A program made the translations under genes and the position numbers. Positions 1 to 64,000 of a stretch of DNA of 64,000 nt are shown one piece after another. The notes beneath the pieces are model-generated. The model was not told where the DNA came from and did not search any database. It saw only the letters and a list, made by a program, of their open reading frames with translations. Source of the DNA: Trypanosoma brucei. Lineage: Eukaryota. Location: positions 640,001 to 704,000 of the forward strand of contig CP000069.1 in assembly GCA_000002445.1 (NCBI GenBank), given 5' to 3'. How positions within the stretch are numbered: position 1 is the stretch's first letter; each line of letters opens with the position of its first letter.

Positions 1-700
1 CGTTAAATGACAGACCAACAAGCGCGAGAGTATTAGACCCGCATATTTGCCTTATGTTACATCCACAGGCTATAAATACCAGACACGCGGGTGGAAGATA
101 TGGGATGGAGGTTAGCCCCGGGTTGTTACTTAGGACTAGCTTAGTAACATTTGAGAACTGAAAAATGTCGGGCGTCAGTGCATCGATTCCCTTGTGGCAA
201 AACCTAAGGTCAACGAAATAGGTACACAACTCCACCAAGCTAAACCTCGCTTCAGCCTCCTCCGTAAGGGCTTTCCGAAGCCGATTTCTCTCTCCACGGT
301 GCAGCCGTCCCCAGCTTCCACAGCAGCCTCGAGTTACATCCAGCAGTTGCATAAGACTTTGCGTGTAACGAAGGCATCGAGATTGTGCCCTCACCACAGC
401 ATCTGTATCCTCGCAGAAATCAATTGGGGGAAGTTCTTCCATGGAGATAACTGGGCATGCAGCCCGAACCCCTTCTAACCTCTTAGGAACAACAGGACGA
501 ACATCATCACATACATTACCCGCTCCAGCACAAACACTGGCATTCAACACGGCACCCGCTTCTAACAGCTCCTGAAGTTCCTTCACGGTGTTACCGATAT
601 ATGTGCTGAGGGAGCTCCAAAATACATTTGAAAAAGTCCCTGAGCGCCGCTCAGGCAACTTTCTTTGATCGTCGTCCCCCCAGGGAGGAGGTACAATCAT
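1..700 (-). CDS. Partial CDS running off the window start. ATG at 700-698 follows an in-frame stop. At least 233 codons are open on the minus strand. Leucine-rich-repeat-like C-terminal part (…LVLSNNPGLTSIPYLPP…LALVGLSFN).
   Basis: Manual translation of the minus strand shows an uninterrupted frame from 700 down to position 1. Strand matches the surrounding minus polycistron. LxxLxLxxN-type repeats are visible. Not in the ORF track because no stop lies inside the window. Confidence 0.4.
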   Translation of the reverse strand, partial: MIVPPPWGDDDQRKLPERRSGTFSNVFWSSLSTYIGNTVKELQELLEAGAVLNASVCAGAGNVCDDVRPVVPKRLEGVRAACPVISMEELPPIDFCEDTDAVVRAQSRCLRYTQSLMQLLDVTRGCCGSWGRLHRGERNRLRKALTEEAEARFSLVELCTYFVDLRFCHKGIDALTPDIFQFSNVTKLVLSNNPGLTSIPYLPPACLVFIACGCNIRQICGSNTLALVGLSFN

Positions 701-1530
701 CTACGACATTGCCAAAACAAACATAGAATCAAAGATAACAAGGGTGCTTACAATACCAACTGAAAACTGGCCAGGAGTTCTTCGGGTAGCAGTCCTCACA
801 AACACAGCTACACAATAAGGGAAAACTCATGCCACATAAACCAACATTGCAATTTTTTTTACAAAAAAACAAAAGCTTAAGGTCGCCACACACGCAAATC
901 CCCTGCATATGGTAACACGCGGTCAGCAATGTCCACAGGAACCGCGTGTCCCTCAATATCAATGCATCAATATAGAAAATAATCCAAAAATGCGAGTACC
1001 ACCCGACAAAGCAGCAACAACTCGAAAAGTAAAAAGAAGCCATTTCCTTTTTTCACAATTTTGTACAAGAGCATATTACCGAACATAATAAGAGAAATGT
1101 GAGCAACTCATTTGTACGGCCCATTAAGAGCTGTTAGTCCTGCGCCACCAGTGTAAACTGCCAATTCACCTACAAATGTATACGCGGAGTAAGGTTCCAC
1201 CTGTGGATGCGCTTCGCCTACTTCCATACGAGGGCCCGCTGGCTATAACTCGCGTTTGTTCATGCATGCAAATCCCCCCCTACCATTCCAAATACCGCAC
1301 ACGAACGCACCAAACAAGGAGACTACATAAACGCTAAGTTTAGATCTAAGGGAAGATAGGTGCTTATTTCTTGTGTAAAAGGTGTGAGAAAGCAAGACGG
1401 TAAAATCACATAATTTTCTAGTGAATTCATCGCCCACAAGTAACGGCTATAAACTTAACGACCGAGAGAAATTTAGCGCTTACTCCACCCGACGCTACCA
1501 CAACCGCCAGCGCGTCTTTCAGTAGCAGCT

Positions 1531-4119
1531 CTAGCGCCTACGGGAGGCAGCGGCGGCCTCGCGGAGAATATCAGTTAGAGCGCTGTTTATGCGCGAAAGA
1601 CTCGCCTCACGGATTTTCTGTTCGCGTTTGCCAAGCGCTTTCATTGGAGGAGATTGTCGCAATCGATCACGCGCGCTTTCAGTAGCTGCTTGAAGGTCCT
1701 TCGCCCATGCCGCCACCGGTAACGTAGATGTTGGTGCGACCTGCAGAAGCGCTGTAAGAATAGATGCTTCAGGGAATAAGAAGCTTTTGATATTTTCCAC
1801 TTCAAGTACTGCCCTCAAGGCATGAGCGAACGAATCTGTGTGCGCAATGCGTGCTCCACTACCGTACGTTTTCACAAACTCTAAGGTAAGAGGTGCGATA
1901 GAGCTCATTACAGGAAGAGTCTGCAGTGTCTCCGTGTGTTGCTGACACAGAAGCATCGGTAAGGGTACGTCCTGGGGTGCAGCATCAGATTTTCCACCTT
2001 TGCCCTTCCTTCGCTTCGGAAGATTTGAGACTTGCACGCGATGAGCCTCCAACATCGAGACATCGTGCAATAACATAAGGCTCCCTACAAGCTGGCGTGC
2101 GTGTTCGACACGTTCATTTACCGTAGGCATCCCTACCAGTGTGTTGGCGAGTGCTTCCACCTTTTGGCTGTGGATGTTACCCAGCACCATGGACCGTACG
2201 ACCACCCAGTCAGTGTTATCCACAAGGTCCTTCGCTTGCGGGTCCTGAAGGGCTTCAAAGACTTGGGACAACACCCTCTCTTCCGCTTGCATCAGATCAA
2301 ACACGTTACGCTGCGTTTGGCACTGGCGCAGTTCCCCAGCAATACGGCTCAAACTGTATATAACCCTCGCTAACGAGTTTGTTTGCCGCCGCTCGTATTC
2401 CTGGATGTCTTTCATAGCTGGCCATGACATGTACGTAAACACCTTAATGCGAAGGAGGCTACAATCCCTTTGAAGCATGCCATAATGTTCCCAGGCAGCA
2501 GTGTTCCATTCGCACACCCCATCCAGCGCACCACCAGCAACAAGGGGCCAGTAACCCACATGCGACATTGTATCACGTTGAATACTCTTGAAGTCCAGTT
2601 GGCAACACGCCGCTACATCAGCGAGTCCCAGGATGCGGGCGAAACACACGCTGAAAGTGAGCCAAGTGGGGTTGTTTTCTCGGCGATCTACACTATCCAG
2701 CAGCGCTAACCCCTTCTGTACCCACTCAACGTTCTTAGTAGCTTCGTAAACATGAAGGGATATATTGAGGGCGACAGTGATGTAACCATCACAGAGCCCT
2801 TCCTCACTCCAAGACAGGTTTTCGGAAAGAGGACGTGCTTCTTCATACGAACGTATACACGCCTGCAGTAGTTCTTCAACCTCGGCATGACTTGGCTGCG
2901 TCTCAGCGGTGATCCCCCAGAGGGCAACGTGACACCGCAGGCCCAAAATCCTCCGCATATGGTAATGCAGCCGCTCCTTTCCCTCAGGGCCCCCGTCCTC
3001 CTGCGACCATGCATATATCGCTGACGCCGCCGTTGCATCCACGTAGGTTGAAATGTCTAAAAAGCAGCAGCTCGCCTTGTAAAAACGCTTGGCGTAGGCC
3101 ACCGTCTCATTTCGAAGCTGAACGTCATCGCCCAGGCGAGAAAGAATCTCAAGCACCGCCATGGACGGGCCACGGCCCAAGCGACTTCCCGATGAACCCT
3201 TCAGTGACTCAGCCGACAGCGACCGAGCGAAACGGAGGGCATCCTCGAGGGTACGGTCGCTGTTAGATAAATTAATCGAAACACATTTCGACTCCTCAGG
3301 ACCATCGAGTTCCAGAACACCTTCAGTGGCATTCGACTCGGACAATGAGTTAAGATACAGCTCCACAAACGTCCAATTTTCCGGTTGGTGGGTCCACAAT
3401 TGTTTTGCTATGGCGTTAGCCTTCGCCAATTCCCCGTTAAGCTGCAGCACTTTTGCCAGCATTTCCAGACGGGCTGGTGGTAAACCCACCGATGCCCCTC
3501 TCGTGCTACAAAGAAATTTGACAGCATCTGCATACAACTTCTGCTGTTGTAGCACCTGGACGTACGTGCGTGAGGTAGATGTTGTCATCGTACCCTTCTC
3601 TGTAAGTACTGCAGCTTCGAGAAGATTTGCCGACACTTTAAGTAAAGCATGATCCACAGAATCCCGTGGCACCTGCGCAAGCATCGACTGCACCACCCAC
3701 ACATGATAGCGAGGATTAGGCCACCCGCTATTGAGTTGAAGGGCTGTCTTTTGTGCCATGTTATACGCACCCATTCGCACATACGTTTGGAACAGGTTCT
3801 CCAGCACAACCTTCTCGTCTTGAATACCCTTAAGACGCTCATAAGTTCGCACGAGGGCTTCCCAACTGCAGCACTGCTGAAGGACGTGAACAAGAGCATT
3901 AACAGCCGATCCGTCCGTTACATTTTGCAAGCTTAGCGCCTCCGCCTTCGATCGGGCCTTATCTATTACCTTCTTGCGTAGCAACAACAAGGCCTCTGCC
4001 GCTAAAACGGCGTGGTCGTTGGGAAACTTTGAAAGTGCATCCTCCAGCAAGCCCTCCGCCTGTCCTAACTTGCCCGTGTCAATAAGGTCAAAGATACGAT
4101 CTGAAACTCTGCCAGCCAT
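1531..4119 (-). CDS. NAA25: N-terminal acetyltransferase B auxiliary subunit (NAA25/MDM20-like), a TPR protein of 862 aa.
   Basis: 862-aa ORF with ATG at 4119-4117. TPR-like helical repeats throughout. Segment ...SGWPNPRYHVWVVQSMLAQVP... resembles the NAA25 motif ...KNPYYFWSVMSLIMQS... recalled from human NAA25. Overall length and repeat architecture fit NatB auxiliary subunits. Confidence 0.55.
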   Translation of the reverse strand: MAGRVSDRIFDLIDTGKLGQAEGLLEDALSKFPNDHAVLAAEALLLLRKKVIDKARSKAEALSLQNVTDGSAVNALVHVLQQCCSWEALVRTYERLKGIQDEKVVLENLFQTYVRMGAYNMAQKTALQLNSGWPNPRYHVWVVQSMLAQVPRDSVDHALLKVSANLLEAAVLTEKGTMTTSTSRTYVQVLQQQKLYADAVKFLCSTRGASVGLPPARLEMLAKVLQLNGELAKANAIAKQLWTHQPENWTFVELYLNSLSESNATEGVLELDGPEESKCVSINLSNSDRTLEDALRFARSLSAESLKGSSGSRLGRGPSMAVLEILSRLGDDVQLRNETVAYAKRFYKASCCFLDISTYVDATAASAIYAWSQEDGGPEGKERLHYHMRRILGLRCHVALWGITAETQPSHAEVEELLQACIRSYEEARPLSENLSWSEEGLCDGYITVALNISLHVYEATKNVEWVQKGLALLDSVDRRENNPTWLTFSVCFARILGLADVAACCQLDFKSIQRDTMSHVGYWPLVAGGALDGVCEWNTAAWEHYGMLQRDCSLLRIKVFTYMSWPAMKDIQEYERRQTNSLARVIYSLSRIAGELRQCQTQRNVFDLMQAEERVLSQVFEALQDPQAKDLVDNTDWVVVRSMVLGNIHSQKVEALANTLVGMPTVNERVEHARQLVGSLMLLHDVSMLEAHRVQVSNLPKRRKGKGGKSDAAPQDVPLPMLLCQQHTETLQTLPVMSSIAPLTLEFVKTYGSGARIAHTDSFAHALRAVLEVENIKSFLFPEASILTALLQVAPTSTLPVAAWAKDLQAATESARDRLRQSPPMKALGKREQKIREASLSRINSALTDILREAAAASRRR

Positions 4120-4634
4120 TAGTCACCACGTTTCCACAATTGCGATATTGGGCGATTCCCTGCCCCCTCCCTTTAAAACAGCGTGTTTTGAATATTGTGT
4201 GCCGGATAACTGCGAAAGATGGAGGGAAAAAAGGAGAGAAACCAATAAAATACAATCGCTCGCAAATAGCCACACGCTGTTAGCATACCTTCGTCCTCAG
4301 ACAAATGTATACACACGTACGTGTACATACTGCTACACATTATCCATAAACACACAAAATGTCAACATCACGGTCCGCAGGCACTATTACCACCCGCCAA
4401 AGTCACTCAAACACCGTCTCGGGGGTGAAAATGAGGTGAGCGAAGGGAACATACACGAAGAAAGGGATAAGAAGAAGACATTAATGCGGACAATGTGATG
4501 CGACGCCATGTCCCATTTTGTTTTTGTCCCCTCCCTCTCCTTCCCCTTTCCTCACACTCGGTTGGTTCCTCGAAATAACCCAATTTTCCCCCCTCTTATA
4601 TCCGCGTGTGGGACACGCCACAAACTCGATACCC

Positions 4635-5879
4635 TCACAAACTGAAGAGTGGGGTGAGTAACCTCAGCAACTCTGCAGTATCCGCCCCGGGGTACACACG
4701 AAGCGCCCCTAGATCAAGTCGCTGCAGCTGTTTACAAAGGTCCGCAACCTGCACACAATAAATGTACCGCTCATTACTAAGTGCCTCTGCAAATTCCAAC
4801 TGGTGGTCCAGCATTAGTGCTCGATTAGGTACAGCGATCATTGGTTTTTTGCTCTCTAGCACCTCCAAAATAGTCCCCGCTCCGGCGTGGGATATAACCA
4901 ATGCAGCTTTCTGAATGATTTCATGAAGTTTTGGCCGGTAAGGAAAAACTTCAACGGAAACGCCGTGAGCGAATGAAATCCGATTGACATAAGGCGATGT
5001 TCCCTTCTGCACTAAAAGTTGCGTAATACCTCGTTTGGCGAGTGCCCTCAGCACCTCCTCATTATCAACAGCTTCAATGAGTGGAGTGAACTGGGTGGAC
5101 CCCACAGTAACCAGGGCCATTGAGCCAGCTCCACCACCCTCTTCGCTGCCATCAAACTTCCCCAACATTGGTGAAAGCCGCTGCTGTAAACCATTTTCTT
5201 CCGCAGTATTCCTCGTCCCCACAAAGAAAATATTTTTGCAGCCCCACCACCATTTATGTTGATAATTTTCGTACAGCTTCAACCACTGCACCACGCACAC
5301 GTCACTGATCGGCCCCAGAAGCTTCCCTGAAACAGACATATGAGAAACGGAACTGTATGTCTCAATGAACGCGATAGCGGGACGGCAGTAGCACGACGAG
5401 GGTATGAGTATAGCCACTAACAATGCACCGGCAACTACAGGCACGCAGACACCTGGGCCGTTCACCAAAATAACATCCGGTTTCTCATCAAGTGCGAGAA
5501 ATACACACGACCACAAGGCACGAAGGGTTGTAAAAATGGAGAGAAAGTAGCTCTGGCCAACCTCACGCGCCCGAGGTATTATGTGTAGGCGGCAGCATCT
5601 CCCAAAGTTTCGCTCCTCAAATTGTTTAGCGAGACTAGCTGAATGCGAGTCGGTAGACGAAACAACATAAAATGGTCGGTGATGCCCCCATATTTCCGTT
5701 TTGAGGGTTTCGACGATACGCATCATTTCACTCGTGTGACCGCCTGATCCGAGCACTACGCACACGCGCAGTGGAGAGTCGCCACAGCGCCGCCTGGGTG
5801 CAGGCACACTGCGTAGCACTGACGCAAATCGCCAGACAAGCAACGAAAATGCCAGCACAAGCCAGAGGAACAGAGCCAT
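4635..5879 (-). CDS. ALG13/ALG14: UDP-GlcNAc transferase with ALG14 and ALG13 fused in one polypeptide: N-terminal ALG14 membrane-anchor domain, C-terminal ALG13 glycosyltransferase-28 C-domain. The track ORF runs up to 6062, but the probable start is Met62 at 5879, just before the TM helix MALFLWLVLAFSLLVW.
   Basis: ALG14 motifs VLGSGGHTSEMM and IPRAREVGQS sit in the N-terminal half. ALG13 motifs MALVTVGSTQF…HAGAGTILE…PMIAVPN sit in the C-terminal half. 'cat' at 5877-5879 is an in-frame ATG on the minus strand. Confidence 0.65.
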   Translation of the reverse strand: MALFLWLVLAFSLLVWRFASVLRSVPAPRRRCGDSPLRVCVVLGSGGHTSEMMRIVETLKTEIWGHHRPFYVVSSTDSHSASLAKQFEERNFGRCCRLHIIPRAREVGQSYFLSIFTTLRALWSCVFLALDEKPDVILVNGPGVCVPVVAGALLVAILIPSSCYCRPAIAFIETYSSVSHMSVSGKLLGPISDVCVVQWLKLYENYQHKWWWGCKNIFFVGTRNTAEENGLQQRLSPMLGKFDGSEEGGGAGSMALVTVGSTQFTPLIEAVDNEEVLRALAKRGITQLLVQKGTSPYVNRISFAHGVSVEVFPYRPKLHEIIQKAALVISHAGAGTILEVLESKKPMIAVPNRALMLDHQLEFAEALSNERYIYCVQVADLCKQLQRLDLGALRVYPGADTAELLRLLTPLFSL

Positions 5880-6155
5880 GGGCTCGACTACCTCTCGTCG
5901 ACACACAAAAAAGGGAAGTAAAGAGAGAGATAAGCAAATGTAACAGAACTGCTTCAACACAAAGGGCTGATGTAGCGAGGAGAGAGGGTGAGGCATGTGC
6001 ATGCAAACTCCATGTGAGCGAAGGAAGGGCCTTGCCTCAAGCCTCACAATGGGCTCTCGCAAACTACGTCAGATTCTCAATTTCCACGGAGAGAAGCATC
6101 TCTGCATTCAAATGAAAAAAGGTCAAAGTTGCACCAACGGGTACTCCACACATCA

Positions 6156-6755
6156 TTACGAACGGCCGCGCTTCTCCACCCGTCGCGGTGGTATCCAAGT
6201 ATAATGCACTAACTGATCCTCCGCCACTGCAGCACCAACGCCAAGCTCCTCACGCCTCAACACACCAAGTCCGCCGCGTGCACTGTCTAAGTTCTGCCGC
6301 ACACCATCAACAACCTGCCCGCCGTGTGCACCTCGACCCCAGCGTCGTGTGTGGTCACAACCAACGTCCCATGAAACGGTTATGACGCGGTCGTCTAGCA
6401 GCGTGCCGTGTAAATCAATCACAGCGCTCATGGCGCCATCCTGGGACTCAAATACCACGAAACAAAACCCACAGGGCGTCCGTGTAACTTCACTCAGTCC
6501 CATCACAAGATCTCGTATATGACCACACCGGGAGAAATGCTCCCAGATTTGGTCCTCCGTCGTGTAGAAAGACAAGTTTCCAACGTACACTGTCGTGCTC
6601 TTATTCAGCTGTTCCTGCCGCCGCTCGATGAATTCCTTTTCCGTCAGAAGCGAACGCAGAAGTTCGTGACGGTCAACATATGCCATACGCGGCGTCAGAT
6701 CAATGAGGTATTCTGCCATGTTGTAATCGTTTGGCTCCGCTCCGTGTGCTCGCAC
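6156..6755 (-). CDS. CBP20: Nuclear cap-binding protein 20-kDa subunit (CBP20/NCBP2) with an RRM.
   Basis: TVYVGNLSFYTTEDQIWEHFSRCGHIRDLVMGLSEVTRTPCGFCFVVF…LDDRVITVSWD…GRGAHGGQV matches the human CBP20 core (TLYVGNLSFYTTEEQI…MGLDKMKKTACGFCFVEY…LDDRIIRTDWD…GRGRSGGQV) closely. Confidence 0.8.
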   Translation of the reverse strand: MRAHGAEPNDYNMAEYLIDLTPRMAYVDRHELLRSLLTEKEFIERRQEQLNKSTTVYVGNLSFYTTEDQIWEHFSRCGHIRDLVMGLSEVTRTPCGFCFVVFESQDGAMSAVIDLHGTLLDDRVITVSWDVGCDHTRRWGRGAHGGQVVDGVRQNLDSARGGLGVLRREELGVGAAVAEDQLVHYTWIPPRRVEKRGRS

Positions 6756-7566
6756 ACGCGTGTCGAGAGTTTTAGCCGTACTTTACTATTCTCTCTTACG
6801 GCCACGCCGTGCGAGCTGATCGAAAAGAGGAACCAAGAAAATACTGAAGCTTTGGCAGTGCGCATCAAACGCATGGGGGAGAGTGTAAAGGCATGGAACA
6901 TGAAGGAAGAAAAAAGGGTAGAGCGTCATCTGTATATATATATATATATATAAATATGTGGTTATGGCAGTTGTGATACTGATGGAGAATCACCAGGAAG
7001 TTGAAACAGGAGGATTAAGCACAACACTATCACGCACACAGCGGCAGAGGATCTTAACACAACGAAAAAAAAAAATCATGCAACATATTTCAGTCAACAA
7101 AAAAAGAGAGAGAACATCGCACCAAACAGATACAAGCATTTCTGAAGCAACGGCAAAAAACATGACAGCAAATAGTAAGGGAAGGACATACAAGTAACAA
7201 TAGCAAATGTGTGGTTTCTCTATTTGCAGAAAGACGAAACACACACACACGCTAAAAAAAAAAAAACATGGCCAATGTGTTCTCACCTTTTCCCCTTTGT
7301 TTACCGTTCAACGGAAAAATAGAGAACACATAACTTCCTTTTTCTCACACAACCAGTCTTCCACCGTCCGCATATATGTATGCACACCTGATTCCATATA
7401 ATGTTGGTACGTAAAGTGTTTTACTGAAGCGGTGCACCAGAGAATATTAGAAGCAACAGCAACAAACAAGAAAAGAAAAGTAAAGTAAAAGAGAGACAGA
7501 ATTAATGCGATTATCTATGAGCCGCTTCACGCACCAACGACAAAAACAAAAACAAAAACAAAAACA

Positions 7567-9318
7567 TCACGACCGCCTCGCTCCCTCAGTCGCCATCCTT
7601 TGCGCTAGGTACTCTCTATACCGATCCCCACGCTCTGCCGGGGGTCCTCTGTTATGTCTGGGAGTCGAAACCTCCGTCCTTTCAACTTCACTCGCGGCGT
7701 GGCCCAACACTCTCGCGTCAATCGCCGTCAGCGGCCTTCCCAAGGCATTGGAAACGAGACGATAACCGTCCTCAATGCGCTGCCGCACCTCCTCGGAGTT
7801 TATGTTGTTGGGACTGTGCACCTCCAACCCAATAAGTTTCAAAATACATTGGGCGATATTTACAAACACAAGCAGGGAAACAAGAACAATAATTGCAGGT
7901 AGGAAGCGATTCAGCCAGTCACCTAATATGTAACTAGCATCCATGTTATCACGGTACACATGGCCGTACATGACATCCACAGCCCCATTCGCCATGTCCG
8001 CCATGAGTAGGAAATTGAAACAAAGAGGCATGATAAGGCGCGATAAAAACGTGGCGCCAAAACAGAGTGATGAGTTGTCCGATATCTCAGGGAGGATAAC
8101 ATAAATGTCAAACACCTTGAGTTGGAAAATGGCCCAATACGAGCAGTACGCCATGTAGAAGAGGAAAATAACGGACGCAGGAAGCTCCCAACCGCTATTC
8201 GCCATAATGGCAACTACAGAGATACTCTTTTCTGTCAACGGGCGAAAGGGTAGTGTCACTTCACTCCAAAGTATGAGCAGCGTGATAACACCACATAATA
8301 GCGCCAACAATTTAAGGATGATTCCGCGCATGGGGAACCACACCTTCTTGAAGCCGTTGTTAGTTGCTTTTGAACCACGCGCAAGCATCTCATAGAACTT
8401 GGCGTCGCGGACAGTTGCGTCCCACCTGTATGTCATCCGCTGAGCTATTTTAATAGACCCCTTCACACGCTCGTGCAGCTGCTCAAGGTGTTCCAGAGAG
8501 ACGTCTATTTCAGTCCTTTTGCCTACAGCATTTGTGCGTGATGTTGGCATGGGAAATTGTGAGCTGCGGCCATCAGACTCATCAATCAACTCTATCATGC
8601 GGGTCCAGTATGGTCTATGCTCCTCCGGGACTGCGGACGAAATCGCCATGAGCTCCGTCCTCACCTCCGTTAGGTCTAGTACAGCTATGTCAAGATCCTC
8701 CTGAATCTCGACAGCACTATAATAAACCTCCCGCAGCATCCGTATAGGGTTCGACTTCCGCCACAGCACCTTCGGTACTCCCACAATTCCTGTGGACATG
8801 AACAGCACCAAAAGCAGGAGACCCCAAGCATTCGCCAAAGCGGTAGCCAAGTTACCGATACTGGTGAGGGAAGTGTAGGCACCCTTTAAAACAACTACAT
8901 AGGCGAACAACACCGCAAATATACATGTGTATATGGCATACAACTTTGCATTGACTTTAATAGAACTTACGAGTTTCCTCCTCACTGTAAATCCACCCAC
9001 CTCTGTGTATGATTGCGAAATTGGCAATACCACCCAACCCATGACATACGTCACTATCATGATGGTGTACCACACAGGAATCATCCACTCCTCCTTCGGT
9101 GCGTCACCTCCATTCATGGACTCAATAGCTGCGCCAATATCCACTACTAGAAGTGGGAATGGCATCAGTGATGCGTAGACAGCAATGACAATGAACACTG
9201 GGCACAGGAAAGGCATGGTCTTGTACGAGACCCTTGTGTAATGCCATTGCAATCCCAATGTCACGAAGAAGGTTGTAATAGAAAACCCTATTGTGGAGTA
9301 TACGGCGGGAATAGTCAT
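7567..9318 (-). CDS. Polytopic membrane protein, LMBR1-domain-like, 583 aa. About 9 predicted TM helices with a central charged/coiled cytoplasmic loop.
   Basis: Many hydrophobic 20-aa segments flank a central hydrophilic loop (…EIQEDLDIAVLDLTEVRTELMAI…HLEQLHERVKGSIKIAQRM…). This topology is typical of LMBR1/LIMR family proteins. The family assignment rests on architecture only. Confidence 0.4.
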   Translation of the reverse strand: MTIPAVYSTIGFSITTFFVTLGLQWHYTRVSYKTMPFLCPVFIVIAVYASLMPFPLLVVDIGAAIESMNGGDAPKEEWMIPVWYTIMIVTYVMGWVVLPISQSYTEVGGFTVRRKLVSSIKVNAKLYAIYTCIFAVLFAYVVVLKGAYTSLTSIGNLATALANAWGLLLLVLFMSTGIVGVPKVLWRKSNPIRMLREVYYSAVEIQEDLDIAVLDLTEVRTELMAISSAVPEEHRPYWTRMIELIDESDGRSSQFPMPTSRTNAVGKRTEIDVSLEHLEQLHERVKGSIKIAQRMTYRWDATVRDAKFYEMLARGSKATNNGFKKVWFPMRGIILKLLALLCGVITLLILWSEVTLPFRPLTEKSISVVAIMANSGWELPASVIFLFYMAYCSYWAIFQLKVFDIYVILPEISDNSSLCFGATFLSRLIMPLCFNFLLMADMANGAVDVMYGHVYRDNMDASYILGDWLNRFLPAIIVLVSLLVFVNIAQCILKLIGLEVHSPNNINSEEVRQRIEDGYRLVSNALGRPLTAIDARVLGHAASEVERTEVSTPRHNRGPPAERGDRYREYLAQRMATEGARRS

Positions 9319-10102
9319 TTACCCGCACACTAATAAGGAGGAGATAAACAAAAAAGCAATGTCAACGAAAAATATTAACAAGTAAAGAAAAAAAGAAAAA
9401 GATCCTTGAGTCGCAAAAACACACACCCCAAATACCGAGATCTAATATGCCTAATGTGTGAGTTGTCCTACCCCTTTTAGTGGTGATGTTAAACTCCTTT
9501 TTTAAAAAAATTATTTGGATCTCTTTTCCTTTTTGTTTTTCCTCCGTTTTCCTTCTGCTTCCACACTACTCAAGATTCTTATTCCACTGCTGATTATTTT
9601 GCTCTTATTCTTTTTTATTTTTTAAAAAAAAAGCAATCTTACGCTCTCACTAAATGATATTGTTTCAATCCCTGTTTGCACCTTTTGGGTTTCACCCAGG
9701 ACGATAGGAAGAGGAGGGTAGAACACAGCAATAATCAAAAAATTAACAAAAAATCCCTGTAACTGTTGGGAACTGAAGATATTTTCCTTTTATTTTTTTG
9801 CGTGTGTGGGTGCGTGTGAAGATGTTGTTGATCAAATCCACAACGACAGTCGAGGCAACGGTAAAATATCAAACGAGGGGAGGGAAGGAAAGCAAAAGAG
9901 ATGAGAAAAGAAATGAAGTGAAGTGAAGTGAGACAAAATGCCAAAAGGAAACCCAATTGTGCGTTCGTAAAGGGTTAACACGATGAGTAAAACATGATGT
10001 GTAGCTTTAACGGTGTGATAGAACAATTTTTTTCTTTTATTTTAAGGTGGGATGGGTAAAAACTGATAAAGATAATTAATAAAGGTATGGTTTATCATTA
10101 CT

Positions 10103-11077
10103 TTAAGCAAAGTCAACCTTGACTTGCGCTTCATCTCGTTCCTTTAATACTGCTAAAAGTTCCTCACGAAGCGGACACGGTTCCGTTTTAAGTTGCAACG
10201 CCAGACGGTTCCGTTCCATGGTGAGCTTCGTTTGTTTTTGCGTTAACTCCGAAAGACGTGAGCTCAGCTGTTTTTGCCCCATATTGGCTGTACCGGTGTC
10301 ACCCTTCTTTGCGCTGCCCTGGGCGTTGAGTTTTGAGACAACTTCATCTAGCTGTTGCTTTGCCTCAGCCAATTTAGAAGGGAGATCTTCCTCGCTGTAC
10401 TGCAGAACCATCTGAATACGATCCTTTTCCTTCCTCAAGAGTGTCACTTGAATCTCCATATCATCCACAGTCTCTGCACTGATTTGTTTCTGCTGTTTGC
10501 CGCCTTTTGGTTTTTTTTGACCAGGGTTCATCACAGCCACGTGCTGAAGAAGTTCGCTCATCGCCCTTCGATCTACTTGCCGGGCGCGGGAACGAAGCTC
10601 CTCCTCGTTACGGCGGCGCTCCTCCTCGCGTGCGGCTATGCGCTCCTCCTCTAAGCGCTCCCTCTCGATGCGATCCTCCTCCAGTTTCTTCTGTTCTTCT
10701 TCCGATATCTGAGGTCCTTCATCATATTCCTCTTCGCTCTCTTCCTCAAACACCTCATCCTCATCGTTCTCGTTCCACCGCCGATAATCTGGACCCCGTG
10801 CCTTCAAGCGGCGGATTGGCTCCGGCGCCTGCCTCTCTGCAACAAGTGTGTTAATACAACCCATCAACGCATCCCCGAGAATTTTGTAATTCTCCGAGCT
10901 TATTTTAGTAGGGTCCTCCAAGAGGCGGTTAAGGAATGCAGTCAATATTAACTCGTAATGTTTCGTATTACGGTACATTTGCAGAAAACTATTGGTAATT
11001 TTACCAAACGCCGTGTAGTATGAATCACCCCTCAGTTCGGCGAACTGAAAGGTATAACGGTCACCATCTCTCAACAT
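10103..11077 (-). CDS. Hypothetical protein, 324 aa, with an acidic E-rich region and coiled-coil segments.
   Basis: Long ORF on the polycistron strand. N-terminal globular part, central EEEE/ER-rich stretch, C-terminal heptad-like region. No family recognised. Confidence 0.5.
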   Translation of the reverse strand: MLRDGDRYTFQFAELRGDSYYTAFGKITNSFLQMYRNTKHYELILTAFLNRLLEDPTKISSENYKILGDALMGCINTLVAERQAPEPIRRLKARGPDYRRWNENDEDEVFEEESEEEYDEGPQISEEEQKKLEEDRIERERLEEERIAAREEERRRNEEELRSRARQVDRRAMSELLQHVAVMNPGQKKPKGGKQQKQISAETVDDMEIQVTLLRKEKDRIQMVLQYSEEDLPSKLAEAKQQLDEVVSKLNAQGSAKKGDTGTANMGQKQLSSRLSELTQKQTKLTMERNRLALQLKTEPCPLREELLAVLKERDEAQVKVDFA

Positions 11078-11707
11078 TTCCCCCCCCGAAAGCAGCTACT
11101 CGTAACTTTTTATTCTTTACTTTACTCCTTTTTTATAACACTTGTATTCTCTTGCGATTACAACGTTGCGACAAGGAGGAAAAGTATGAGCAACAGGTCG
11201 TCAACCCCCACCTCGCACCCGTAACATATCTCCACAAAAATAATTATGGTGATAATAACACAATGATTAAATTGAGCGGATCAGATGCCAATCTCTCCAT
11301 CAACAGCATTTTGTCGTTATACAAATAAGATTTATTATGCGCAAACACTCTGCAAGGACTCAAAAGACAGGCGTTAGGAAACGTAACGAGTACGTTAACG
11401 CAACCGCAGCATCAAGAATGCAATTCCTCACATTTTTTCGAAGGTTGCGCCCCCCCTTCTAATCTTCGACCACATAAATCGGTGGAACCACAAGAATGGG
11501 AAAGGATAGGGGAAAGCGAATGGAGCCCATAAAGAAAAAAATTATATATGAGGATGCAGGCATACGAAACCACCACTCCCCCCCCCCGATTCCCTAGTGC
11601 ACATTCACCCACCTTCCCCACCCCACACAAATGCACCACCTGCGTCACTGTTTCAAAAAGTGATACAAACGCATACGCTCATCGCTTTATTTCCCAGCCA
11701 CGGCCTC

Positions 11708-13077
11708 TCAAAATTTTGTTGGTGCACGTGGGGGGACAACTTGCTTCGCTGGTGGTTGTTGTTGCGGTTGCTGCTGCCGTTGCTGTTGATTCATGGTTGC
11801 CGCCCCAACTGCCGCTTTGGGCACCAGCACCGATCCCAAAGCTACGGTCGCCCCCACAGTGCTATCCTGAACACGAACATACTCTTGAGGAGTTGTGGGA
11901 ACGTATCCCACAGCCGTTGCAGGTGTGTATGCTTGCGGATGAAACGGCACGGGGTTAATCGCTGGTGGCGGTGTCGTCACCGGTGCGGGCGTTTTGGTTG
12001 TCGAAACAGTCGCTGGGGTTGGTTGAGCTTGCACAGAATGTGACACTACTGATTTTTGTTGCTGATGACTACCTGAGCTGGAAGTAAGAGGTGGTACAGT
12101 TCCCCAATACACTGGTGGAGCCTCTTCCACAGCAACCTCGTCCATAACACCAGGAAATAGAAATGTGTTGCTCTCCGTACGTGGCGGCTGTCCCCACTGT
12201 CCCTCACCATTACCCCATTGCGCACCTGGGGGAATGGGAGCGTTGAGGCCAGGAACTTTCAAACCGGGGTACGCTGGAGGAAGTCGTCGCATCGCCTGCA
12301 TGCCGTAAAGCCATGGTGGTGGCGAGTGCGGCCCCATCCCAAGCCCCGTCCGAAGCCGCTGCGAAAGAACGCCTGGTGTATGACATCCCTTTGGTAGCCA
12401 TTTACCCTCATAAAACACATCGCCAAACCGGCTTAGAGAGACGTTAAATCGTTTTCGCTGCAGCGGAGTGCCAGTAATGAAGCACGACACAAAAGCAACT
12501 TGGTCAATACTTGCCTTCTTGTCTCGTGTCGCACGAATCCGCTCGACACCTAGCAAAGCGATCTCCGGTGGAACAAGGTCTGTAGCCTTCTCGCGGTCCG
12601 CCTGATTGGCCATGAAAGCACGCAACCTGTTCCAGTGCTGCGGTACAGGCACTGTTCGCCGTACAGACTTTAAGAATACAGTAAACAGAGGATCTTCGGC
12701 ATTGCCGTCGTGTTCAGAGACCATGGCACTGACATCAGAACCGTAGCGCTGCGCGACGGCTAGCTTTAGAGCTTCCCACGACATTTTCTGCCGCTGTTGT
12801 TTGTTCTTCTTCGATTTCGAACCCGCGGCCTCATTCACCGTGATGGACGGAAGCTGCACGCGGTCCTCATCTTCCACATCCACATTACCGGTTTCGGCCA
12901 CAGCGCGAGAAGTAACGTCACCAGCGGGTGATTTTTCACCATCGCTATCGGAGGAGAGAACGTATTGCACTTCAACCTCTTCAGCGTTTTGCAGACGCTC
13001 TCTTATGAACTTGGTCCTTTCCCTTAACTCTTCCTGCCGCTGCCGTCGCAGTAACTTTTTCTTTTTTGCTTCCTTCA
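11708..13077 (-). CDS. SF3B2: Splicing factor 3b subunit 2 (SF3b145/SAP145/Cus1-like) with a PSP proline-rich domain. The track ORF extends to 13219 by reading through a (TA)n spacer. The probable start is the MKEAKKKK Met at about 13077.
   Basis: …RLPPAYPGLKVPGLNAPIPPGAQWGNGEGQWGQPP… matches the SF3B2 PSP signature (PxYPxLKIPGLNAPIP…GGWGKPP). A DUF382-like region lies upstream (…GTPLQRKRFNVSLSRFGDVFYEGKW…). Basic K/R-rich N-terminus. Confidence 0.55.
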
Positions 13078-13139
13078 TACTTGAACTATAGGTTCCCTCC
13101 ACTATTTCTGGCTGAAAATAGGAGAAAAGATGTATATAC

Positions 13140-13173
<34 letters not shown>

Positions 13174-13932
13174 TGTTTACCCCACTCTTGAGTGGAGGGA
13201 GAATAGATACTAATGCCACAAAGTGTAACAGCTGCTAATGCGTCATACCATGACTTACCGTACGCATTTCATCGCATCAAAACGTTTCACCTCGTACTAC
13301 TACTACCACTAATTTGCTACCTCAGCCGTGTGCAAGTGAAGGAGGGTACCTTCCTCCATTAATCTTCTGCCATTTGTGAATGTACTTTGGCGCTTGTCAA
13401 CCGTATCACACTACACCCAGTCATCTGTTCAGTTTATCCCGTGCAGGGTGAGGCCAACTCAACGGGACACCCGGGGAGGAATCCAAATTTATCATTTGTT
13501 GGTATGTGTTTCTGAACGATAAAACAAAAAAGAAGTTCAGACGGTACACCTACGAAGGAGAGTAAATATTCCCCAAGTACAGCCGACAGAAACAATGATC
13601 GCGACAATGAGTTCCTATTAAAGTTGTAACTAACATTCCTACTGCCACCCACAACAACTTGGAGGTCGAAGTGAACGCTTGCAGACACTACAGACACCTC
13701 ACCCTACGGATGGAGGTGAAGTGGCAAAGCACGCAAGATGACCCACACCACCTCACCCGCAGCATACACGAGTCCTGCCCAACTGACAGGCAAACCGCAT
13801 ATTCCAAAATGCAACATCACAGCTTGGTTTGTACACCTTGCAACACACTCGCGCTTTTTCGTTAGTAAAGTCGTAGGCATATTTCCCCTTCTTTGAAGCT
13901 ACATTCCTTTAATGTGCTATTGAGTATCCCAC

Positions 13933-15504
13933 CTAGTACAATTGGGTGCCATGCAGCGTCAACTGCCCCCTTTCATCCATAACAGCTTCGCGGCTTGTAC
14001 TGCAAAAGCCGCGCTCATCTACTAATTCTGTCAGCAGCCCAGCATTGTTGTAATAACCTGCGGAGATATGTGGGCCCTTCAGCTTCAAATTCCCCCGAGT
14101 GTTGGCCGCAAGAATCCTCGCATCGGCCGTTCCACGATCACCAACCACTTTTGCTTCCACATGCGGAACCATCTCCCACCGAGCGCGCTTTAAAGAACGC
14201 CACATGACCATGTATGCACTCTCCAGCGGCCCCCGGAAGACAAAAACATCTTCAAGACCAAGCTCCTTTGCTAATTTCTGCAAATACTCATCGCCCACAG
14301 TGGGCTCACTCGCGTCCTCAAAAAGTACCACCCACTTGAGGTGTTCATATTGATCTGCATCAAAGTTACCCGCGTGACGAAGCAGGAGGTCAAAGTCTGA
14401 CTTCTTACCCAACATACCCACTACCTCCTCTACACAGAGTTTCTCTATGCCGTTGATAGCGTGGTCGTCTGTAAACATGTCACTGTGGATGTGCACAAGA
14501 ACAGCTCCAGTCGTAAGTGCGGCATACGGTGCAACAATGGCGCCTACAGGGTCCACGTGGTGGTTAGGCATTACACCAAAGCGCGACTCCGCCTTCAGGC
14601 CCATGAGATTACCAAACAGGAACCCAGCATTAATGCAGTTACGGTGAGAATAGGTGATGTGCAACTTGTCCTCTAGTGCCGGGTGCGGGTCCTCCAGGGC
14701 GAGGATGGGGTCATCGGGATGCAGGAGGGCAGAGAGACGACGCAACCGCTGCTCATAGTAAGAAAAGGGGCCCCACACGAGCATCTTACGCATTGGCGTC
14801 ACTCCCAGTAAGTTCATGTTGTGATCTGTTATGACCACCTTCTTAAGGAAGAAGAACTCCTGAGAGTGCACCCACTGAAACCGTTGCCCTGGATACGATA
14901 GTCCTAGCTCAGGTATGACATTGTAAATCATATCCCAGAAGTGCATGTTACGCTCCACCAGCACACCCTGCTTAACCTCCGGTACGACGATCCATTCACG
15001 AGCGATGAGGTGGTGTGGTTGAAATTCATTAAGATAAAACCGAAGTTTGTCAGCGCTTATATTGTGATGGGGCACAACAGCAAGAAGAGCCCCAATCTTG
15101 GCGCATGCCAATTGAAGCACAAACGTCTCGCAGTTGCACGGTTGTATCGCCAGCACCCTCTGTCCAGGGCGCAAGCCTGTTTGAAGAAGACCATGCGCCA
15201 GCGCTTCACTATTCTTTCGTATGTCAGCAAATGCCCACCGTACTGCCTGGTGCTCAATACGCAAGAAATCCTTGTAGTACATCTTGCGTGACTGAATGTT
15301 GACGTAATAACCAACCAGCTGATCGAGGACTGGCGTATCTACGGACCCGCTCGCCACTGAGTAATCCTTTCCTTCATTACTGCTTTTGGGAATCACTGGA
15401 GCAGACACAGCTGCAGGAGACGACGACAACAGAGCCGTAGAGTTCATGAATGGCCTCACAACATTTTTCCGAAAAGCGACACACCCGGCGAGGCGACGGA
15501 GCAT
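13933..15504 (-). CDS. AMP-binding (ANL superfamily, acyl-CoA-synthetase-like) protein with degenerate catalytic motifs and a mitochondrial-type presequence. Possibly a pseudo-enzyme.
   Basis: ANL-like block order. A3-like HITYSHRNCINAGF stands where TSGTTGxPKG is expected. GYYNN hinge. The A7/A8 region reads …FCSTSREAVMDERGQLTLHG… instead of …TGD…GR. N-terminal MLRRLAGCVAFRK presequence. Confidence 0.4.
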   Translation of the reverse strand: MLRRLAGCVAFRKNVVRPFMNSTALLSSSPAAVSAPVIPKSSNEGKDYSVASGSVDTPVLDQLVGYYVNIQSRKMYYKDFLRIEHQAVRWAFADIRKNSEALAHGLLQTGLRPGQRVLAIQPCNCETFVLQLACAKIGALLAVVPHHNISADKLRFYLNEFQPHHLIAREWIVVPEVKQGVLVERNMHFWDMIYNVIPELGLSYPGQRFQWVHSQEFFFLKKVVITDHNMNLLGVTPMRKMLVWGPFSYYEQRLRRLSALLHPDDPILALEDPHPALEDKLHITYSHRNCINAGFLFGNLMGLKAESRFGVMPNHHVDPVGAIVAPYAALTTGAVLVHIHSDMFTDDHAINGIEKLCVEEVVGMLGKKSDFDLLLRHAGNFDADQYEHLKWVVLFEDASEPTVGDEYLQKLAKELGLEDVFVFRGPLESAYMVMWRSLKRARWEMVPHVEAKVVGDRGTADARILAANTRGNLKLKGPHISAGYYNNAGLLTELVDERGFCSTSREAVMDERGQLTLHGTQLY

Positions 15505-15861
15505 TTATGCAAGTTGCTTCCTAAGGCACAGGTAACGAATCCCTTTTGCTGCAACACGCACTACTACAAAGCAAATGGGGCCTCTTCTTCTCCGCTTTCA
15601 AACGTCAACACTCCGCTGGAGAGGGAGAAGGAAAGCAGGGTTGGTTAAACGGGAAGGGGGAGAGTTGAAATATATGATGGGGCGAACAGTGGAATCCAGT
15701 ACCACCAGTGTTAGGCATAAAACAGAAGTTATGTATGTGCTTGTGGGAAAATACAACACTAATGTGTTCAGGGTGAAGGAAGGCAAAGGAAAGATAAATC
15801 GAATACGAAAAGCTTTTCATTCTGCAAAGCTGAGCGCGGATCTTTCACCCTTGAGAAGGTC

Positions 15862-18099
15862 TCACTTTTCGCCAGTACGAATGAGATTAATCAGCGACTG
15901 CATGTTACTTGCCTTTACGCATTCACGGCACTCGGCTACAAGTTGTGTTCTCGCCCTGCCGATACGTAGCTTACCCGCCTTCGCGATAAACCCATTGAGA
16001 CGCTTCAAAGCGCTTTTCAATTCTTTAAAATTGTTGGACAGCTTCAAGTTTTCATCAATAAGTTCCTTGTCAAGTTCATACAGTTGGGAGTAGTGGCGAC
16101 GCATGCTTACAATGTCCGATATCAGCCTCGAATCTTCAGCCCTCACAAGCAACGGTTTTATGTTTGTTGCAGCTTCCGCTATGTCATCACTCAGTTTCTG
16201 CCGCACCTTATCAAGATCTATAACACGTTCAACCGTCTCCTGCAGTTGCTGGAAGTCCTCCGGAAAATCACAACGGGACGTTGCCTCAGTAACACATGTC
16301 GTAGCAAAACTTTCGACAAGGATGCTGCATATATCCATGGAGTTACCACATATCTGCAACTCACATCTACTGAGAATTCCCCGAATCACCAATCCGGAGC
16401 GGTCCTGCAGATCCACAAAAGGAACAGAAAAATCGCTCGCAGTATCCGGAACACGATCCAACGGTACGTCAAACGTTTTTTGAAGCCACAGCGACACGCT
16501 ACCGAAGTCAAAATCCTTTGATAGCTGCAAAGTAACGCTTCCTGTGGGTTCTGAGAAGGATCCCCTACACCACTCATTTGGCCACAACCTGCACATGACA
16601 AACTTCGGGACTACAACATCGACTTCATGTACTTGGTAATTAACTGCGTTGGTAGAACCAACCATAACGGATGCCTTAAGTGTCACTTCCGGGCCCCGTG
16701 GAACATCAAGTCCGCAAACGAGTGTAGGCAGTGGATCCTGTGACATAAAGAGAATGTGCCCCTTTTCCGGAAACATAGCCTCACTACTGAGGATACAAGC
16801 GTAAATTATGGTATCTTGTTGACCGTTGATTACACTGAAAACCACATCAAGCTTCCCGGTTTGCGAGTTTGGCTGTAATTTGCAATCCACACCGGTTCCA
16901 ACCTTCGGTAAAGTCACATCCGTCCTACCACTCTTCTGCCTCACTAGCTGCTCCTTCACATTTGCTAACTCCTTCTCGAGCGCTTGCTTCTCCCTCATCA
17001 ACATATCAAGCTTAAGCGCCCCTTCCCGCTGCGCAACCATCGCTTCGTGCCTTCCCATCGTACCAGTCAGTTGTAAGCCACACACCGTTCCATCAACCGT
17101 ACATATGATCGGCAACGGTTGCCCGTTCTGGCGGTAGTCGTCTACCAGAACAGAACTTATTGGTGCGTCAAATGTTTCCTTACAAAGAACAGTCCCCTCG
17201 TTTCCGTCTCCGCTGCGCACCTCTACCCTTCCATTGTTCCAACCGATGATGAGCTCCGGCACGCCATCCATATCCACATCACAAAAAGCAGCAGATACCG
17301 GTCGCTGATTATCCTTCAATCGGTATAAACGCTCACATCTGTCGTATATGCCAACGGTACCACTATTTGAAAGATACGCAAACCGGCCCGGTACACCACT
17401 GTACACCAAACTGTGCACACGGTCTGCAAGACCAACACTTGTGATCGGCTCCTCACCGTCAAACACGCGTAGTTCAAAATCCTCTGATGCCGCAACTAAC
17501 GCCGGTGAGCCATTCAGCGTTGATGTTGAAGCGCACACGCCCGCGTCTGGCCAGGGCATAAGCATTAACGCGGTCACTCTGTCACCCGTTATGGTGGAAA
17601 ACACCTCCTCTCCACTTGAGTTGAAGCCGCTGATTGCGCAGTCCCCACCCACAATTGCCAGTGGAGCGGGTCCGCTCTTTGCTGTTGGGCCCACAACACC
17701 ACCCACTACCGCACTCACGCCATCTTCCACCTGTTTATAATAATATTCGCAGTTGCGCTCTACGTCATATGCTAACAAAGAGTTCGCTTCACCAAGAAAC
17801 AGTGCATCAACGCCTTCATTCTCATATCTCCCACCTATTGGTCCAGTTGCCAATGCAGTTAGTGCCTTACCAAAGTTAAAAGTCCGAAGCGGAGCTACCG
17901 AAGCATCCTCACGGTGAGCCGCTAGGGGGTTGCTTGTGTCATGCGTATGAACAATAACCTGACGGGTATTCGTCGCACACACAAGTGATGGTGTTTTCCC
18001 GTCGAAGCGCCCAATCGCAGCCAAACCTTCATTGAGTGATGCGTTGAGGCTTAACTGAAAGGCAGTCCGCATGGAGTAGCAGTTTGTCTGAAGACTCAT
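15862..18099 (-). CDS. BBS2: Bardet-Biedl syndrome protein 2 (BBSome subunit BBS2), 745 aa.
   Basis: [28 protein letters not shown] versus human [53 protein letters not shown]…[30 protein letters not shown] versus human [25 protein letters not shown]…[30 protein letters not shown]. Beta-propeller, coiled-coil and C-terminal domains appear in the same order as in BBS2. Confidence 0.75.
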   Translation of the reverse strand: [745 protein letters not shown]

Positions 18100-21000
18100 G
18101 ATGATGAGCCGCGGTTATGGCTACCAATCAACTAATCAATGGAATGAATGAAGAAAAAATTAATATATGTTCACGCTACCAGTATTTAAGTACCTGTGTT
18201 AAGTGGTTGTATACCTATTTCACAATAATGCAACCTCACCTCAAATGTTTGAAAGAACCGGTGACTAAAGGGGGAAAAAAAGAAACTAACCTAAGCGCGC
18301 CACCTTTCTTCTTTAACTTCTCTTTTTCTTCACCTCCCTCACTGAAGTGGAAGTGGCTCTGTTTTGTAACAAAAATAATACGCAAAACACAACACACTAA
18401 TAAGAAGATGACACACACATCACCGCGAATAAATAAATAGAGGTTTTTTTTTTCGGAAGGAGGAAAAAAGAAAAATAAAAAAAACAAGGAAAAGAGGAGC
18501 TAGAGGAATGAGGTCATAAGCAGAAAAGGAATAAGAGAAACCAAAGTCAGTGCATATCAATGGTTACCCACTGAAAGCACGACCGCAAAAAAAAAAAAAA
18601 AAGATGCACTCACGGAGATTTTGTAAGAAAATAAAAATAAATAATATAAAACACCCCTCAAACTTACACACATTTATATACTGGCACAAACAAACACGCA
18701 CTTCTCATCTACAACCTCGCCTCTCCAAATTCTTCTTTCTTTACCTTTTTTCTCCTGTCGTCTTAGTCCACCTAACAATAATTGTTATTATAATTATAAT
18801 TTTATTAATTTTTTAAATCACTTCATCCAATGACGACAATACCAATACCAATACCAATATCAATACCAATACCAATAACAACCACAACTACAACTACAAC
18901 AGCCAAAACAATAATAATCAAAAAACAAAACAAAACAGAAACTCATTTCCTTATCTTTACTCATATTATCACTTCGTCATACACACACACAAAAAAAAAA
19001 AACGCTCTCGTTACTCTTACACCCACAAATAAATACTAATGAATATAAACCTTAAATATATTTAAATGAAACCACAAACATTATACCTACCTCTTAACTT
19101 GCTTCCCTAGACAAGTTAAGAAAGAAAAAGAAAAGAAAAAAAACAAAAGAAAAGAAAAGAATCAAATGAAAACATTAAGAAAAATGATTCCGCGCATGAC
19201 AACAATAATAATAATAATAACACTATCGCTATTTCTCATCTCGTTATTTTCTTCCCCTTCCAATTCCTCTTTTCTTTCTTCATTATTTTTTTCTTATGCT
19301 TTCGCTTTCCTTTTTTTTTCTCTCTTTCTTTTTCTTTCTCTTTACCTTTTGCTCTGCTCGCCCATGCTGGGCATCCTCTAACAACAATTTTTATTATTAT
19401 TATTTTATTTATATGAAATCAACCGAATAATAAAGTAATACAGCCGGTTATAAGCGGTAAGGTGGTAACGACGAAACCACATACTTGTTGTTGTAATAAT
19501 AATAATAATTATTATTTTTTTCTCTTCATTCGTTACTCATTTAAGGAAGTAAGGAAAAGTGCAATGGTAATAATAATAACAATTATTACTATTATTATTA
19601 TTATTACCATCATTACGAATGGGATCTCTTCCCTTGAAACCCCGCAGTGGAACTGTTTTTTTTCTTTTTTTTAAAAAAAAGGTGTATGAAAACAAACATT
19701 TGATAAGTATTAAAAATTAATCAAATGAAGTTAAACAAATGAACTGAGTGATCGATTCGTGAGGAAACAAAAAGAAAAAAAAGAAAGAAAAGATAAAGAG
19801 ATAAAAAGAAAAAAGGAGGCTAAACAAACAAACAAACAAAGACGGAAGCGAAAGCGGACACGTCCCTTCCACACATTTTCCTCATTTCTTTCTTTTTTTT
19901 TGTTGTTGTTGTTCTTTACATATATATTTATATATTTATATATATATTCGTTACTGTTGTTGAGATTTCACCGTGTCACCAACTCCTTTTTTTTTCCATA
20001 TCACAACCGTCGTAAATCGTAACAGCGGTAATCATCACGACGCAAAGGCACTGAAAGATAAAACAACAAGAAAAAAAAGGAAAAATACAAATAAAATACA
20101 AATACAACGTTTCTCCCTATCGTGTCACTCATTCATTCATTTATTCATTTACTTAATTACTTATTTTTTGTTGCTGTTGTCGCGTTTCTACACTTCACTT
20201 CTGATGCTTAAAAAAAAAAAAAAGAGATAAAACAAAATAAGTAAAAAAAACAAAAAAAGAAAAAAGAAATTAAGCACTCCATTGGGTCCACCCGCCTCTT
20301 GTTTCATCCATTTCTTGTGTTGTTGCATTGAGGTGTTTTTTTTGTTTATTATTTTATTTTATTTTCTCCCTTCTTCGGTATTTTTTTTTTCAAAATTTAT
20401 ATTCGCTTCGTTACAAAAAACCGGCAGCGGCAATAACGGCGAGAAGTGAAAAAACAAAAACAAAAACACAAAAGAAAGTCCAACACGCCTCCTTTTCAAA
20501 AGAAAAAGAAAGAGAAAGAAAAGGATCCACCACACTACAACAAATCCAATTCAATTTCCTACAAAAATAAAAAATTTAAAAAAACAATTTCATTTTCTTC
20601 GGTGTTATTATTATTATTATTGCCACTGCTATTGCTTTTTTTTCCTTTCTTTTTGTCTTTTCCCTATATTTATCCCCTTTACACACAAACAAAAACAAAA
20701 ACAAAACAATTCACACGAACTCTCGCTTATATTTCTCCTCCTCTTTTTTTCTCTCTCGTTCCCTTTCCTTTACAAAATAAAAAATTTAGAAAAAAAACAA
20801 AAAAATTGCGCACTTTTTTTCCGTCAGACAAAATTGTTTATTTGCTTTTAGTCACTTATTTCCATGAGTGGGTGCGCATCTACAATAAAATCAAAAAAAA
20901 AGGAGAAGTTTTATATAAAACGGCTCCCGTAAAATACAAAAGAGGGAGAGAGAAAGATATTTAAAATAAATAAAAAAAAAGAAGAAACGAGAGGACCGCC

Positions 21001-24000
21001 ATAATAATAATAATAACAGGAATAAAAATAATAGGGAGTAATAATGGGGAAAAGAATATCATATCAAAGGAGAAGGAGGAATAAGGGAAAAAAAAAGGAA
21101 AAACGGGGGGGGGAAAAAAAAGGGAAACTAAACAAAAAAAAACGACAACAACAAAACAACAGCGGCATTGAGTACACTGCACGAGAGGAATTTTTTTAAA
21201 AAAAATTAAAACTTGTAAGTAATGACAGGGGAAACTAAAAAACGGGGATCATCACTTAAGTGACTAAAAGGAAGAAAGAGATAGAAAAACAAAAAAAAAG
21301 GGGAAAATGAAGGGAAGGGAAATCACATAATAAAGGAATATTTAAGAGGGTTAGGGAAGGAAGGAAGGGGGAAAAAAAAAAACAGAAACGGAAACGGAAT
21401 ACTTTGAGGCTAACAAAAAAAAAAGAGACAACGGAATAAAATAAATAAAAACGCCACAGAGAGGACGAACGAAAAAAAAATTGTTTTTTTTTTTTGATTC
21501 CACAGAAGGAGAGTTAGTAAAAAAAAAGAAGGAAAAGTAAGGGAGGGCGCGCACCGAAGTCGAACACACAAAAACACACAAATAAGCACGAAAATAAAAG
21601 AAAATTAGAAAAAGAAAAAGAAAGAAAAAAGAAACATAACGGAATTGAGAAAGTGTTGCCGAAAAGAGTAAAGTGAAACAACCAACACGACAAAAAGAGG
21701 CATAAGAAATATCGAACAACCGATATTAAAATAATCTCACAGATATGAAAGCGACGGTTGTTGTTGTTGCTGTTGTTTCTCTTTTTTTTCTTTTGCGCGT
21801 GTGTTGGTGTACTGATTCATTCATTCATTCGCTCACATCCGTCCAGAGGAATATAAAAACAAAAAACCAAAGAACAAAAGGGAATACGGCAGTTTTAAAT
21901 ATACGAATATTTACAAATATATGCAAAAAAGAAAAAAATGAGTATTAACTCGTAAATATAACTGCTGTGTTAGGTATAATAAACATAATTTAAACATATA
22001 AATATATAAATGCGTGTGCATTTGCATTTGTACACACGGATACGCCCAAACGCGACTTCTCAAAAAAAAAAAAAACAGCAGTGATAGAAAACAAAAACAA
22101 AAATAAGCGCTCCCGTGCGATGTACCACATTTCCGCAATTGGCGTCGGGGAGAAACCAAATCAAAGACAAAAGTAAGGAGGAGAAAAAATCAAAGGGGAA
22201 CATAAAGGAAGAATGAAGACGTGGGACATTTTATCTATTTTGCAATATAATAACATTAATAATAAACAAAACATGGGCGGGACTCACACGAAACACAGAC
22301 TAATATAGAAGTAGAAGCTATAAACACATAATTATATTTATTTACATTAATAATATCAAAAGGAAATACGCGTTAGAGTATGAAGAAACGGAAACTGAGA
22401 AGTAGTGAAAGGAGGAATGCCAAGGTTCACGCCATTTTTTAATGATCCAGCATTCAGAAGAGAAACAAACAACAAAAAGACAAAAAGGCATTCATTACCT
22501 CTTATTTGCCCTCACTTCCCTTTTTTTTTCTTTTTGGTAGTTTACTCTTGTCCCCCTCCATTTCTTTTTCTTTTTTAGTTCTCCGTTTGTTCGTTTACTC
22601 TTGTTTTTGTTTTTTGGTTTGTGTCTTTTGCCTCGCCACATGTGTCACATCAGTCCCCATCTGATTTCATTAAATCTTTCACTCTTCTGTAGCTTCATTT
22701 GGCCCCTTTATTCTCCTTTTTTTCTATTGCTTATTTATTTGGCGCATCTACGCACACATATACACATACGCAAGCATAAATTAAAGTAAAAAACATCAAC
22801 CGCTTCCTCCCCCCCTTTATTAAAAATGAAAATCATTATTTAACCATTATACATATGTGCACATATATATATATATATATATATAACGTAAATAAACACA
22901 AATACATCAACCAATAGATATATATATTTATATTCCCTCCTTCCTTCAATCAATCCAGTACTTCTTCCGTGATATTATTTCCCCTTTTCATTTACCTCTC
23001 CTTCTTCATCCCCACATAGTCCCCAAAGTAAAATTGAAAGAAAATGAAACAACGACAAAACAACTGAAAGGATGAAGACAACCCAACGTATGCAAGAAAC
23101 AAGGAAAAAGAGAGAGAGAAGGAAAAACAAAGTGAGAGGGGTTTAAATTTTAAAAAAAAATCCAATCACCCAGGTCCAAAAGTGAAGAGTGGACAAGAGA
23201 GGAGTCAAAAAAAAAAAAGGAAAAAGAAGAGAGTGAAGAACAGCAACAAACCATGCCAACAGTCAACTACAGTAGTAATAATAGTAATAATATAAAGGAA
23301 AACTGGAAAAAACATCAGAAAGTCAAGAGCACACTATGTGCATATATAGTGCTGACGCATAGATGCATCTTCACAAGGAGGGAACACCGTAACAACAACA
23401 ACAAAACAAAACAAAATTCTGAAGCAAAGCAAATCCAAGCAAACAAGTAAAAGGGGACAGGAATATTTTGCCTCGGTCACTTAACTCCGTGGCCACTCCC
23501 ACCACATCGAGCGAAACAGTATGCGGGGGAGAAAAGAAATGGACAACTATTGACGTATATAAACATAGATATATAGATAAATATCTGTTGTTGCTCTTGT
23601 TGTCATTGATGATGTTAAGGTGTGCGCCTCATATACAAATATGCATATTTAAATATATATATATATTTATATATATATACATGAAAAGGTATTAGACGAG
23701 GGATAATAACAAAATCAGGAATATTCCCTCCAAAGTACAAACGACTCGGTGCGGCCCAGTTGGTGGGGACGAAAGAGGAACAAAGAGCCCCGCTGAGCAC
23801 ACACACGCACACACACACAACAAAAAGGAGGAGAGAGGGTAAAGTGACAGAGGCAATCAAAGGAAATGAAAGGAAAATAGGAAGGTAGGGAAAATTAGTT
23901 TCGGAATACAACTTGGTTATATAGTATATAAAACCAATAAATACAAACCAGCAGACAGTGGTGCTGCTTCTTTTACTTCATTCCTTTCCCTCACTACTTA

Positions 24001-24215
24001 TTGTTATTTCATTTTTCTTCTTTATTCTCTTTTACCTTAATCCCTTTAGATTCTTTGATACTATTTTGTACCCGCCCATTCCCCCCTTTTTTTTAATTGG
24101 CTAATTGGGAACATAGAGGAAAAGGTATTCGTCTGGCGCCATGCACTTTAACTCGTCTTCTGGGGTAAATTTTGCACTGGCTTGTTTGTTTTCTTCGTTG
24201 ATTCCTGAGTTCCGC
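18100..24215. repeat. 6.1-kb gene-free AT-rich low-complexity block between BBS2 (5' end) and the kinase gene (3' end). It is packed with microsatellites: (CCAATA)n around 18835-18875, (ATA)n/(TAA)n, (CAA)n, (TA)n, (CATT)n, long A- and T-homopolymers. Blocks alternate between pyrimidine-rich and purine-rich on the plus strand.
   Basis: No ORF above about 120 aa. Every ORF the track lists here is poly-K/F/I/L low-complexity. Composition was read directly from the sequence. Confidence 0.8.
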
Positions 24216-26135
24216 TCAGCGGCTGACAATGGGCAACTTCGTCGTCCTCGCGCAAGCATCACCGGCTATTCCCACTCCCTTCCTTCGACCCTTGCGCGGG
24301 TCACTAGTACGACTATCGAGAGGTGCCGTGCTGCTGCTGCATGAGATGGACAGACGTCGCCGAACGTTGCTCTGGCGGAAGCTGTTCATGCGGGGACGCC
24401 GGCCAGATTCGATGCCAAGAAGACTCCCACATCCCCTCATGCCAATCACGGCATGTCCTGAAGGAATGTGAGTGCTAAGCAGTGAAACGCGGCTCCGTTC
24501 AGCCCCATTAATGGGGCTTGTCGTCGCAGCTGCAACCTTGTTCGTAACACTTGCCACATCGATTTGCGAACACGCGCTTGCAAGTGAGCAATCCATCAGG
24601 CTACAACTTCGTACGGAGTCCGCCTTTCCCTTGCCCTTTATCCATGGGTGTCGCAGCAACTGTCGCGCCGTTAGACGCTCCCTCGGGTTGGTACGGGTAC
24701 ATTGACGAATGAACTCTTTGGCACCCTCGGGAAGGTGCTCTGGGATGTGCCTCTCGAGTTCACCTCGTAGAATAGCAAACATAACTGCCATACAGTTGTC
24801 TAGCTGCCAGAAGGGGGGATGACCGGTTAGCATCTCAAGTACGCAACAGCCCACGGACCAGATATCAGCCGTGTAGCTGTGCCCACTGCAGTTAATCACT
24901 TCAGGCGCCATAAAATTCGGCGTTCCAGCGACACTATTCGTTACTATAGTTGACTGCAAATCTTTGCTAGTACCGAAATCACCAACTTTCAAGACGCCAT
25001 TCCCTGTTATAAACAAATTGTCCCCCTTCAGATCGCGGTGCACGATGCGCCGCTTGTGAAGGTATGCTAAACCCTCTAGCAACTGTCGAGTATAGTTACG
25101 AGTCTCCTCCTCGCTCAGAGCCCCTTCGGTTTTAAGCTTGCTAGCGATGGTGCCACCACTAATGTACTCCATGTATATCAACAGCGCGCAGCACCCCTCG
25201 TCGCGTCGTGAAGAAAAGTACTTCACAATATGCTTGTGATTCAACTTGCGCATCACACGAATTTCCCGTTCCAGCGCGCATAGTTGCTTCTCTGTGTCCC
25301 TGTCAATATCTGAAGATACAATAATCTGCTTCACCGCAAGCTCCGCCCCTGTGTCCAGGTCAGTTGCACGAAATACATCGCCGAACATCCCACGACCGAT
25401 ACGTTCCTCTATCCGCACATTGACGATCTTTCTACGTAGGGCAGTTTCTGTGGTGGTGGAGACACCCGGAGTTCGGAGAGCCGGAGAGGCACTTCGGTCT
25501 AACAGATTGATCGAGTTTCCGGTGACGTCTACAGCGGAAGTGCCAGTGACACCATTGAGTTGATTCGTGCTCGCCACACTGGCCCTCCCATCTCCAATGC
25601 ACGTTGTGCTACACGTGGCCACACTTTCCATCTCAAGTACTTTTGTAAACTCAAGCGTGGAGGATAGTAACGATGCACTGCACGACGGGTCACCGCTTGT
25701 CGAATTCGACCTGCTACAGCTTGCTTTGTCACCCTCCGGCGTGTTTTCCAATATTTGCGTTGGGACGTCCTTTGTCAATTCGCCTAACCACGAATCAAGT
25801 GCTTCTTGACTGGCTTCTAGCACTCCACTCGCCATTTCGCTCGCCACATCATCTACTTCCTCACTGAATGCCGTTACACTAGTGACTGCAGATAGTGTGT
25901 TACTCGGTGTTCGGTCGAGTTGTACGAGTTGGTTTGGTCTCTGAAGTGCCTTTACAGTCCGTACGATGGGGCGGGGGGTAACCGCACCGGTATGCAAACG
26001 ACTTGTATAAACACCAGTACCCGCTAGACGAGCGTTCACCGATATCAAATCACGACGCCGCAGGGCCTCCGCGGCTAGTGGCCGATGGCCGTCCTCCGGT
26101 GGAGCACACGGGTGGCAATTTTCCAAGAGGGACAT
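24216..26135 (-). CDS. Ser/Thr protein kinase of the STE group (MAP3K/STE11-like). A 235-aa N-terminal extension rich in S/T precedes the kinase domain.
   Basis: Canonical kinase subdomains are present. GxGxxG loop IGRGMFGDVF, catalytic HRDLKGDNLF, activation-segment DFG…TPNFMAPE, then DIWSVGCCVLEM. Best resemblance is to STE11/MEKK kinases. Confidence 0.8.
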   Translation of the reverse strand: MSLLENCHPCAPPEDGHRPLAAEALRRRDLISVNARLAGTGVYTSRLHTGAVTPRPIVRTVKALQRPNQLVQLDRTPSNTLSAVTSVTAFSEEVDDVASEMASGVLEASQEALDSWLGELTKDVPTQILENTPEGDKASCSRSNSTSGDPSCSASLLSSTLEFTKVLEMESVATCSTTCIGDGRASVASTNQLNGVTGTSAVDVTGNSINLLDRSASPALRTPGVSTTTETALRRKIVNVRIEERIGRGMFGDVFRATDLDTGAELAVKQIIVSSDIDRDTEKQLCALEREIRVMRKLNHKHIVKYFSSRRDEGCCALLIYMEYISGGTIASKLKTEGALSEEETRNYTRQLLEGLAYLHKRRIVHRDLKGDNLFITGNGVLKVGDFGTSKDLQSTIVTNSVAGTPNFMAPEVINCSGHSYTADIWSVGCCVLEMLTGHPPFWQLDNCMAVMFAILRGELERHIPEHLPEGAKEFIRQCTRTNPRERLTARQLLRHPWIKGKGKADSVRSCSLMDCSLASACSQIDVASVTNKVAAATTSPINGAERSRVSLLSTHIPSGHAVIGMRGCGSLLGIESGRRPRMNSFRQSNVRRRLSISCSSSTAPLDSRTSDPRKGRRKGVGIAGDACARTTKLPIVSR

Positions 26136-27560
26136 GGTGTCCGTGGGAGCGTGCGTATATGTGGCACGCGAGGAGGAACGCTACAATTTACCCTCTACTA
26201 ATTTCTTTTCCTTTTTTTCTTGAAACCTTTCTTTGTATGTTGGTGGCGAACCGAGACACACCAATGATCTCTTTCTTGACTTCTCTTCCTCCTGTGCGGA
26301 TACCACCCACAAACGGTCCGGCTTTTGCGACTATTGAAGGGACAAAAAAGGAAAAAAAATGATGCTATGAATGTGGGTACGTTCGAAAAGAAGGATAGAA
26401 AAACAATCTTTACTGTTACAAAATGAATACGTATACATATACGTATTCATTTATATATGTATACGGATATATATTCGTATATAAATGTGCTGCGTGAAGC
26501 AAATACAGGCGGAATTGTGCCTTGTTCATTGATGCGGGGGAACATAAACGGCACAGATGAGAAGAGCAGAATTACAGAACATATGCAACAACGAAAAGAA
26601 CGTGCATGTGGTGAAATTTCCAAATGTTTAAACAGAACTTGACAAATTCTAAAGTACCAGTCACAACTCTTTAACAATCACAAGCATTTGCTACAATAAT
26701 AACAGTTATAGAGCAAGCATGCAATAAATTTTGTAATCCCGCAGAACCCACCCGCCGTCACCGCACAAGTGCGGACTGTGCGCTCGCACAAACCCCATAC
26801 TCCACAATCCCACCATTCAAGACGAAAATTTTAAAAAGTACTGAATGCAAAAATCTGAAGAATAACAAAAAGAAAAGGAAAACAAAGCAAAGAAAAGAAA
26901 AGTGAGAAAAAAAAACATTAAGTAACAACCACAGTTTCGCTCACACTCTAACCCTCCCATGACACCCCAATTCCATCATATTCTCATAATATGTATGTTA
27001 GCATCAGCCCCCGTGGAGGCTTGCAGGCACACACGCATATGCCTACATGCCATCGACGTAGCACCACCACGGGGGGAGGAAGACGCATTCCTTCCTTCTA
27101 TACACAATGAGACCATGGAGCAAAAAGAAAAAAAACTGACGGTGACAAAACATCGCGAAGGGGGGTGGAAATATATATAACATCACATCATATTGCTACG
27201 AGTAACAATGGTAATAGATGACAGAAAACTAGGGAAACTTTCTCTGTTTTGATTGAAAAGTTAACGGTATGCAACAAAACGAGTGGTCATTCACCCATTG
27301 CTTTCGATAAGAATACTAAAGACGAAAAATATATATATATATATGAATGGTACACGTTTGATGCACCGCCCCCTGCCAGCAAAATATTACTAAGTATTTT
27401 GATGTTTCCGGGCACTAGGAAAAATGGCACGGACGTAAAGCACATAAAATGGAAAAGTGAAGCTCAAGAATCAAAGAAAACGAGGACAGAAAAAGAAGCG
27501 CCGGGACACTCCGCAGCACCGATGAGAACTCTCACGCCACTGCGAAGATGAGAGTGGGCA

Positions 27561-28745
27561 TTACAAGACGATTACCCGCTCTTCCCTACATACACCACCC
27601 TTCACAGCCGACTCCTTCGCAGCGCGCGTGAAGTCAGGTGGGCCACAAATAACGACAGTTACTGCGGACCCAAACTGACTGAGAATTTTATGGTCCAGGC
27701 GAGCGTAACTAATAAGGTCTGCCCCGGGTACATTCACCTCACCTGAGGACCGCGTGAAAATGCAGCACAGCTTAAGCACTTTGCGCAACCGAGGTGCACT
27801 TTCACCACTAGCAACACCATTGTCATCCCGCAGGGAGCCGTACTGCTTGGCTAATTCTGTGATTTCGTCACGGATCACCAGACGGCGTAGATCCCGGGTA
27901 CTAACCACTAGCGTTGCAGAGGCGATTTGCTTCTCCAAGAGGTTCTTCACCGCGGCGAAGATGGGAACAATTCCAATGCCTCCCGCAATAAAAGTTACAT
28001 GTCTCATCTCCTCAGGTGTCTTGTGCAGTTCGTCATCGTCTTCAACAACCCACGAAGGGGCAAACGGGCCTTTATACTCAATTTCATTGCCGGGCTGCAG
28101 GGAGCACACGTGGCTTGAAACTCCATGGTTCAAGCTGCGTTTGGAAATAATCATAAAACTAGTTTCTGTCACCGAAGCAACGGTATAGTTACCACTCATG
28201 TCACACGCGCCAGACGGGTGAGGGAGCTTTAGCCGTACATAACTACCTGGTGAATGCTGCAGTCCCAGAGGAAAGGCAATTGTAATGCGCACAACATCAT
28301 CCAAGAGCATCTCAGTCCCCAGGACGGTGGCACGAACAAACCCCGGTGTCACCTCCCTATCTTTCCTGACTAACGTCGGGGCGATACGTGGACCTGCTGA
28401 ACGAAGACGACCAATACAGTACGTTGCAAGTTGCGCTTTAGTGCTGGGCCGGTGAATTCTGTCGAATACATCTCCAACCTCTTTGCCCACATTTTGGGAA
28501 AGAACCGATATACCACCCGGGTGAGTGGGAGCGAAGTCGGTCACATCGTACACACTACCATGAATTATTAGCACTAGCCGTTTCTTTTTATCAAGTAACG
28601 CCTGAACGTCACCATCTTCCAGTAGCTGTTCGCCCAGGGTTGGATCCGACAACCCCGCATCTTTCCCCTGGCAACCATCATCGCCACCAGTGGCCGCCGC
28701 TTGTCCCCGTGCATTCGATGCCGCCACACTGGGCAAACATCCCAT
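27561..28745 (-). CDS. Flavohaemoprotein: N-terminal cytochrome b5 domain fused to an NADH-cytochrome b5 reductase (FNR-like FAD/NAD-binding) domain. The N-terminal MGC is a potential myristoylation/palmitoylation site.
   Basis: Cytochrome b5 haem-binding signature HGSVYDVTDFAPTHPGG. FAD-binding RxYT-type block SGNYTVASV. NAD-binding glycine motif FIAGGIGIVP and a C-terminal CGPP motif, as in b5-reductase/nitrate-reductase family enzymes. Confidence 0.65.
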   Translation of the reverse strand: MGCLPSVAASNARGQAAATGGDDGCQGKDAGLSDPTLGEQLLEDGDVQALLDKKKRLVLIIHGSVYDVTDFAPTHPGGISVLSQNVGKEVGDVFDRIHRPSTKAQLATYCIGRLRSAGPRIAPTLVRKDREVTPGFVRATVLGTEMLLDDVVRITIAFPLGLQHSPGSYVRLKLPHPSGACDMSGNYTVASVTETSFMIISKRSLNHGVSSHVCSLQPGNEIEYKGPFAPSWVVEDDDELHKTPEEMRHVTFIAGGIGIVPIFAAVKNLLEKQIASATLVVSTRDLRRLVIRDEITELAKQYGSLRDDNGVASGESAPRLRKVLKLCCIFTRSSGEVNVPGADLISYARLDHKILSQFGSAVTVVICGPPDFTRAAKESAVKGGVCREERVIVL

Positions 28746-29689
28746 TGGCTAAGTCTAACACCCTTTTTTTTTCCAATATATAAGTATACAAGTTTATATG
28801 TATCGTTTCCAGTTCCACCCTTTGCCTTCTATTTTTTTTTTGCTTCCCTTCGGCGTATCCCCCTACCGTTTGACTTTCCCCTCTGTTCTGGTGAGATAGG
28901 AGTTTAGTCTTCTGAGTTCGGTGGCGCCTCAGCACCTACACCCGGGGTAAACACGGCAGTTACGCCACGCTCGGTTGGAAAAAAGAAAAAATAAGGGTGG
29001 GGAAAACAAACGAATAACCAAGCTGATAAAGCTGACCATGCGGAGCGATGAGGAGAGTTAAAAAACAAAAAAATGGACTTTAACAACAGGAAAAGAACAA
29101 ATCATATGGAAAGGAAGGAATAGAAGGGGGAAATTCCACTTTAGCTCTGCTGTGAAGTATCATATTTGGCTCTCTTCAGTGGAGCGAAGGAAAATAAAAG
29201 GGGGAAAAGAGGGAGGGTGGGGAATCAGCTGAAGAACGCAACGTTTAAATAGCTTTTCTCTTTTCACGAACATATCAGAGATACTGGAGAGTTATTTTTT
29301 CTACATCATGAAACGGGTAACCCAAATGAAAGGAGGTTCAAAAAAAACAAGCAGGAGAAGGCCCTTCTCCCCTGTCGGTTGTCGTCGCCTTTCCTCGGGC
29401 TTTCGTTAAGCCATGAAACCGTTGGTGGGGCCTGCAAAGCCGCACGATAGATGCTACGATAACGAAAACATCTGCTGCTACCACCACTCTTATGACAGTC
29501 ACTACTGCAGTGAGAAAAGAAGAGCGAAAAGAAAACTGCGGGAGCAAGTGTGGGGCTCAGAGAACTCAACAACGAAGTCAACTCAAAGAAACCAAATTTC
29601 CACCAAGTGCTACTTAAATAAGAATTACGACTTACGTTTATTATACTTGATGAGAAGGGGAGGTAAATAACACGTATATAAACCAGCTG

Positions 29690-30331
29690 TTACTTTTTAC
29701 CCTTCTTCCTGAGCGACACCTTGTCGAACTTGCCGTTTGAGGCGGTTGCCAGATGCTTTGCGGCAGCGGTGAGGTGCTTCACCTCTTCCTGTGCACGAGA
29801 AATGTGTTCCGAGCGGCGCTTATTGTGTTCCTCTTTCTTCTTTTGTTTCTCAAGTCTCTCCTTCTTCACCCTACGTTCGTCCAAGAATGGATCGCCACCC
29901 TCCTCCTGCGGGACGTAGTTGGGCCCCACCTCTCTTAACCAGTCGTACTTTTCCTTCTCCTCACGGGCGCGTTTGCCCCACTTGTCCTTCCACACCTGAC
30001 GCTCCTCATCAAAGACACGGTTCGTCTTCTTACGGTTGAGTGCAATTCCCTTTTTCATGGCAAACTTTTCCCATGCTGTGGGCGGTTTCGGCTTTGGTGG
30101 TGCCTTCTCACGAGGGAGTTGCATAACGGGCTGTGGAAGTTTCAGCAGAGTCGTAGATCCGTCAAACTTTCCTCTCTTTGTTGCCGTCGGTAACTCACAA
30201 CACTCCTTCAGAAGTACCTTCATGGCTTCAAGGGTGGACTGGTGGAGGTCTCCCTCGCTCCGCTGCGGTCCACTAATCAGAGAGCTGTTCGTCACGCAAA
30301 GAAGCCCCAGATCCATGTGATACTCACTCAT
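29690..30331 (-). CDS. RRS1: Ribosome biogenesis regulatory protein RRS1 homologue.
   Basis: KPKPPTAWEKFAMKKGIALNRKKTNRVFDEERQVWKDKWGKRAREEKEKYDWLREV…DPFLDERRVKKERLEKQKKK matches the conserved RRS1 core (…TRWQQFARLKGI…KKKTNLVWDEVSGQWRRRWGY…). Lys-rich tail. Confidence 0.65.
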   Translation of the reverse strand: MSEYHMDLGLLCVTNSSLISGPQRSEGDLHQSTLEAMKVLLKECCELPTATKRGKFDGSTTLLKLPQPVMQLPREKAPPKPKPPTAWEKFAMKKGIALNRKKTNRVFDEERQVWKDKWGKRAREEKEKYDWLREVGPNYVPQEEGGDPFLDERRVKKERLEKQKKKEEHNKRRSEHISRAQEEVKHLTAAAKHLATASNGKFDKVSLRKKGKK

Positions 30332-30663
30332 CTTCGGTCCTGTTAACCTACGTGAGTGCCCTACAAACAGGGGGTACGAGGGACAAAAGTGAATAGAAGT
30401 ATAAGATGAAAATAGATTCTGTAGGCTGCGGCTCTAACTCAGCATATAGACTCCTCTTTTGTTCCTCATTAGTGCTGTGAGTTGAACCGAACAAAGAGTT
30501 GTCCTCCGCTTCAACGTGCCATCCCCCCCCCCCCCCCACAGAACACCAAGGGTTGATATAAATTAAAGCCACAACCCTTGGATACTCCATTATGTGGCAA
30601 CACTCATAGAACATTGAAAATACTTAATCAGTGCCGAATCGTATACTCCATTGTTCACCGACA

Positions 30664-32097
30664 CTACACGATTTTATCAACTGGAAGAACGATGCCACGC
30701 TCGTTGGCTCCCTCCTCCCTTCCCGCCCCTTCGCGCAACATTTTAACCCGAACCTCACCCCGGGCCCACTCATCAGGGGCCACCAAGACGGCACGCAGGG
30801 CTCCTATGCGGTCCGCGTAATTAAATGCTTGGACAACCTTTTTCTTATCGAAAACGATATCGGCGCTTCGACCGGCGTCGCGCAACCGACGAAGGATGCT
30901 GAGGGCATGCGGCCGCATGGTCTCGTCGAAGGGAATCACAAGGTCGTCCACCACATGGTGTAATTCTGGCAACAGTTTCTTCTCATTCAGAAGTTCAACA
31001 ATAACGCAATCACCAAAGCCAAAGCCCACACAAGGCACCGCCGTCGGACTCCCGTACGTTGTCAGCAAGTTATCGTAACGACCACCACCACACAGTGCAC
31101 GAAAATTTCCATCGCGGTCAAAGCCCTCGAATACTATTCCAGTATAATAGGCAAGACCACGAACAACGCTAGCGTCGAAAATGACCCAGTCGCCAAAACC
31201 GTAAGCTTCGATCTGTGTAATAAAGTCTCTCAGTTCCCTCACTGCCTCATGCTCCTCACCGATGCGTTGCGCGATTTCATCAATGGTCTTAAGACTAAGA
31301 GTTGACGTAATGGCATCAACCACGTTGCTTTCAAGTCCAATGGCGGCGAGCTGTGCAACAACTTCCTCCCGCGGTAGTTTCTCCATCTTGTCGACGATAA
31401 CACACACAGGAGCGAACTTGTCGGCTGATACGCCGGCTTGCTCCACCACCGTCTGTAATATCTTGCGCGAGTTGATCTTAACACCAACATCTTTAGAGGA
31501 CAATCCCAAACTTTGCATAGCTGTACATGCAGCACACACCAACTCCACCTCTGACGAAACCGATTTGACACCTATAATGTCCATGTTCCACTGATAGTGT
31601 TCCCGACGACGCCCACGAGTAATTGCCTCATACCGCCAGCATTGAGGAATGGAGTACCACTTCGCTGGTAGCAACAGGGACCGACCCTTAGCAAGCAGTT
31701 GTCGTGCAAGTGATGGTGTCATCTCGGGGCGCAGAGCCACACGATGACCACCTTTCGTTATAAAGTTAAACATTTGCTCTGTAATCTCTTCCCCAGCTTT
31801 GCGGATGTACAGTTCCTCTGATTCCAAGACAGGCGAATCGTATTCCTCAAAACCAAACTTTCTCGCTGTGCTGTGGAATACATCAAAGAGATACTTGCGC
31901 AGACGCATTGTTTCAGGGGGGAAGTCCCGACAGCCTTGCACCGGCTCTGTCTCCACCATGTTCATTTGGCTCTTCTTCTTTGATTTCTTAGAAAGCGACC
32001 CGCCATCAGGTGTAATCAGCGCTTCCTTCTCCGCTATCAGACGCCTTAATTGATCAATTTCCGCAAGCAGGGCGGCGTTATCTACTGTCTTTGCCAT
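30664..32097 (-). CDS. HisRS: Histidyl-tRNA synthetase (class II aaRS).
   Basis: [38 protein letters not shown]…[14 protein letters not shown] (motif 1/2 region), …[24 protein letters not shown]…, and the class-II motif 3 …GGGRYDNL…. An anticodon-binding domain follows. Confidence 0.85.
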
Positions 32098-32578
32098 TCC
32101 ACAACGTAATGATCTGAATACACGCGTTGCTTTTAAAAAAAAAAAACTCCTTACCCACCAAAAGTTATATGCTTAATCTCAAAGAAGGAAAATGATAAAG
32201 CATCAAAAGAACAATTCGCTAGAAAAATAACAGAAAGGGAAGCAAAACAATTTGGTGAAGGACACGTGGAAGCAGCAATGAACCGCTGGCATGTCCTTGT
32301 GGGGAAAGGAGAGTATTACTCAACAACCCTGGGGTGCGTATGCGCCGACATTAGTCGTCGCTGGCACACAACGCCATGATCATCCGGGAAAGGTTGGCGA
32401 TCCAACCAACGATATTCCATAACGTGAACATAATAGTGATGCGTTTGTTTTTTTTTCGGTGGACACAACCTCATATAATTGACCAAGTATCACGGGTACA
32501 TTCCTGACATAGAATCACCACAAAACACTCATTAACCAAAAAAAGCGGCTAGCGATATATCGGAGACCATAACCTGTA

Positions 32579-32815
32579 TGTGTCACCAACCGCCCCCAGT
32601 GCCGCTAACAGTCCGCTGACCCGTGGTAAGAGACCAACAAATACAGGAGAATACCTTAATACCGTGCTCTGATCTCATTACTCTGCAATGCCGGGGGTAC
32701 ACTACGCGTATGTGTATCACGCGCAGGTGCGGCAGGCCGCCGGCTCTTGGCTTTCCCCCTCTGTAATACGGGGCACCGGCCTCGGACGTGCCAATGAGGA
32801 GGCTGGCAATGGTGG
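32579..32815 (-). mobile_element. Copy 1 of a 236-237-bp interspersed repeat, element-sense on the minus strand. It is probably retroposon-derived (ingi/RIME/L1Tc/SIDER-type 5' signature). It lies about 480 nt upstream of the HisRS ATG and about 630 nt downstream of the stop of the preceding gene.
   Basis: The reverse complement of 32579-32815 is base-for-base identical to 46772-47007 at every segment compared. Boundaries are sharp and neither flank shows similarity. The family assignment rests on my recollection of the published 77-79-nt retroposon signature and is not verified. Confidence 0.5.
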
Positions 32816-33448
32816 GGAACAACTTCACCCTCCATCCGCCGCGAACACTTGTGCCTCAACTGCGCTCCCAGAGTCCCGACTCACGGGCGGTGAAGATCAG
32901 TTTGAGTATGTCTTGTTCACAACGATAAAGCGCCCCGGACTAAACACAACTACCAATATACTCGTAAAACTTACCTGATTCCCAATAACCACATGACAAA
33001 ATTTACGCGTCACCCACAGCGGCGAGGAGCTTATGGTAAACATGCATATTTATTTGGGGGAACGCTCCAGGTGAACCCCAAGTTGTTTCAAACAACAGTG
33101 CCACACTGTGTAAAGAAATTGCACGCTCAAACGTCAACCATACTGCCCTAATGCAGCAACCACCTGAAGAGCACCCGACGAAACATCAAACGAACCAGGT
33201 GCACGCGGGCAGTCATTTCCACCTTTCCCACCAAAATCTCACTCACATCCGCGGGATCCGGTTCTAGTTGAACAAAGAGATTATTCTTTCCAACATCATT
33301 GCTGTGAGTTATCTGGAACCCCAGAACCGAACATGAACTTAGAAACGCCAACGAATTGCTCCTTGAGAGGCCCCACAAACACATTAAAAGGGAATCTAGT
33401 GGGGCTGTGACAATGCCTTCCTCAGCCACCCATGCATGCGTACGCGCC

Positions 33449-34018
33449 TTACCATGGGTCCGTCCGCCTCTCTTCACGGGTTATGGCAATATCCGGATCC
33501 CGAAGAACCCAGTGGCCGCGGTGCTGTGCAGGCACCTTCAAAGCCCTCTCACGGAGTGGGGTGGAAGGATCCGGTTTGGGGGGGTTAGGAAGCTCCGATG
33601 GCAGCACTGTTTCCTCCCGTTCGTCTAAAGAGAAGAAAGGATCAAGACGAGCAGCTACCGGCGCTTTGAAAACCCCATGTTGACGGCCAGCACTGGGCTG
33701 CATAGTTTGCTTCCCTATTATCATATCTAACTGCCGCATGAGCGGGTCGTCGTAAAGTTGGAAATATGATAATGCACCATGCAGCTTCTTTGTGTACAAC
33801 TTGGCGACTTTAAGCGAAGAAGACATAGTAAAGCACGGGCGGAAAGCTTCCAACTCTCTAAGGAACTCCCCCTCAATGTCGCTGCACGCTTTGGTGTTCT
33901 TGTCCGCCGCAGCGTTCTTATGGGCCAAATGAAGCTTTATTAGTTGAAGGGCCCCATCCAAAAAAGGGCCAGGGTTGTGGAGAGAGTTAGAACGAAGGGA
34001 CCGCGACAACCGCCACAT
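33449..34018 (-). CDS. Hypothetical protein, 189 aa.
   Basis: ORF on the polycistron strand with coding-like composition. No recognisable domain. Confidence 0.35.
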   Translation of the reverse strand: MWRLSRSLRSNSLHNPGPFLDGALQLIKLHLAHKNAAADKNTKACSDIEGEFLRELEAFRPCFTMSSSLKVAKLYTKKLHGALSYFQLYDDPLMRQLDMIIGKQTMQPSAGRQHGVFKAPVAARLDPFFSLDEREETVLPSELPNPPKPDPSTPLRERALKVPAQHRGHWVLRDPDIAITREERRTDPW

Positions 34019-34606
34019 TCGACCCCAATTGGTGGAAACGCAGGCACCAGCTCCCCACAGTTCTGCGATCCTACGATAGTACGCCTACTACATTGAGTGA
34101 AAATCAAAGGGGATGAACAGGGGGGAAAGGTCAAAGTATGCACCCGTTGATCTGTAACCGGCAAGTCGATCCCTTGCCAACCTAATGCACCGTGTACAAC
34201 TAGGAAAAAGAGGGTGTATTGTCTATTATCAACAACCTACCGAGCACGCGCAATCAACCCGTAAAACAACAACTCGCCAACCCATTAGTTCTCACCCTTC
34301 ACTTCACACTCATATGGGCAGACTCGCGAAGAAAAGAGGCACCTGAACACGGCACGGAGCCAAACCCATCTGTAACAGCGCCCTGTCCCTACATCAACGG
34401 ACCCTGCCGGGTTAAACCGGCAACACAGAAGACAGGAAGGGGTCGAGCAGATGAAACACAGTGCCGGAACGATAAAAAAAAATGGTATCAGGGTCCTTTC
34501 TTTGACGGAAACCCTATCACCGAAGGATTAAGGAAAAACTCGGAGAAAAGAGAGGGATAGATGACCCCAAACTGCTGGGCGACAGCGAAGGTGTGAGTAC
34601 CCCTCC

Positions 34607-35797
34607 TCACGGGTCACCCGTGTAACCCATCCTTTTGCTCTTCAAAATCTTTGGCATCTTCTTCCACTTCTCCTGGCGCGCAACATTCTTGAAGGCAGCA
34701 CTGCGATCATAAACACGGTCTTCGTGGACATAATCCTCAGGAAGAAGACCTTCCGCCTTCCACTTCTCTATTTTGTCCTTCACTATATCGTCAATTTTTG
34801 CATTAGGATTGTGCGAACTTGACCCCAGTGTTGAAGGAGTGTAGTCGAAGTAGAGCTGCCGCGGGGAAAATTGTCGCGGGGACCGAATGCTGCTGTGCCA
34901 ACAAACATGATAGTACATGTTATCATTCTCCTTGAGTGGTATGCGTAACTTTCCCGCCCCATGCCCACGGAGATCCGAATATGTGGTGCGCAAGAACTTC
35001 ACTTTCCGCTCGCCAAAATTGAACAAATACTTCTTGACGAACTCATAGACGTCAGCGTTTGTAACGGCATTAAGTGCAATGACAACAGACCTTGCCTCTA
35101 CACGATCTAGATCAGCCTGCACGTCCAACATCTCCTCCAGGACAGCCCGAACACCGTCCTCATCCCCCATGCGCCCAATGCTCTTTAACATAAAACTCCA
35201 CTGCGCTGTGTCGAAAAGTGGGGTGTAGTTCCACCCATCCTTCAAACAGCGATCAAACAGTGCCCTCCAGCCACTGTTGTCTGTCTTGTTGCAGTAAAAA
35301 AGTACAGATTTAACTAACGAAAGAGGGGGTTTTGCGGTGGCACCTTCCGCGGTAAAGCGCTGGTGACAGTATCGTTCCCACAGCTCCATAGCGCCGCCAC
35401 ATCTCTGGAAGGCGCAGTGCTGAAAGACCTTAGCCAACCAAAGATCTCTCGTCTTCTCATCGTCCACTAGAGGTGCCAAAGCCGTATAATCTGCAATGAC
35501 CTCTTCAGCAGGGGTTTTTGGTAGGGTGCGACCACGCGGTAGCTTCCGTAACTGTGGCTCCAGTGCAACACTAAAAGCGGGGTGCATATCAAATTCAATC
35601 CACACACCACGATACTTGTTAACCAACGAGTGGTTGCTCTGAAACGGTGCCGCGAAAGTTCGGTTTACTGAATGCGGCCGTTCCATTCCCTGGGGAAGAT
35701 TGTAATGCCAATGATACTGACTGTAGGCAACCATTGGCGAGGTGTCAGGATTCACAGGTGTATAGCCCACCGACCGGGGGCGGGTCGACCGAAACAT
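34607..35797 (-). CDS. Hypothetical protein, 396 aa, with an MFRSTRPRS N-terminus that looks like a mitochondrial presequence. Helical-repeat (PPR/TPR-like) character in the centre.
   Basis: Long ORF on the polycistron strand. Arg/Ser-rich amphipathic N-terminus. Central helical repeats (…WSFMLKSIGRMGDEDGVRAVLEEMLDVQADLDRVEARSVVIALN…). Confidence 0.45.
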   Translation of the reverse strand: MFRSTRPRSVGYTPVNPDTSPMVAYSQYHWHYNLPQGMERPHSVNRTFAAPFQSNHSLVNKYRGVWIEFDMHPAFSVALEPQLRKLPRGRTLPKTPAEEVIADYTALAPLVDDEKTRDLWLAKVFQHCAFQRCGGAMELWERYCHQRFTAEGATAKPPLSLVKSVLFYCNKTDNSGWRALFDRCLKDGWNYTPLFDTAQWSFMLKSIGRMGDEDGVRAVLEEMLDVQADLDRVEARSVVIALNAVTNADVYEFVKKYLFNFGERKVKFLRTTYSDLRGHGAGKLRIPLKENDNMYYHVCWHSSIRSPRQFSPRQLYFDYTPSTLGSSSHNPNAKIDDIVKDKIEKWKAEGLLPEDYVHEDRVYDRSAAFKNVARQEKWKKMPKILKSKRMGYTGDP

Positions 35798-36608
35798 ATG
35801 GTCCTAAAAGTGCGATGCACACACACCAAATGGTAATCAAAACGATGTCCCAGGTTCTTACCGCCTAGGAAAGGGGGAGTTGCAGGCGTTTTGTAACCTT
35901 CCGGGTACCGAAAGTTCCGGGTAGACTCATAAAGAAATTTGAAAGAGGGAGTAAAAGAGAAACGTGCGTTTTTCCCGCCCTCGCATATGTGCGCAAATTA
36001 TGCGCGGCTCATCAACCGCGGTAGACTGAAGGGAAAAACCGAAAGTAGAGTTAATATTCCTCCCTCCGTTTAGCACCACTATCACGACCCTCCTATTTAC
36101 CGTGATTCGTGGATTCCCACCTCACAGGGTGACAAAAAATACGGAAGTATTCGTGGTTGCCTCACCCCAACGTCTTTTGGTCTTGCTTCCTTTTCTAACT
36201 GTGACGAAATCAAAGGAAAGGAATCTAACCCCGGGGGAAGGAAACATTTCATTTCCTCCATCCGGGAAACCCTACACTCCGCCTTCTATCGCTTTGAATT
36301 CCAATTTCACGTCATCCATGGCACCAAGAATAGAACACGTACAAGACAAACAACATACCTCCGCAACACCTATTGATTCCTCCCATTCCCTTGGCCCCAA
36401 TGTTTGTCGTTACCATCAAGTATATAAAAGCAACGAAAACCCCCTAAACCCCAATTTCACCCTCCCATCCTTTTCCATACTCCATGCACTTCCTTATACA
36501 ACAAATTCTACGCTTACACTCCCGATTGGCAACGCCCGTCGTCACCTAAAACGAGCGGCCTACGTACATTGCGAATTTGTTAGCATACGTAACGCCATCT
36601 CACCCCAC

Positions 36609-38741
36609 TTAGGCCGCCTTGTTCCAGGAAACTAGGCAGTGAGCACCAAGTGCGCACTCGTCGAACCTTGTAAGGCCACCGGTCTGCTCCAAGCGCAGAA
36701 CGCGGTATCCAGAGCGCAACAGTAGGGGAGGAAATGCAGTAGTGAAATCAAACGAAGAGCTATCCTGTACAAACTTGCAGTCAATCACCGCAACTGTTGT
36801 TTCATTACATCCTTCAAAAACAATTTTACTGCCCTTTACACTTGCTTTCCCAGCGCCATACACTCGCGCCGTGCTACTCGAGAGGGGTAGCCCCTTGATC
36901 TCTTGGGGGCCAGCAAGGATATCCACCGAAACACTCGTTGTTAATTTTCCATTTGTGTTGTTTTTGATGAGATACCCGCTCCGCCCATTGTCTACAAACC
37001 GACCTTGGGCCCATAGCCCTCCCTCTCTTGAATTCCCGTGGTCTATCAACTGAACCCCCATCTGAGTGGCAATCCCAATGCATTGCTCGCTGCTGTGCTC
37101 GTCGACGTCAGAGAAAAATGCAAAGTGGTCATCAAGACTGTCCTGGTTCGGTTTTAAAGAAGGAAGTACATCGGCCGTAAGAACTACCACCTCCCATGGT
37201 TTGAGGTTTGTTTTCTTCTTTGCATACTTCAAGAATAAGAGGTCGGACAAAGCCGCAGACTCGCTTTTGTCTTCCCTATCGACAGCTCCCCCCACCACAA
37301 TCTTTAGCTCGTCCAAATTCTCCCTCTTCAACGTAAATTCTTCGCCTAATTCCAGTTTTTCCAGTTGCTCGCGTAAGTGTTGCTTATTTATGATGGCTTC
37401 ACCATTAATATGAGTAAACCAGTCATCTTTCGATACTCCTGCCTTCGCTGCTGGAGTTCCTGTAACAACATCCGTCACGCGCACACCCAAGCCATCTCTG
37501 TTCATGTCCGCCATCAGACTTCCGACAAATGGCTTCAACGGACTTTGGTATCCAAGTACGAGCACCTTCTTCCGTTGAGCAGCGGGGCTGAATTTTGGAT
37601 CGCTAATGATAGCACCCTCGAACATGAGCCCCTTTGCTAACATCGTACCAAGCCCCTTGCTCAGTATTTCAGCTAGCTCATCCTTCAGTTGTACCGGCAA
37701 TGTATTTGGTGGGGATAGACACAGAATAATAGGGTATGGGATAGTCGAGAAACCACTTGTCTTGATACCCTCTATGATGCACGTCAAGGGGCAGCTTCCA
37801 CTGCAGAGCACACCTTCGCTATTCCTTTTTATTTTTAAGACGAACGCTCTGGAGTTGTCAGAAAGCGCCCGCTGGAGGTCACTTTCACTTTCAATACGTA
37901 TGGTTTTTATCAGATATCGAGTCAGCGGCTGTGTCATGTCTTGCCAAACACTTGTTGTGCGCGAGGGGTCTAACGCGTTGTTGGTCATCAACCCCATCAA
38001 ATACGTATTGAAGTTGTACCTGTGAACTATGCCACCGAAACGGTGGTTGTACTTCTCTACAATCTGGGCGTCGGCACGTTCATTGCCTTGGGTAACAGTC
38101 ACAAACTTCCCAAATTGCTCTAGAGTCATCACCTCACCGCCCTCTGCAAAACGCGGAAACAGATCCATCGTGGGAATCAGAGATGCGGAGTTAAGGTGAT
38201 CAATCAGCACCGAGGCGAAGTTGGTCGGTGCCCTGGAATCTCGCTTCACGTCTTTGCCCTCAGTCACATACTTTTCTGAACTTGTGGTGCATTGGTTGGC
38301 AGGGCTGCCACCGCTACTCATCCATGTGTTAAGCAGACGGAAGAAGCCAGCATCCACATAAAACTCTTTAACCGAAGGGAGCGTCTCAGATATGGTCTTC
38401 AGTTTTTCCCTCTCCGCAATTTTAGAAATTATTTCCACCACCGTTTCCATCTTCAACCGAAACTTCGTGCGTGTGATCTCAGCGCACGAATTCATGAAAC
38501 TCAAAGAAACTGCGTCACGCTCCTCCTGGGAATGAAAGGTGAAACGCTCACTCAAAACTGACTCCACGCTTCTCAGAAAAGTCTTAAGATATTGCTCTGC
38601 ACCTGTCTGGTGCTCGTAAGCCGCCGGGTTCGAGTGGTTCTTATATCCACCACCTTGACGTTGGGACTCATCACTTAAGCGGTTTCCCGGTGGGGGAGCT
38701 AGTTGATCTCTCTCAAAACTTTTAGAATTGCACAAACCCAT
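36609..38741 (-). CDS. PLC: Phosphoinositide-specific phospholipase C (PI-PLC): EF-hand, X domain, linker, Y domain, C2. The probable start is Met46 at 38741 (MGLCNSKS, an N-myristoylation + palmitoylation motif). The track ORF extends to 38876.
   Basis: X-box residues …HRYNFNTYLMG… (compare SSHNTYL) and …STIPYPIILCLSPPN… (compare EYPVILSLENHC). Y-box …SSEQCIGIATQMGVQLIDHGNS…FVDNGRSGYLIKN… (compare GCQMVALNFQT…NGGCGYVLKP). 'cat' at 38739-38741. Trypanosome PI-PLCs are known to be acylated at MGxC N-termini. Confidence 0.7.
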   Translation of the reverse strand: MGLCNSKSFERDQLAPPPGNRLSDESQRQGGGYKNHSNPAAYEHQTGAEQYLKTFLRSVESVLSERFTFHSQEERDAVSLSFMNSCAEITRTKFRLKMETVVEIISKIAEREKLKTISETLPSVKEFYVDAGFFRLLNTWMSSGGSPANQCTTSSEKYVTEGKDVKRDSRAPTNFASVLIDHLNSASLIPTMDLFPRFAEGGEVMTLEQFGKFVTVTQGNERADAQIVEKYNHRFGGIVHRYNFNTYLMGLMTNNALDPSRTTSVWQDMTQPLTRYLIKTIRIESESDLQRALSDNSRAFVLKIKRNSEGVLCSGSCPLTCIIEGIKTSGFSTIPYPIILCLSPPNTLPVQLKDELAEILSKGLGTMLAKGLMFEGAIISDPKFSPAAQRKKVLVLGYQSPLKPFVGSLMADMNRDGLGVRVTDVVTGTPAAKAGVSKDDWFTHINGEAIINKQHLREQLEKLELGEEFTLKRENLDELKIVVGGAVDREDKSESAALSDLLFLKYAKKKTNLKPWEVVVLTADVLPSLKPNQDSLDDHFAFFSDVDEHSSEQCIGIATQMGVQLIDHGNSREGGLWAQGRFVDNGRSGYLIKNNTNGKLTTSVSVDILAGPQEIKGLPLSSSTARVYGAGKASVKGSKIVFEGCNETTVAVIDCKFVQDSSSFDFTTAFPPLLLRSGYRVLRLEQTGGLTRFDECALGAHCLVSWNKAA

Positions 38742-39032
38742 GTCTCCCACCCTGAGAAAGTGGAACGGACAATTTAACGGGACGTAACATACCCCAAAAG
38801 AGAAAGTAGAAAAAACAGAAGGCAACTGAGCTTCATCGGATTTCAAAAGCGGTAGCACAGACACAAGCCAGTACAAGCAGGCAAACGTGTGAATTCACCT
38901 ATCCTTATGACTTTCAGATTTTTTTCAGAAGTGGTCAAGTGAAAGTAGGGAAAAAATTCAAAAAAAAGCGGCAGTGATACCGCACACAGTAAGCTAAATA
39001 ATGTATTGCGTCTCCCGTAGCAGATTTCCCGC

Positions 39033-39233
39033 TTAGCCGGCCTTTCCAGGCGGCTGTTTGTTCATACGGAGCTTCTCGCCAGGTTTCAACGTCTTGGCAA
39101 GGTAACGCTGAGTGTACTTCAGGCGCTTGAAGGCACGCCCCCGGGGCTGCTTCTTCTTCTCCTGCTTGCTAACCTTCGGCGTCTGGTTTTTCACCTTGCC
39201 GGCGCGGGCCAGCGATCCGTGGACCTTCCCCAT
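39033..39233 (-). CDS. RPS30: 40S ribosomal protein S30 (eS30), copy A, 66 aa.
   Basis: [45 protein letters not shown]… versus eukaryotic eS30 [35 protein letters not shown]. The track ORF 39033..39371 contains it from internal Met47. Confidence 0.8.
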
Positions 39234-39498
39234 ATCTTGCCTTGCTGCTTTTACAGTGAGACCTGTGATAAGTAGGGTAAAAAATAAAAAAAGTAAAGGT
39301 GATAGAATCTTTAAGCGCAGCACGTGCGAAGTGCGCAACCCAATTGGAGGCGACTTCGTAAATACAACCACTTACGAGAAAGTTAGATATTTTCAACAAT
39401 GTTCACAGGATGATATGCACCCGAATACTGAAAGAAAAAAAACAAGGGCAAGGAGGAAAAAAAATTATGCACGTTGTTTTCCGCGGCAGATTTCCCGC

Positions 39499-39699
39499 TT
39501 AGCCGGCCTTTCCAGGCGGCTGTTTGTTCATACGGAGCTTCTCGCCAGCTTTCAGCGTCTTGGCAAGGTAACGCTGAGTGTACTTCAGGCGCTTGAAGGC
39601 ACGCCCCCGGGGCTGCTTCTTCTTCTCCTGCTTGCTAACCTTCGGCGTCTGGTTTTTCACCTTGCCGGCACGGGCCAGCGATCCGTGGACCTTCCCCAT
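39499..39699 (-). CDS. RPS30: 40S ribosomal protein S30 (eS30), copy B, 66 aa. Tandem duplicate with a 466-bp period; it differs from copy A by one residue (Ala versus Pro) and by silent changes.
   Basis: Same protein sequence as copy A apart from the single Ala/Pro substitution (…KTLKAGEKL… versus …KTLKPGEKL…). About 220 nt (the CDS plus about 15 nt of 3' flank) is duplicated. The 5' flanks differ. Confidence 0.8.
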
Positions 39700-39949
39700 G
39701 TTGAGAACCTTGGAAAACTAGCAAGAAAGAAGAAACCAACATTCAGCGGATCAGGCAGCGAAATTTTTTAAAATGCCAACTACACAACACACAACATAGC
39801 ACGGCCACCAGATACGAGAAAACGTAAACTACCAACGCATTTTTTTTAATCATTCAAAATGTCACTAAAAAAGAAAAGTAGGGGGAACTAACGATTACAT
39901 CTATAGCACACACAATCATTTACATGAAACACAATATTCAGACGGTACT

Positions 39950-40702
39950 TCATCGCTTCCTTCTCAGCGTGACTGGTAACGGAGTGGGAGAGAAGCGCGG
40001 TGGTCCCGTAAGAAAGGTCCTCTCAGTCGTCGAGGGCAAACCGTCACTCCGAGCCCCAGCAGGGCAGCGTTTAGATTTCTGCTGTGGATCAGACCCACCA
40101 GATACGCACTCTCCTGTTACCGCCGGTCCCCCACTACCACCTGAATAACTATCTTTGGTCATCTCTCTCTGTTTATACGTCCAATACGAGCGCCGGTAAG
40201 GGGTAAGCATGGCAGGAAATGAAGACGTGTACGTTCCCTTTATTCTGTTGTATGAGCGCAGCAGACTACCCCGCAAGTCTCTATCGCACGAAGCAACACC
40301 GTCCACAGCGGCCGTATCTGCACAGTTGTCACTACTTTTGCGTCCTTTCCTTTGCGGTGCACTGTGCTTTCTCACACTACCTTGTGAATCTCCTCCCGCA
40401 GAGGCAGCGTGCTGTAGGGGCGTGGCGACACCAACCGCGGCCCCTGTGGTCTCAGTGGTTAACTCATCGGCCTTCCTAGAACGCTGACTTCCGTCGACAC
40501 ACTTCCGTTTTGACATAGTGAGGTAGGAGGCCTTCGAATGTTCCTGCCTCGTCGGGACGTACGGTGCCCGACACGTTTGAAATTTCAAGGAAAGCAAATA
40601 CTTTTGCATATAACGTGTGCCCTGAAGCCAATCCTCAAAAGGTTCCGGGTGGTCAAGCGCCTTAACCAAGCTCCGGCTGTTAAACCTATCCGCACCTGTC
40701 AT
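39950..40702 (-). CDS. Hypothetical protein, 250 aa, Ser/Arg/Gly-rich and probably disordered.
   Basis: ORF on the polycistron strand. Low-complexity S/G/R-rich composition. No domain recognised. Confidence 0.3.
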   Translation of the reverse strand: MTGADRFNSRSLVKALDHPEPFEDWLQGTRYMQKYLLSLKFQTCRAPYVPTRQEHSKASYLTMSKRKCVDGSQRSRKADELTTETTGAAVGVATPLQHAASAGGDSQGSVRKHSAPQRKGRKSSDNCADTAAVDGVASCDRDLRGSLLRSYNRIKGTYTSSFPAMLTPYRRSYWTYKQREMTKDSYSGGSGGPAVTGECVSGGSDPQQKSKRCPAGARSDGLPSTTERTFLTGPPRFSPTPLPVTLRRKR

Positions 40703-40835
40703 GGCTCAGAAGATCTTCTCCCCACATCCCAAAAAGAGGGCAAAAAAAATTAAAACAAAGTGAGATTCAGAAATGACGATCTCTCCGACGCAATCAAAAA
40801 AGAAAAAAAAGCAACAAGTGAAGTGACAGTATTCT

Positions 40836-40856
40836 CCCCCCCCCCCCCCCCCCCCC
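40836..40856. repeat. Homopolymer (C)21 on the plus strand, which is (G)21 on the transcribed minus-sense strand, in the spacer between the NudC-like gene and the downstream hypothetical gene.
   Basis: Read directly: attct + 21 C + ggtgg. Confidence 0.9.
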
Positions 40857-40915
40857 GGTGGAAAAGGCCGACACCTCCGTTGAGAGGGAAATGGGGAACA
40901 AAAGGGACAATACCG

Positions 40916-41500
40916 TTAGTTAGAGGTACCACCACGCTGCATCAATTCCCGGAGGCGCAACTCGTCGCTAGAAGGTAAATTTAACGCTTTTTGTCGCTGA
41001 TCAAACATCATTTTCGCGATCGTGGCCCGTGCGCTGTCGTCGAGTTCGGAGATATGTTTGCTCGGTGGCCTGAAAGTCTTCATGTCTATTTGTCTCTCAT
41101 TAGTTGTGACACATGGCCACCACTCTTCGTACTGGGCGTTCGTTTTCACCAAAGTCACCACAAGCACACTTTTATCCTCCACACACCACGTACATTCGTC
41201 TACTTTCACTGGTTTGTACAGGTCACCAGAAATCAAGGGTGATTGACCCTTCATGCCTATTGTTAACGAGGAAACTTTTACGTCCACATTAATCATCTTT
41301 GTGGGTGTGTCAGACGGCAGTGGAACCTTAACGATCACTTCAGTGTCTGTTTGACCAAACGAGTATCTTCCGTAATCGCCTCCACACTCCTCGTTACACG
41401 GTAAGAGGTCAGCCATGTCCTTCTGACTTTCAACTAAAGACATCTGCTGGCTCTTTTGTGACAAGCAATCTCCTATAAAGAAGCGGTAGCACTTCAACAA
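40916..41500 (-). CDS. NUDC: NudC-like protein (CS/p23-fold nuclear-distribution protein C family, short form).
   Basis: …LISGDLYKPVKVDECTWCVEDKSVLVVTLVKTNAQYEEWWPCV…ISELDDSARATIAKMMFDQRQKALNLPSSDELRLRELMQ aligns with the human NudC C-terminus (…[42 protein letters not shown]…[40 protein letters not shown]). Confidence 0.65.
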   Translation of the reverse strand: MLKCYRFFIGDCLSQKSQQMSLVESQKDMADLLPCNEECGGDYGRYSFGQTDTEVIVKVPLPSDTPTKMINVDVKVSSLTIGMKGQSPLISGDLYKPVKVDECTWCVEDKSVLVVTLVKTNAQYEEWWPCVTTNERQIDMKTFRPPSKHISELDDSARATIAKMMFDQRQKALNLPSSDELRLRELMQRGGTSN

Positions 41501-42381
41501 AGCGAAGTGGATGTGGGGGGAACGCAGCGATTGTCAGAGCAGCATTTGGGATAACATACACTCTGTAAGCCTGTCTTCGCCGAATTTTGGCAGCAAACAA
41601 ATCAATCTAGAAGCAAGAAGGCTGATCTCTGTAACACATTTATCCAGCAACACACTCTTACCCGCTCCCTGGTAACTCAGTCAAAGCCGCATCGTAATGG
41701 GAGCTTCGGTCCATTCAACTACCGTCCATCGTGACAAACTCAACCATTTCTTGAGAACAAAAAAGGTAAGTACATTTATGTAAACAAGATGAATAAAGTA
41801 AATACCGTGCGGTGCAACTTCATCGTGAGGCATCACTGCATACGAGACCATAACCTTACAACGATTAAAATTCTTATATACAAGTCGACTCGTTCACTAA
41901 TTTCAGCGACAAAGCGCGGTCCAAGTCGCAACAACGATGACATCCCTTCATCCTAAAATGTAAACATTCCTTTATCCAGATCGCACTACCAGGTACGGAA
42001 ACGGATAAGCAATCTACTTCCAAATAATGATTCTTCCACGGGTAAATTGCCTGGGGAGACCGACCCTCAAATACGTCAATCCAACTGTATCCCCTAGAAG
42101 TCCACCGACCCATATCGGCTTCGACACAACAGTGAGGTTCACCTTCACTCTTATCTGCTCAGATAGAGAGAGCACCAGCATTCATTTCGTTAACTTATCA
42201 TTATCTCGCACTATATAAGTGCCGACGCCATACCACACAACAACAACAACAACAACAAGATTAAACAGCCAAAATGCGGGTGCTGGGTCTGGTTTAAAAA
42301 AAAAGTGAAGGTAAAGATGTAAATGTCATGAGTATCTGAAAAAAAGTAAAAACTCATGGAAAGTCCTGGCATCCCTCATTC

Positions 42382-43185
42382 TCAGGTTAAGGACGCAGAA
42401 ACACTGCCATATGCACCATAATTAACCTTGTATTCTCCTGCAAGGGCAGGGGATCGTGACCCCACACCGCTGCAAAAAATGTAGTGCTTTTCTCGAAGGG
42501 GCCAACCCATTGAAGCAGCGTAAGAAACTGCTAAAGCTACTGCCGCACCTGGTCCGCCCAAGCAATTCTTTCCAGCACCTACTTGTATAGGCTCTTCTCG
42601 GCGAGTTACTACAAAGTTGGTATCGCCCAGCGATTCAAGGGACGCACTCCCCAAACTCACAGCCTCACCAAGGTGTACAGCTACGCACCCACCCAAATCC
42701 GCTGCGAACCCTGTTGTATGGGGAGGATAAAAGGGATACCGTGACCCGACGAACTCCACACCGGGGAAAAAAGCGTCACAAACAGCTGGCACTGTGTTGG
42801 CTGTGAGTTGGGTCGGGGGGTCACGACCGAGACGAATAACGAAAAGTGGTTCAACAAATTGTATTCGGTGTTGTTTTGCCGAAAAAACAGAACCCTGGAA
42901 AGAGTTAGAAAAAATGGGAACACACACCGGCTCTGTGGCTCTCAAACACTGAAGGGGTGGTGAAGTTGGGGGAACAACCTTAATACCCACGTAATTGAAG
43001 TTGTGATCTTTCATGGCTTCACAAAGAAGCGAATGAAACTTGACGAGCTCTCCGGTACCTGTTCCGTGACGCGGAAATATCTCACTTAGTGCAGGCAACT
43101 CTCGATCAGAATTCTGGAGGTAGTCGACATAGCTTTCAGCTGAGACCTTCGAAATAATCAACCGACACCACGACCAGCGGAACAT
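42382..43185 (-). CDS. 2-keto-4-pentenoate hydratase / FAH-fold hydratase-decarboxylase-like protein (MhpD/HpcG family).
   Basis: Family-like blocks …TGELVKFHSLL…YVGIKVV… and a C-terminal …GAGKNCLGGPGAAVALAVSYAASMGWPLREKHYIFCSGVGSRSPALAGE…, which resembles the MhpD substrate-lid region. The assignment is by motif resemblance only. Confidence 0.4.
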   Translation of the reverse strand: MFRWSWCRLIISKVSAESYVDYLQNSDRELPALSEIFPRHGTGTGELVKFHSLLCEAMKDHNFNYVGIKVVPPTSPPLQCLRATEPVCVPIFSNSFQGSVFSAKQHRIQFVEPLFVIRLGRDPPTQLTANTVPAVCDAFFPGVEFVGSRYPFYPPHTTGFAADLGGCVAVHLGEAVSLGSASLESLGDTNFVVTRREEPIQVGAGKNCLGGPGAAVALAVSYAASMGWPLREKHYIFCSGVGSRSPALAGEYKVNYGAYGSVSASLT

Positions 43186-44151
43186 ACCCTTTAACGGGGG
43201 AAATAGAAAAACAAAACAAAAGGTAGATGTTTCCCTACCGTTTCCCTCTTACCTCAAATCCGACTAAAAAGAAAAGGTAAAGGGGCGACTATAAATCTGC
43301 ACGTATGTTACATTTAAGCGGTACGTTATTCGGATAGTCATCCCAAACATGTTTTTCTCGCTCCAGAAAGTTGCAAATGCACAATTCGACGTTCCATGTA
43401 CGTGAAATCCACAGTAAACGCCAGAGCTACGAAAGGAGGGAAACATCCCAAGGAAACCAAAAATCAGCTACACAAGCATACATCTTGTCTGCGGAAGAAC
43501 AAAAACAAAAACACGGGATATTCATTCTGCCATATTCCCGGTGCTGCCTCAGCGGAGGGGCTGATTCCACACTCCAGGCTACCAAGCAAAATATCCCAAA
43601 TTCCTTATGAGGAAACTGGGTCATGTGCGCACAGCTCATTTCGCTTCGCTATGCGCGGACTGTGTGTTGAACACACTTCCGTAACGTTGTAGATATTGAC
43701 CAATGCTTCGCAACATTAGGCCAGTCTCATGCAATAACTTAGAATAATATCTGTTTATTGAATCGTACTCCCCTGTTCTCAATGAATTCAGCATGGGGTG
43801 CGTGCTTATAGACAACAATCCTTTATTCTCGCACTATCAGATTTCGCTTAACACCCCTTACCCCACGCATTATATCTACTTTGAATATTAAAGAAGGGGG
43901 AAAAGAAAAATACACAAAGAGACATGTCTCACGTCCACGCCGCGAAAACAGAGTTTTCATGGTGTTATATAACAATTACACGTTACAAATTTGTTTGGTG
44001 AGCACATTTGCACCTCATGCAACGAACTCGCGAATTGCGCCCACTCTTGCGTTCCCTGTACAACGAAAACATAACACAACTCATACACATGGTAGGAACG
44101 ATTGCTAACAGGTAACAGTGTTTCCAAACGAAAATTTTTGAACTTACAAGA

Positions 44152-55575: not shown

Positions 55576-56316
55576 ATGGCATTTCGTAACACTTTCACAA
55601 CTCCAGGAAAGTTTTCAACCGTTTCCAAGAGCATAGTTTTGCTACTGATTTGGCGCGTGAAAGTATTTTTACGTGCCGAGGGCTTTGCTCATTCATTAGT
55701 GATGTTGCCGGTTTCTCTTTACAGTAAAATTTTGTTATGTGACGTTAAAAAAGAAAATTGTCTACTTCCATTGTTGTACGAGGAAAAAGTAAGAAGCATG
55801 TTACGTCGCTGCCCCTGTGTGTGGCCTGATGGACCCACGAAGAGTAGTGTGTCCATTGGAACAGCCTTCACCCTGCAGAAACGTTTTTTGAAAATAGCAA
55901 AATCTGCGTTCGGGTTCTACCTCGCGCGTCGTGGGCAACGGAAGTATCCATTTCTTCGGAGACCTCATATTAAAAATACCCACTCAATGAATCCGAGTGC
56001 CCCGTACTTTTGGAGCTTTATGACAGCCAAAAGTCAAATGGCCTTTCTGCCGGAAGAAAACTACATCACAGGTGACTGGACAGGGAAGTTCTTTGTGTCG
56101 AAGCGTCAGGTGTACACCCTTCAACACGCTACTAGCGGAGCAAAGGTACGGGTAAAGTCGTTTCCTTCAATTTTTGAATTTAATAGTCCATCCCGTTGGA
56201 ATATTGGCAAAGAGATGAACACACTTACTAAACCTCGCATGGATCTCATCGATGAGCAAATGTTGACGAAGAAGCAAAGACTGGATTACGTTCGGGCCGG
56301 TTTGCTGCCCAAGTAA
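55576..56316 (+). CDS. Hypothetical protein, 246 aa, basic. An internal MLRRCPCVW may be the true start of a mitochondrial protein.
   Basis: ORF on the polycistron strand. Basic composition. No domain recognised. Confidence 0.35.
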   Translation: MAFRNTFTTPGKFSTVSKSIVLLLIWRVKVFLRAEGFAHSLVMLPVSLYSKILLCDVKKENCLLPLLYEEKVRSMLRRCPCVWPDGPTKSSVSIGTAFTLQKRFLKIAKSAFGFYLARRGQRKYPFLRRPHIKNTHSMNPSAPYFWSFMTAKSQMAFLPEENYITGDWTGKFFVSKRQVYTLQHATSGAKVRVKSFPSIFEFNSPSRWNIGKEMNTLTKPRMDLIDEQMLTKKQRLDYVRAGLLPK

Positions 56317-57470
56317 GATTTTCCTCATTCTTCATGTTTGTGTGCGGGGGCATATTTTTGTGTGGTGCCATGGACTCTCACTTGCTATAGGGGCCATTTT
56401 TTTTTTTTTGCTATCCTTCTATCGATATCGTCCCTTTACCTCTGCGGTGCGCTATGTAAGCAGTGTGTCTCAGGGCGAGGACCCACCGCCTGCCCCTCTA
56501 CCCCGGCGGAATTCTTACTACTCATTTTGGGGAAGTGGGTGCGCCCGTTTGTTAGTGTGACTATGGTTCTTCTGATACGTTGTGAGTGAAAAATTCTTCA
56601 GACTGAGTTATTACCTCTTTAGAGGTGGGAACGAAGAGGGGAAAGATGCCTATGTCCGTGATGAGGTGATGGTACATAAGACAAGTAAATCTTCCCAACC
56701 TCTGGTGTTTACGATATAGGGGTACCGCGGCTAGTTGCCCCTTCAAAGGGACTACGAAAACCCAAAAGAAGTCACGAAACATGGCTATTTCTCCTTGTAA
56801 GCCCGGGTGTTTCGCTAGGCAAAGGGAAAATATCAACGATTGTGTCGTGTTAGCTGCATCGGGCATGTAGCTGGGTTGTGGACAGCGTTGCATCTGGATA
56901 TGTGAGCTATCCAAGCGTGCATCCGACAACGAGGGACTGGCGCCCTCTGATTGCCAGCGCTGGGTGCATGCCATTACCCAACGTTGGTGTGTTGGACTTA
57001 GGGAGGGACGAGTATCGTTGATACCGAGGGGAGGTTAACCCTTGAGGGTGTCGGGGTAGTGTCATTGGATACCAGTTATGTGTGTATGCTCGGCTATAAG
57101 CGTTTTTTTGTGATTGTATGGCATGCGAAGTGTCTTTTACACGTGGCCTTTGTGCATTTTCCATCGTACTGTATTAGTTGTCGGAACCTCACTATTGTGT
57201 CCACTGACAGTCACTATCGGGAGATGGGCATATCGAGGGTAAGGGATGGTTCCAGCATTGTTTCTGCTTCTTGGCTTGCTGGCTAGCACGAGGGGTCGGT
57301 ACTACCAGCAACTTTTCATAAGTGACACCAGGTGCGGAGCATCACCACAACTTTTTTAAATAAAAGAAAACACGTTTTACGAGGGGTGTAGGGCGTTTTG
57401 TTAACCGTGCGGAGCTGCTGTCTTTGTCTCTCTTCATCATTCTACTATTTAAATAGTGCGGTAGCTTACT

Positions 57471-58334
57471 ATGCTCCGTGTTGTGTCAAGGAAAATTTGT
57501 ACTACTATTGTCCGACGTTGCCGTGGGGGTTCCGTCTTAGAGGAGATATTTGCAGAGCTTGCTGCTTGCGATGTAGCCCAACGGAGCGCGCAACCCACGC
57601 CACAAGTTGATTTCGCTCGGAGGGAGAAATGCAGAGGTGATTTTAACTCCGGAGCAGGCAAATGCAATGCCGTTACATCTCCTGGGCGATCTCCGGAATC
57701 TGAAGATAGGGACATTCGGGCGGAAACATCAAAGCAGAAACATCTCCAGCGCCAACTGCAGGAGGTGTGGGACCGAGTAGCGATGGCGAAGGTGGAAGAA
57801 GAGAAGGAGGAAGGGGTGCGGCGTCGCTCCCGTTACGTAGTTTCACCTCCTGCCATTCTACATCACTCAACAGCAGAGCTTGTCCAAGAGAACTCTCCGC
57901 AGCATTTCGTTCCTGCGGAGGATTCTTCAGGGAAACTTTCAGCCCTTCCCCATGTAGAGTCACCAGGCAGTGTTGCGGTCGTCACGCTTGTGGGGCGGGT
58001 TCTTTCAGCGGTTGGATCACACGGCAGTAGTGAAACCTCGAGGGATGACCGAGATCTGTTGACAGACGAAGACGAATTACACGCACGCTTTCTAGTCGAG
58101 TACAATGTGCCGTTCCGTACGTTGAAGCCCGTTGTTGTTCAAGTGCGCTGCTATGGCGCCACCTTGCTGTCTTTCGCTGAACGTTACGTGAAGAAAGGTG
58201 ATGTGGTGCATGTGTTGGGGCATGTACTGCCTCTGGAGGTGCGTTCTCCTGAAGACCCTGTGCTTTGTGTTTGTGCGCTTCCATTTGGGGGTAACGTTTC
58301 CGTTGTGCTGGGGACTGAGTGTGTCGCCGAGTAG
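57471..58334 (+). CDS. Hypothetical protein with a mitochondrial-type presequence (MLRVVSRKICTTIVRRCRGG) and a C-terminal domain that looks like an OB-fold/SSB-type domain.
   Basis: The C-terminal …SVAVVTLVGRVLSAVG…RFLVEYNVPF…VVVQVRCYGATLLSFAERYVKKGDVVHVLGHVLP… resembles the bacterial/mitochondrial SSB pattern …VILVGNLG.DPE…W…VV.FGKLAE…L.KGS.VYIEG.L…. Confidence 0.4.
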   Translation: MLRVVSRKICTTIVRRCRGGSVLEEIFAELAACDVAQRSAQPTPQVDFARREKCRGDFNSGAGKCNAVTSPGRSPESEDRDIRAETSKQKHLQRQLQEVWDRVAMAKVEEEKEEGVRRRSRYVVSPPAILHHSTAELVQENSPQHFVPAEDSSGKLSALPHVESPGSVAVVTLVGRVLSAVGSHGSSETSRDDRDLLTDEDELHARFLVEYNVPFRTLKPVVVQVRCYGATLLSFAERYVKKGDVVHVLGHVLPLEVRSPEDPVLCVCALPFGGNVSVVLGTECVAE

Positions 58335-58524
58335 GGAGACCAAAAACGATAGCAGAGAGGAGCAACCTAAGAAACACTCATTTGATCACCTATTCTTTTA
58401 TTTTTGTGGGCCAGAGGGTGACGTATTCTTCCCTCTTTCCGTCACCCTTCTAAATGAGTGATAGTTGTAACAAGTAATAACGAAGGTAAAATATTCGACG
58501 AGCCAACTGTATTCAAAATCCTAC

Positions 58525-59142
58525 TTGAAAGAAAAGAAGCAACACGCCATGCCCAAGGTTCTCGTTCCCATTGCGGAGGGAACTGAAGACATTGAACTGT
58601 CTTGCATAACGGACATTTTGCGTCGTGCTAACTTCCAGGTTACCGTGTCGTCCGTTATGGAGTCTACAACCGTTCGCTTGTGCAGGGGCCTCGTACTTAT
58701 CGCTGACTCATTGATTAAGGATGAGTCTGGCGAAGGGTATGATGGCGTTTTTCTTCCCGGTGGTTTACCTGGTGCTGACTACCTTGGGAAAAGTGTGGCT
58801 CTCAAAAAGATCCTTGAGGATGTCCGTGCCGCAGGGAAATGGTACGGAGCCATCTGTGCCTCGCCCGTGGTTTCATTCGAGCCCATGGGTTTGCTGCGGG
58901 ATGTCAAGACTATCACGTGTTACCCCGGATTGAAGGACAAAGTCCCCTCGCATGTGCAGTGGAGTGCAGACCCTGTCGTTCGCTGCGGCAAGTGCTTGAC
59001 GAGCATGGGACCTGGAACAGCAATTGCATTTGCTCTTTCGATCGTTACTGTTCTCGCGACGAAGGATATTGCGGAGAAACTGGCGAAGGACCTGCTTGTT
59101 TACGACAGCCCCGTGATTAATCAAATGTTCAGTAAGTTTTAG
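58525..59142 (+). CDS. DJ1: DJ-1/PfpI (ThiJ) family protein.
   Basis: KVLVPIAEGTEDIELSCITDILRRANFQVTV…YDGVFLPGGLPGADYL…KWYGAICASPVV (nucleophile-elbow Cys in AICASP)…VRCGKCLTSMGPGTAIAFALSIV matches the DJ-1/PARK7 consensus. Confidence 0.8.
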   Translation: MKEKKQHAMPKVLVPIAEGTEDIELSCITDILRRANFQVTVSSVMESTTVRLCRGLVLIADSLIKDESGEGYDGVFLPGGLPGADYLGKSVALKKILEDVRAAGKWYGAICASPVVSFEPMGLLRDVKTITCYPGLKDKVPSHVQWSADPVVRCGKCLTSMGPGTAIAFALSIVTVLATKDIAEKLAKDLLVYDSPVINQMFSKF

Positions 59143-59806
59143 GAATTGCTGCATGTGTGGTGGGTGCTACCTGACCATGCACGGGTGCTGCCCATACCCA
59201 CAAAACCACGGAGTAAATATCTGCATATATTTGCATTTCAATCGCTACTTCCAGTTTCAAGAGGTGAGAGTACAATACAAGAAAAAAGAAGGGTACCATG
59301 ATGGTGCGAACTTTGCATGGATGGAGGCGGGGGGTACGTGGTTTATGTGTAGGGAAAAAAGTATTTTTTATTGATTAAAACGTGTGTATATGAGGGAATT
59401 GGAGTATGTAATTGCACGTGGTGCCTATACACTGCTTCCTTTTACCCACTTCGCGGAGCCTATAGGACGCTGAATTCTTTTTGAGTATCCATACTTGTCC
59501 CATTGTACTTCTGCTGCGTCGTTTATTATTCCGCTTGGCGCTTGCAATATTCCAAATCCTAACGTTGCCTTTGACCTACCTATTTGCTGCCCCATTGGAA
59601 AAAAATTGATGTGCGCAAACACATACACATACACGTACATAAATATATGTTCTGTGCGCAAAAGAAAAACAAGATAAAAAGGGAGAAAGGAAAGAAAAAA
59701 TAATACTAAATCAATTATCAAGGGATTTGAATCCTCAAAGAAGGGTATCTGTTCACCCCAACTGGAAAATAAAAAGGTTGGTACGAGGGGTGGCTGGTGG
59801 TTCCGG

Positions 59807-62800
59807 ATGGAAGGTTTGTTTATTCGGGTTGTGTCGGGTAGCCCTAGGCAGAGACATTCGGATGTTGAAAATACAACACCCGAGTACACCATCCTATGTG
59901 CTCAGACGCCAAATGCAGCGGATCGCATCACGCAACTGATGAACCGCTTCCGAACGTCTACCGAGGCAAGCTCTACTCAAACCATGATCTACCTCCTTCA
60001 GACGTGTGTTGGGACAGATGTACCACCCGACGAGGTGGAGAACATAGTGGAGACATTGGTAGGGTTCGCAAACGAGCATCCGATGTGGACAGACACCATC
60101 CAGTGGATCTGCGCCTTTGTACACTATTACTGCACCGACGAGTTCACCGTTTCTCTGTTTTCTGAATTTGAAGTGCCTTCCGTCGCGGTTCGAGCACTGA
60201 AGGAGGCACCACAAAACAGCCATCTCGTACTTGCTGGATGTACCCTGTTGTCGCACTTCAACCTATATCCTATTGGAGACGGAATATCTCAGCTGACGCG
60301 CGCTCTCTCTATGCACAGCAAGGATCCCTTGGTATGTAAAGCGGCGTGCCGTGCTCTCGCTGAGTTTACATCGTACGTTGTTGAGGCTCCGAATCTTTAT
60401 GTCACGGCGAATAAGGAATTTGTTGGGGCGGGTGGCATTGACGTTCTCGAAAGTGTATTGCATGAACAAATAGGCGACGAGGAGACAACTCGATACGTGG
60501 CTCGAATTGCCGCTAACGCCATAGGTTCAGGGGAGCCGAATACTTTGGAGCCGGATTTCAAGGTTGTAATGTATTTGGCGGAGGCACTCGAACGATATTC
60601 CGATTCAGAGCAGCTCTGTAGCTGTACTCTGCGTGTCTTTAGCGTTTTTCCGTCTTCACCGTATGTTGACATGAACGCTATAGCATCGTTATTTAAAAAC
60701 ACCGAGTCGGAGGCAGTTGCTATAGAAGCTATTCACTTCCTATGCAGTGTGGCGATGAGTGTGAAGACTCTGAAGCAGCTAATTCATACAACTGGTTGCG
60801 TGCAGCGGGTGCTGGAGGTTATGCGGAAGTATGCGGGAAATGCTTCGATACAGGAGTACGCCTGTAGTCTGCTATCATACCTTTCTTTTGACTCCGAGAC
60901 GATAACCTCTTTCATAACGGATGCGAATGGCATCATTCTCGTCCTTGCAGCAATGCGAAACTTTCCTGAGTCAGAGGACTTGCTTGTTTCTGCTTGCGCT
61001 GCTCTAAGTGGCTTGACGTTTAACAATCTCAAGGGCCAAGAGGTTATCGTCTCGGAAAAGGGCGTTGCTCTGATTCTGGAGGCGATGGGCCGCGGGAAAA
61101 GTGCTCGACTACAAGACAACGGCTGCCTGGCGCTTGGGACCATGTGCTGGAACAGTGATTTGAAGGCCGACGTGATACGCTACGGCGGCGTGCAGATGAT
61201 CATGAGGGCACTGGCGGCGCATTACACAAACGCTGGTCTTGTAAAAAATGCATGTCGTGCTTTGGCGCAAGTTGCTTTTAACTGCGAGGCCTACCGTGAT
61301 GACATGCACGCAAGCGGAGTTATACCACTGATTATGAAGGGAATGGCTGAGCACCCGAACTATGACCGTGTGCAAATGCACGGTTGTGTGGCTTTGTCTT
61401 ACCTTTCCTGGAATAATGAGCAGAATTCTGCGCAGATAATATCGAACAACGGTTATGCTGTTATCATTAACGCGATGCGAAACCATGCACATAATGCTGA
61501 AGTTCAGGAGCATGCTTCGCGTGCTCTCGCAAACATTGGGGGAGTCCGCTCGGATGAGCTCACACCAGCATTGGAGTTAATAATTGGGGCTATGCGGCGT
61601 CATGAACATGTGAGTGAGGTTCAGGAGGAAACTTGTCGTGCCATAGTCACCCTCTCACTAATTTCGACGTCTTACAAAGATAAACTGTTTGAGCTTGGTG
61701 CTGCCGAATGTGTTGTGACTGCTATGCACAACTTTCCATCTACCCAAGTGGTGCAGCAGGAAGCATGCAACGCGTTGGCTCACCTTGCATACGAACACGC
61801 CAATCTTAACCGAGCAGTGACAGAACTCAGTGGAGTGGAGGTACTTTTGAGAGCGATGAAGACGTACGTAAATGTGCCAAAAATACAACTAAATGCGTGT
61901 GGAGGCCTTAGCGCCCTAGCTTTTGACAACACCATAGCACAGAAGCAGATCTACGACCTTGGGGGTGTAGCGTGTATCATACGAGCCATGGAGAACTTCG
62001 AGCGGCTGCGCATGCTGGAGTTGGGTTGTTCTGTGCTCGGGACGCTTGCATGGAACTCTGAGATAAAGGAAAGCGTTGCCGTGGTGGCAATCCCTGAAAT
62101 TCTGAAGGCTATGCGAGTGCATCACGACAGCCCACTACTCCAAAAATCTACGTGCCGTGCAATTTCCCAGTTCGCGTTTAACTCGGAGAGTAATCGTAAA
62201 CTACTGGCCGAATCTGGCGCCATACCGTTAATCGTCCTTGCCATGCGCACACACGTTACCACAGACAAGCTTCTCGTGCACGGAATAAAGGCTTTGACAT
62301 ATCTCTGTTGGGAGAATTCCCAGGTCGCAGAGGCTATCATTAGTGAGGGTATCGAAGAGGTTCTCCAACACGTTATTGACACATATCCGGCGTCTACACG
62401 GGTTTATGGTGAAGCTGCCCATCTATCCAAGATTCTTTTCCGCAAAGTTACGGGCAGCCCAAACCCGAGTGTACGCGTCTATTCCCCACCGGTATTCTCG
62501 CCTGTTTCCGTGTCACAGACCCCGGGGTCTGCCGTCACTCGCACAGATACCGCCATGTTGCTGAGCCCACCCTTGCGGGACGCGTCCGATGTTGGGCATT
62601 TTTACGGTCGCCACTCAGATACAGGCCGAAAGGATGATTGGCATCCCGCTGAATATCAGAAGTCTCCGAAACTAGAGCACCAGCAACAAAGACAGCAACA
62701 TCAACGAAACAACCGTGGGGATAAGGAGACACAGGGACCCGGTGAGACGAGGGGTGAAATTGACGGAGCGGGTCGCAGGCGCCGCAACCGGCGTCGAGGA

Positions 62801-63193
62801 GGAGGAGGAGGAGGAGGGGGGGGCGGTGGCCGCTTTGACAGACCCCCCAATCAGTGCGAACCCCCAGGCGCACTCGTTCGTGATTCCCCCGAACGTCGCA
62901 CCGAAGTTCACAATACCTGGTCCCCGCGACGGGACGGTGGGTCTTCTCGTCCGCTGTCTCCTGACGACCTATGGGATGACCCCCACCCGAGCACATACCA
63001 TGGGAATCGTGAGCTCGGGAATCTCAGCTGGCAGCAGGTGCAGCTTACTCGTCAACAGGAGGAGCGACACGTGACTTCAGGCGATAGGTCATATCGTGGA
63101 GGGGGAGGTGGGGGACGGGGTGGAAGAAGGTATCCAAACCCGCGAGGTAATGCCCCTACTCGTGGACGTGGTGATAGTAGAAGGTGCCAGTAA
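59807..63193 (+). CDS. Large armadillo (ARM) repeat protein, 1128 aa, with a C-terminal Gly/Arg-rich (RGG/poly-Gly) low-complexity tail.
   Basis: Repeated about 42-aa ARM-like units over residues about 100-850 (…ACRALAQVAFNCEAYRDDMHASGVIPLIMKGMAEH…, …ACNALAHLAYEHANLNRAVTELSGVEVLLRAMKTY… and others). Tail …GRRRRNRRRGGGGGGGGGGGRFDRP…SYRGGGGGGRGGRRYPNPRGNAPTRGRGDSRR, encoded partly by (GGA)n at about 62796-62820. Confidence 0.6.
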   Translation: MEGLFIRVVSGSPRQRHSDVENTTPEYTILCAQTPNAADRITQLMNRFRTSTEASSTQTMIYLLQTCVGTDVPPDEVENIVETLVGFANEHPMWTDTIQWICAFVHYYCTDEFTVSLFSEFEVPSVAVRALKEAPQNSHLVLAGCTLLSHFNLYPIGDGISQLTRALSMHSKDPLVCKAACRALAEFTSYVVEAPNLYVTANKEFVGAGGIDVLESVLHEQIGDEETTRYVARIAANAIGSGEPNTLEPDFKVVMYLAEALERYSDSEQLCSCTLRVFSVFPSSPYVDMNAIASLFKNTESEAVAIEAIHFLCSVAMSVKTLKQLIHTTGCVQRVLEVMRKYAGNASIQEYACSLLSYLSFDSETITSFITDANGIILVLAAMRNFPESEDLLVSACAALSGLTFNNLKGQEVIVSEKGVALILEAMGRGKSARLQDNGCLALGTMCWNSDLKADVIRYGGVQMIMRALAAHYTNAGLVKNACRALAQVAFNCEAYRDDMHASGVIPLIMKGMAEHPNYDRVQMHGCVALSYLSWNNEQNSAQIISNNGYAVIINAMRNHAHNAEVQEHASRALANIGGVRSDELTPALELIIGAMRRHEHVSEVQEETCRAIVTLSLISTSYKDKLFELGAAECVVTAMHNFPSTQVVQQEACNALAHLAYEHANLNRAVTELSGVEVLLRAMKTYVNVPKIQLNACGGLSALAFDNTIAQKQIYDLGGVACIIRAMENFERLRMLELGCSVLGTLAWNSEIKESVAVVAIPEILKAMRVHHDSPLLQKSTCRAISQFAFNSESNRKLLAESGAIPLIVLAMRTHVTTDKLLVHGIKALTYLCWENSQVAEAIISEGIEEVLQHVIDTYPASTRVYGEAAHLSKILFRKVTGSPNPSVRVYSPPVFSPVSVSQTPGSAVTRTDTAMLLSPPLRDASDVGHFYGRHSDTGRKDDWHPAEYQKSPKLEHQQQRQQHQRNNRGDKETQGPGETRGEIDGAGRRRRNRRRGGGGGGGGGGGRFDRPPNQCEPPGALVRDSPERRTEVHNTWSPRRDGGSSRPLSPDDLWDDPHPSTYHGNRELGNLSWQQVQLTRQQEERHVTSGDRSYRGGGGGGRGGRRYPNPRGNAPTRGRGDSRRCQ

Positions 63194-63683
63194 GTTTTTT
63201 TTTTTCGGATGATGCTACGATATTGGGCGTCCCTGTCAAACGCTTTTTTTTTTGTGTGCTCGCGTTCGGTCAGCCTGAGAAGGAGCGGGGGAGGGAAAGG
63301 GGGAAGGGTGTAAGGAGGGAGGAATTGGATGGAGGGGCAGGATTCTTTTGGGCAGCCGTAATTAAGCCACTCTGTGTGAAACTGATCGCTTCTTTTGGCA
63401 CAGCAGGCATACATGTTAATTTTTCTCTATTTTTTCCCTTGTATTCGGTAAGAGGAGAAGGAGGCGGCTGGCGAGCCGCTCGTTTTGCCTCATGTTTCAC
63501 TCTGCTGTCGTACAACTTTGATCGATCTGACCGCCTCTTTGGCGTACCTATTTTTCTTTTTTGTGTGTGTGTGTCCCTTGGTTCGTTGTATACTTTTCTT
63601 TCGGTTCTATCTCCGTGCGACTCTAATTGCTGTTTCACTTTCCCCTCCGATCTCTTCTAGGAATACTAGGAGGAAAGGACATC

Positions 63684-64000
63684 ATGAGCGTACCTGAGTG
63701 GGCAAGAAGTGAGCATTCCATTGAGGAGGCTAAGGAATATTTGCGGACGGGAAATTCAGTGGACTTCTTCGAGTTAGTTTCGAGCCACATCCTCCGAGAA
63801 CACCCCCTGGATGTTGCGGCCTTTGCCCTGGATCTAGTAGAACGTATTTCAAAGTTAGGGAACACTCTTTCAGCCCGCGATTATCACCCTAAGAGGGTAG
63901 AGGATAATAAGTACCTGCAGGAAAAGAATGTGTGCGAATTCCTTAACGAGTGGATATTGGCCCTTTTGAAAGAGCGCCCAGACACGGACGAGGCTCGTAT
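63684..64000 (+). CDS. Partial CDS running off the window end, at least 105 codons (MSVPEWARSEHSIEEAKEYLRTGNSVDFFELVSSHILREHPLDVAAFALDLVERISKLGNTL…). The N-terminus may be an RIIa/DPY-30-like dimerisation-docking helix pair.
   Basis: ATG at 63684 after a polypyrimidine tract (63540-63660). Open to the window edge on the polycistron strand. Not in the track because it has no stop. The RIIa resemblance (…VDFFELVSSHIL..HP.DV..FALD…) is weak. Confidence 0.35.
   Translation, partial: MSVPEWARSEHSIEEAKEYLRTGNSVDFFELVSSHILREHPLDVAAFALDLVERISKLGNTLSARDYHPKRVEDNKYLQEKNVCEFLNEWILALLKERPDTDEAR

What the first reader, a model, noticed from the sequence alone, without database searches (positions are those of the whole stretch)
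18100..24215. 6.1-kb gene-free, microsatellite-saturated AT-rich block inside a polycistronic unit
Typical inter-CDS spacing elsewhere in the window is 0.5-1.5 kb. Here 6.1 kb separates the kinase 3' end from the BBS2 5' end with no ORF above about 120 aa, and every candidate ORF is homopolymeric low complexity. It is too long for an ordinary UTR pair. It may hold unannotated non-coding transcripts, a very long regulated 3' UTR of the kinase, an assembly-collapsed repeat, or a fragile or recombinogenic site.
Basis: seen in the sequence. Interest (0 to 1): 0.55.

Follow-up and report, generated by a model that had tools for sequence, protein, structure and literature searches.

The report
Long kinase 3' UTR, already annotated
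The 6.1-kb gene-free, AT-rich stretch is almost entirely the already-annotated 5.6-kb 3' untranslated region of a Trypanosoma brucei protein-kinase mRNA (Tb927.6.2030), a known kind of long, repeat-rich regulatory UTR, so it is real but ordinary.

Summary
Window 18100-24215 is a 6,116-bp ORF-poor block between the stop codon of a STE11-type kinase and the ATG of BBS2, both on the minus strand of one polycistronic unit. Its GC content is 33%, and tandem repeats cover 23% of it against 3% of neighbouring spacers.

The window is T. brucei TREU927 chromosome 6, 640001-704000, and the kinase is Tb927.6.2030. A published table built from the TriTrypDB annotation gives this gene a 3' UTR at chr6 658627-664215. 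That is window 18627-24215, 5,589 nt, or 91% of the block. The remaining 527 nt carry the polypyrimidine tracts and AG acceptors for BBS2.

- **Assembly:** three other Trypanozoon assemblies give the same size (6,034-6,156 bp) at 96-98% identity, so it is not an assembly artefact.
- **Coding and RNA families:** there is no sense-strand ORF, no Rfam hit, no tRNA, no complex repeat and no ORF conserved across species.
- **Synteny:** the kinase-to-BBS2 spacer is the longest local gap in T. vivax (4.0 kb), T. cruzi (3.6), T. theileri (3.0) and L. donovani (7.3), with no sequence conservation.

Several-kb, low-complexity 3' UTRs are a described property of trypanosome protein-kinase and RNA-binding-protein mRNAs. 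Verdict: already known, low interest. Processing at the many cryptic splice signals inside the UTR remains untested.

The parts
24216..26135 (-). CDS of the protein kinase Tb927.6.2030 (STE/STE11, MAP3K-like; XP_845324.1 / Q584V3)
   Evidence: Pfam Pkinase 1.5e-71. Exact match to the T. brucei TREU927 protein. The nearest non-kinetoplastid relatives are MAP3K2/ANP1-type kinases. The Tb927.6.2030 RNAi primers of Jones et al. 2014 match 26116-26135(-) and 25717-25736(+) exactly.
18627..24215 (-). Annotated 3' UTR of Tb927.6.2030, 5,589 nt, AT-rich and low-complexity
   Evidence: Trenaman et al. 2024, Supplementary Data 1, lists UTR_Start 658627 and UTR_End 664215 for gene Tb927.6.2030, strand -, on Tb927_06_v5.1. 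UTR_End + 1 equals the kinase stop at window 24216 if the window starts at chr6 640001. No sense-strand ATG ORF of 60 aa or more. No Rfam or tRNA hit.
18100..18626 (-). Processing region after the poly(A) site plus the BBS2 5' UTR: polypyrimidine tracts and candidate spliced-leader acceptor AGs
   Evidence: Sense-strand tracts lie at 18604-18587 (U-rich, 18 nt, 23 nt downstream of the annotated UTR end), 18540-18518, 18499-18455 and 18285-18267. The first AGs after them are at 18572, 18501, 18398 and 18266. Which AG is used is inferred, not shown.
15862..18099 (-). BBS2 CDS (BBSome subunit 2), the next gene downstream in the unit
   Evidence: Six BBS2 Pfam domains: BBS2_N 2.1e-29, BBS2_hp, BBS2_Mid, BBS2_GAE, BBS2_pf and BBS2_CtH.
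19100..19360 (-). Example of a poly-purine tract that can pair with a nearby poly-pyrimidine tract within the UTR RNA
   Evidence: Inverted repeat I1: arms 19119-19183 and 19275-19339, 65 nt, 71% complementary. RNA fold MFE -62.1 kcal/mol, z = -2.85 against shuffles.
22863..22885 (.). (AT)11.5 microsatellite. Other AT repeats lie at 23645-23679 and 19920-19947
   Evidence: TRF. (AU)n repeats of 9 units or more occur in at least 580 annotated T. brucei 3' UTRs and affect expression in a context-dependent way in the RBP10 UTR (PMC8982893).
21246..22421 (-). UTR fragment tested in the published massively parallel reporter assay (chr6 661246-662421)
   Evidence: Trenaman 2024, Supplementary Data 1, row 541: fully contained in the UTR, read counts 0-1 in all arms, p = 0.157, not a hit. 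The result is uninformative rather than negative.

Best explanation
The block is the 3' untranslated region of the mRNA for the STE11-type protein kinase Tb927.6.2030 (window 18627-24215, 5,589 nt). It is followed by about 0.5 kb holding the polypyrimidine tracts and AG acceptors that direct trans-splicing of the downstream BBS2 mRNA. In trypanosomes these same signals set the upstream poly(A) site.

RNA polymerase II reads through the whole region as part of one polycistronic unit. The kinase mRNA is cleaved and polyadenylated only at the distal site, so it carries a long A/U-rich tail of low-complexity sequence: poly-U/pyrimidine tracts, A-rich purine tracts, and (AU)n, (AAU)n and similar repeats.

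By analogy with characterised long UTRs (RBP10, RDK2, ZC3H20-22), this tail probably works in two ways. It may be a large platform for RNA-binding proteins that set mRNA abundance and translation. It may also keep the mRNA of a signalling protein at a low level. That part is inference.

The UTR contains roughly 20 internal polypyrimidine tracts. About 13 of these are followed by an AG within 60 nt. Use of these cryptic processing signals must normally be suppressed, as DRBD18 does for other long UTRs. This step is also inferred.

Shown here: the gene identities, the annotated UTR coordinates, the absence of coding or known RNA genes, the assembly consistency and the syntenic conservation of a long spacer.
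For: 1. **Identity.** The window is T. brucei TREU927 chr6. The kinase is Tb927.6.2030 by exact primer matches.
2. **Published UTR.** The coordinates 658627-664215 (-) for Tb927.6.2030 abut the stop codon exactly and cover 91% of the block. TREU927 UTRs were mapped from poly(A)-enriched and SL-enriched RNA-seq and ribosome footprints (bioRxiv 10.64898/2026.02.24.707742).
3. **Processing signals.** The annotated end lies 23 nt upstream of an 18-nt U-rich tract. Further tracts and AGs lie before the BBS2 ATG. This is the expected coupled polyadenylation and trans-splicing layout (PMC11405848 introduction).
4. **Nothing else encoded.** No sense-strand ORF of 60 aa or more. A T. b. gambiense 'gene' call in the block is broken by stops in TREU927 and T. 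equiperdum. No Pfam hit on any block ORF. No ORF conserved across five species' spacers. No Rfam family at gathering score, and only chance-level hits at E<=1. No tRNA. No complex internal repeats.
5. **Assembly.** The block is 6,156 bp in T. b. gambiense and 6,034 bp in T. b. equiperdum, collinear at 96-98% identity. The substitution rate is 7.9-9.9 per kb, like other spacers at 6.4-11.2 per kb.
6. **Known class.** The median T. brucei 3' UTR is about 400 nt, but mRNAs for RNA-binding proteins and protein kinases often have several-kb UTRs. [quoted passage not shown] The sense strand here has 44 pyrimidine tracts and 29 purine tracts of 12 nt or more.
7. **Synteny.** The spacer downstream of the orthologous kinase is the longest local gap in T. 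vivax, T. cruzi, T. theileri and L. donovani, 5.8-9.3 times the local median.
Against: - I did not see primary RNA-seq, SL or poly(A) reads. The UTR coordinates come second-hand, from a supplementary table built on the TriTrypDB GFF.
- The window offset of 640000 is inferred from the exact abutment of UTR_End to the stop codon, not stated anywhere.
- Annotated UTRs record one dominant site and do not exclude shorter isoforms or separately processed RNAs from the ~13 internal polypyrimidine-plus-AG signals.
- No regulatory activity has been shown. The single MPRA fragment from this UTR had near-zero counts.
- The RBP10 motif UAUUUUUU is absent from the sense strand, 0 observed against 3.6 expected.
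- No sequence element is conserved outside Trypanozoon, so no specific cis-element can be named.
Confidence: 0.88

Rival explanations
1. The block is a composite. The kinase has a shorter 3' UTR. One or more independent non-coding RNAs (lncRNAs) are produced from the distal part by trans-splicing at internal polypyrimidine/AG signals, with coupled polyadenylation upstream of each.
For: Twenty sense-strand polypyrimidine tracts of 15 nt or more (U >= 60%) lie within the annotated UTR, and four more lie in the processing region. About 13 of the internal tracts are followed by an AG within 60 nt, including 57-60-nt tracts at 21322-21266, 20269-20210 and 19819-19761. Non-coding RNAs arising from within long 3' UTRs are documented after DRBD18 depletion (PMC9380746). 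Intergenic processed RNAs are described in PMC6597758. More than 1,000 lncRNAs have been reported in T. brucei (from my own knowledge of PMC9200285; its tables were not available).
Against: The curated annotation assigns the whole 5.6 kb to the kinase as one UTR. The one nanopore lncRNA supplement that could be searched names neither flanking gene. No conserved structure or Rfam family was found. Sequence evolves at the ordinary spacer rate.
Confidence: 0.2
2. Assembly artefact: a collapsed or mis-assembled simple-repeat region whose true size or content differs.
For: The short-read T. equiperdum OVI contig ends inside the block, 5,797 nt after the kinase stop, and contains 80 N. This shows the region is hard to assemble from short reads.
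Against: TREU927, T. b. gambiense DAL972 and T. b. equiperdum GCA_003543875.1 give 6,116, 6,156 and 6,034 bp. They are collinear end to end at 96-98% identity and differ only by small indels. No long-period tandem array is present; the largest TRF period is 33. There are no complex internal duplications.
Confidence: 0.02
3. A structural chromosome element, such as a centromere-like AT-rich array, replication origin, internal transcription boundary, or fragile or recombinogenic site, rather than transcript sequence.
For: It has the lowest GC in the window, 0.29-0.35 per kb. Small-indel density is about twice that of other spacers, 21.6-25 against 3-18 nt per kb.
Against: The block lies inside a unidirectional gene array about 22 kb from the strand-switch region. 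From my own knowledge, T. brucei centromeres, origins and transcription boundaries map mainly to strand-switch regions, and centromeres carry arrays of about 147 bp; none is present here. Gene order and orientation across the block are conserved from Leishmania to T. brucei, so there is no sign of recurrent breakage. The substitution rate is ordinary.
Confidence: 0.03

Closest known systems
RBP10 (Tb927.8.2780) 7.3-kb 3' UTR of T. brucei
   Same: A multi-kb 3' UTR of a regulatory-protein mRNA inside a polycistronic unit. It is full of low-complexity sequence, including (AU)n repeats, poly(A) tracts and internal polypyrimidine tracts that could act as splice signals (PMC8982893; PMC9380746).
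   Different: RBP10's UTR has been dissected experimentally: at least six independent regulatory fragments, with DRBD18-dependent suppression of internal processing. Nothing equivalent exists for Tb927.6.2030, and its one MPRA fragment gave no signal.
[quoted passage not shown] 2024), e.g. RDK2 and ZC3H20-22
   Same: The gene class is the same (protein kinase). Length is 5.6 kb. Both A-rich purine tracts and U-rich pyrimidine tracts are dense, and they are able to pair with each other. This matches the description in PMC11405848 and PMC6597758.
   Different: I could not check whether this mRNA is developmentally regulated or up-translated in bloodstream forms. I could not apply the paper's exact motif-density threshold (more than 20 FIMO motifs per kb).
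T. brucei lncRNAs embedded between or within UTRs (e.g. grumpy, PMC9200285)
   Same: They lie in ORF-free inter-CDS sequence of a polycistronic unit, and are potentially generated by internal trans-splicing and polyadenylation.
   Different: No independent transcript has been shown here. No snoRNA or structured RNA was detected. The region is annotated as UTR.

Membership tests
Long regulatory 3' UTR of a trypanosome regulator (kinase or RBP) mRNA | Lies immediately downstream of the stop codon, on the coding strand, within the same polycistronic unit | tested here: met
   The kinase stop is at 24216 and the block begins at 24215 on the minus strand. All neighbouring genes are on the minus strand.
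Long regulatory 3' UTR of a trypanosome regulator (kinase or RBP) mRNA | Experimentally mapped or annotated poly(A) site that places the sequence inside the mRNA | tested here: met
   Annotated UTR 658627-664215 for Tb927.6.2030, taken from the TriTrypDB GFF as used in PMC11405848 Supplementary Data 1. This is second-hand; primary reads were not inspected.
Long regulatory 3' UTR of a trypanosome regulator (kinase or RBP) mRNA | Polypyrimidine tract plus AG acceptor for the next gene shortly downstream of the poly(A) site | tested here: met
   An 18-nt U-rich tract lies 23 nt after the UTR end with an AG at 18572. Further tracts and AGs lie up to 18266, before the BBS2 ATG at 18099.
Long regulatory 3' UTR of a trypanosome regulator (kinase or RBP) mRNA | No protein-coding or known structured-RNA gene within it | tested here: met
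   No sense-strand ORF of 60 aa or more. Antisense ORFs are 107 aa or shorter with ATG starts and have no Pfam hit. No ORF is conserved across species. Rfam and tRNA scans are negative.
Long regulatory 3' UTR of a trypanosome regulator (kinase or RBP) mRNA | Low-complexity composition with abundant A-rich purine and U-rich pyrimidine tracts | tested here: met
   44 pyrimidine tracts and 29 purine tracts of 12 nt or more on the sense strand. Purine or pyrimidine runs of 10 nt or more cover 21% of the block against 10.6% of other spacers. TRF coverage is 23% against 3.4%.
Long regulatory 3' UTR of a trypanosome regulator (kinase or RBP) mRNA | Demonstrated effect on mRNA abundance or translation (reporter assay) | tested here: inconclusive
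   Only one fragment (window 21246-22421) is listed for this UTR in the sheet of the published MPRA table that could be searched. Its counts are 0-1 and it is not a hit.
Long regulatory 3' UTR of a trypanosome regulator (kinase or RBP) mRNA | One continuous transcript from CDS to distal poly(A) site (Northern blot or long reads) | not testable with these tools
   No read-level transcript data were accessible.
Independent lncRNA locus | Its own spliced-leader acceptor and poly(A) site, giving a transcript separate from the flanking mRNAs | not testable with these tools
   Candidate signals exist. The lncRNA tables were not available, or did not name either flanking gene.
snoRNA / small structured RNA cluster | Match to a curated RNA family or tRNA model | tested here: not met
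   No hit at gathering score. The best sub-threshold hit scores 24.7 bits against a cut-off of 45 (plasmodium_snoR20, E = 0.22). I saw no D box (CUGA) near its 3' end when reading the sequence.
Centromeric / satellite array | Long tandem array of a repeat unit of about 147 bp, located at a strand-switch region (from my own knowledge of T. brucei centromeres) | tested here: not met
   The largest TRF period is 33 nt with 2 copies. There are no complex direct repeats. The block lies inside a unidirectional gene array.
Assembly-collapsed repeat | Length or content disagrees between independent assemblies | tested here: not met
   6,116, 6,156 and 6,034 bp in three assemblies, collinear at 96-98% identity.

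The most novel reading that the evidence does not exclude
The spacer downstream of this STE11 kinase is the longest local gap in every trypanosomatid lineage examined: 3.0-7.3 kb, or 5.8-9.3 times the local median. Yet it shares no detectable sequence outside Trypanozoon. This could mean that UTR length or architecture itself is under selection for this kinase across the whole trypanosomatid family. Selection might act on the load of tracts, on many redundant protein-binding sites, or on low mRNA output. Alternatively, the distal part could yield conserved-by-position lncRNAs from internal splice signals. My evidence shows the length conservation but tests neither selection nor internal transcripts.
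Probability: 0.15. Interest if true: 0.4.

Novelty: already known. Interest (0 to 1): 0.1.

Why it matters
It matters little as a discovery. The region is already annotated as the Tb927.6.2030 3' UTR, and its type is described in reviews and in a genome-scale reporter study.

- **Use for the scan.** It is a calibration case. In trypanosomatid sequence, a multi-kb AT-rich, low-complexity, ORF-free gap downstream of a kinase or RNA-binding-protein gene should be read as a long 3' UTR by default.
- **Small added value.** An unusually long downstream spacer is a syntenic property of this kinase from Leishmania to T. brucei. The extreme AT-richness and repeat load are specific to Trypanozoon.
- **Practical use.** Tb927.6.2030 would be a reasonable extra test case for studies of why regulators carry very long UTRs.

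Tried and rejected
- **Known RNA genes.** Rfam at gathering score on the whole window gave 0 hits. Rfam at E<=1 on the block gave only (TA)n-driven miRNA noise and a 24.7-bit snoRNA-like hit far below threshold. The tRNA scan gave 0.
- **Hidden genes.** Six antisense ATG ORFs and the 172-aa GTG ORF have no Pfam hit. The two 'genes' called in the block by the T. b. gambiense annotation were examined. The sense-strand one is broken by stops or frameshifts in TREU927 and T. equiperdum. The antisense one is intact but has no homologue outside Trypanozoon. Six-frame ORFs of 40 aa or more from the spacers of five species share no cross-species blastp hit.
- **Internal duplication as the origin of the length.** Self-blastn and the repeat finder found only low-complexity matches.
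- **Conserved cis-elements.** Sensitive blastn against the T. vivax, T. cruzi, T. theileri and L. donovani spacers gave only short low-complexity matches.
- **RBP10 motif.** UAUUUUUU occurs 0 times on the sense strand, against 3.6 expected.
- **Literature look-ups that gave nothing useful.**
  - Full-text search for Tb927.6.2030 found 0 papers.
  - The BBS2 plus Tb927.6 search found 0 papers.
  - Supplements were not held for Siegel 2010, the DRBD18 paper or Guegan 2022.
  - The nanopore lncRNA supplement had no mention of either flanking gene.
  - Kolev 2010 gave only an abundance-type row.
- **Exact-sequence look-up of the TREU927 kinase** found no contig. The 100%-identical-length cluster representative P0002 was used instead.

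Full report
**What is at the coordinates.**
The window carries a run of long ORFs on the minus strand from about 1.5 to 46 kb, and a plus-strand run from about 50 kb. This is a divergent strand-switch region flanked by two polycistronic units. The ORF at 24216..26135(-) has a protein-kinase domain (Pkinase, 1.5e-71). The ORF at 15862..18099(-) has all six BBS2 domains.

The block is the longest inter-ORF gap in the window. The other 17 gaps in the same unit are 93-1,425 bp, median about 780. Its GC content is the lowest at 0.329, against 0.35-0.51 for the other gaps. Tandem repeats (TRF score >=30) cover 23.4% of it, against 3.4% of the other spacers pooled and 1% of CDS. Purine or pyrimidine runs of 10 nt or more cover 21%, against 10.6%. 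'Saturated' is too strong a word.

**Source and gene identity.**
The kinase protein is identical to XP_845324.1 / Q584V3 of T. brucei brucei TREU927, on a 1,618,915-bp contig, which is chromosome 6. Its closest non-kinetoplastid relatives are MAP3K2/ANP1-type kinases. The only STE11 kinase on chromosome 6 in the kinome table of Jones et al. 2014 is Tb927.6.2030 (PMC3894213 supplement). The two RNAi primers listed for that gene match the window exactly, at 26116-26135(-), which is the start codon, and at 25717-25736(+). The kinase is therefore Tb927.6.2030.

**The block is already annotated as this kinase's 3' UTR.**
Supplementary Data 1 of Trenaman et al. [quoted passage not shown] For Tb927.6.2030 it lists Tb927_06_v5.1, UTR 658627-664215, strand -. 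That is 5,589 nt. UTR_End + 1 = 664216 coincides with the kinase stop at window 24216 if the window is chr6 640001-704000. This offset is an inference from an exact fit. The UTR then maps to window 18627-24215, or 91% of the block.

TREU927 UTR annotation derives from poly(A)-enriched RNA-seq, SL-enriched RNA-seq and ribosome footprinting (bioRxiv 10.64898/2026.02.24.707742). One fragment of this UTR (window 21246-22421) was in the reporter library. It had counts of 0-1 in every arm, so it is uninformative.

**The remaining 527 nt fit the trypanosome processing layout.**
On the sense strand, the annotated UTR end is followed 23 nt later by an 18-nt U-rich tract (18604-18587) and an AG at 18572. 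Pyrimidine tracts then follow at 18540-18518, 18499-18455 and 18285-18267, with AGs at 18501, 18398 and 18266. Polyadenylation in these organisms is coupled to the downstream polypyrimidine tract and trans-splice site (PMC11405848 introduction). Which AG serves BBS2 is inferred, not shown.

**Nothing else could be found in the block.**
- No ATG ORF of 60 aa or more exists on the transcribed strand. The longest ATG ORF is antisense, 107 aa, at 18117-18440.
- The 172-aa GTG ORF listed by the bacterial-code ORF finder is antisense. No block ORF has a Pfam match.
- T. b. gambiense annotation calls two small genes in the block. The sense-strand one is interrupted by stops or frameshifts in TREU927 and T. 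equiperdum. The antisense one is intact but has no relative outside Trypanozoon.
- Six-frame ORFs of the equivalent spacers of T. brucei, T. vivax, T. cruzi, T. theileri and L. donovani share no blastp hit.
- Rfam gives nothing at gathering score, and only chance-level hits at E<=1. There are no tRNAs.
- Self-comparison finds only low-complexity matches, so there is no hidden duplicated unit or satellite.

**It is not an assembly artefact and not unusually unstable.**
The kinase-to-BBS2 distance is 6,156 bp in T. b. gambiense DAL972 and 6,034 bp in T. b. equiperdum GCA_003543875.1. I believe the latter is the IVM-t1 MiSeq plus PacBio hybrid assembly of PMC6395869, but that link is not tool-verified. 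Both are collinear with the window at 96-98% identity. A short-read T. equiperdum OVI contig ends within the block.

Against T. b. gambiense and T. b. equiperdum, the block has 7.9-9.9 substitutions per kb. Other spacers have 6.4-11.2 and CDS has 2.2-5.1. Indel nucleotides are 21.6-25 per kb in the block and 3-18 in other spacers. This is ordinary spacer evolution with extra repeat slippage.

**Synteny.**
Gene order is conserved in all species fetched: HisRS, RRS1, cytochrome-b5 reductase, kinase, BBS2, AMP-binding protein.

| Species | Kinase-to-BBS2 spacer (bp) | Median of neighbouring gaps (bp) |
|---|---|---|
| T. b. gambiense | 6,156 | 766 |
| T. vivax | 4,007 | 686 |
| T. cruzi | 3,560 | 381 |
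| T. theileri | 3,035 | 434 |
| L. donovani | 7,325 | 1,083 |

In T. vivax, BBS2 is uncalled in that annotation but was found intact by tblastn. The spacer upstream of the kinase is the second longest in each species.

The long spacer is therefore ancestral, not a T. brucei expansion. Outside Trypanozoon there is no sequence similarity beyond simple repeats. This agrees with the reported rapid divergence of trypanosomatid UTRs. The strong AT bias relative to neighbouring spacers is seen only in the T. brucei group.

**How it most likely works.**
The literature describes exactly this class.
- The median T. brucei 3' UTR is about 400 nt. mRNAs for RNA-binding proteins and protein kinases often carry UTRs several kb long. 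The suggested reasons are to keep abundance low or to allow denser, more flexible control. [quoted passage not shown]
- UTRs longer than 2 kb with dense A-rich purine and U-rich pyrimidine tracts are enriched for protein kinases. The authors propose that they tune translation through tract dosage, and through masking of purine tracts by pyrimidine tracts (PMC11405848).
- The RBP10 7.3-kb UTR holds at least six independent regulatory segments. It also has (AU)n repeats with context-dependent effects (PMC8982893).

The present UTR has 44 pyrimidine tracts and 29 purine tracts of 12 nt or more on the sense strand. It has many purine/pyrimidine inverted repeats. One example hairpin (19100-19360) folds at -62.1 kcal/mol, z = -2.85. 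It also has (AT)n repeats at 22863-22885, 23645-23679 and 19920-19947. That it functions as a protein-binding and regulatory platform is inference by analogy.

The UTR also contains 20 internal polypyrimidine tracts of 15 nt or more (U >= 60%). About 13 of them are followed by an AG within 60 nt. These are potential cryptic trans-splice signals. In other long UTRs DRBD18 suppresses such sites, and when that fails, truncated mRNAs and UTR-derived non-coding RNAs appear (PMC9380746). Whether this happens here is untested, and it is the only realistic residual uncertainty.

**Verdict.**
The options of assembly collapse, fragile site and lineage-specific expansion are not supported. The region is already annotated and belongs to a described class, so novelty is 'already known' and interest is low. 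The conserved length without conserved sequence across trypanosomatids is a modest point that I did not see stated for this gene.

Noticed in passing
window 51762-55575: A second long ORF-free stretch: 3.8 kb, GC 0.45, no ORF of 150 aa or more. It lies downstream of a GrpE-domain ORF (51066-51761, +) in the plus-strand unit. It may be another long UTR or may hold small genes.
   Followed up: partly
window 46021-50028: A divergent strand-switch region between the minus-strand and plus-strand gene arrays. GC skew changes sign here, and it holds only small ORFs of 125 aa or less. Presumably a transcription start region.
   Followed up: no
L004 about 16039-18294 (T. vivax GCA_021307395.1, SOPI01000505.1): BBS2 is not called in this T. 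vivax annotation. Yet tblastn finds a full-length, uninterrupted match (residues 1-745, 54% identity) between the kinase and the AMP-binding gene. This looks like a missed gene call.
   Followed up: yes
L003 (T. equiperdum OVI, CZPT02001900.1), locus end at 17717: The short-read contig terminates inside the block, 5,797 nt after the kinase stop, and carries 80 N. This shows that the low-complexity UTR breaks short-read assemblies.
   Followed up: partly
window 18117-18440 (+); L002 17730-18059: An antisense 107-109-aa ATG ORF overlaps the BBS2 5' UTR region and is called as a gene in T. b. gambiense DAL972. It is intact in all Trypanozoon assemblies, with one in-frame 2-codon indel. It has no Pfam hit and no homologue outside Trypanozoon. 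Probably a spurious call.
   Followed up: partly
window 26136-27560, and equivalent spacers in L004, L006, L007, L008: The spacer upstream of the kinase (cytochrome-b5 reductase to kinase) is the second longest local gap in every species: 1.4 kb in T. brucei, 1.75 in T. vivax, 2.6 in T. cruzi, 1.6 in T. theileri and 4.7 in L. donovani. The kinase may also have a long 5' UTR, or the reductase a long 3' UTR.
   Followed up: no
window 40836-40856 and 30523-30537: Perfect C21 and C15 homopolymer runs on the plus strand (G runs on the sense strand) sit in short spacers of the minus-strand unit.
   Followed up: no
window 13933-15504 (-): The AMP-binding-domain protein next to BBS2 belongs to a cluster in which one member carries the PDB chain label 6HIV_BC. 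It may therefore be a component of a solved T. brucei complex. From memory, 6HIV is the mitoribosome; this was not checked.
   Followed up: no

What the first reader, a model, noticed from the sequence alone, without database searches (positions are those of the whole stretch)
32579..32815. Two 100%-identical inverted copies of a 236-237-bp element, 14 kb apart, one inside a polycistron and one in the strand-switch region
32579-32815 and 46772-47007 are exact reverse complements at every segment compared, and the identity stops abruptly at both ends. The six-frame track shows the same artefactual 'MPGVHYAYVYHAQVRQAAGSWLSPSVIRGTGLGRANEEAGNG' ORF at both sites on opposite strands. Perfect identity between dispersed non-coding copies implies a very recent insertion, gene conversion, or strong selection. 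The element carries what I recall as the trypanosomatid retroposon 5' signature (see next finding). Copy 1 is sense-oriented in the spacer upstream of HisRS, possibly within the 3' UTR of the preceding gene, where SIDER-type elements are known to influence mRNA stability in Leishmania. Copy 2 sits in the putative Pol II start region.
Basis: partly seen in the sequence, partly recalled or inferred. Interest (0 to 1): 0.75.

Follow-up and report, generated by a model that had tools for sequence, protein, structure and literature searches.

The report
Inverted retroposon-relic pair kept identical
Two identical, inverted 236-bp copies of a decayed Trypanosoma brucei ingi/RIME-type retroposon 5' end lie 14 kb apart; the same base changes appear in both copies in other strains, so copying between them (gene conversion), not selection or recent insertion, most likely keeps them alike.

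Summary
Window 32579-32814 and 46772-47007 are exact reverse complements over 236 nt (not 237). They are the only copies in the window, and the flanks share nothing.

The window is T. brucei-group DNA: its HisRS is 100% identical to PDB 3hri. Copy 1 lies in the spacer between a 189-aa gene and HisRS, inside a minus-strand polycistron. RNA-seq contigs show it is transcribed contiguously with the 189-aa coding sequence, so it probably sits in that gene's 3' UTR. Copy 2 lies in the divergent strand-switch region, where the AT skew changes sign.

Element nt 7-79 align colinearly with the T. brucei RIME/ingi 5' signature (55 of 68 aligned bases, z about 12). The signature is decayed. The first 6-9 nt and the CGTG promoter motif are gone, and there is no poly(A) tail or target-site duplication. 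The element does not resemble TbSIDER1 or TbSIDER2.

Both copies sit at the same positions in three other assemblies. In two of them both copies carry the same three substitutions, while between-strain divergence of the element matches the regional background. That is concerted evolution, most simply by gene conversion.

Verdict: a new example of known kinds, with modest interest. Genome-wide copy number and similarity of nt 80-236 to ingi/RIME could not be tested.

The parts
32579..32814 (-). Copy 1 of the 236-bp unit. The retroposon-sense strand is the minus strand, the same as the surrounding polycistron. It lies in the spacer between the 189-aa gene (33449-34018) and HisRS (30664-32097).
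   Evidence: exact inverted repeat; orientation of the signature; RNA-seq contigs L016-L018 run from the 189-aa coding sequence through the copy.
46772..47007 (+). Copy 2 of the 236-bp unit. The retroposon-sense strand is the plus strand. It lies in the divergent strand-switch region, 977 nt upstream of Met-45795 of the first minus-strand gene and 3 kb upstream of the first plus-strand gene.
46778..46850 (+). Decayed ingi/RIME-type 5' signature (Pr77-like) in copy 2. Element nt 7-79 align with TbRIME signature nt 10-80. CGTG is replaced by TTGG, and the first 6-9 nt (CCCTGGCGA) are not conserved.
   Evidence: score 43 against a maximum of 26 in 2000 dinucleotide shuffles; 55 of 68 aligned bases identical; family HMM E = 0.49.
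32736..32808 (-). The same decayed signature in copy 1.
32143..33965 (-). Span of the longest RNA-seq contig (L016) that joins the 189-aa coding sequence to the downstream spacer including copy 1. It marks the probable 3' UTR-bearing transcript; L017 and L018 end at 32353 and 32449.
   Evidence: The runs are RNA-seq because contig L010 starts with the spliced-leader 3' end.
46021..50028 (.). Divergent strand-switch region with no ORF of 150 aa or more. The plus strand is A/C-rich to the left of copy 2 and T/G-rich to the right, and the AT skew changes sign at about 46,900-47,200, which is at copy 2.

Best explanation
The two units are relics of the 5' end of an old ingi/RIME-lineage non-LTR retroposon, a DIRE-like fragment. 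One sits in a probable 3' UTR inside a polycistron and the other in the neighbouring divergent strand-switch region, in inverted orientation.

They are identical because the two copies, 14 kb apart on one chromosome, repeatedly copy sequence from one to the other without crossing over (ectopic gene conversion). Neither recent insertion nor conservation of the sequence explains the identity. The 5' edge of the repeat is sharp because it is the retroposon's own 5' end. The 3' edge probably marks where homology usable for conversion stops.

Shown here: the exact repeat, the similarity of the signature, synteny in other strains, substitutions shared between the copies, and transcription of copy 1. 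Inferred: the conversion mechanism, the origin as two old insertions (or one insertion plus a patch copy), and the absence of a sequence-specific function. The promoter motif and the ribozyme P1 helix of the signature are lost, which argues against function.
For: - Exact 236-nt inverted repeat with no similarity in the flanks.
- Element nt 7-79 are colinear with TbRIME signature nt 10-80, 55 of 68 aligned bases identical. The score is 43, against a window background of mean 13.3, sd 2.4 and next best 27, and against a maximum of 26 in 2000 dinucleotide shuffles. RIME and ingi of T. brucei itself are the closest of the 24 signatures from PMC4748587 Additional file 1.
- Both copies are syntenic in DAL972 (L015), GCA_003543875.1 (L014) and T. 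equiperdum OVI (L002, L006).
- In L014 and L015 both copies carry 12G>T and 72C>T. 79C>G is in both DAL972 copies and in copy 1 of L014; copy 2 of L014 lacks one base there. In the window and OVI neither copy carries any of them.
- 194G>C is in copy 2 only in L014 and L015, yet appears in copy 1 in two of three RNA-seq contigs.
- Between-strain identity of the element is 98.3-98.7%, against 98.8% for the surrounding 20 kb. The sequence therefore changes at the background rate, but in step in both copies.
- Precedent: Tschudi et al. 2012 (PMC3447711) list seven essentially identical inverted repeats of 0.4-10 kb in T. brucei.
Against: - nt 80-236 could not be compared with the ingi/RIME body because no such sequence was obtainable. 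They show no similarity to Tvingi or L1Tco 5' regions.
- The family-wide signature HMM is not significant (E = 0.49).
- There is no poly(A) tail and no target-site duplication, so retroposition is not directly shown.
- Both copies end at exactly the same 3' base, which a unit-length mobile element would also explain.
- A third, unseen donor copy elsewhere in the genome cannot be excluded.
- The comparison rests on only two haplotype groups.
- Position 194 in the RNA contigs could reflect allelic heterozygosity or reads from copy 2.
Confidence: 0.6

Rival explanations
1. Exapted promoter. The Pr77-derived 5' end still acts as an RNA polymerase II promoter. Copy 2 would fire rightwards into the plus-strand polycistron and copy 1 would act as an internal booster upstream of HisRS, and identity would be kept because both must bind the same factors.
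For: - Pr77 of L1Tc is a Pol II promoter and binds TBP and SNAP50 (PMC1874656, PMC8190864).
- Copy 2 points towards the plus-strand genes and sits where the AT skew changes sign.
- Both copies are in the sense orientation relative to local transcription.
- Retroelements are reported to accumulate in strand-switch regions (PMC4748587 abstract).
Against: - The CGTG downstream promoter element, reported as essential for Pr77 activity, is replaced, and the first nucleotides, also reported as critical, are not conserved.
- The element diverges between strains at the background rate.
- A GT-rich stretch that could serve as a conventional plus-strand start region lies 2 kb further right at about 49.0-49.6 kb.
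- No transcript or start-site data were available for copy 2.
Confidence: 0.08
2. Double-stranded RNA source or antisense regulator. If minus-strand transcription starts to the right of copy 2, the antisense of the unit (copy 2) and its sense (copy 1, in the 3' UTR of the 189-aa gene) occur in RNA from the same strand. They could pair over 236 bp, feeding the RNAi pathway or regulating that mRNA. Identity would then be selected, as Tschudi et al. speculated for larger repeats.
For: - All seven large, essentially identical inverted repeats surveyed in T. brucei yield siRNAs (PMC3447711).
- Copy 1 is in a stable transcript.
- The geometry permits pairing.
Against: - The strand-composition switch lies at copy 2, and the G/T-rich minus-strand stretch lies to its left, which suggests minus-strand transcription begins downstream of copy 2 (inference only).
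- RNA-seq contigs cross copy 1 without breaking at the repeat edges, which suggests copy 2 flanks are little represented in RNA (inference).
- The unit is shorter than the shortest of the seven inverted repeats that survey reported (422 bp).
- No small-RNA data could be examined.
Confidence: 0.1
3. A small, still unnamed family of short (about 236-bp) ingi-related elements, of which these are two members among more copies elsewhere in the genome. Identity would then reflect recent spread or homogenisation from a master copy.
For: - Both copies share exactly the same 5' and 3' ends.
- The 5' end coincides, within about 3 nt, with the retroposon 5' terminus.
- The unit fits none of the described T. 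brucei classes (PMC3820030).
Against: - Protein-level searches with ORFs from both strands of the unit found only the two known loci: P0001 (DAL972 copy 2) and P0002 (copy 1 in RNA-seq). An exhaustive phmmer search gave only spurious repeat proteins.
- There is no poly(A) tail and no target-site duplication.
- Both loci are fixed and syntenic in all four sequences.
Confidence: 0.12
4. Inversion end-points. The inverted pair marks, or can mediate, inversion of the 14-kb block 32815-46771, which would move the strand-switch point between the two sites.
For: One arm lies exactly at the strand-switch point and the other inside the polycistron. Inverted repeats are classical substrates for inversion (general knowledge).
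Against: The window and all three other assemblies show the same arrangement. Synteny with T. cruzi or Leishmania could not be tested.
Confidence: 0.03
5. Assembly artefact, such as a collapsed repeat or chimeric contig.
For: Perfect identity of dispersed non-coding copies is a common sign of assembly error.
Against: Both copies have distinct unique flanks in three other assemblies (DAL972, GCA_003543875.1 and T. equiperdum OVI), and copy 1 appears in transcript contigs. The unit is a short 236 bp, and the other assemblies carry their own variants of it.
Confidence: 0.01

Closest known systems
T. brucei ingi / RIME retroposons and their degenerate relatives (DIRE)
   Same: The unit starts with a sequence colinear with nt 10-80 of the 79-nt ingi/RIME 5' signature, and T. 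brucei RIME and ingi are the best matches among 24 family signatures. Like DIREs it is decayed and non-coding. One copy is in a strand-switch region, where such elements are reported to accumulate (PMC4748587).
   Different: It is 236 bp, against about 500 bp for RIME and about 5 kb for ingi and DIRE. It has no poly(A) tail and no target-site duplication. It has lost CCCTGG at the start and the CGTG motif. No reverse-transcriptase remnant lies nearby. Similarity of the body to ingi/RIME is untested.
SIDER elements (TbSIDER1, TbSIDER2; Leishmania SIDER1/2)
   Same: It is a short, degenerate, signature-bearing retroposon relic lying in the sense orientation in a probable 3' UTR, which is the position where Leishmania SIDERs affect mRNA stability.
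   Different: It shows no sequence similarity to TbSIDER1, TbSIDER2 or LmSIDER2 beyond a few signature bases. It is less than half their length and lacks a poly(A) tail. SIDER exaptation is reported not to have happened in trypanosomes (PMC3820030).
Long, essentially identical inverted repeats of T. brucei (IR1-IR7, Tschudi et al. 2012)
   Same: It is an intrachromosomal inverted pair separated by kilobases of unique DNA with essentially perfect identity, the same unexplained high identity those authors remarked on.
   Different: The arms are 236 bp, shorter than the shortest of the seven they reported (422 bp), and none of theirs is on chromosome 6. siRNA production is unknown here. This analysis adds cross-strain evidence that identity comes from concerted change rather than conservation.
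L1Tc Pr77 promoter / L1TcRz HDV-like ribozyme
   Same: It is a homologous stretch of sequence at the same place, the first ~80 nt of the element.
   Different: The essential CGTG motif is absent. The 5' strand of helix P1 (nt 1-7) is not conserved, so the cleavage-competent fold cannot form as in L1Tc. Rfam finds no ribozyme. T. brucei SIDER signatures with milder defects were inactive in vitro (PMC4035085).

Membership tests
ingi/L1Tc-clade retroposons (ingi, RIME, DIRE, SIDER) | Conserved 76-79-nt signature (Pr77 hallmark) at the 5' end | tested here: inconclusive
   The pairwise alignment to the TbRIME signature is clearly non-random: nt 10-80 against element nt 7-79, 55 of 68 aligned bases, score 43 against a shuffle maximum of 26. 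A profile HMM of 24 family signatures gives only E = 0.49 and matches the second half alone. The first 6-9 nt are not conserved.
ingi/L1Tc-clade retroposons (ingi, RIME, DIRE, SIDER) | Poly(dA) tail at the 3' end | tested here: not met
   The unit ends ...GGTGACACA and is followed by unrelated non-A sequence at both sites. The nearest A-run is 130 nt beyond copy 1.
ingi/L1Tc-clade retroposons (ingi, RIME, DIRE, SIDER) | Target-site duplication flanking the insertion | tested here: not met
   The 12-nt flanks are GAAGTTGTTCCC / TACAGGTTATGG for copy 1 and TCGGCAACGTAG / GCCCAAGGCGTC for copy 2. Neither pair contains a repeat.
ingi / RIME (T. brucei) | Body (nt 80-250) similar to the ingi/RIME 5' half | not testable with these tools
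   No Tbingi/RIME sequence beyond the 79-nt signature could be obtained. Protein searches returned only T. cruzi L1Tc, collection scans were empty, and none of the fetched loci contains one.
Pr77 promoter | Downstream promoter element CGTG at +25 to +28, reported as essential for activity | tested here: not met
   The aligned position reads CCTCATTGGCACG where the signatures read CCTCAACGTGGTG. The requirement is taken from PMC4748587.
L1TcRz-type HDV-like ribozyme | P1 helix formed by nt 1-7 with nt 31-37; nested double pseudoknot | tested here: not met
   In ingi/RIME, CCCTGGC pairs with GCCAGGG. Here the 5' strand is CAC(---)CAT and the 3' strand is TCCGAGG, which are not complementary (by inspection). 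There is no Rfam ribozyme hit even at E <= 10. The fold of the sense strand is not exceptional, z = -1.25.
TbSIDER1 / TbSIDER2 | About 570-620-bp unit similar to the family consensus | tested here: not met
   blastn with word size 7 against TbSIDER2 (full length), TbSIDER1 alpha and beta (5' 330 nt) and LmSIDER2A gives nothing better than E = 0.7. The reference sequences come from the PMC4035085 supplement.
DIRE (long degenerate ingi-related element) | Remnants of endonuclease, reverse-transcriptase or RNase H coding sequence downstream of the signature | tested here: not met
   tblastn of 53 RT-family proteins (nearly all T. cruzi L1Tc) against the window gives no hit below E = 0.1. Endonuclease remnants were not specifically tested.
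siRNA-producing long inverted repeats of T. brucei | Near-identical inverted arms separated by unique DNA | tested here: met
   236 of 236 nt identical, 13,957 nt apart. The arms are shorter than the shortest of the seven listed (422 bp).
siRNA-producing long inverted repeats of T. brucei | 22-25-nt AGO1-bound small RNAs map to the arms | not testable with these tools
   No small-RNA data were accessible.

The most novel reading that the evidence does not exclude
The pair is a functional module and not junk. On this reading a retroposon 5' end has been domesticated at the core of a divergent Pol II start region, and its inverted twin sits in the 3' UTR of a gene 14 kb into the neighbouring polycistron. 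The two would be kept matched so that a promoter-proximal transcript from copy 2 can pair with, and regulate (by siRNA or antisense), the mRNA carrying copy 1, or so that both recruit the same transcription factors. This would be a rare case of a sequence-specific link between transcription initiation and mRNA control in a trypanosome.
Probability: 0.06. Interest if true: 0.7.

Novelty: new member of a known kind. Interest (0 to 1): 0.3.

Why it matters
On the best reading this is a small, clean natural example of gene conversion between short inverted repeats 14 kb apart in T. brucei. It gives a simple non-selective explanation for the very high identity noted for that parasite's larger inverted repeats. 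It also shows that a retroposon relic can stay recognisable through homogenisation alone.

Practically, the two loci cannot be told apart by short reads in TREU927-like strains, so RNA-seq, ChIP-seq or small-RNA signal on either copy must be treated as multi-mapping. Position 194 separates the copies only in DAL972-like strains.

If instead the pair proved functional, as a promoter or a double-stranded RNA source, it would bear on how Pol II start regions are defined in trypanosomes. Nothing found here requires that.

Tried and rejected
- **Known RNA genes.** Rfam at gathering thresholds on the whole window, Rfam at E <= 10 around copy 1, and ARAGORN found no RNA gene or ribozyme.
- **Structured RNA.** The sense strand folds with z = -1.25 and the antisense with z = +1.9, so a structured RNA is not supported.
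- **Further copies or ingi relatives via proteins.** The sense ORF gave nothing. The antisense ORF found only the two known loci. An internal 47-aa ORF is not on record. phmmer against 1.84 billion representatives gave only two spurious repeat proteins.
- **Obtaining Tbingi/RIME DNA.**
  - A search with a translated T. congolense L1Tco RT segment returned only T. cruzi L1Tc.
  - Sequence strings were not found in papers.
  - Scans of metagenome and prokaryote genome collections were empty.
  - No fetched locus holds a true signature.
- **Other 5' regions.** Tvingi and L1Tco 5' regions show no similarity to nt 80-236.
- **More strains.** Further look-ups returned the same three assemblies.
- **Sample identity.** The organism of GCA_003543875.1 and the ERR79291xx study could not be identified from the literature.
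- **Rejected readings.** Assembly artefact, very recent insertion, membership of TbSIDER1/2, and an active Pr77 promoter or ribozyme in canonical form were considered and rejected.

Full report
**Observation**

The window holds one long inverted repeat: 32579-32814 and 46772-47007, 236 nt, 100% complementary, 13,957 nt apart (string check). A sensitive blastn of the unit against the window finds no third copy, complete or partial. The 400 nt on either side of the two copies align no better than shuffled sequence.

**Source and setting**

- The 477-aa ORF at 30664-32097 (-) is 100% identical, over the whole 436-residue native part of the crystallised construct, to the histidyl-tRNA synthetase of PDB 3hri. 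It is about 87% identical to 3hrk. [quoted passage not shown]
- Exact-protein look-ups place the window's genes in T. b. gambiense DAL972 chromosome 6 (FN554969), in T. equiperdum OVI contigs and in the chromosome-level assembly GCA_003543875.1.
- All long ORFs from 1 to 46020 are on the minus strand and those from 50029 onward are on the plus strand. So 46021-50028 is a divergent strand-switch region.
- Copy 1 lies in the 1.35-kb spacer between a 189-aa gene (33449-34018) and HisRS.
- Copy 2 lies in the strand-switch region, 977 nt upstream of Met-45795 of a TPR protein gene (Pfam) and 3 kb upstream of the first plus-strand gene.
- Left of copy 2 the plus strand is A/C-rich and includes a C13 run at 46588-46600. 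To the right it becomes T/G-rich. The AT skew changes sign at about 46,900-47,200, which is at copy 2.

**Anatomy**

I took the 79-nt ingi and RIME signatures and 22 other family signatures from Additional file 1 of PMC4748587.

- Element nt 7-79, read on the plus strand of copy 2 and the minus strand of copy 1, align colinearly with TbRIME signature nt 10-80. 55 of 68 aligned bases match, or about 75% if gaps are counted.
- The local score is 43. Across 2,324 window segments the mean is 13.3 and the sd 2.4, and the best unrelated segment scores 27. The maximum in 2000 dinucleotide shuffles is 26.
- T. brucei's own RIME and ingi are the best of the 24 signatures (scores 43 and 40); all others score 22 or less.
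- The retroposon-sense strand therefore agrees with the local direction of transcription at both sites, and the 5' edge of the repeat falls within about 3 nt of the retroposon's 5' terminus.

The signature is decayed in several ways.

- A profile HMM of the 24 signatures reaches only E = 0.49 and aligns the second half alone.
- The initial CCCTGGCGA is not conserved.
- The CGTG motif, reported as essential for Pr77 promoter activity (PMC4748587), reads TTGG.
- The 5' strand of ribozyme helix P1 is missing, so the HDV-like fold described for L1Tc cannot form in the same way. T. brucei SIDER signatures with milder defects were inactive in vitro (PMC4035085).
- Rfam finds no ribozyme even at E <= 10.
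- There is no poly(A) tail and no target-site duplication at either copy.
- The unit has no similarity to TbSIDER1, TbSIDER2, LmSIDER2A, or the L1Tco and Tvingi 5' regions beyond a few signature bases.
- No L1Tc-like reverse-transcriptase remnant occurs anywhere in the window.
- Neither strand folds unusually well as RNA.

**Other strains**

Both copies, each in its own unique flanks, are present in T. equiperdum OVI (L002/L013 and L006, both 100% identical to the window), in DAL972 (L015) and in GCA_003543875.1 (L014).

| Variant (element position) | Window and OVI | DAL972 (L015) | GCA_003543875.1 (L014) |
|---|---|---|---|
| 12G>T | neither copy | both copies | both copies |
| 72C>T | neither copy | both copies | both copies |
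| 79C>G | neither copy | both copies | copy 1; copy 2 lacks one base here |
| 194G>C | neither copy | copy 2 only | copy 2 only |

- The missing base in L014 copy 2 sits in a G/C run and may be a sequencing error.
- Three identical substitutions arising independently at two loci is not credible, so sequence has passed between the copies since the two haplotype groups split.
- Between-strain identity of the element (98.7% for copy 1, 98.3% for copy 2) matches that of the surrounding 20 kb (98.8%). The unit is therefore not unusually conserved; it changes at the ordinary rate, in both copies together.
- This favours gene conversion over selection, and it excludes recent insertion.

**Transcription**

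- Logan contigs from runs ERR7929156-64 are RNA-seq assemblies. Contig L010 begins with the 3' end of the spliced leader (GTTTCTGTACTATATTG) joined to window position 43879.
- Three contigs from these runs (L016, L017, L018) run from inside the 189-aa coding sequence through the whole of copy 1, ending at 32143, 32353 and 32449.
- The HisRS transcript contig starts matching at 32132, just after a T12 tract and an AG.
- Copy 1 is thus part of RNA contiguous with the upstream gene, most simply its 3' UTR. Unprocessed precursor RNA cannot be ruled out.
- These contigs carry the DAL972-type variants, and two of the three also carry 194C at copy 1. This hints at further exchange, with the caveat that heterozygosity or reads from copy 2 could produce it.
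- The contigs do not break at the repeat edges, which suggests the flanks of copy 2 are poorly represented in RNA. This is an inference.

**Copy number**

No genome-wide DNA search was possible. Indirectly, ORFs from both strands of the unit retrieve only a DAL972 'hypothetical protein, unlikely' at copy 2 (P0001) and a 96-aa ORF at copy 1 in four RNA contigs (P0002). An exhaustive phmmer search found only spurious repeat proteins. This is weak evidence that no other copies exist.

**Model**

The best-supported model has four parts.

1. An old insertion, or two, of an ingi/RIME-lineage element left 5' relics at both sites.
2. The 5' edge of the shared segment is the retroposon terminus, because the upstream flanks were never related.
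3. Ongoing gene conversion without crossover between the inverted copies keeps 236 bp identical. Sequence beyond the 3' edge, no longer convertible, has diverged past recognition or was never shared.
4. Crossovers would invert 14 kb of a polycistron and would presumably be selected against.

The repeat, the signature similarity, the synteny, the shared substitutions and the transcription of copy 1 are shown. The conversion mechanism, the history and the lack of function are inferred.

**Rivals**

- An exapted Pr77 promoter is appealing because of the position and orientation of copy 2, but the motif reported as essential is gone and there is no excess conservation.
- A double-stranded RNA or siRNA role has a precedent in the seven large, essentially identical inverted repeats of T. 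brucei, all of which yield siRNAs (PMC3447711). It needs antisense transcription through copy 2, for which I have no evidence.
- A small unnamed mobile family, an inversion substrate and an assembly artefact are progressively less likely, for the reasons given in the rival entries.

**Comparison with known elements**

Retroposon relics in trypanosome strand-switch regions and untranslated regions are well known (PMC4748587, PMC3820030), as are near-perfect inverted repeats in T. brucei (PMC3447711). This pair does not fit RIME, ingi, DIRE or SIDER as defined, and it is shorter than any of the seven inverted repeats that survey listed. It is nevertheless a new example of these known kinds and not a new kind. 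The one piece of added knowledge is the cross-strain evidence for concerted evolution.

**Scores**

Interest is 0.3. The most novel reading not excluded is a functional promoter/3' UTR pairing module, with a probability of about 0.06.

Noticed in passing
window 38996-39699: Two tandem ribosomal protein S30 genes (39033-39233 and 39499-39699, minus strand) lie inside a 238-nt direct repeat with 95% identity. Their products differ at one residue (KPGEKL vs KAGEKL), and the KAGEKL form is not on record in the contig collection.
   Followed up: partly
L010 nt 1-17; window 43879: An RNA-seq contig starts with the spliced-leader 3' end joined at window 43879. This maps the trans-splice site of the 267-aa gene (42382-43185, minus strand) and implies a 5' UTR of about 694 nt. 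Five contigs of this gene all end in a (GTT)n/(CTT)n microsatellite at about 42237, whose composition differs from the window.
   Followed up: partly
L003 nt 1-1800 (Logan ERR7929157); junction at window 32132: A transcript contig joins the HisRS mRNA, starting exactly after the T12 + AAAAG acceptor, to 1.8 kb of sequence absent from the window. That sequence carries a 556-aa ORF on the opposite strand with no Pfam match. It could be a chimeric assembly or a rearrangement.
   Followed up: partly
window 46300-46770 and 49000-49600: Strongly strand-asymmetric stretches flank the strand-switch core. The left one is G/T-rich on the minus strand, with a G13 run at 46588-46600. The right one is G/T-rich on the plus strand, with GT repeats at about 49340-49365. 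They resemble the GT-rich start regions described for T. brucei and are candidate start sites of the two polycistrons.
   Followed up: no
window 18100-24216: About 6 kb inside the minus-strand polycistron has no minus-strand ORF of 150 aa or more. It is filled with A-rich and (TA)n low-complexity repeats, which make up most of the direct-repeat families reported.
   Followed up: no
L015 2796-3239 (DAL972): The DAL972 annotation carries a 147-aa 'hypothetical protein, unlikely' (P0001) whose first 42 residues are the antisense translation of copy 2. It is an annotation artefact created by the repeat.
   Followed up: yes
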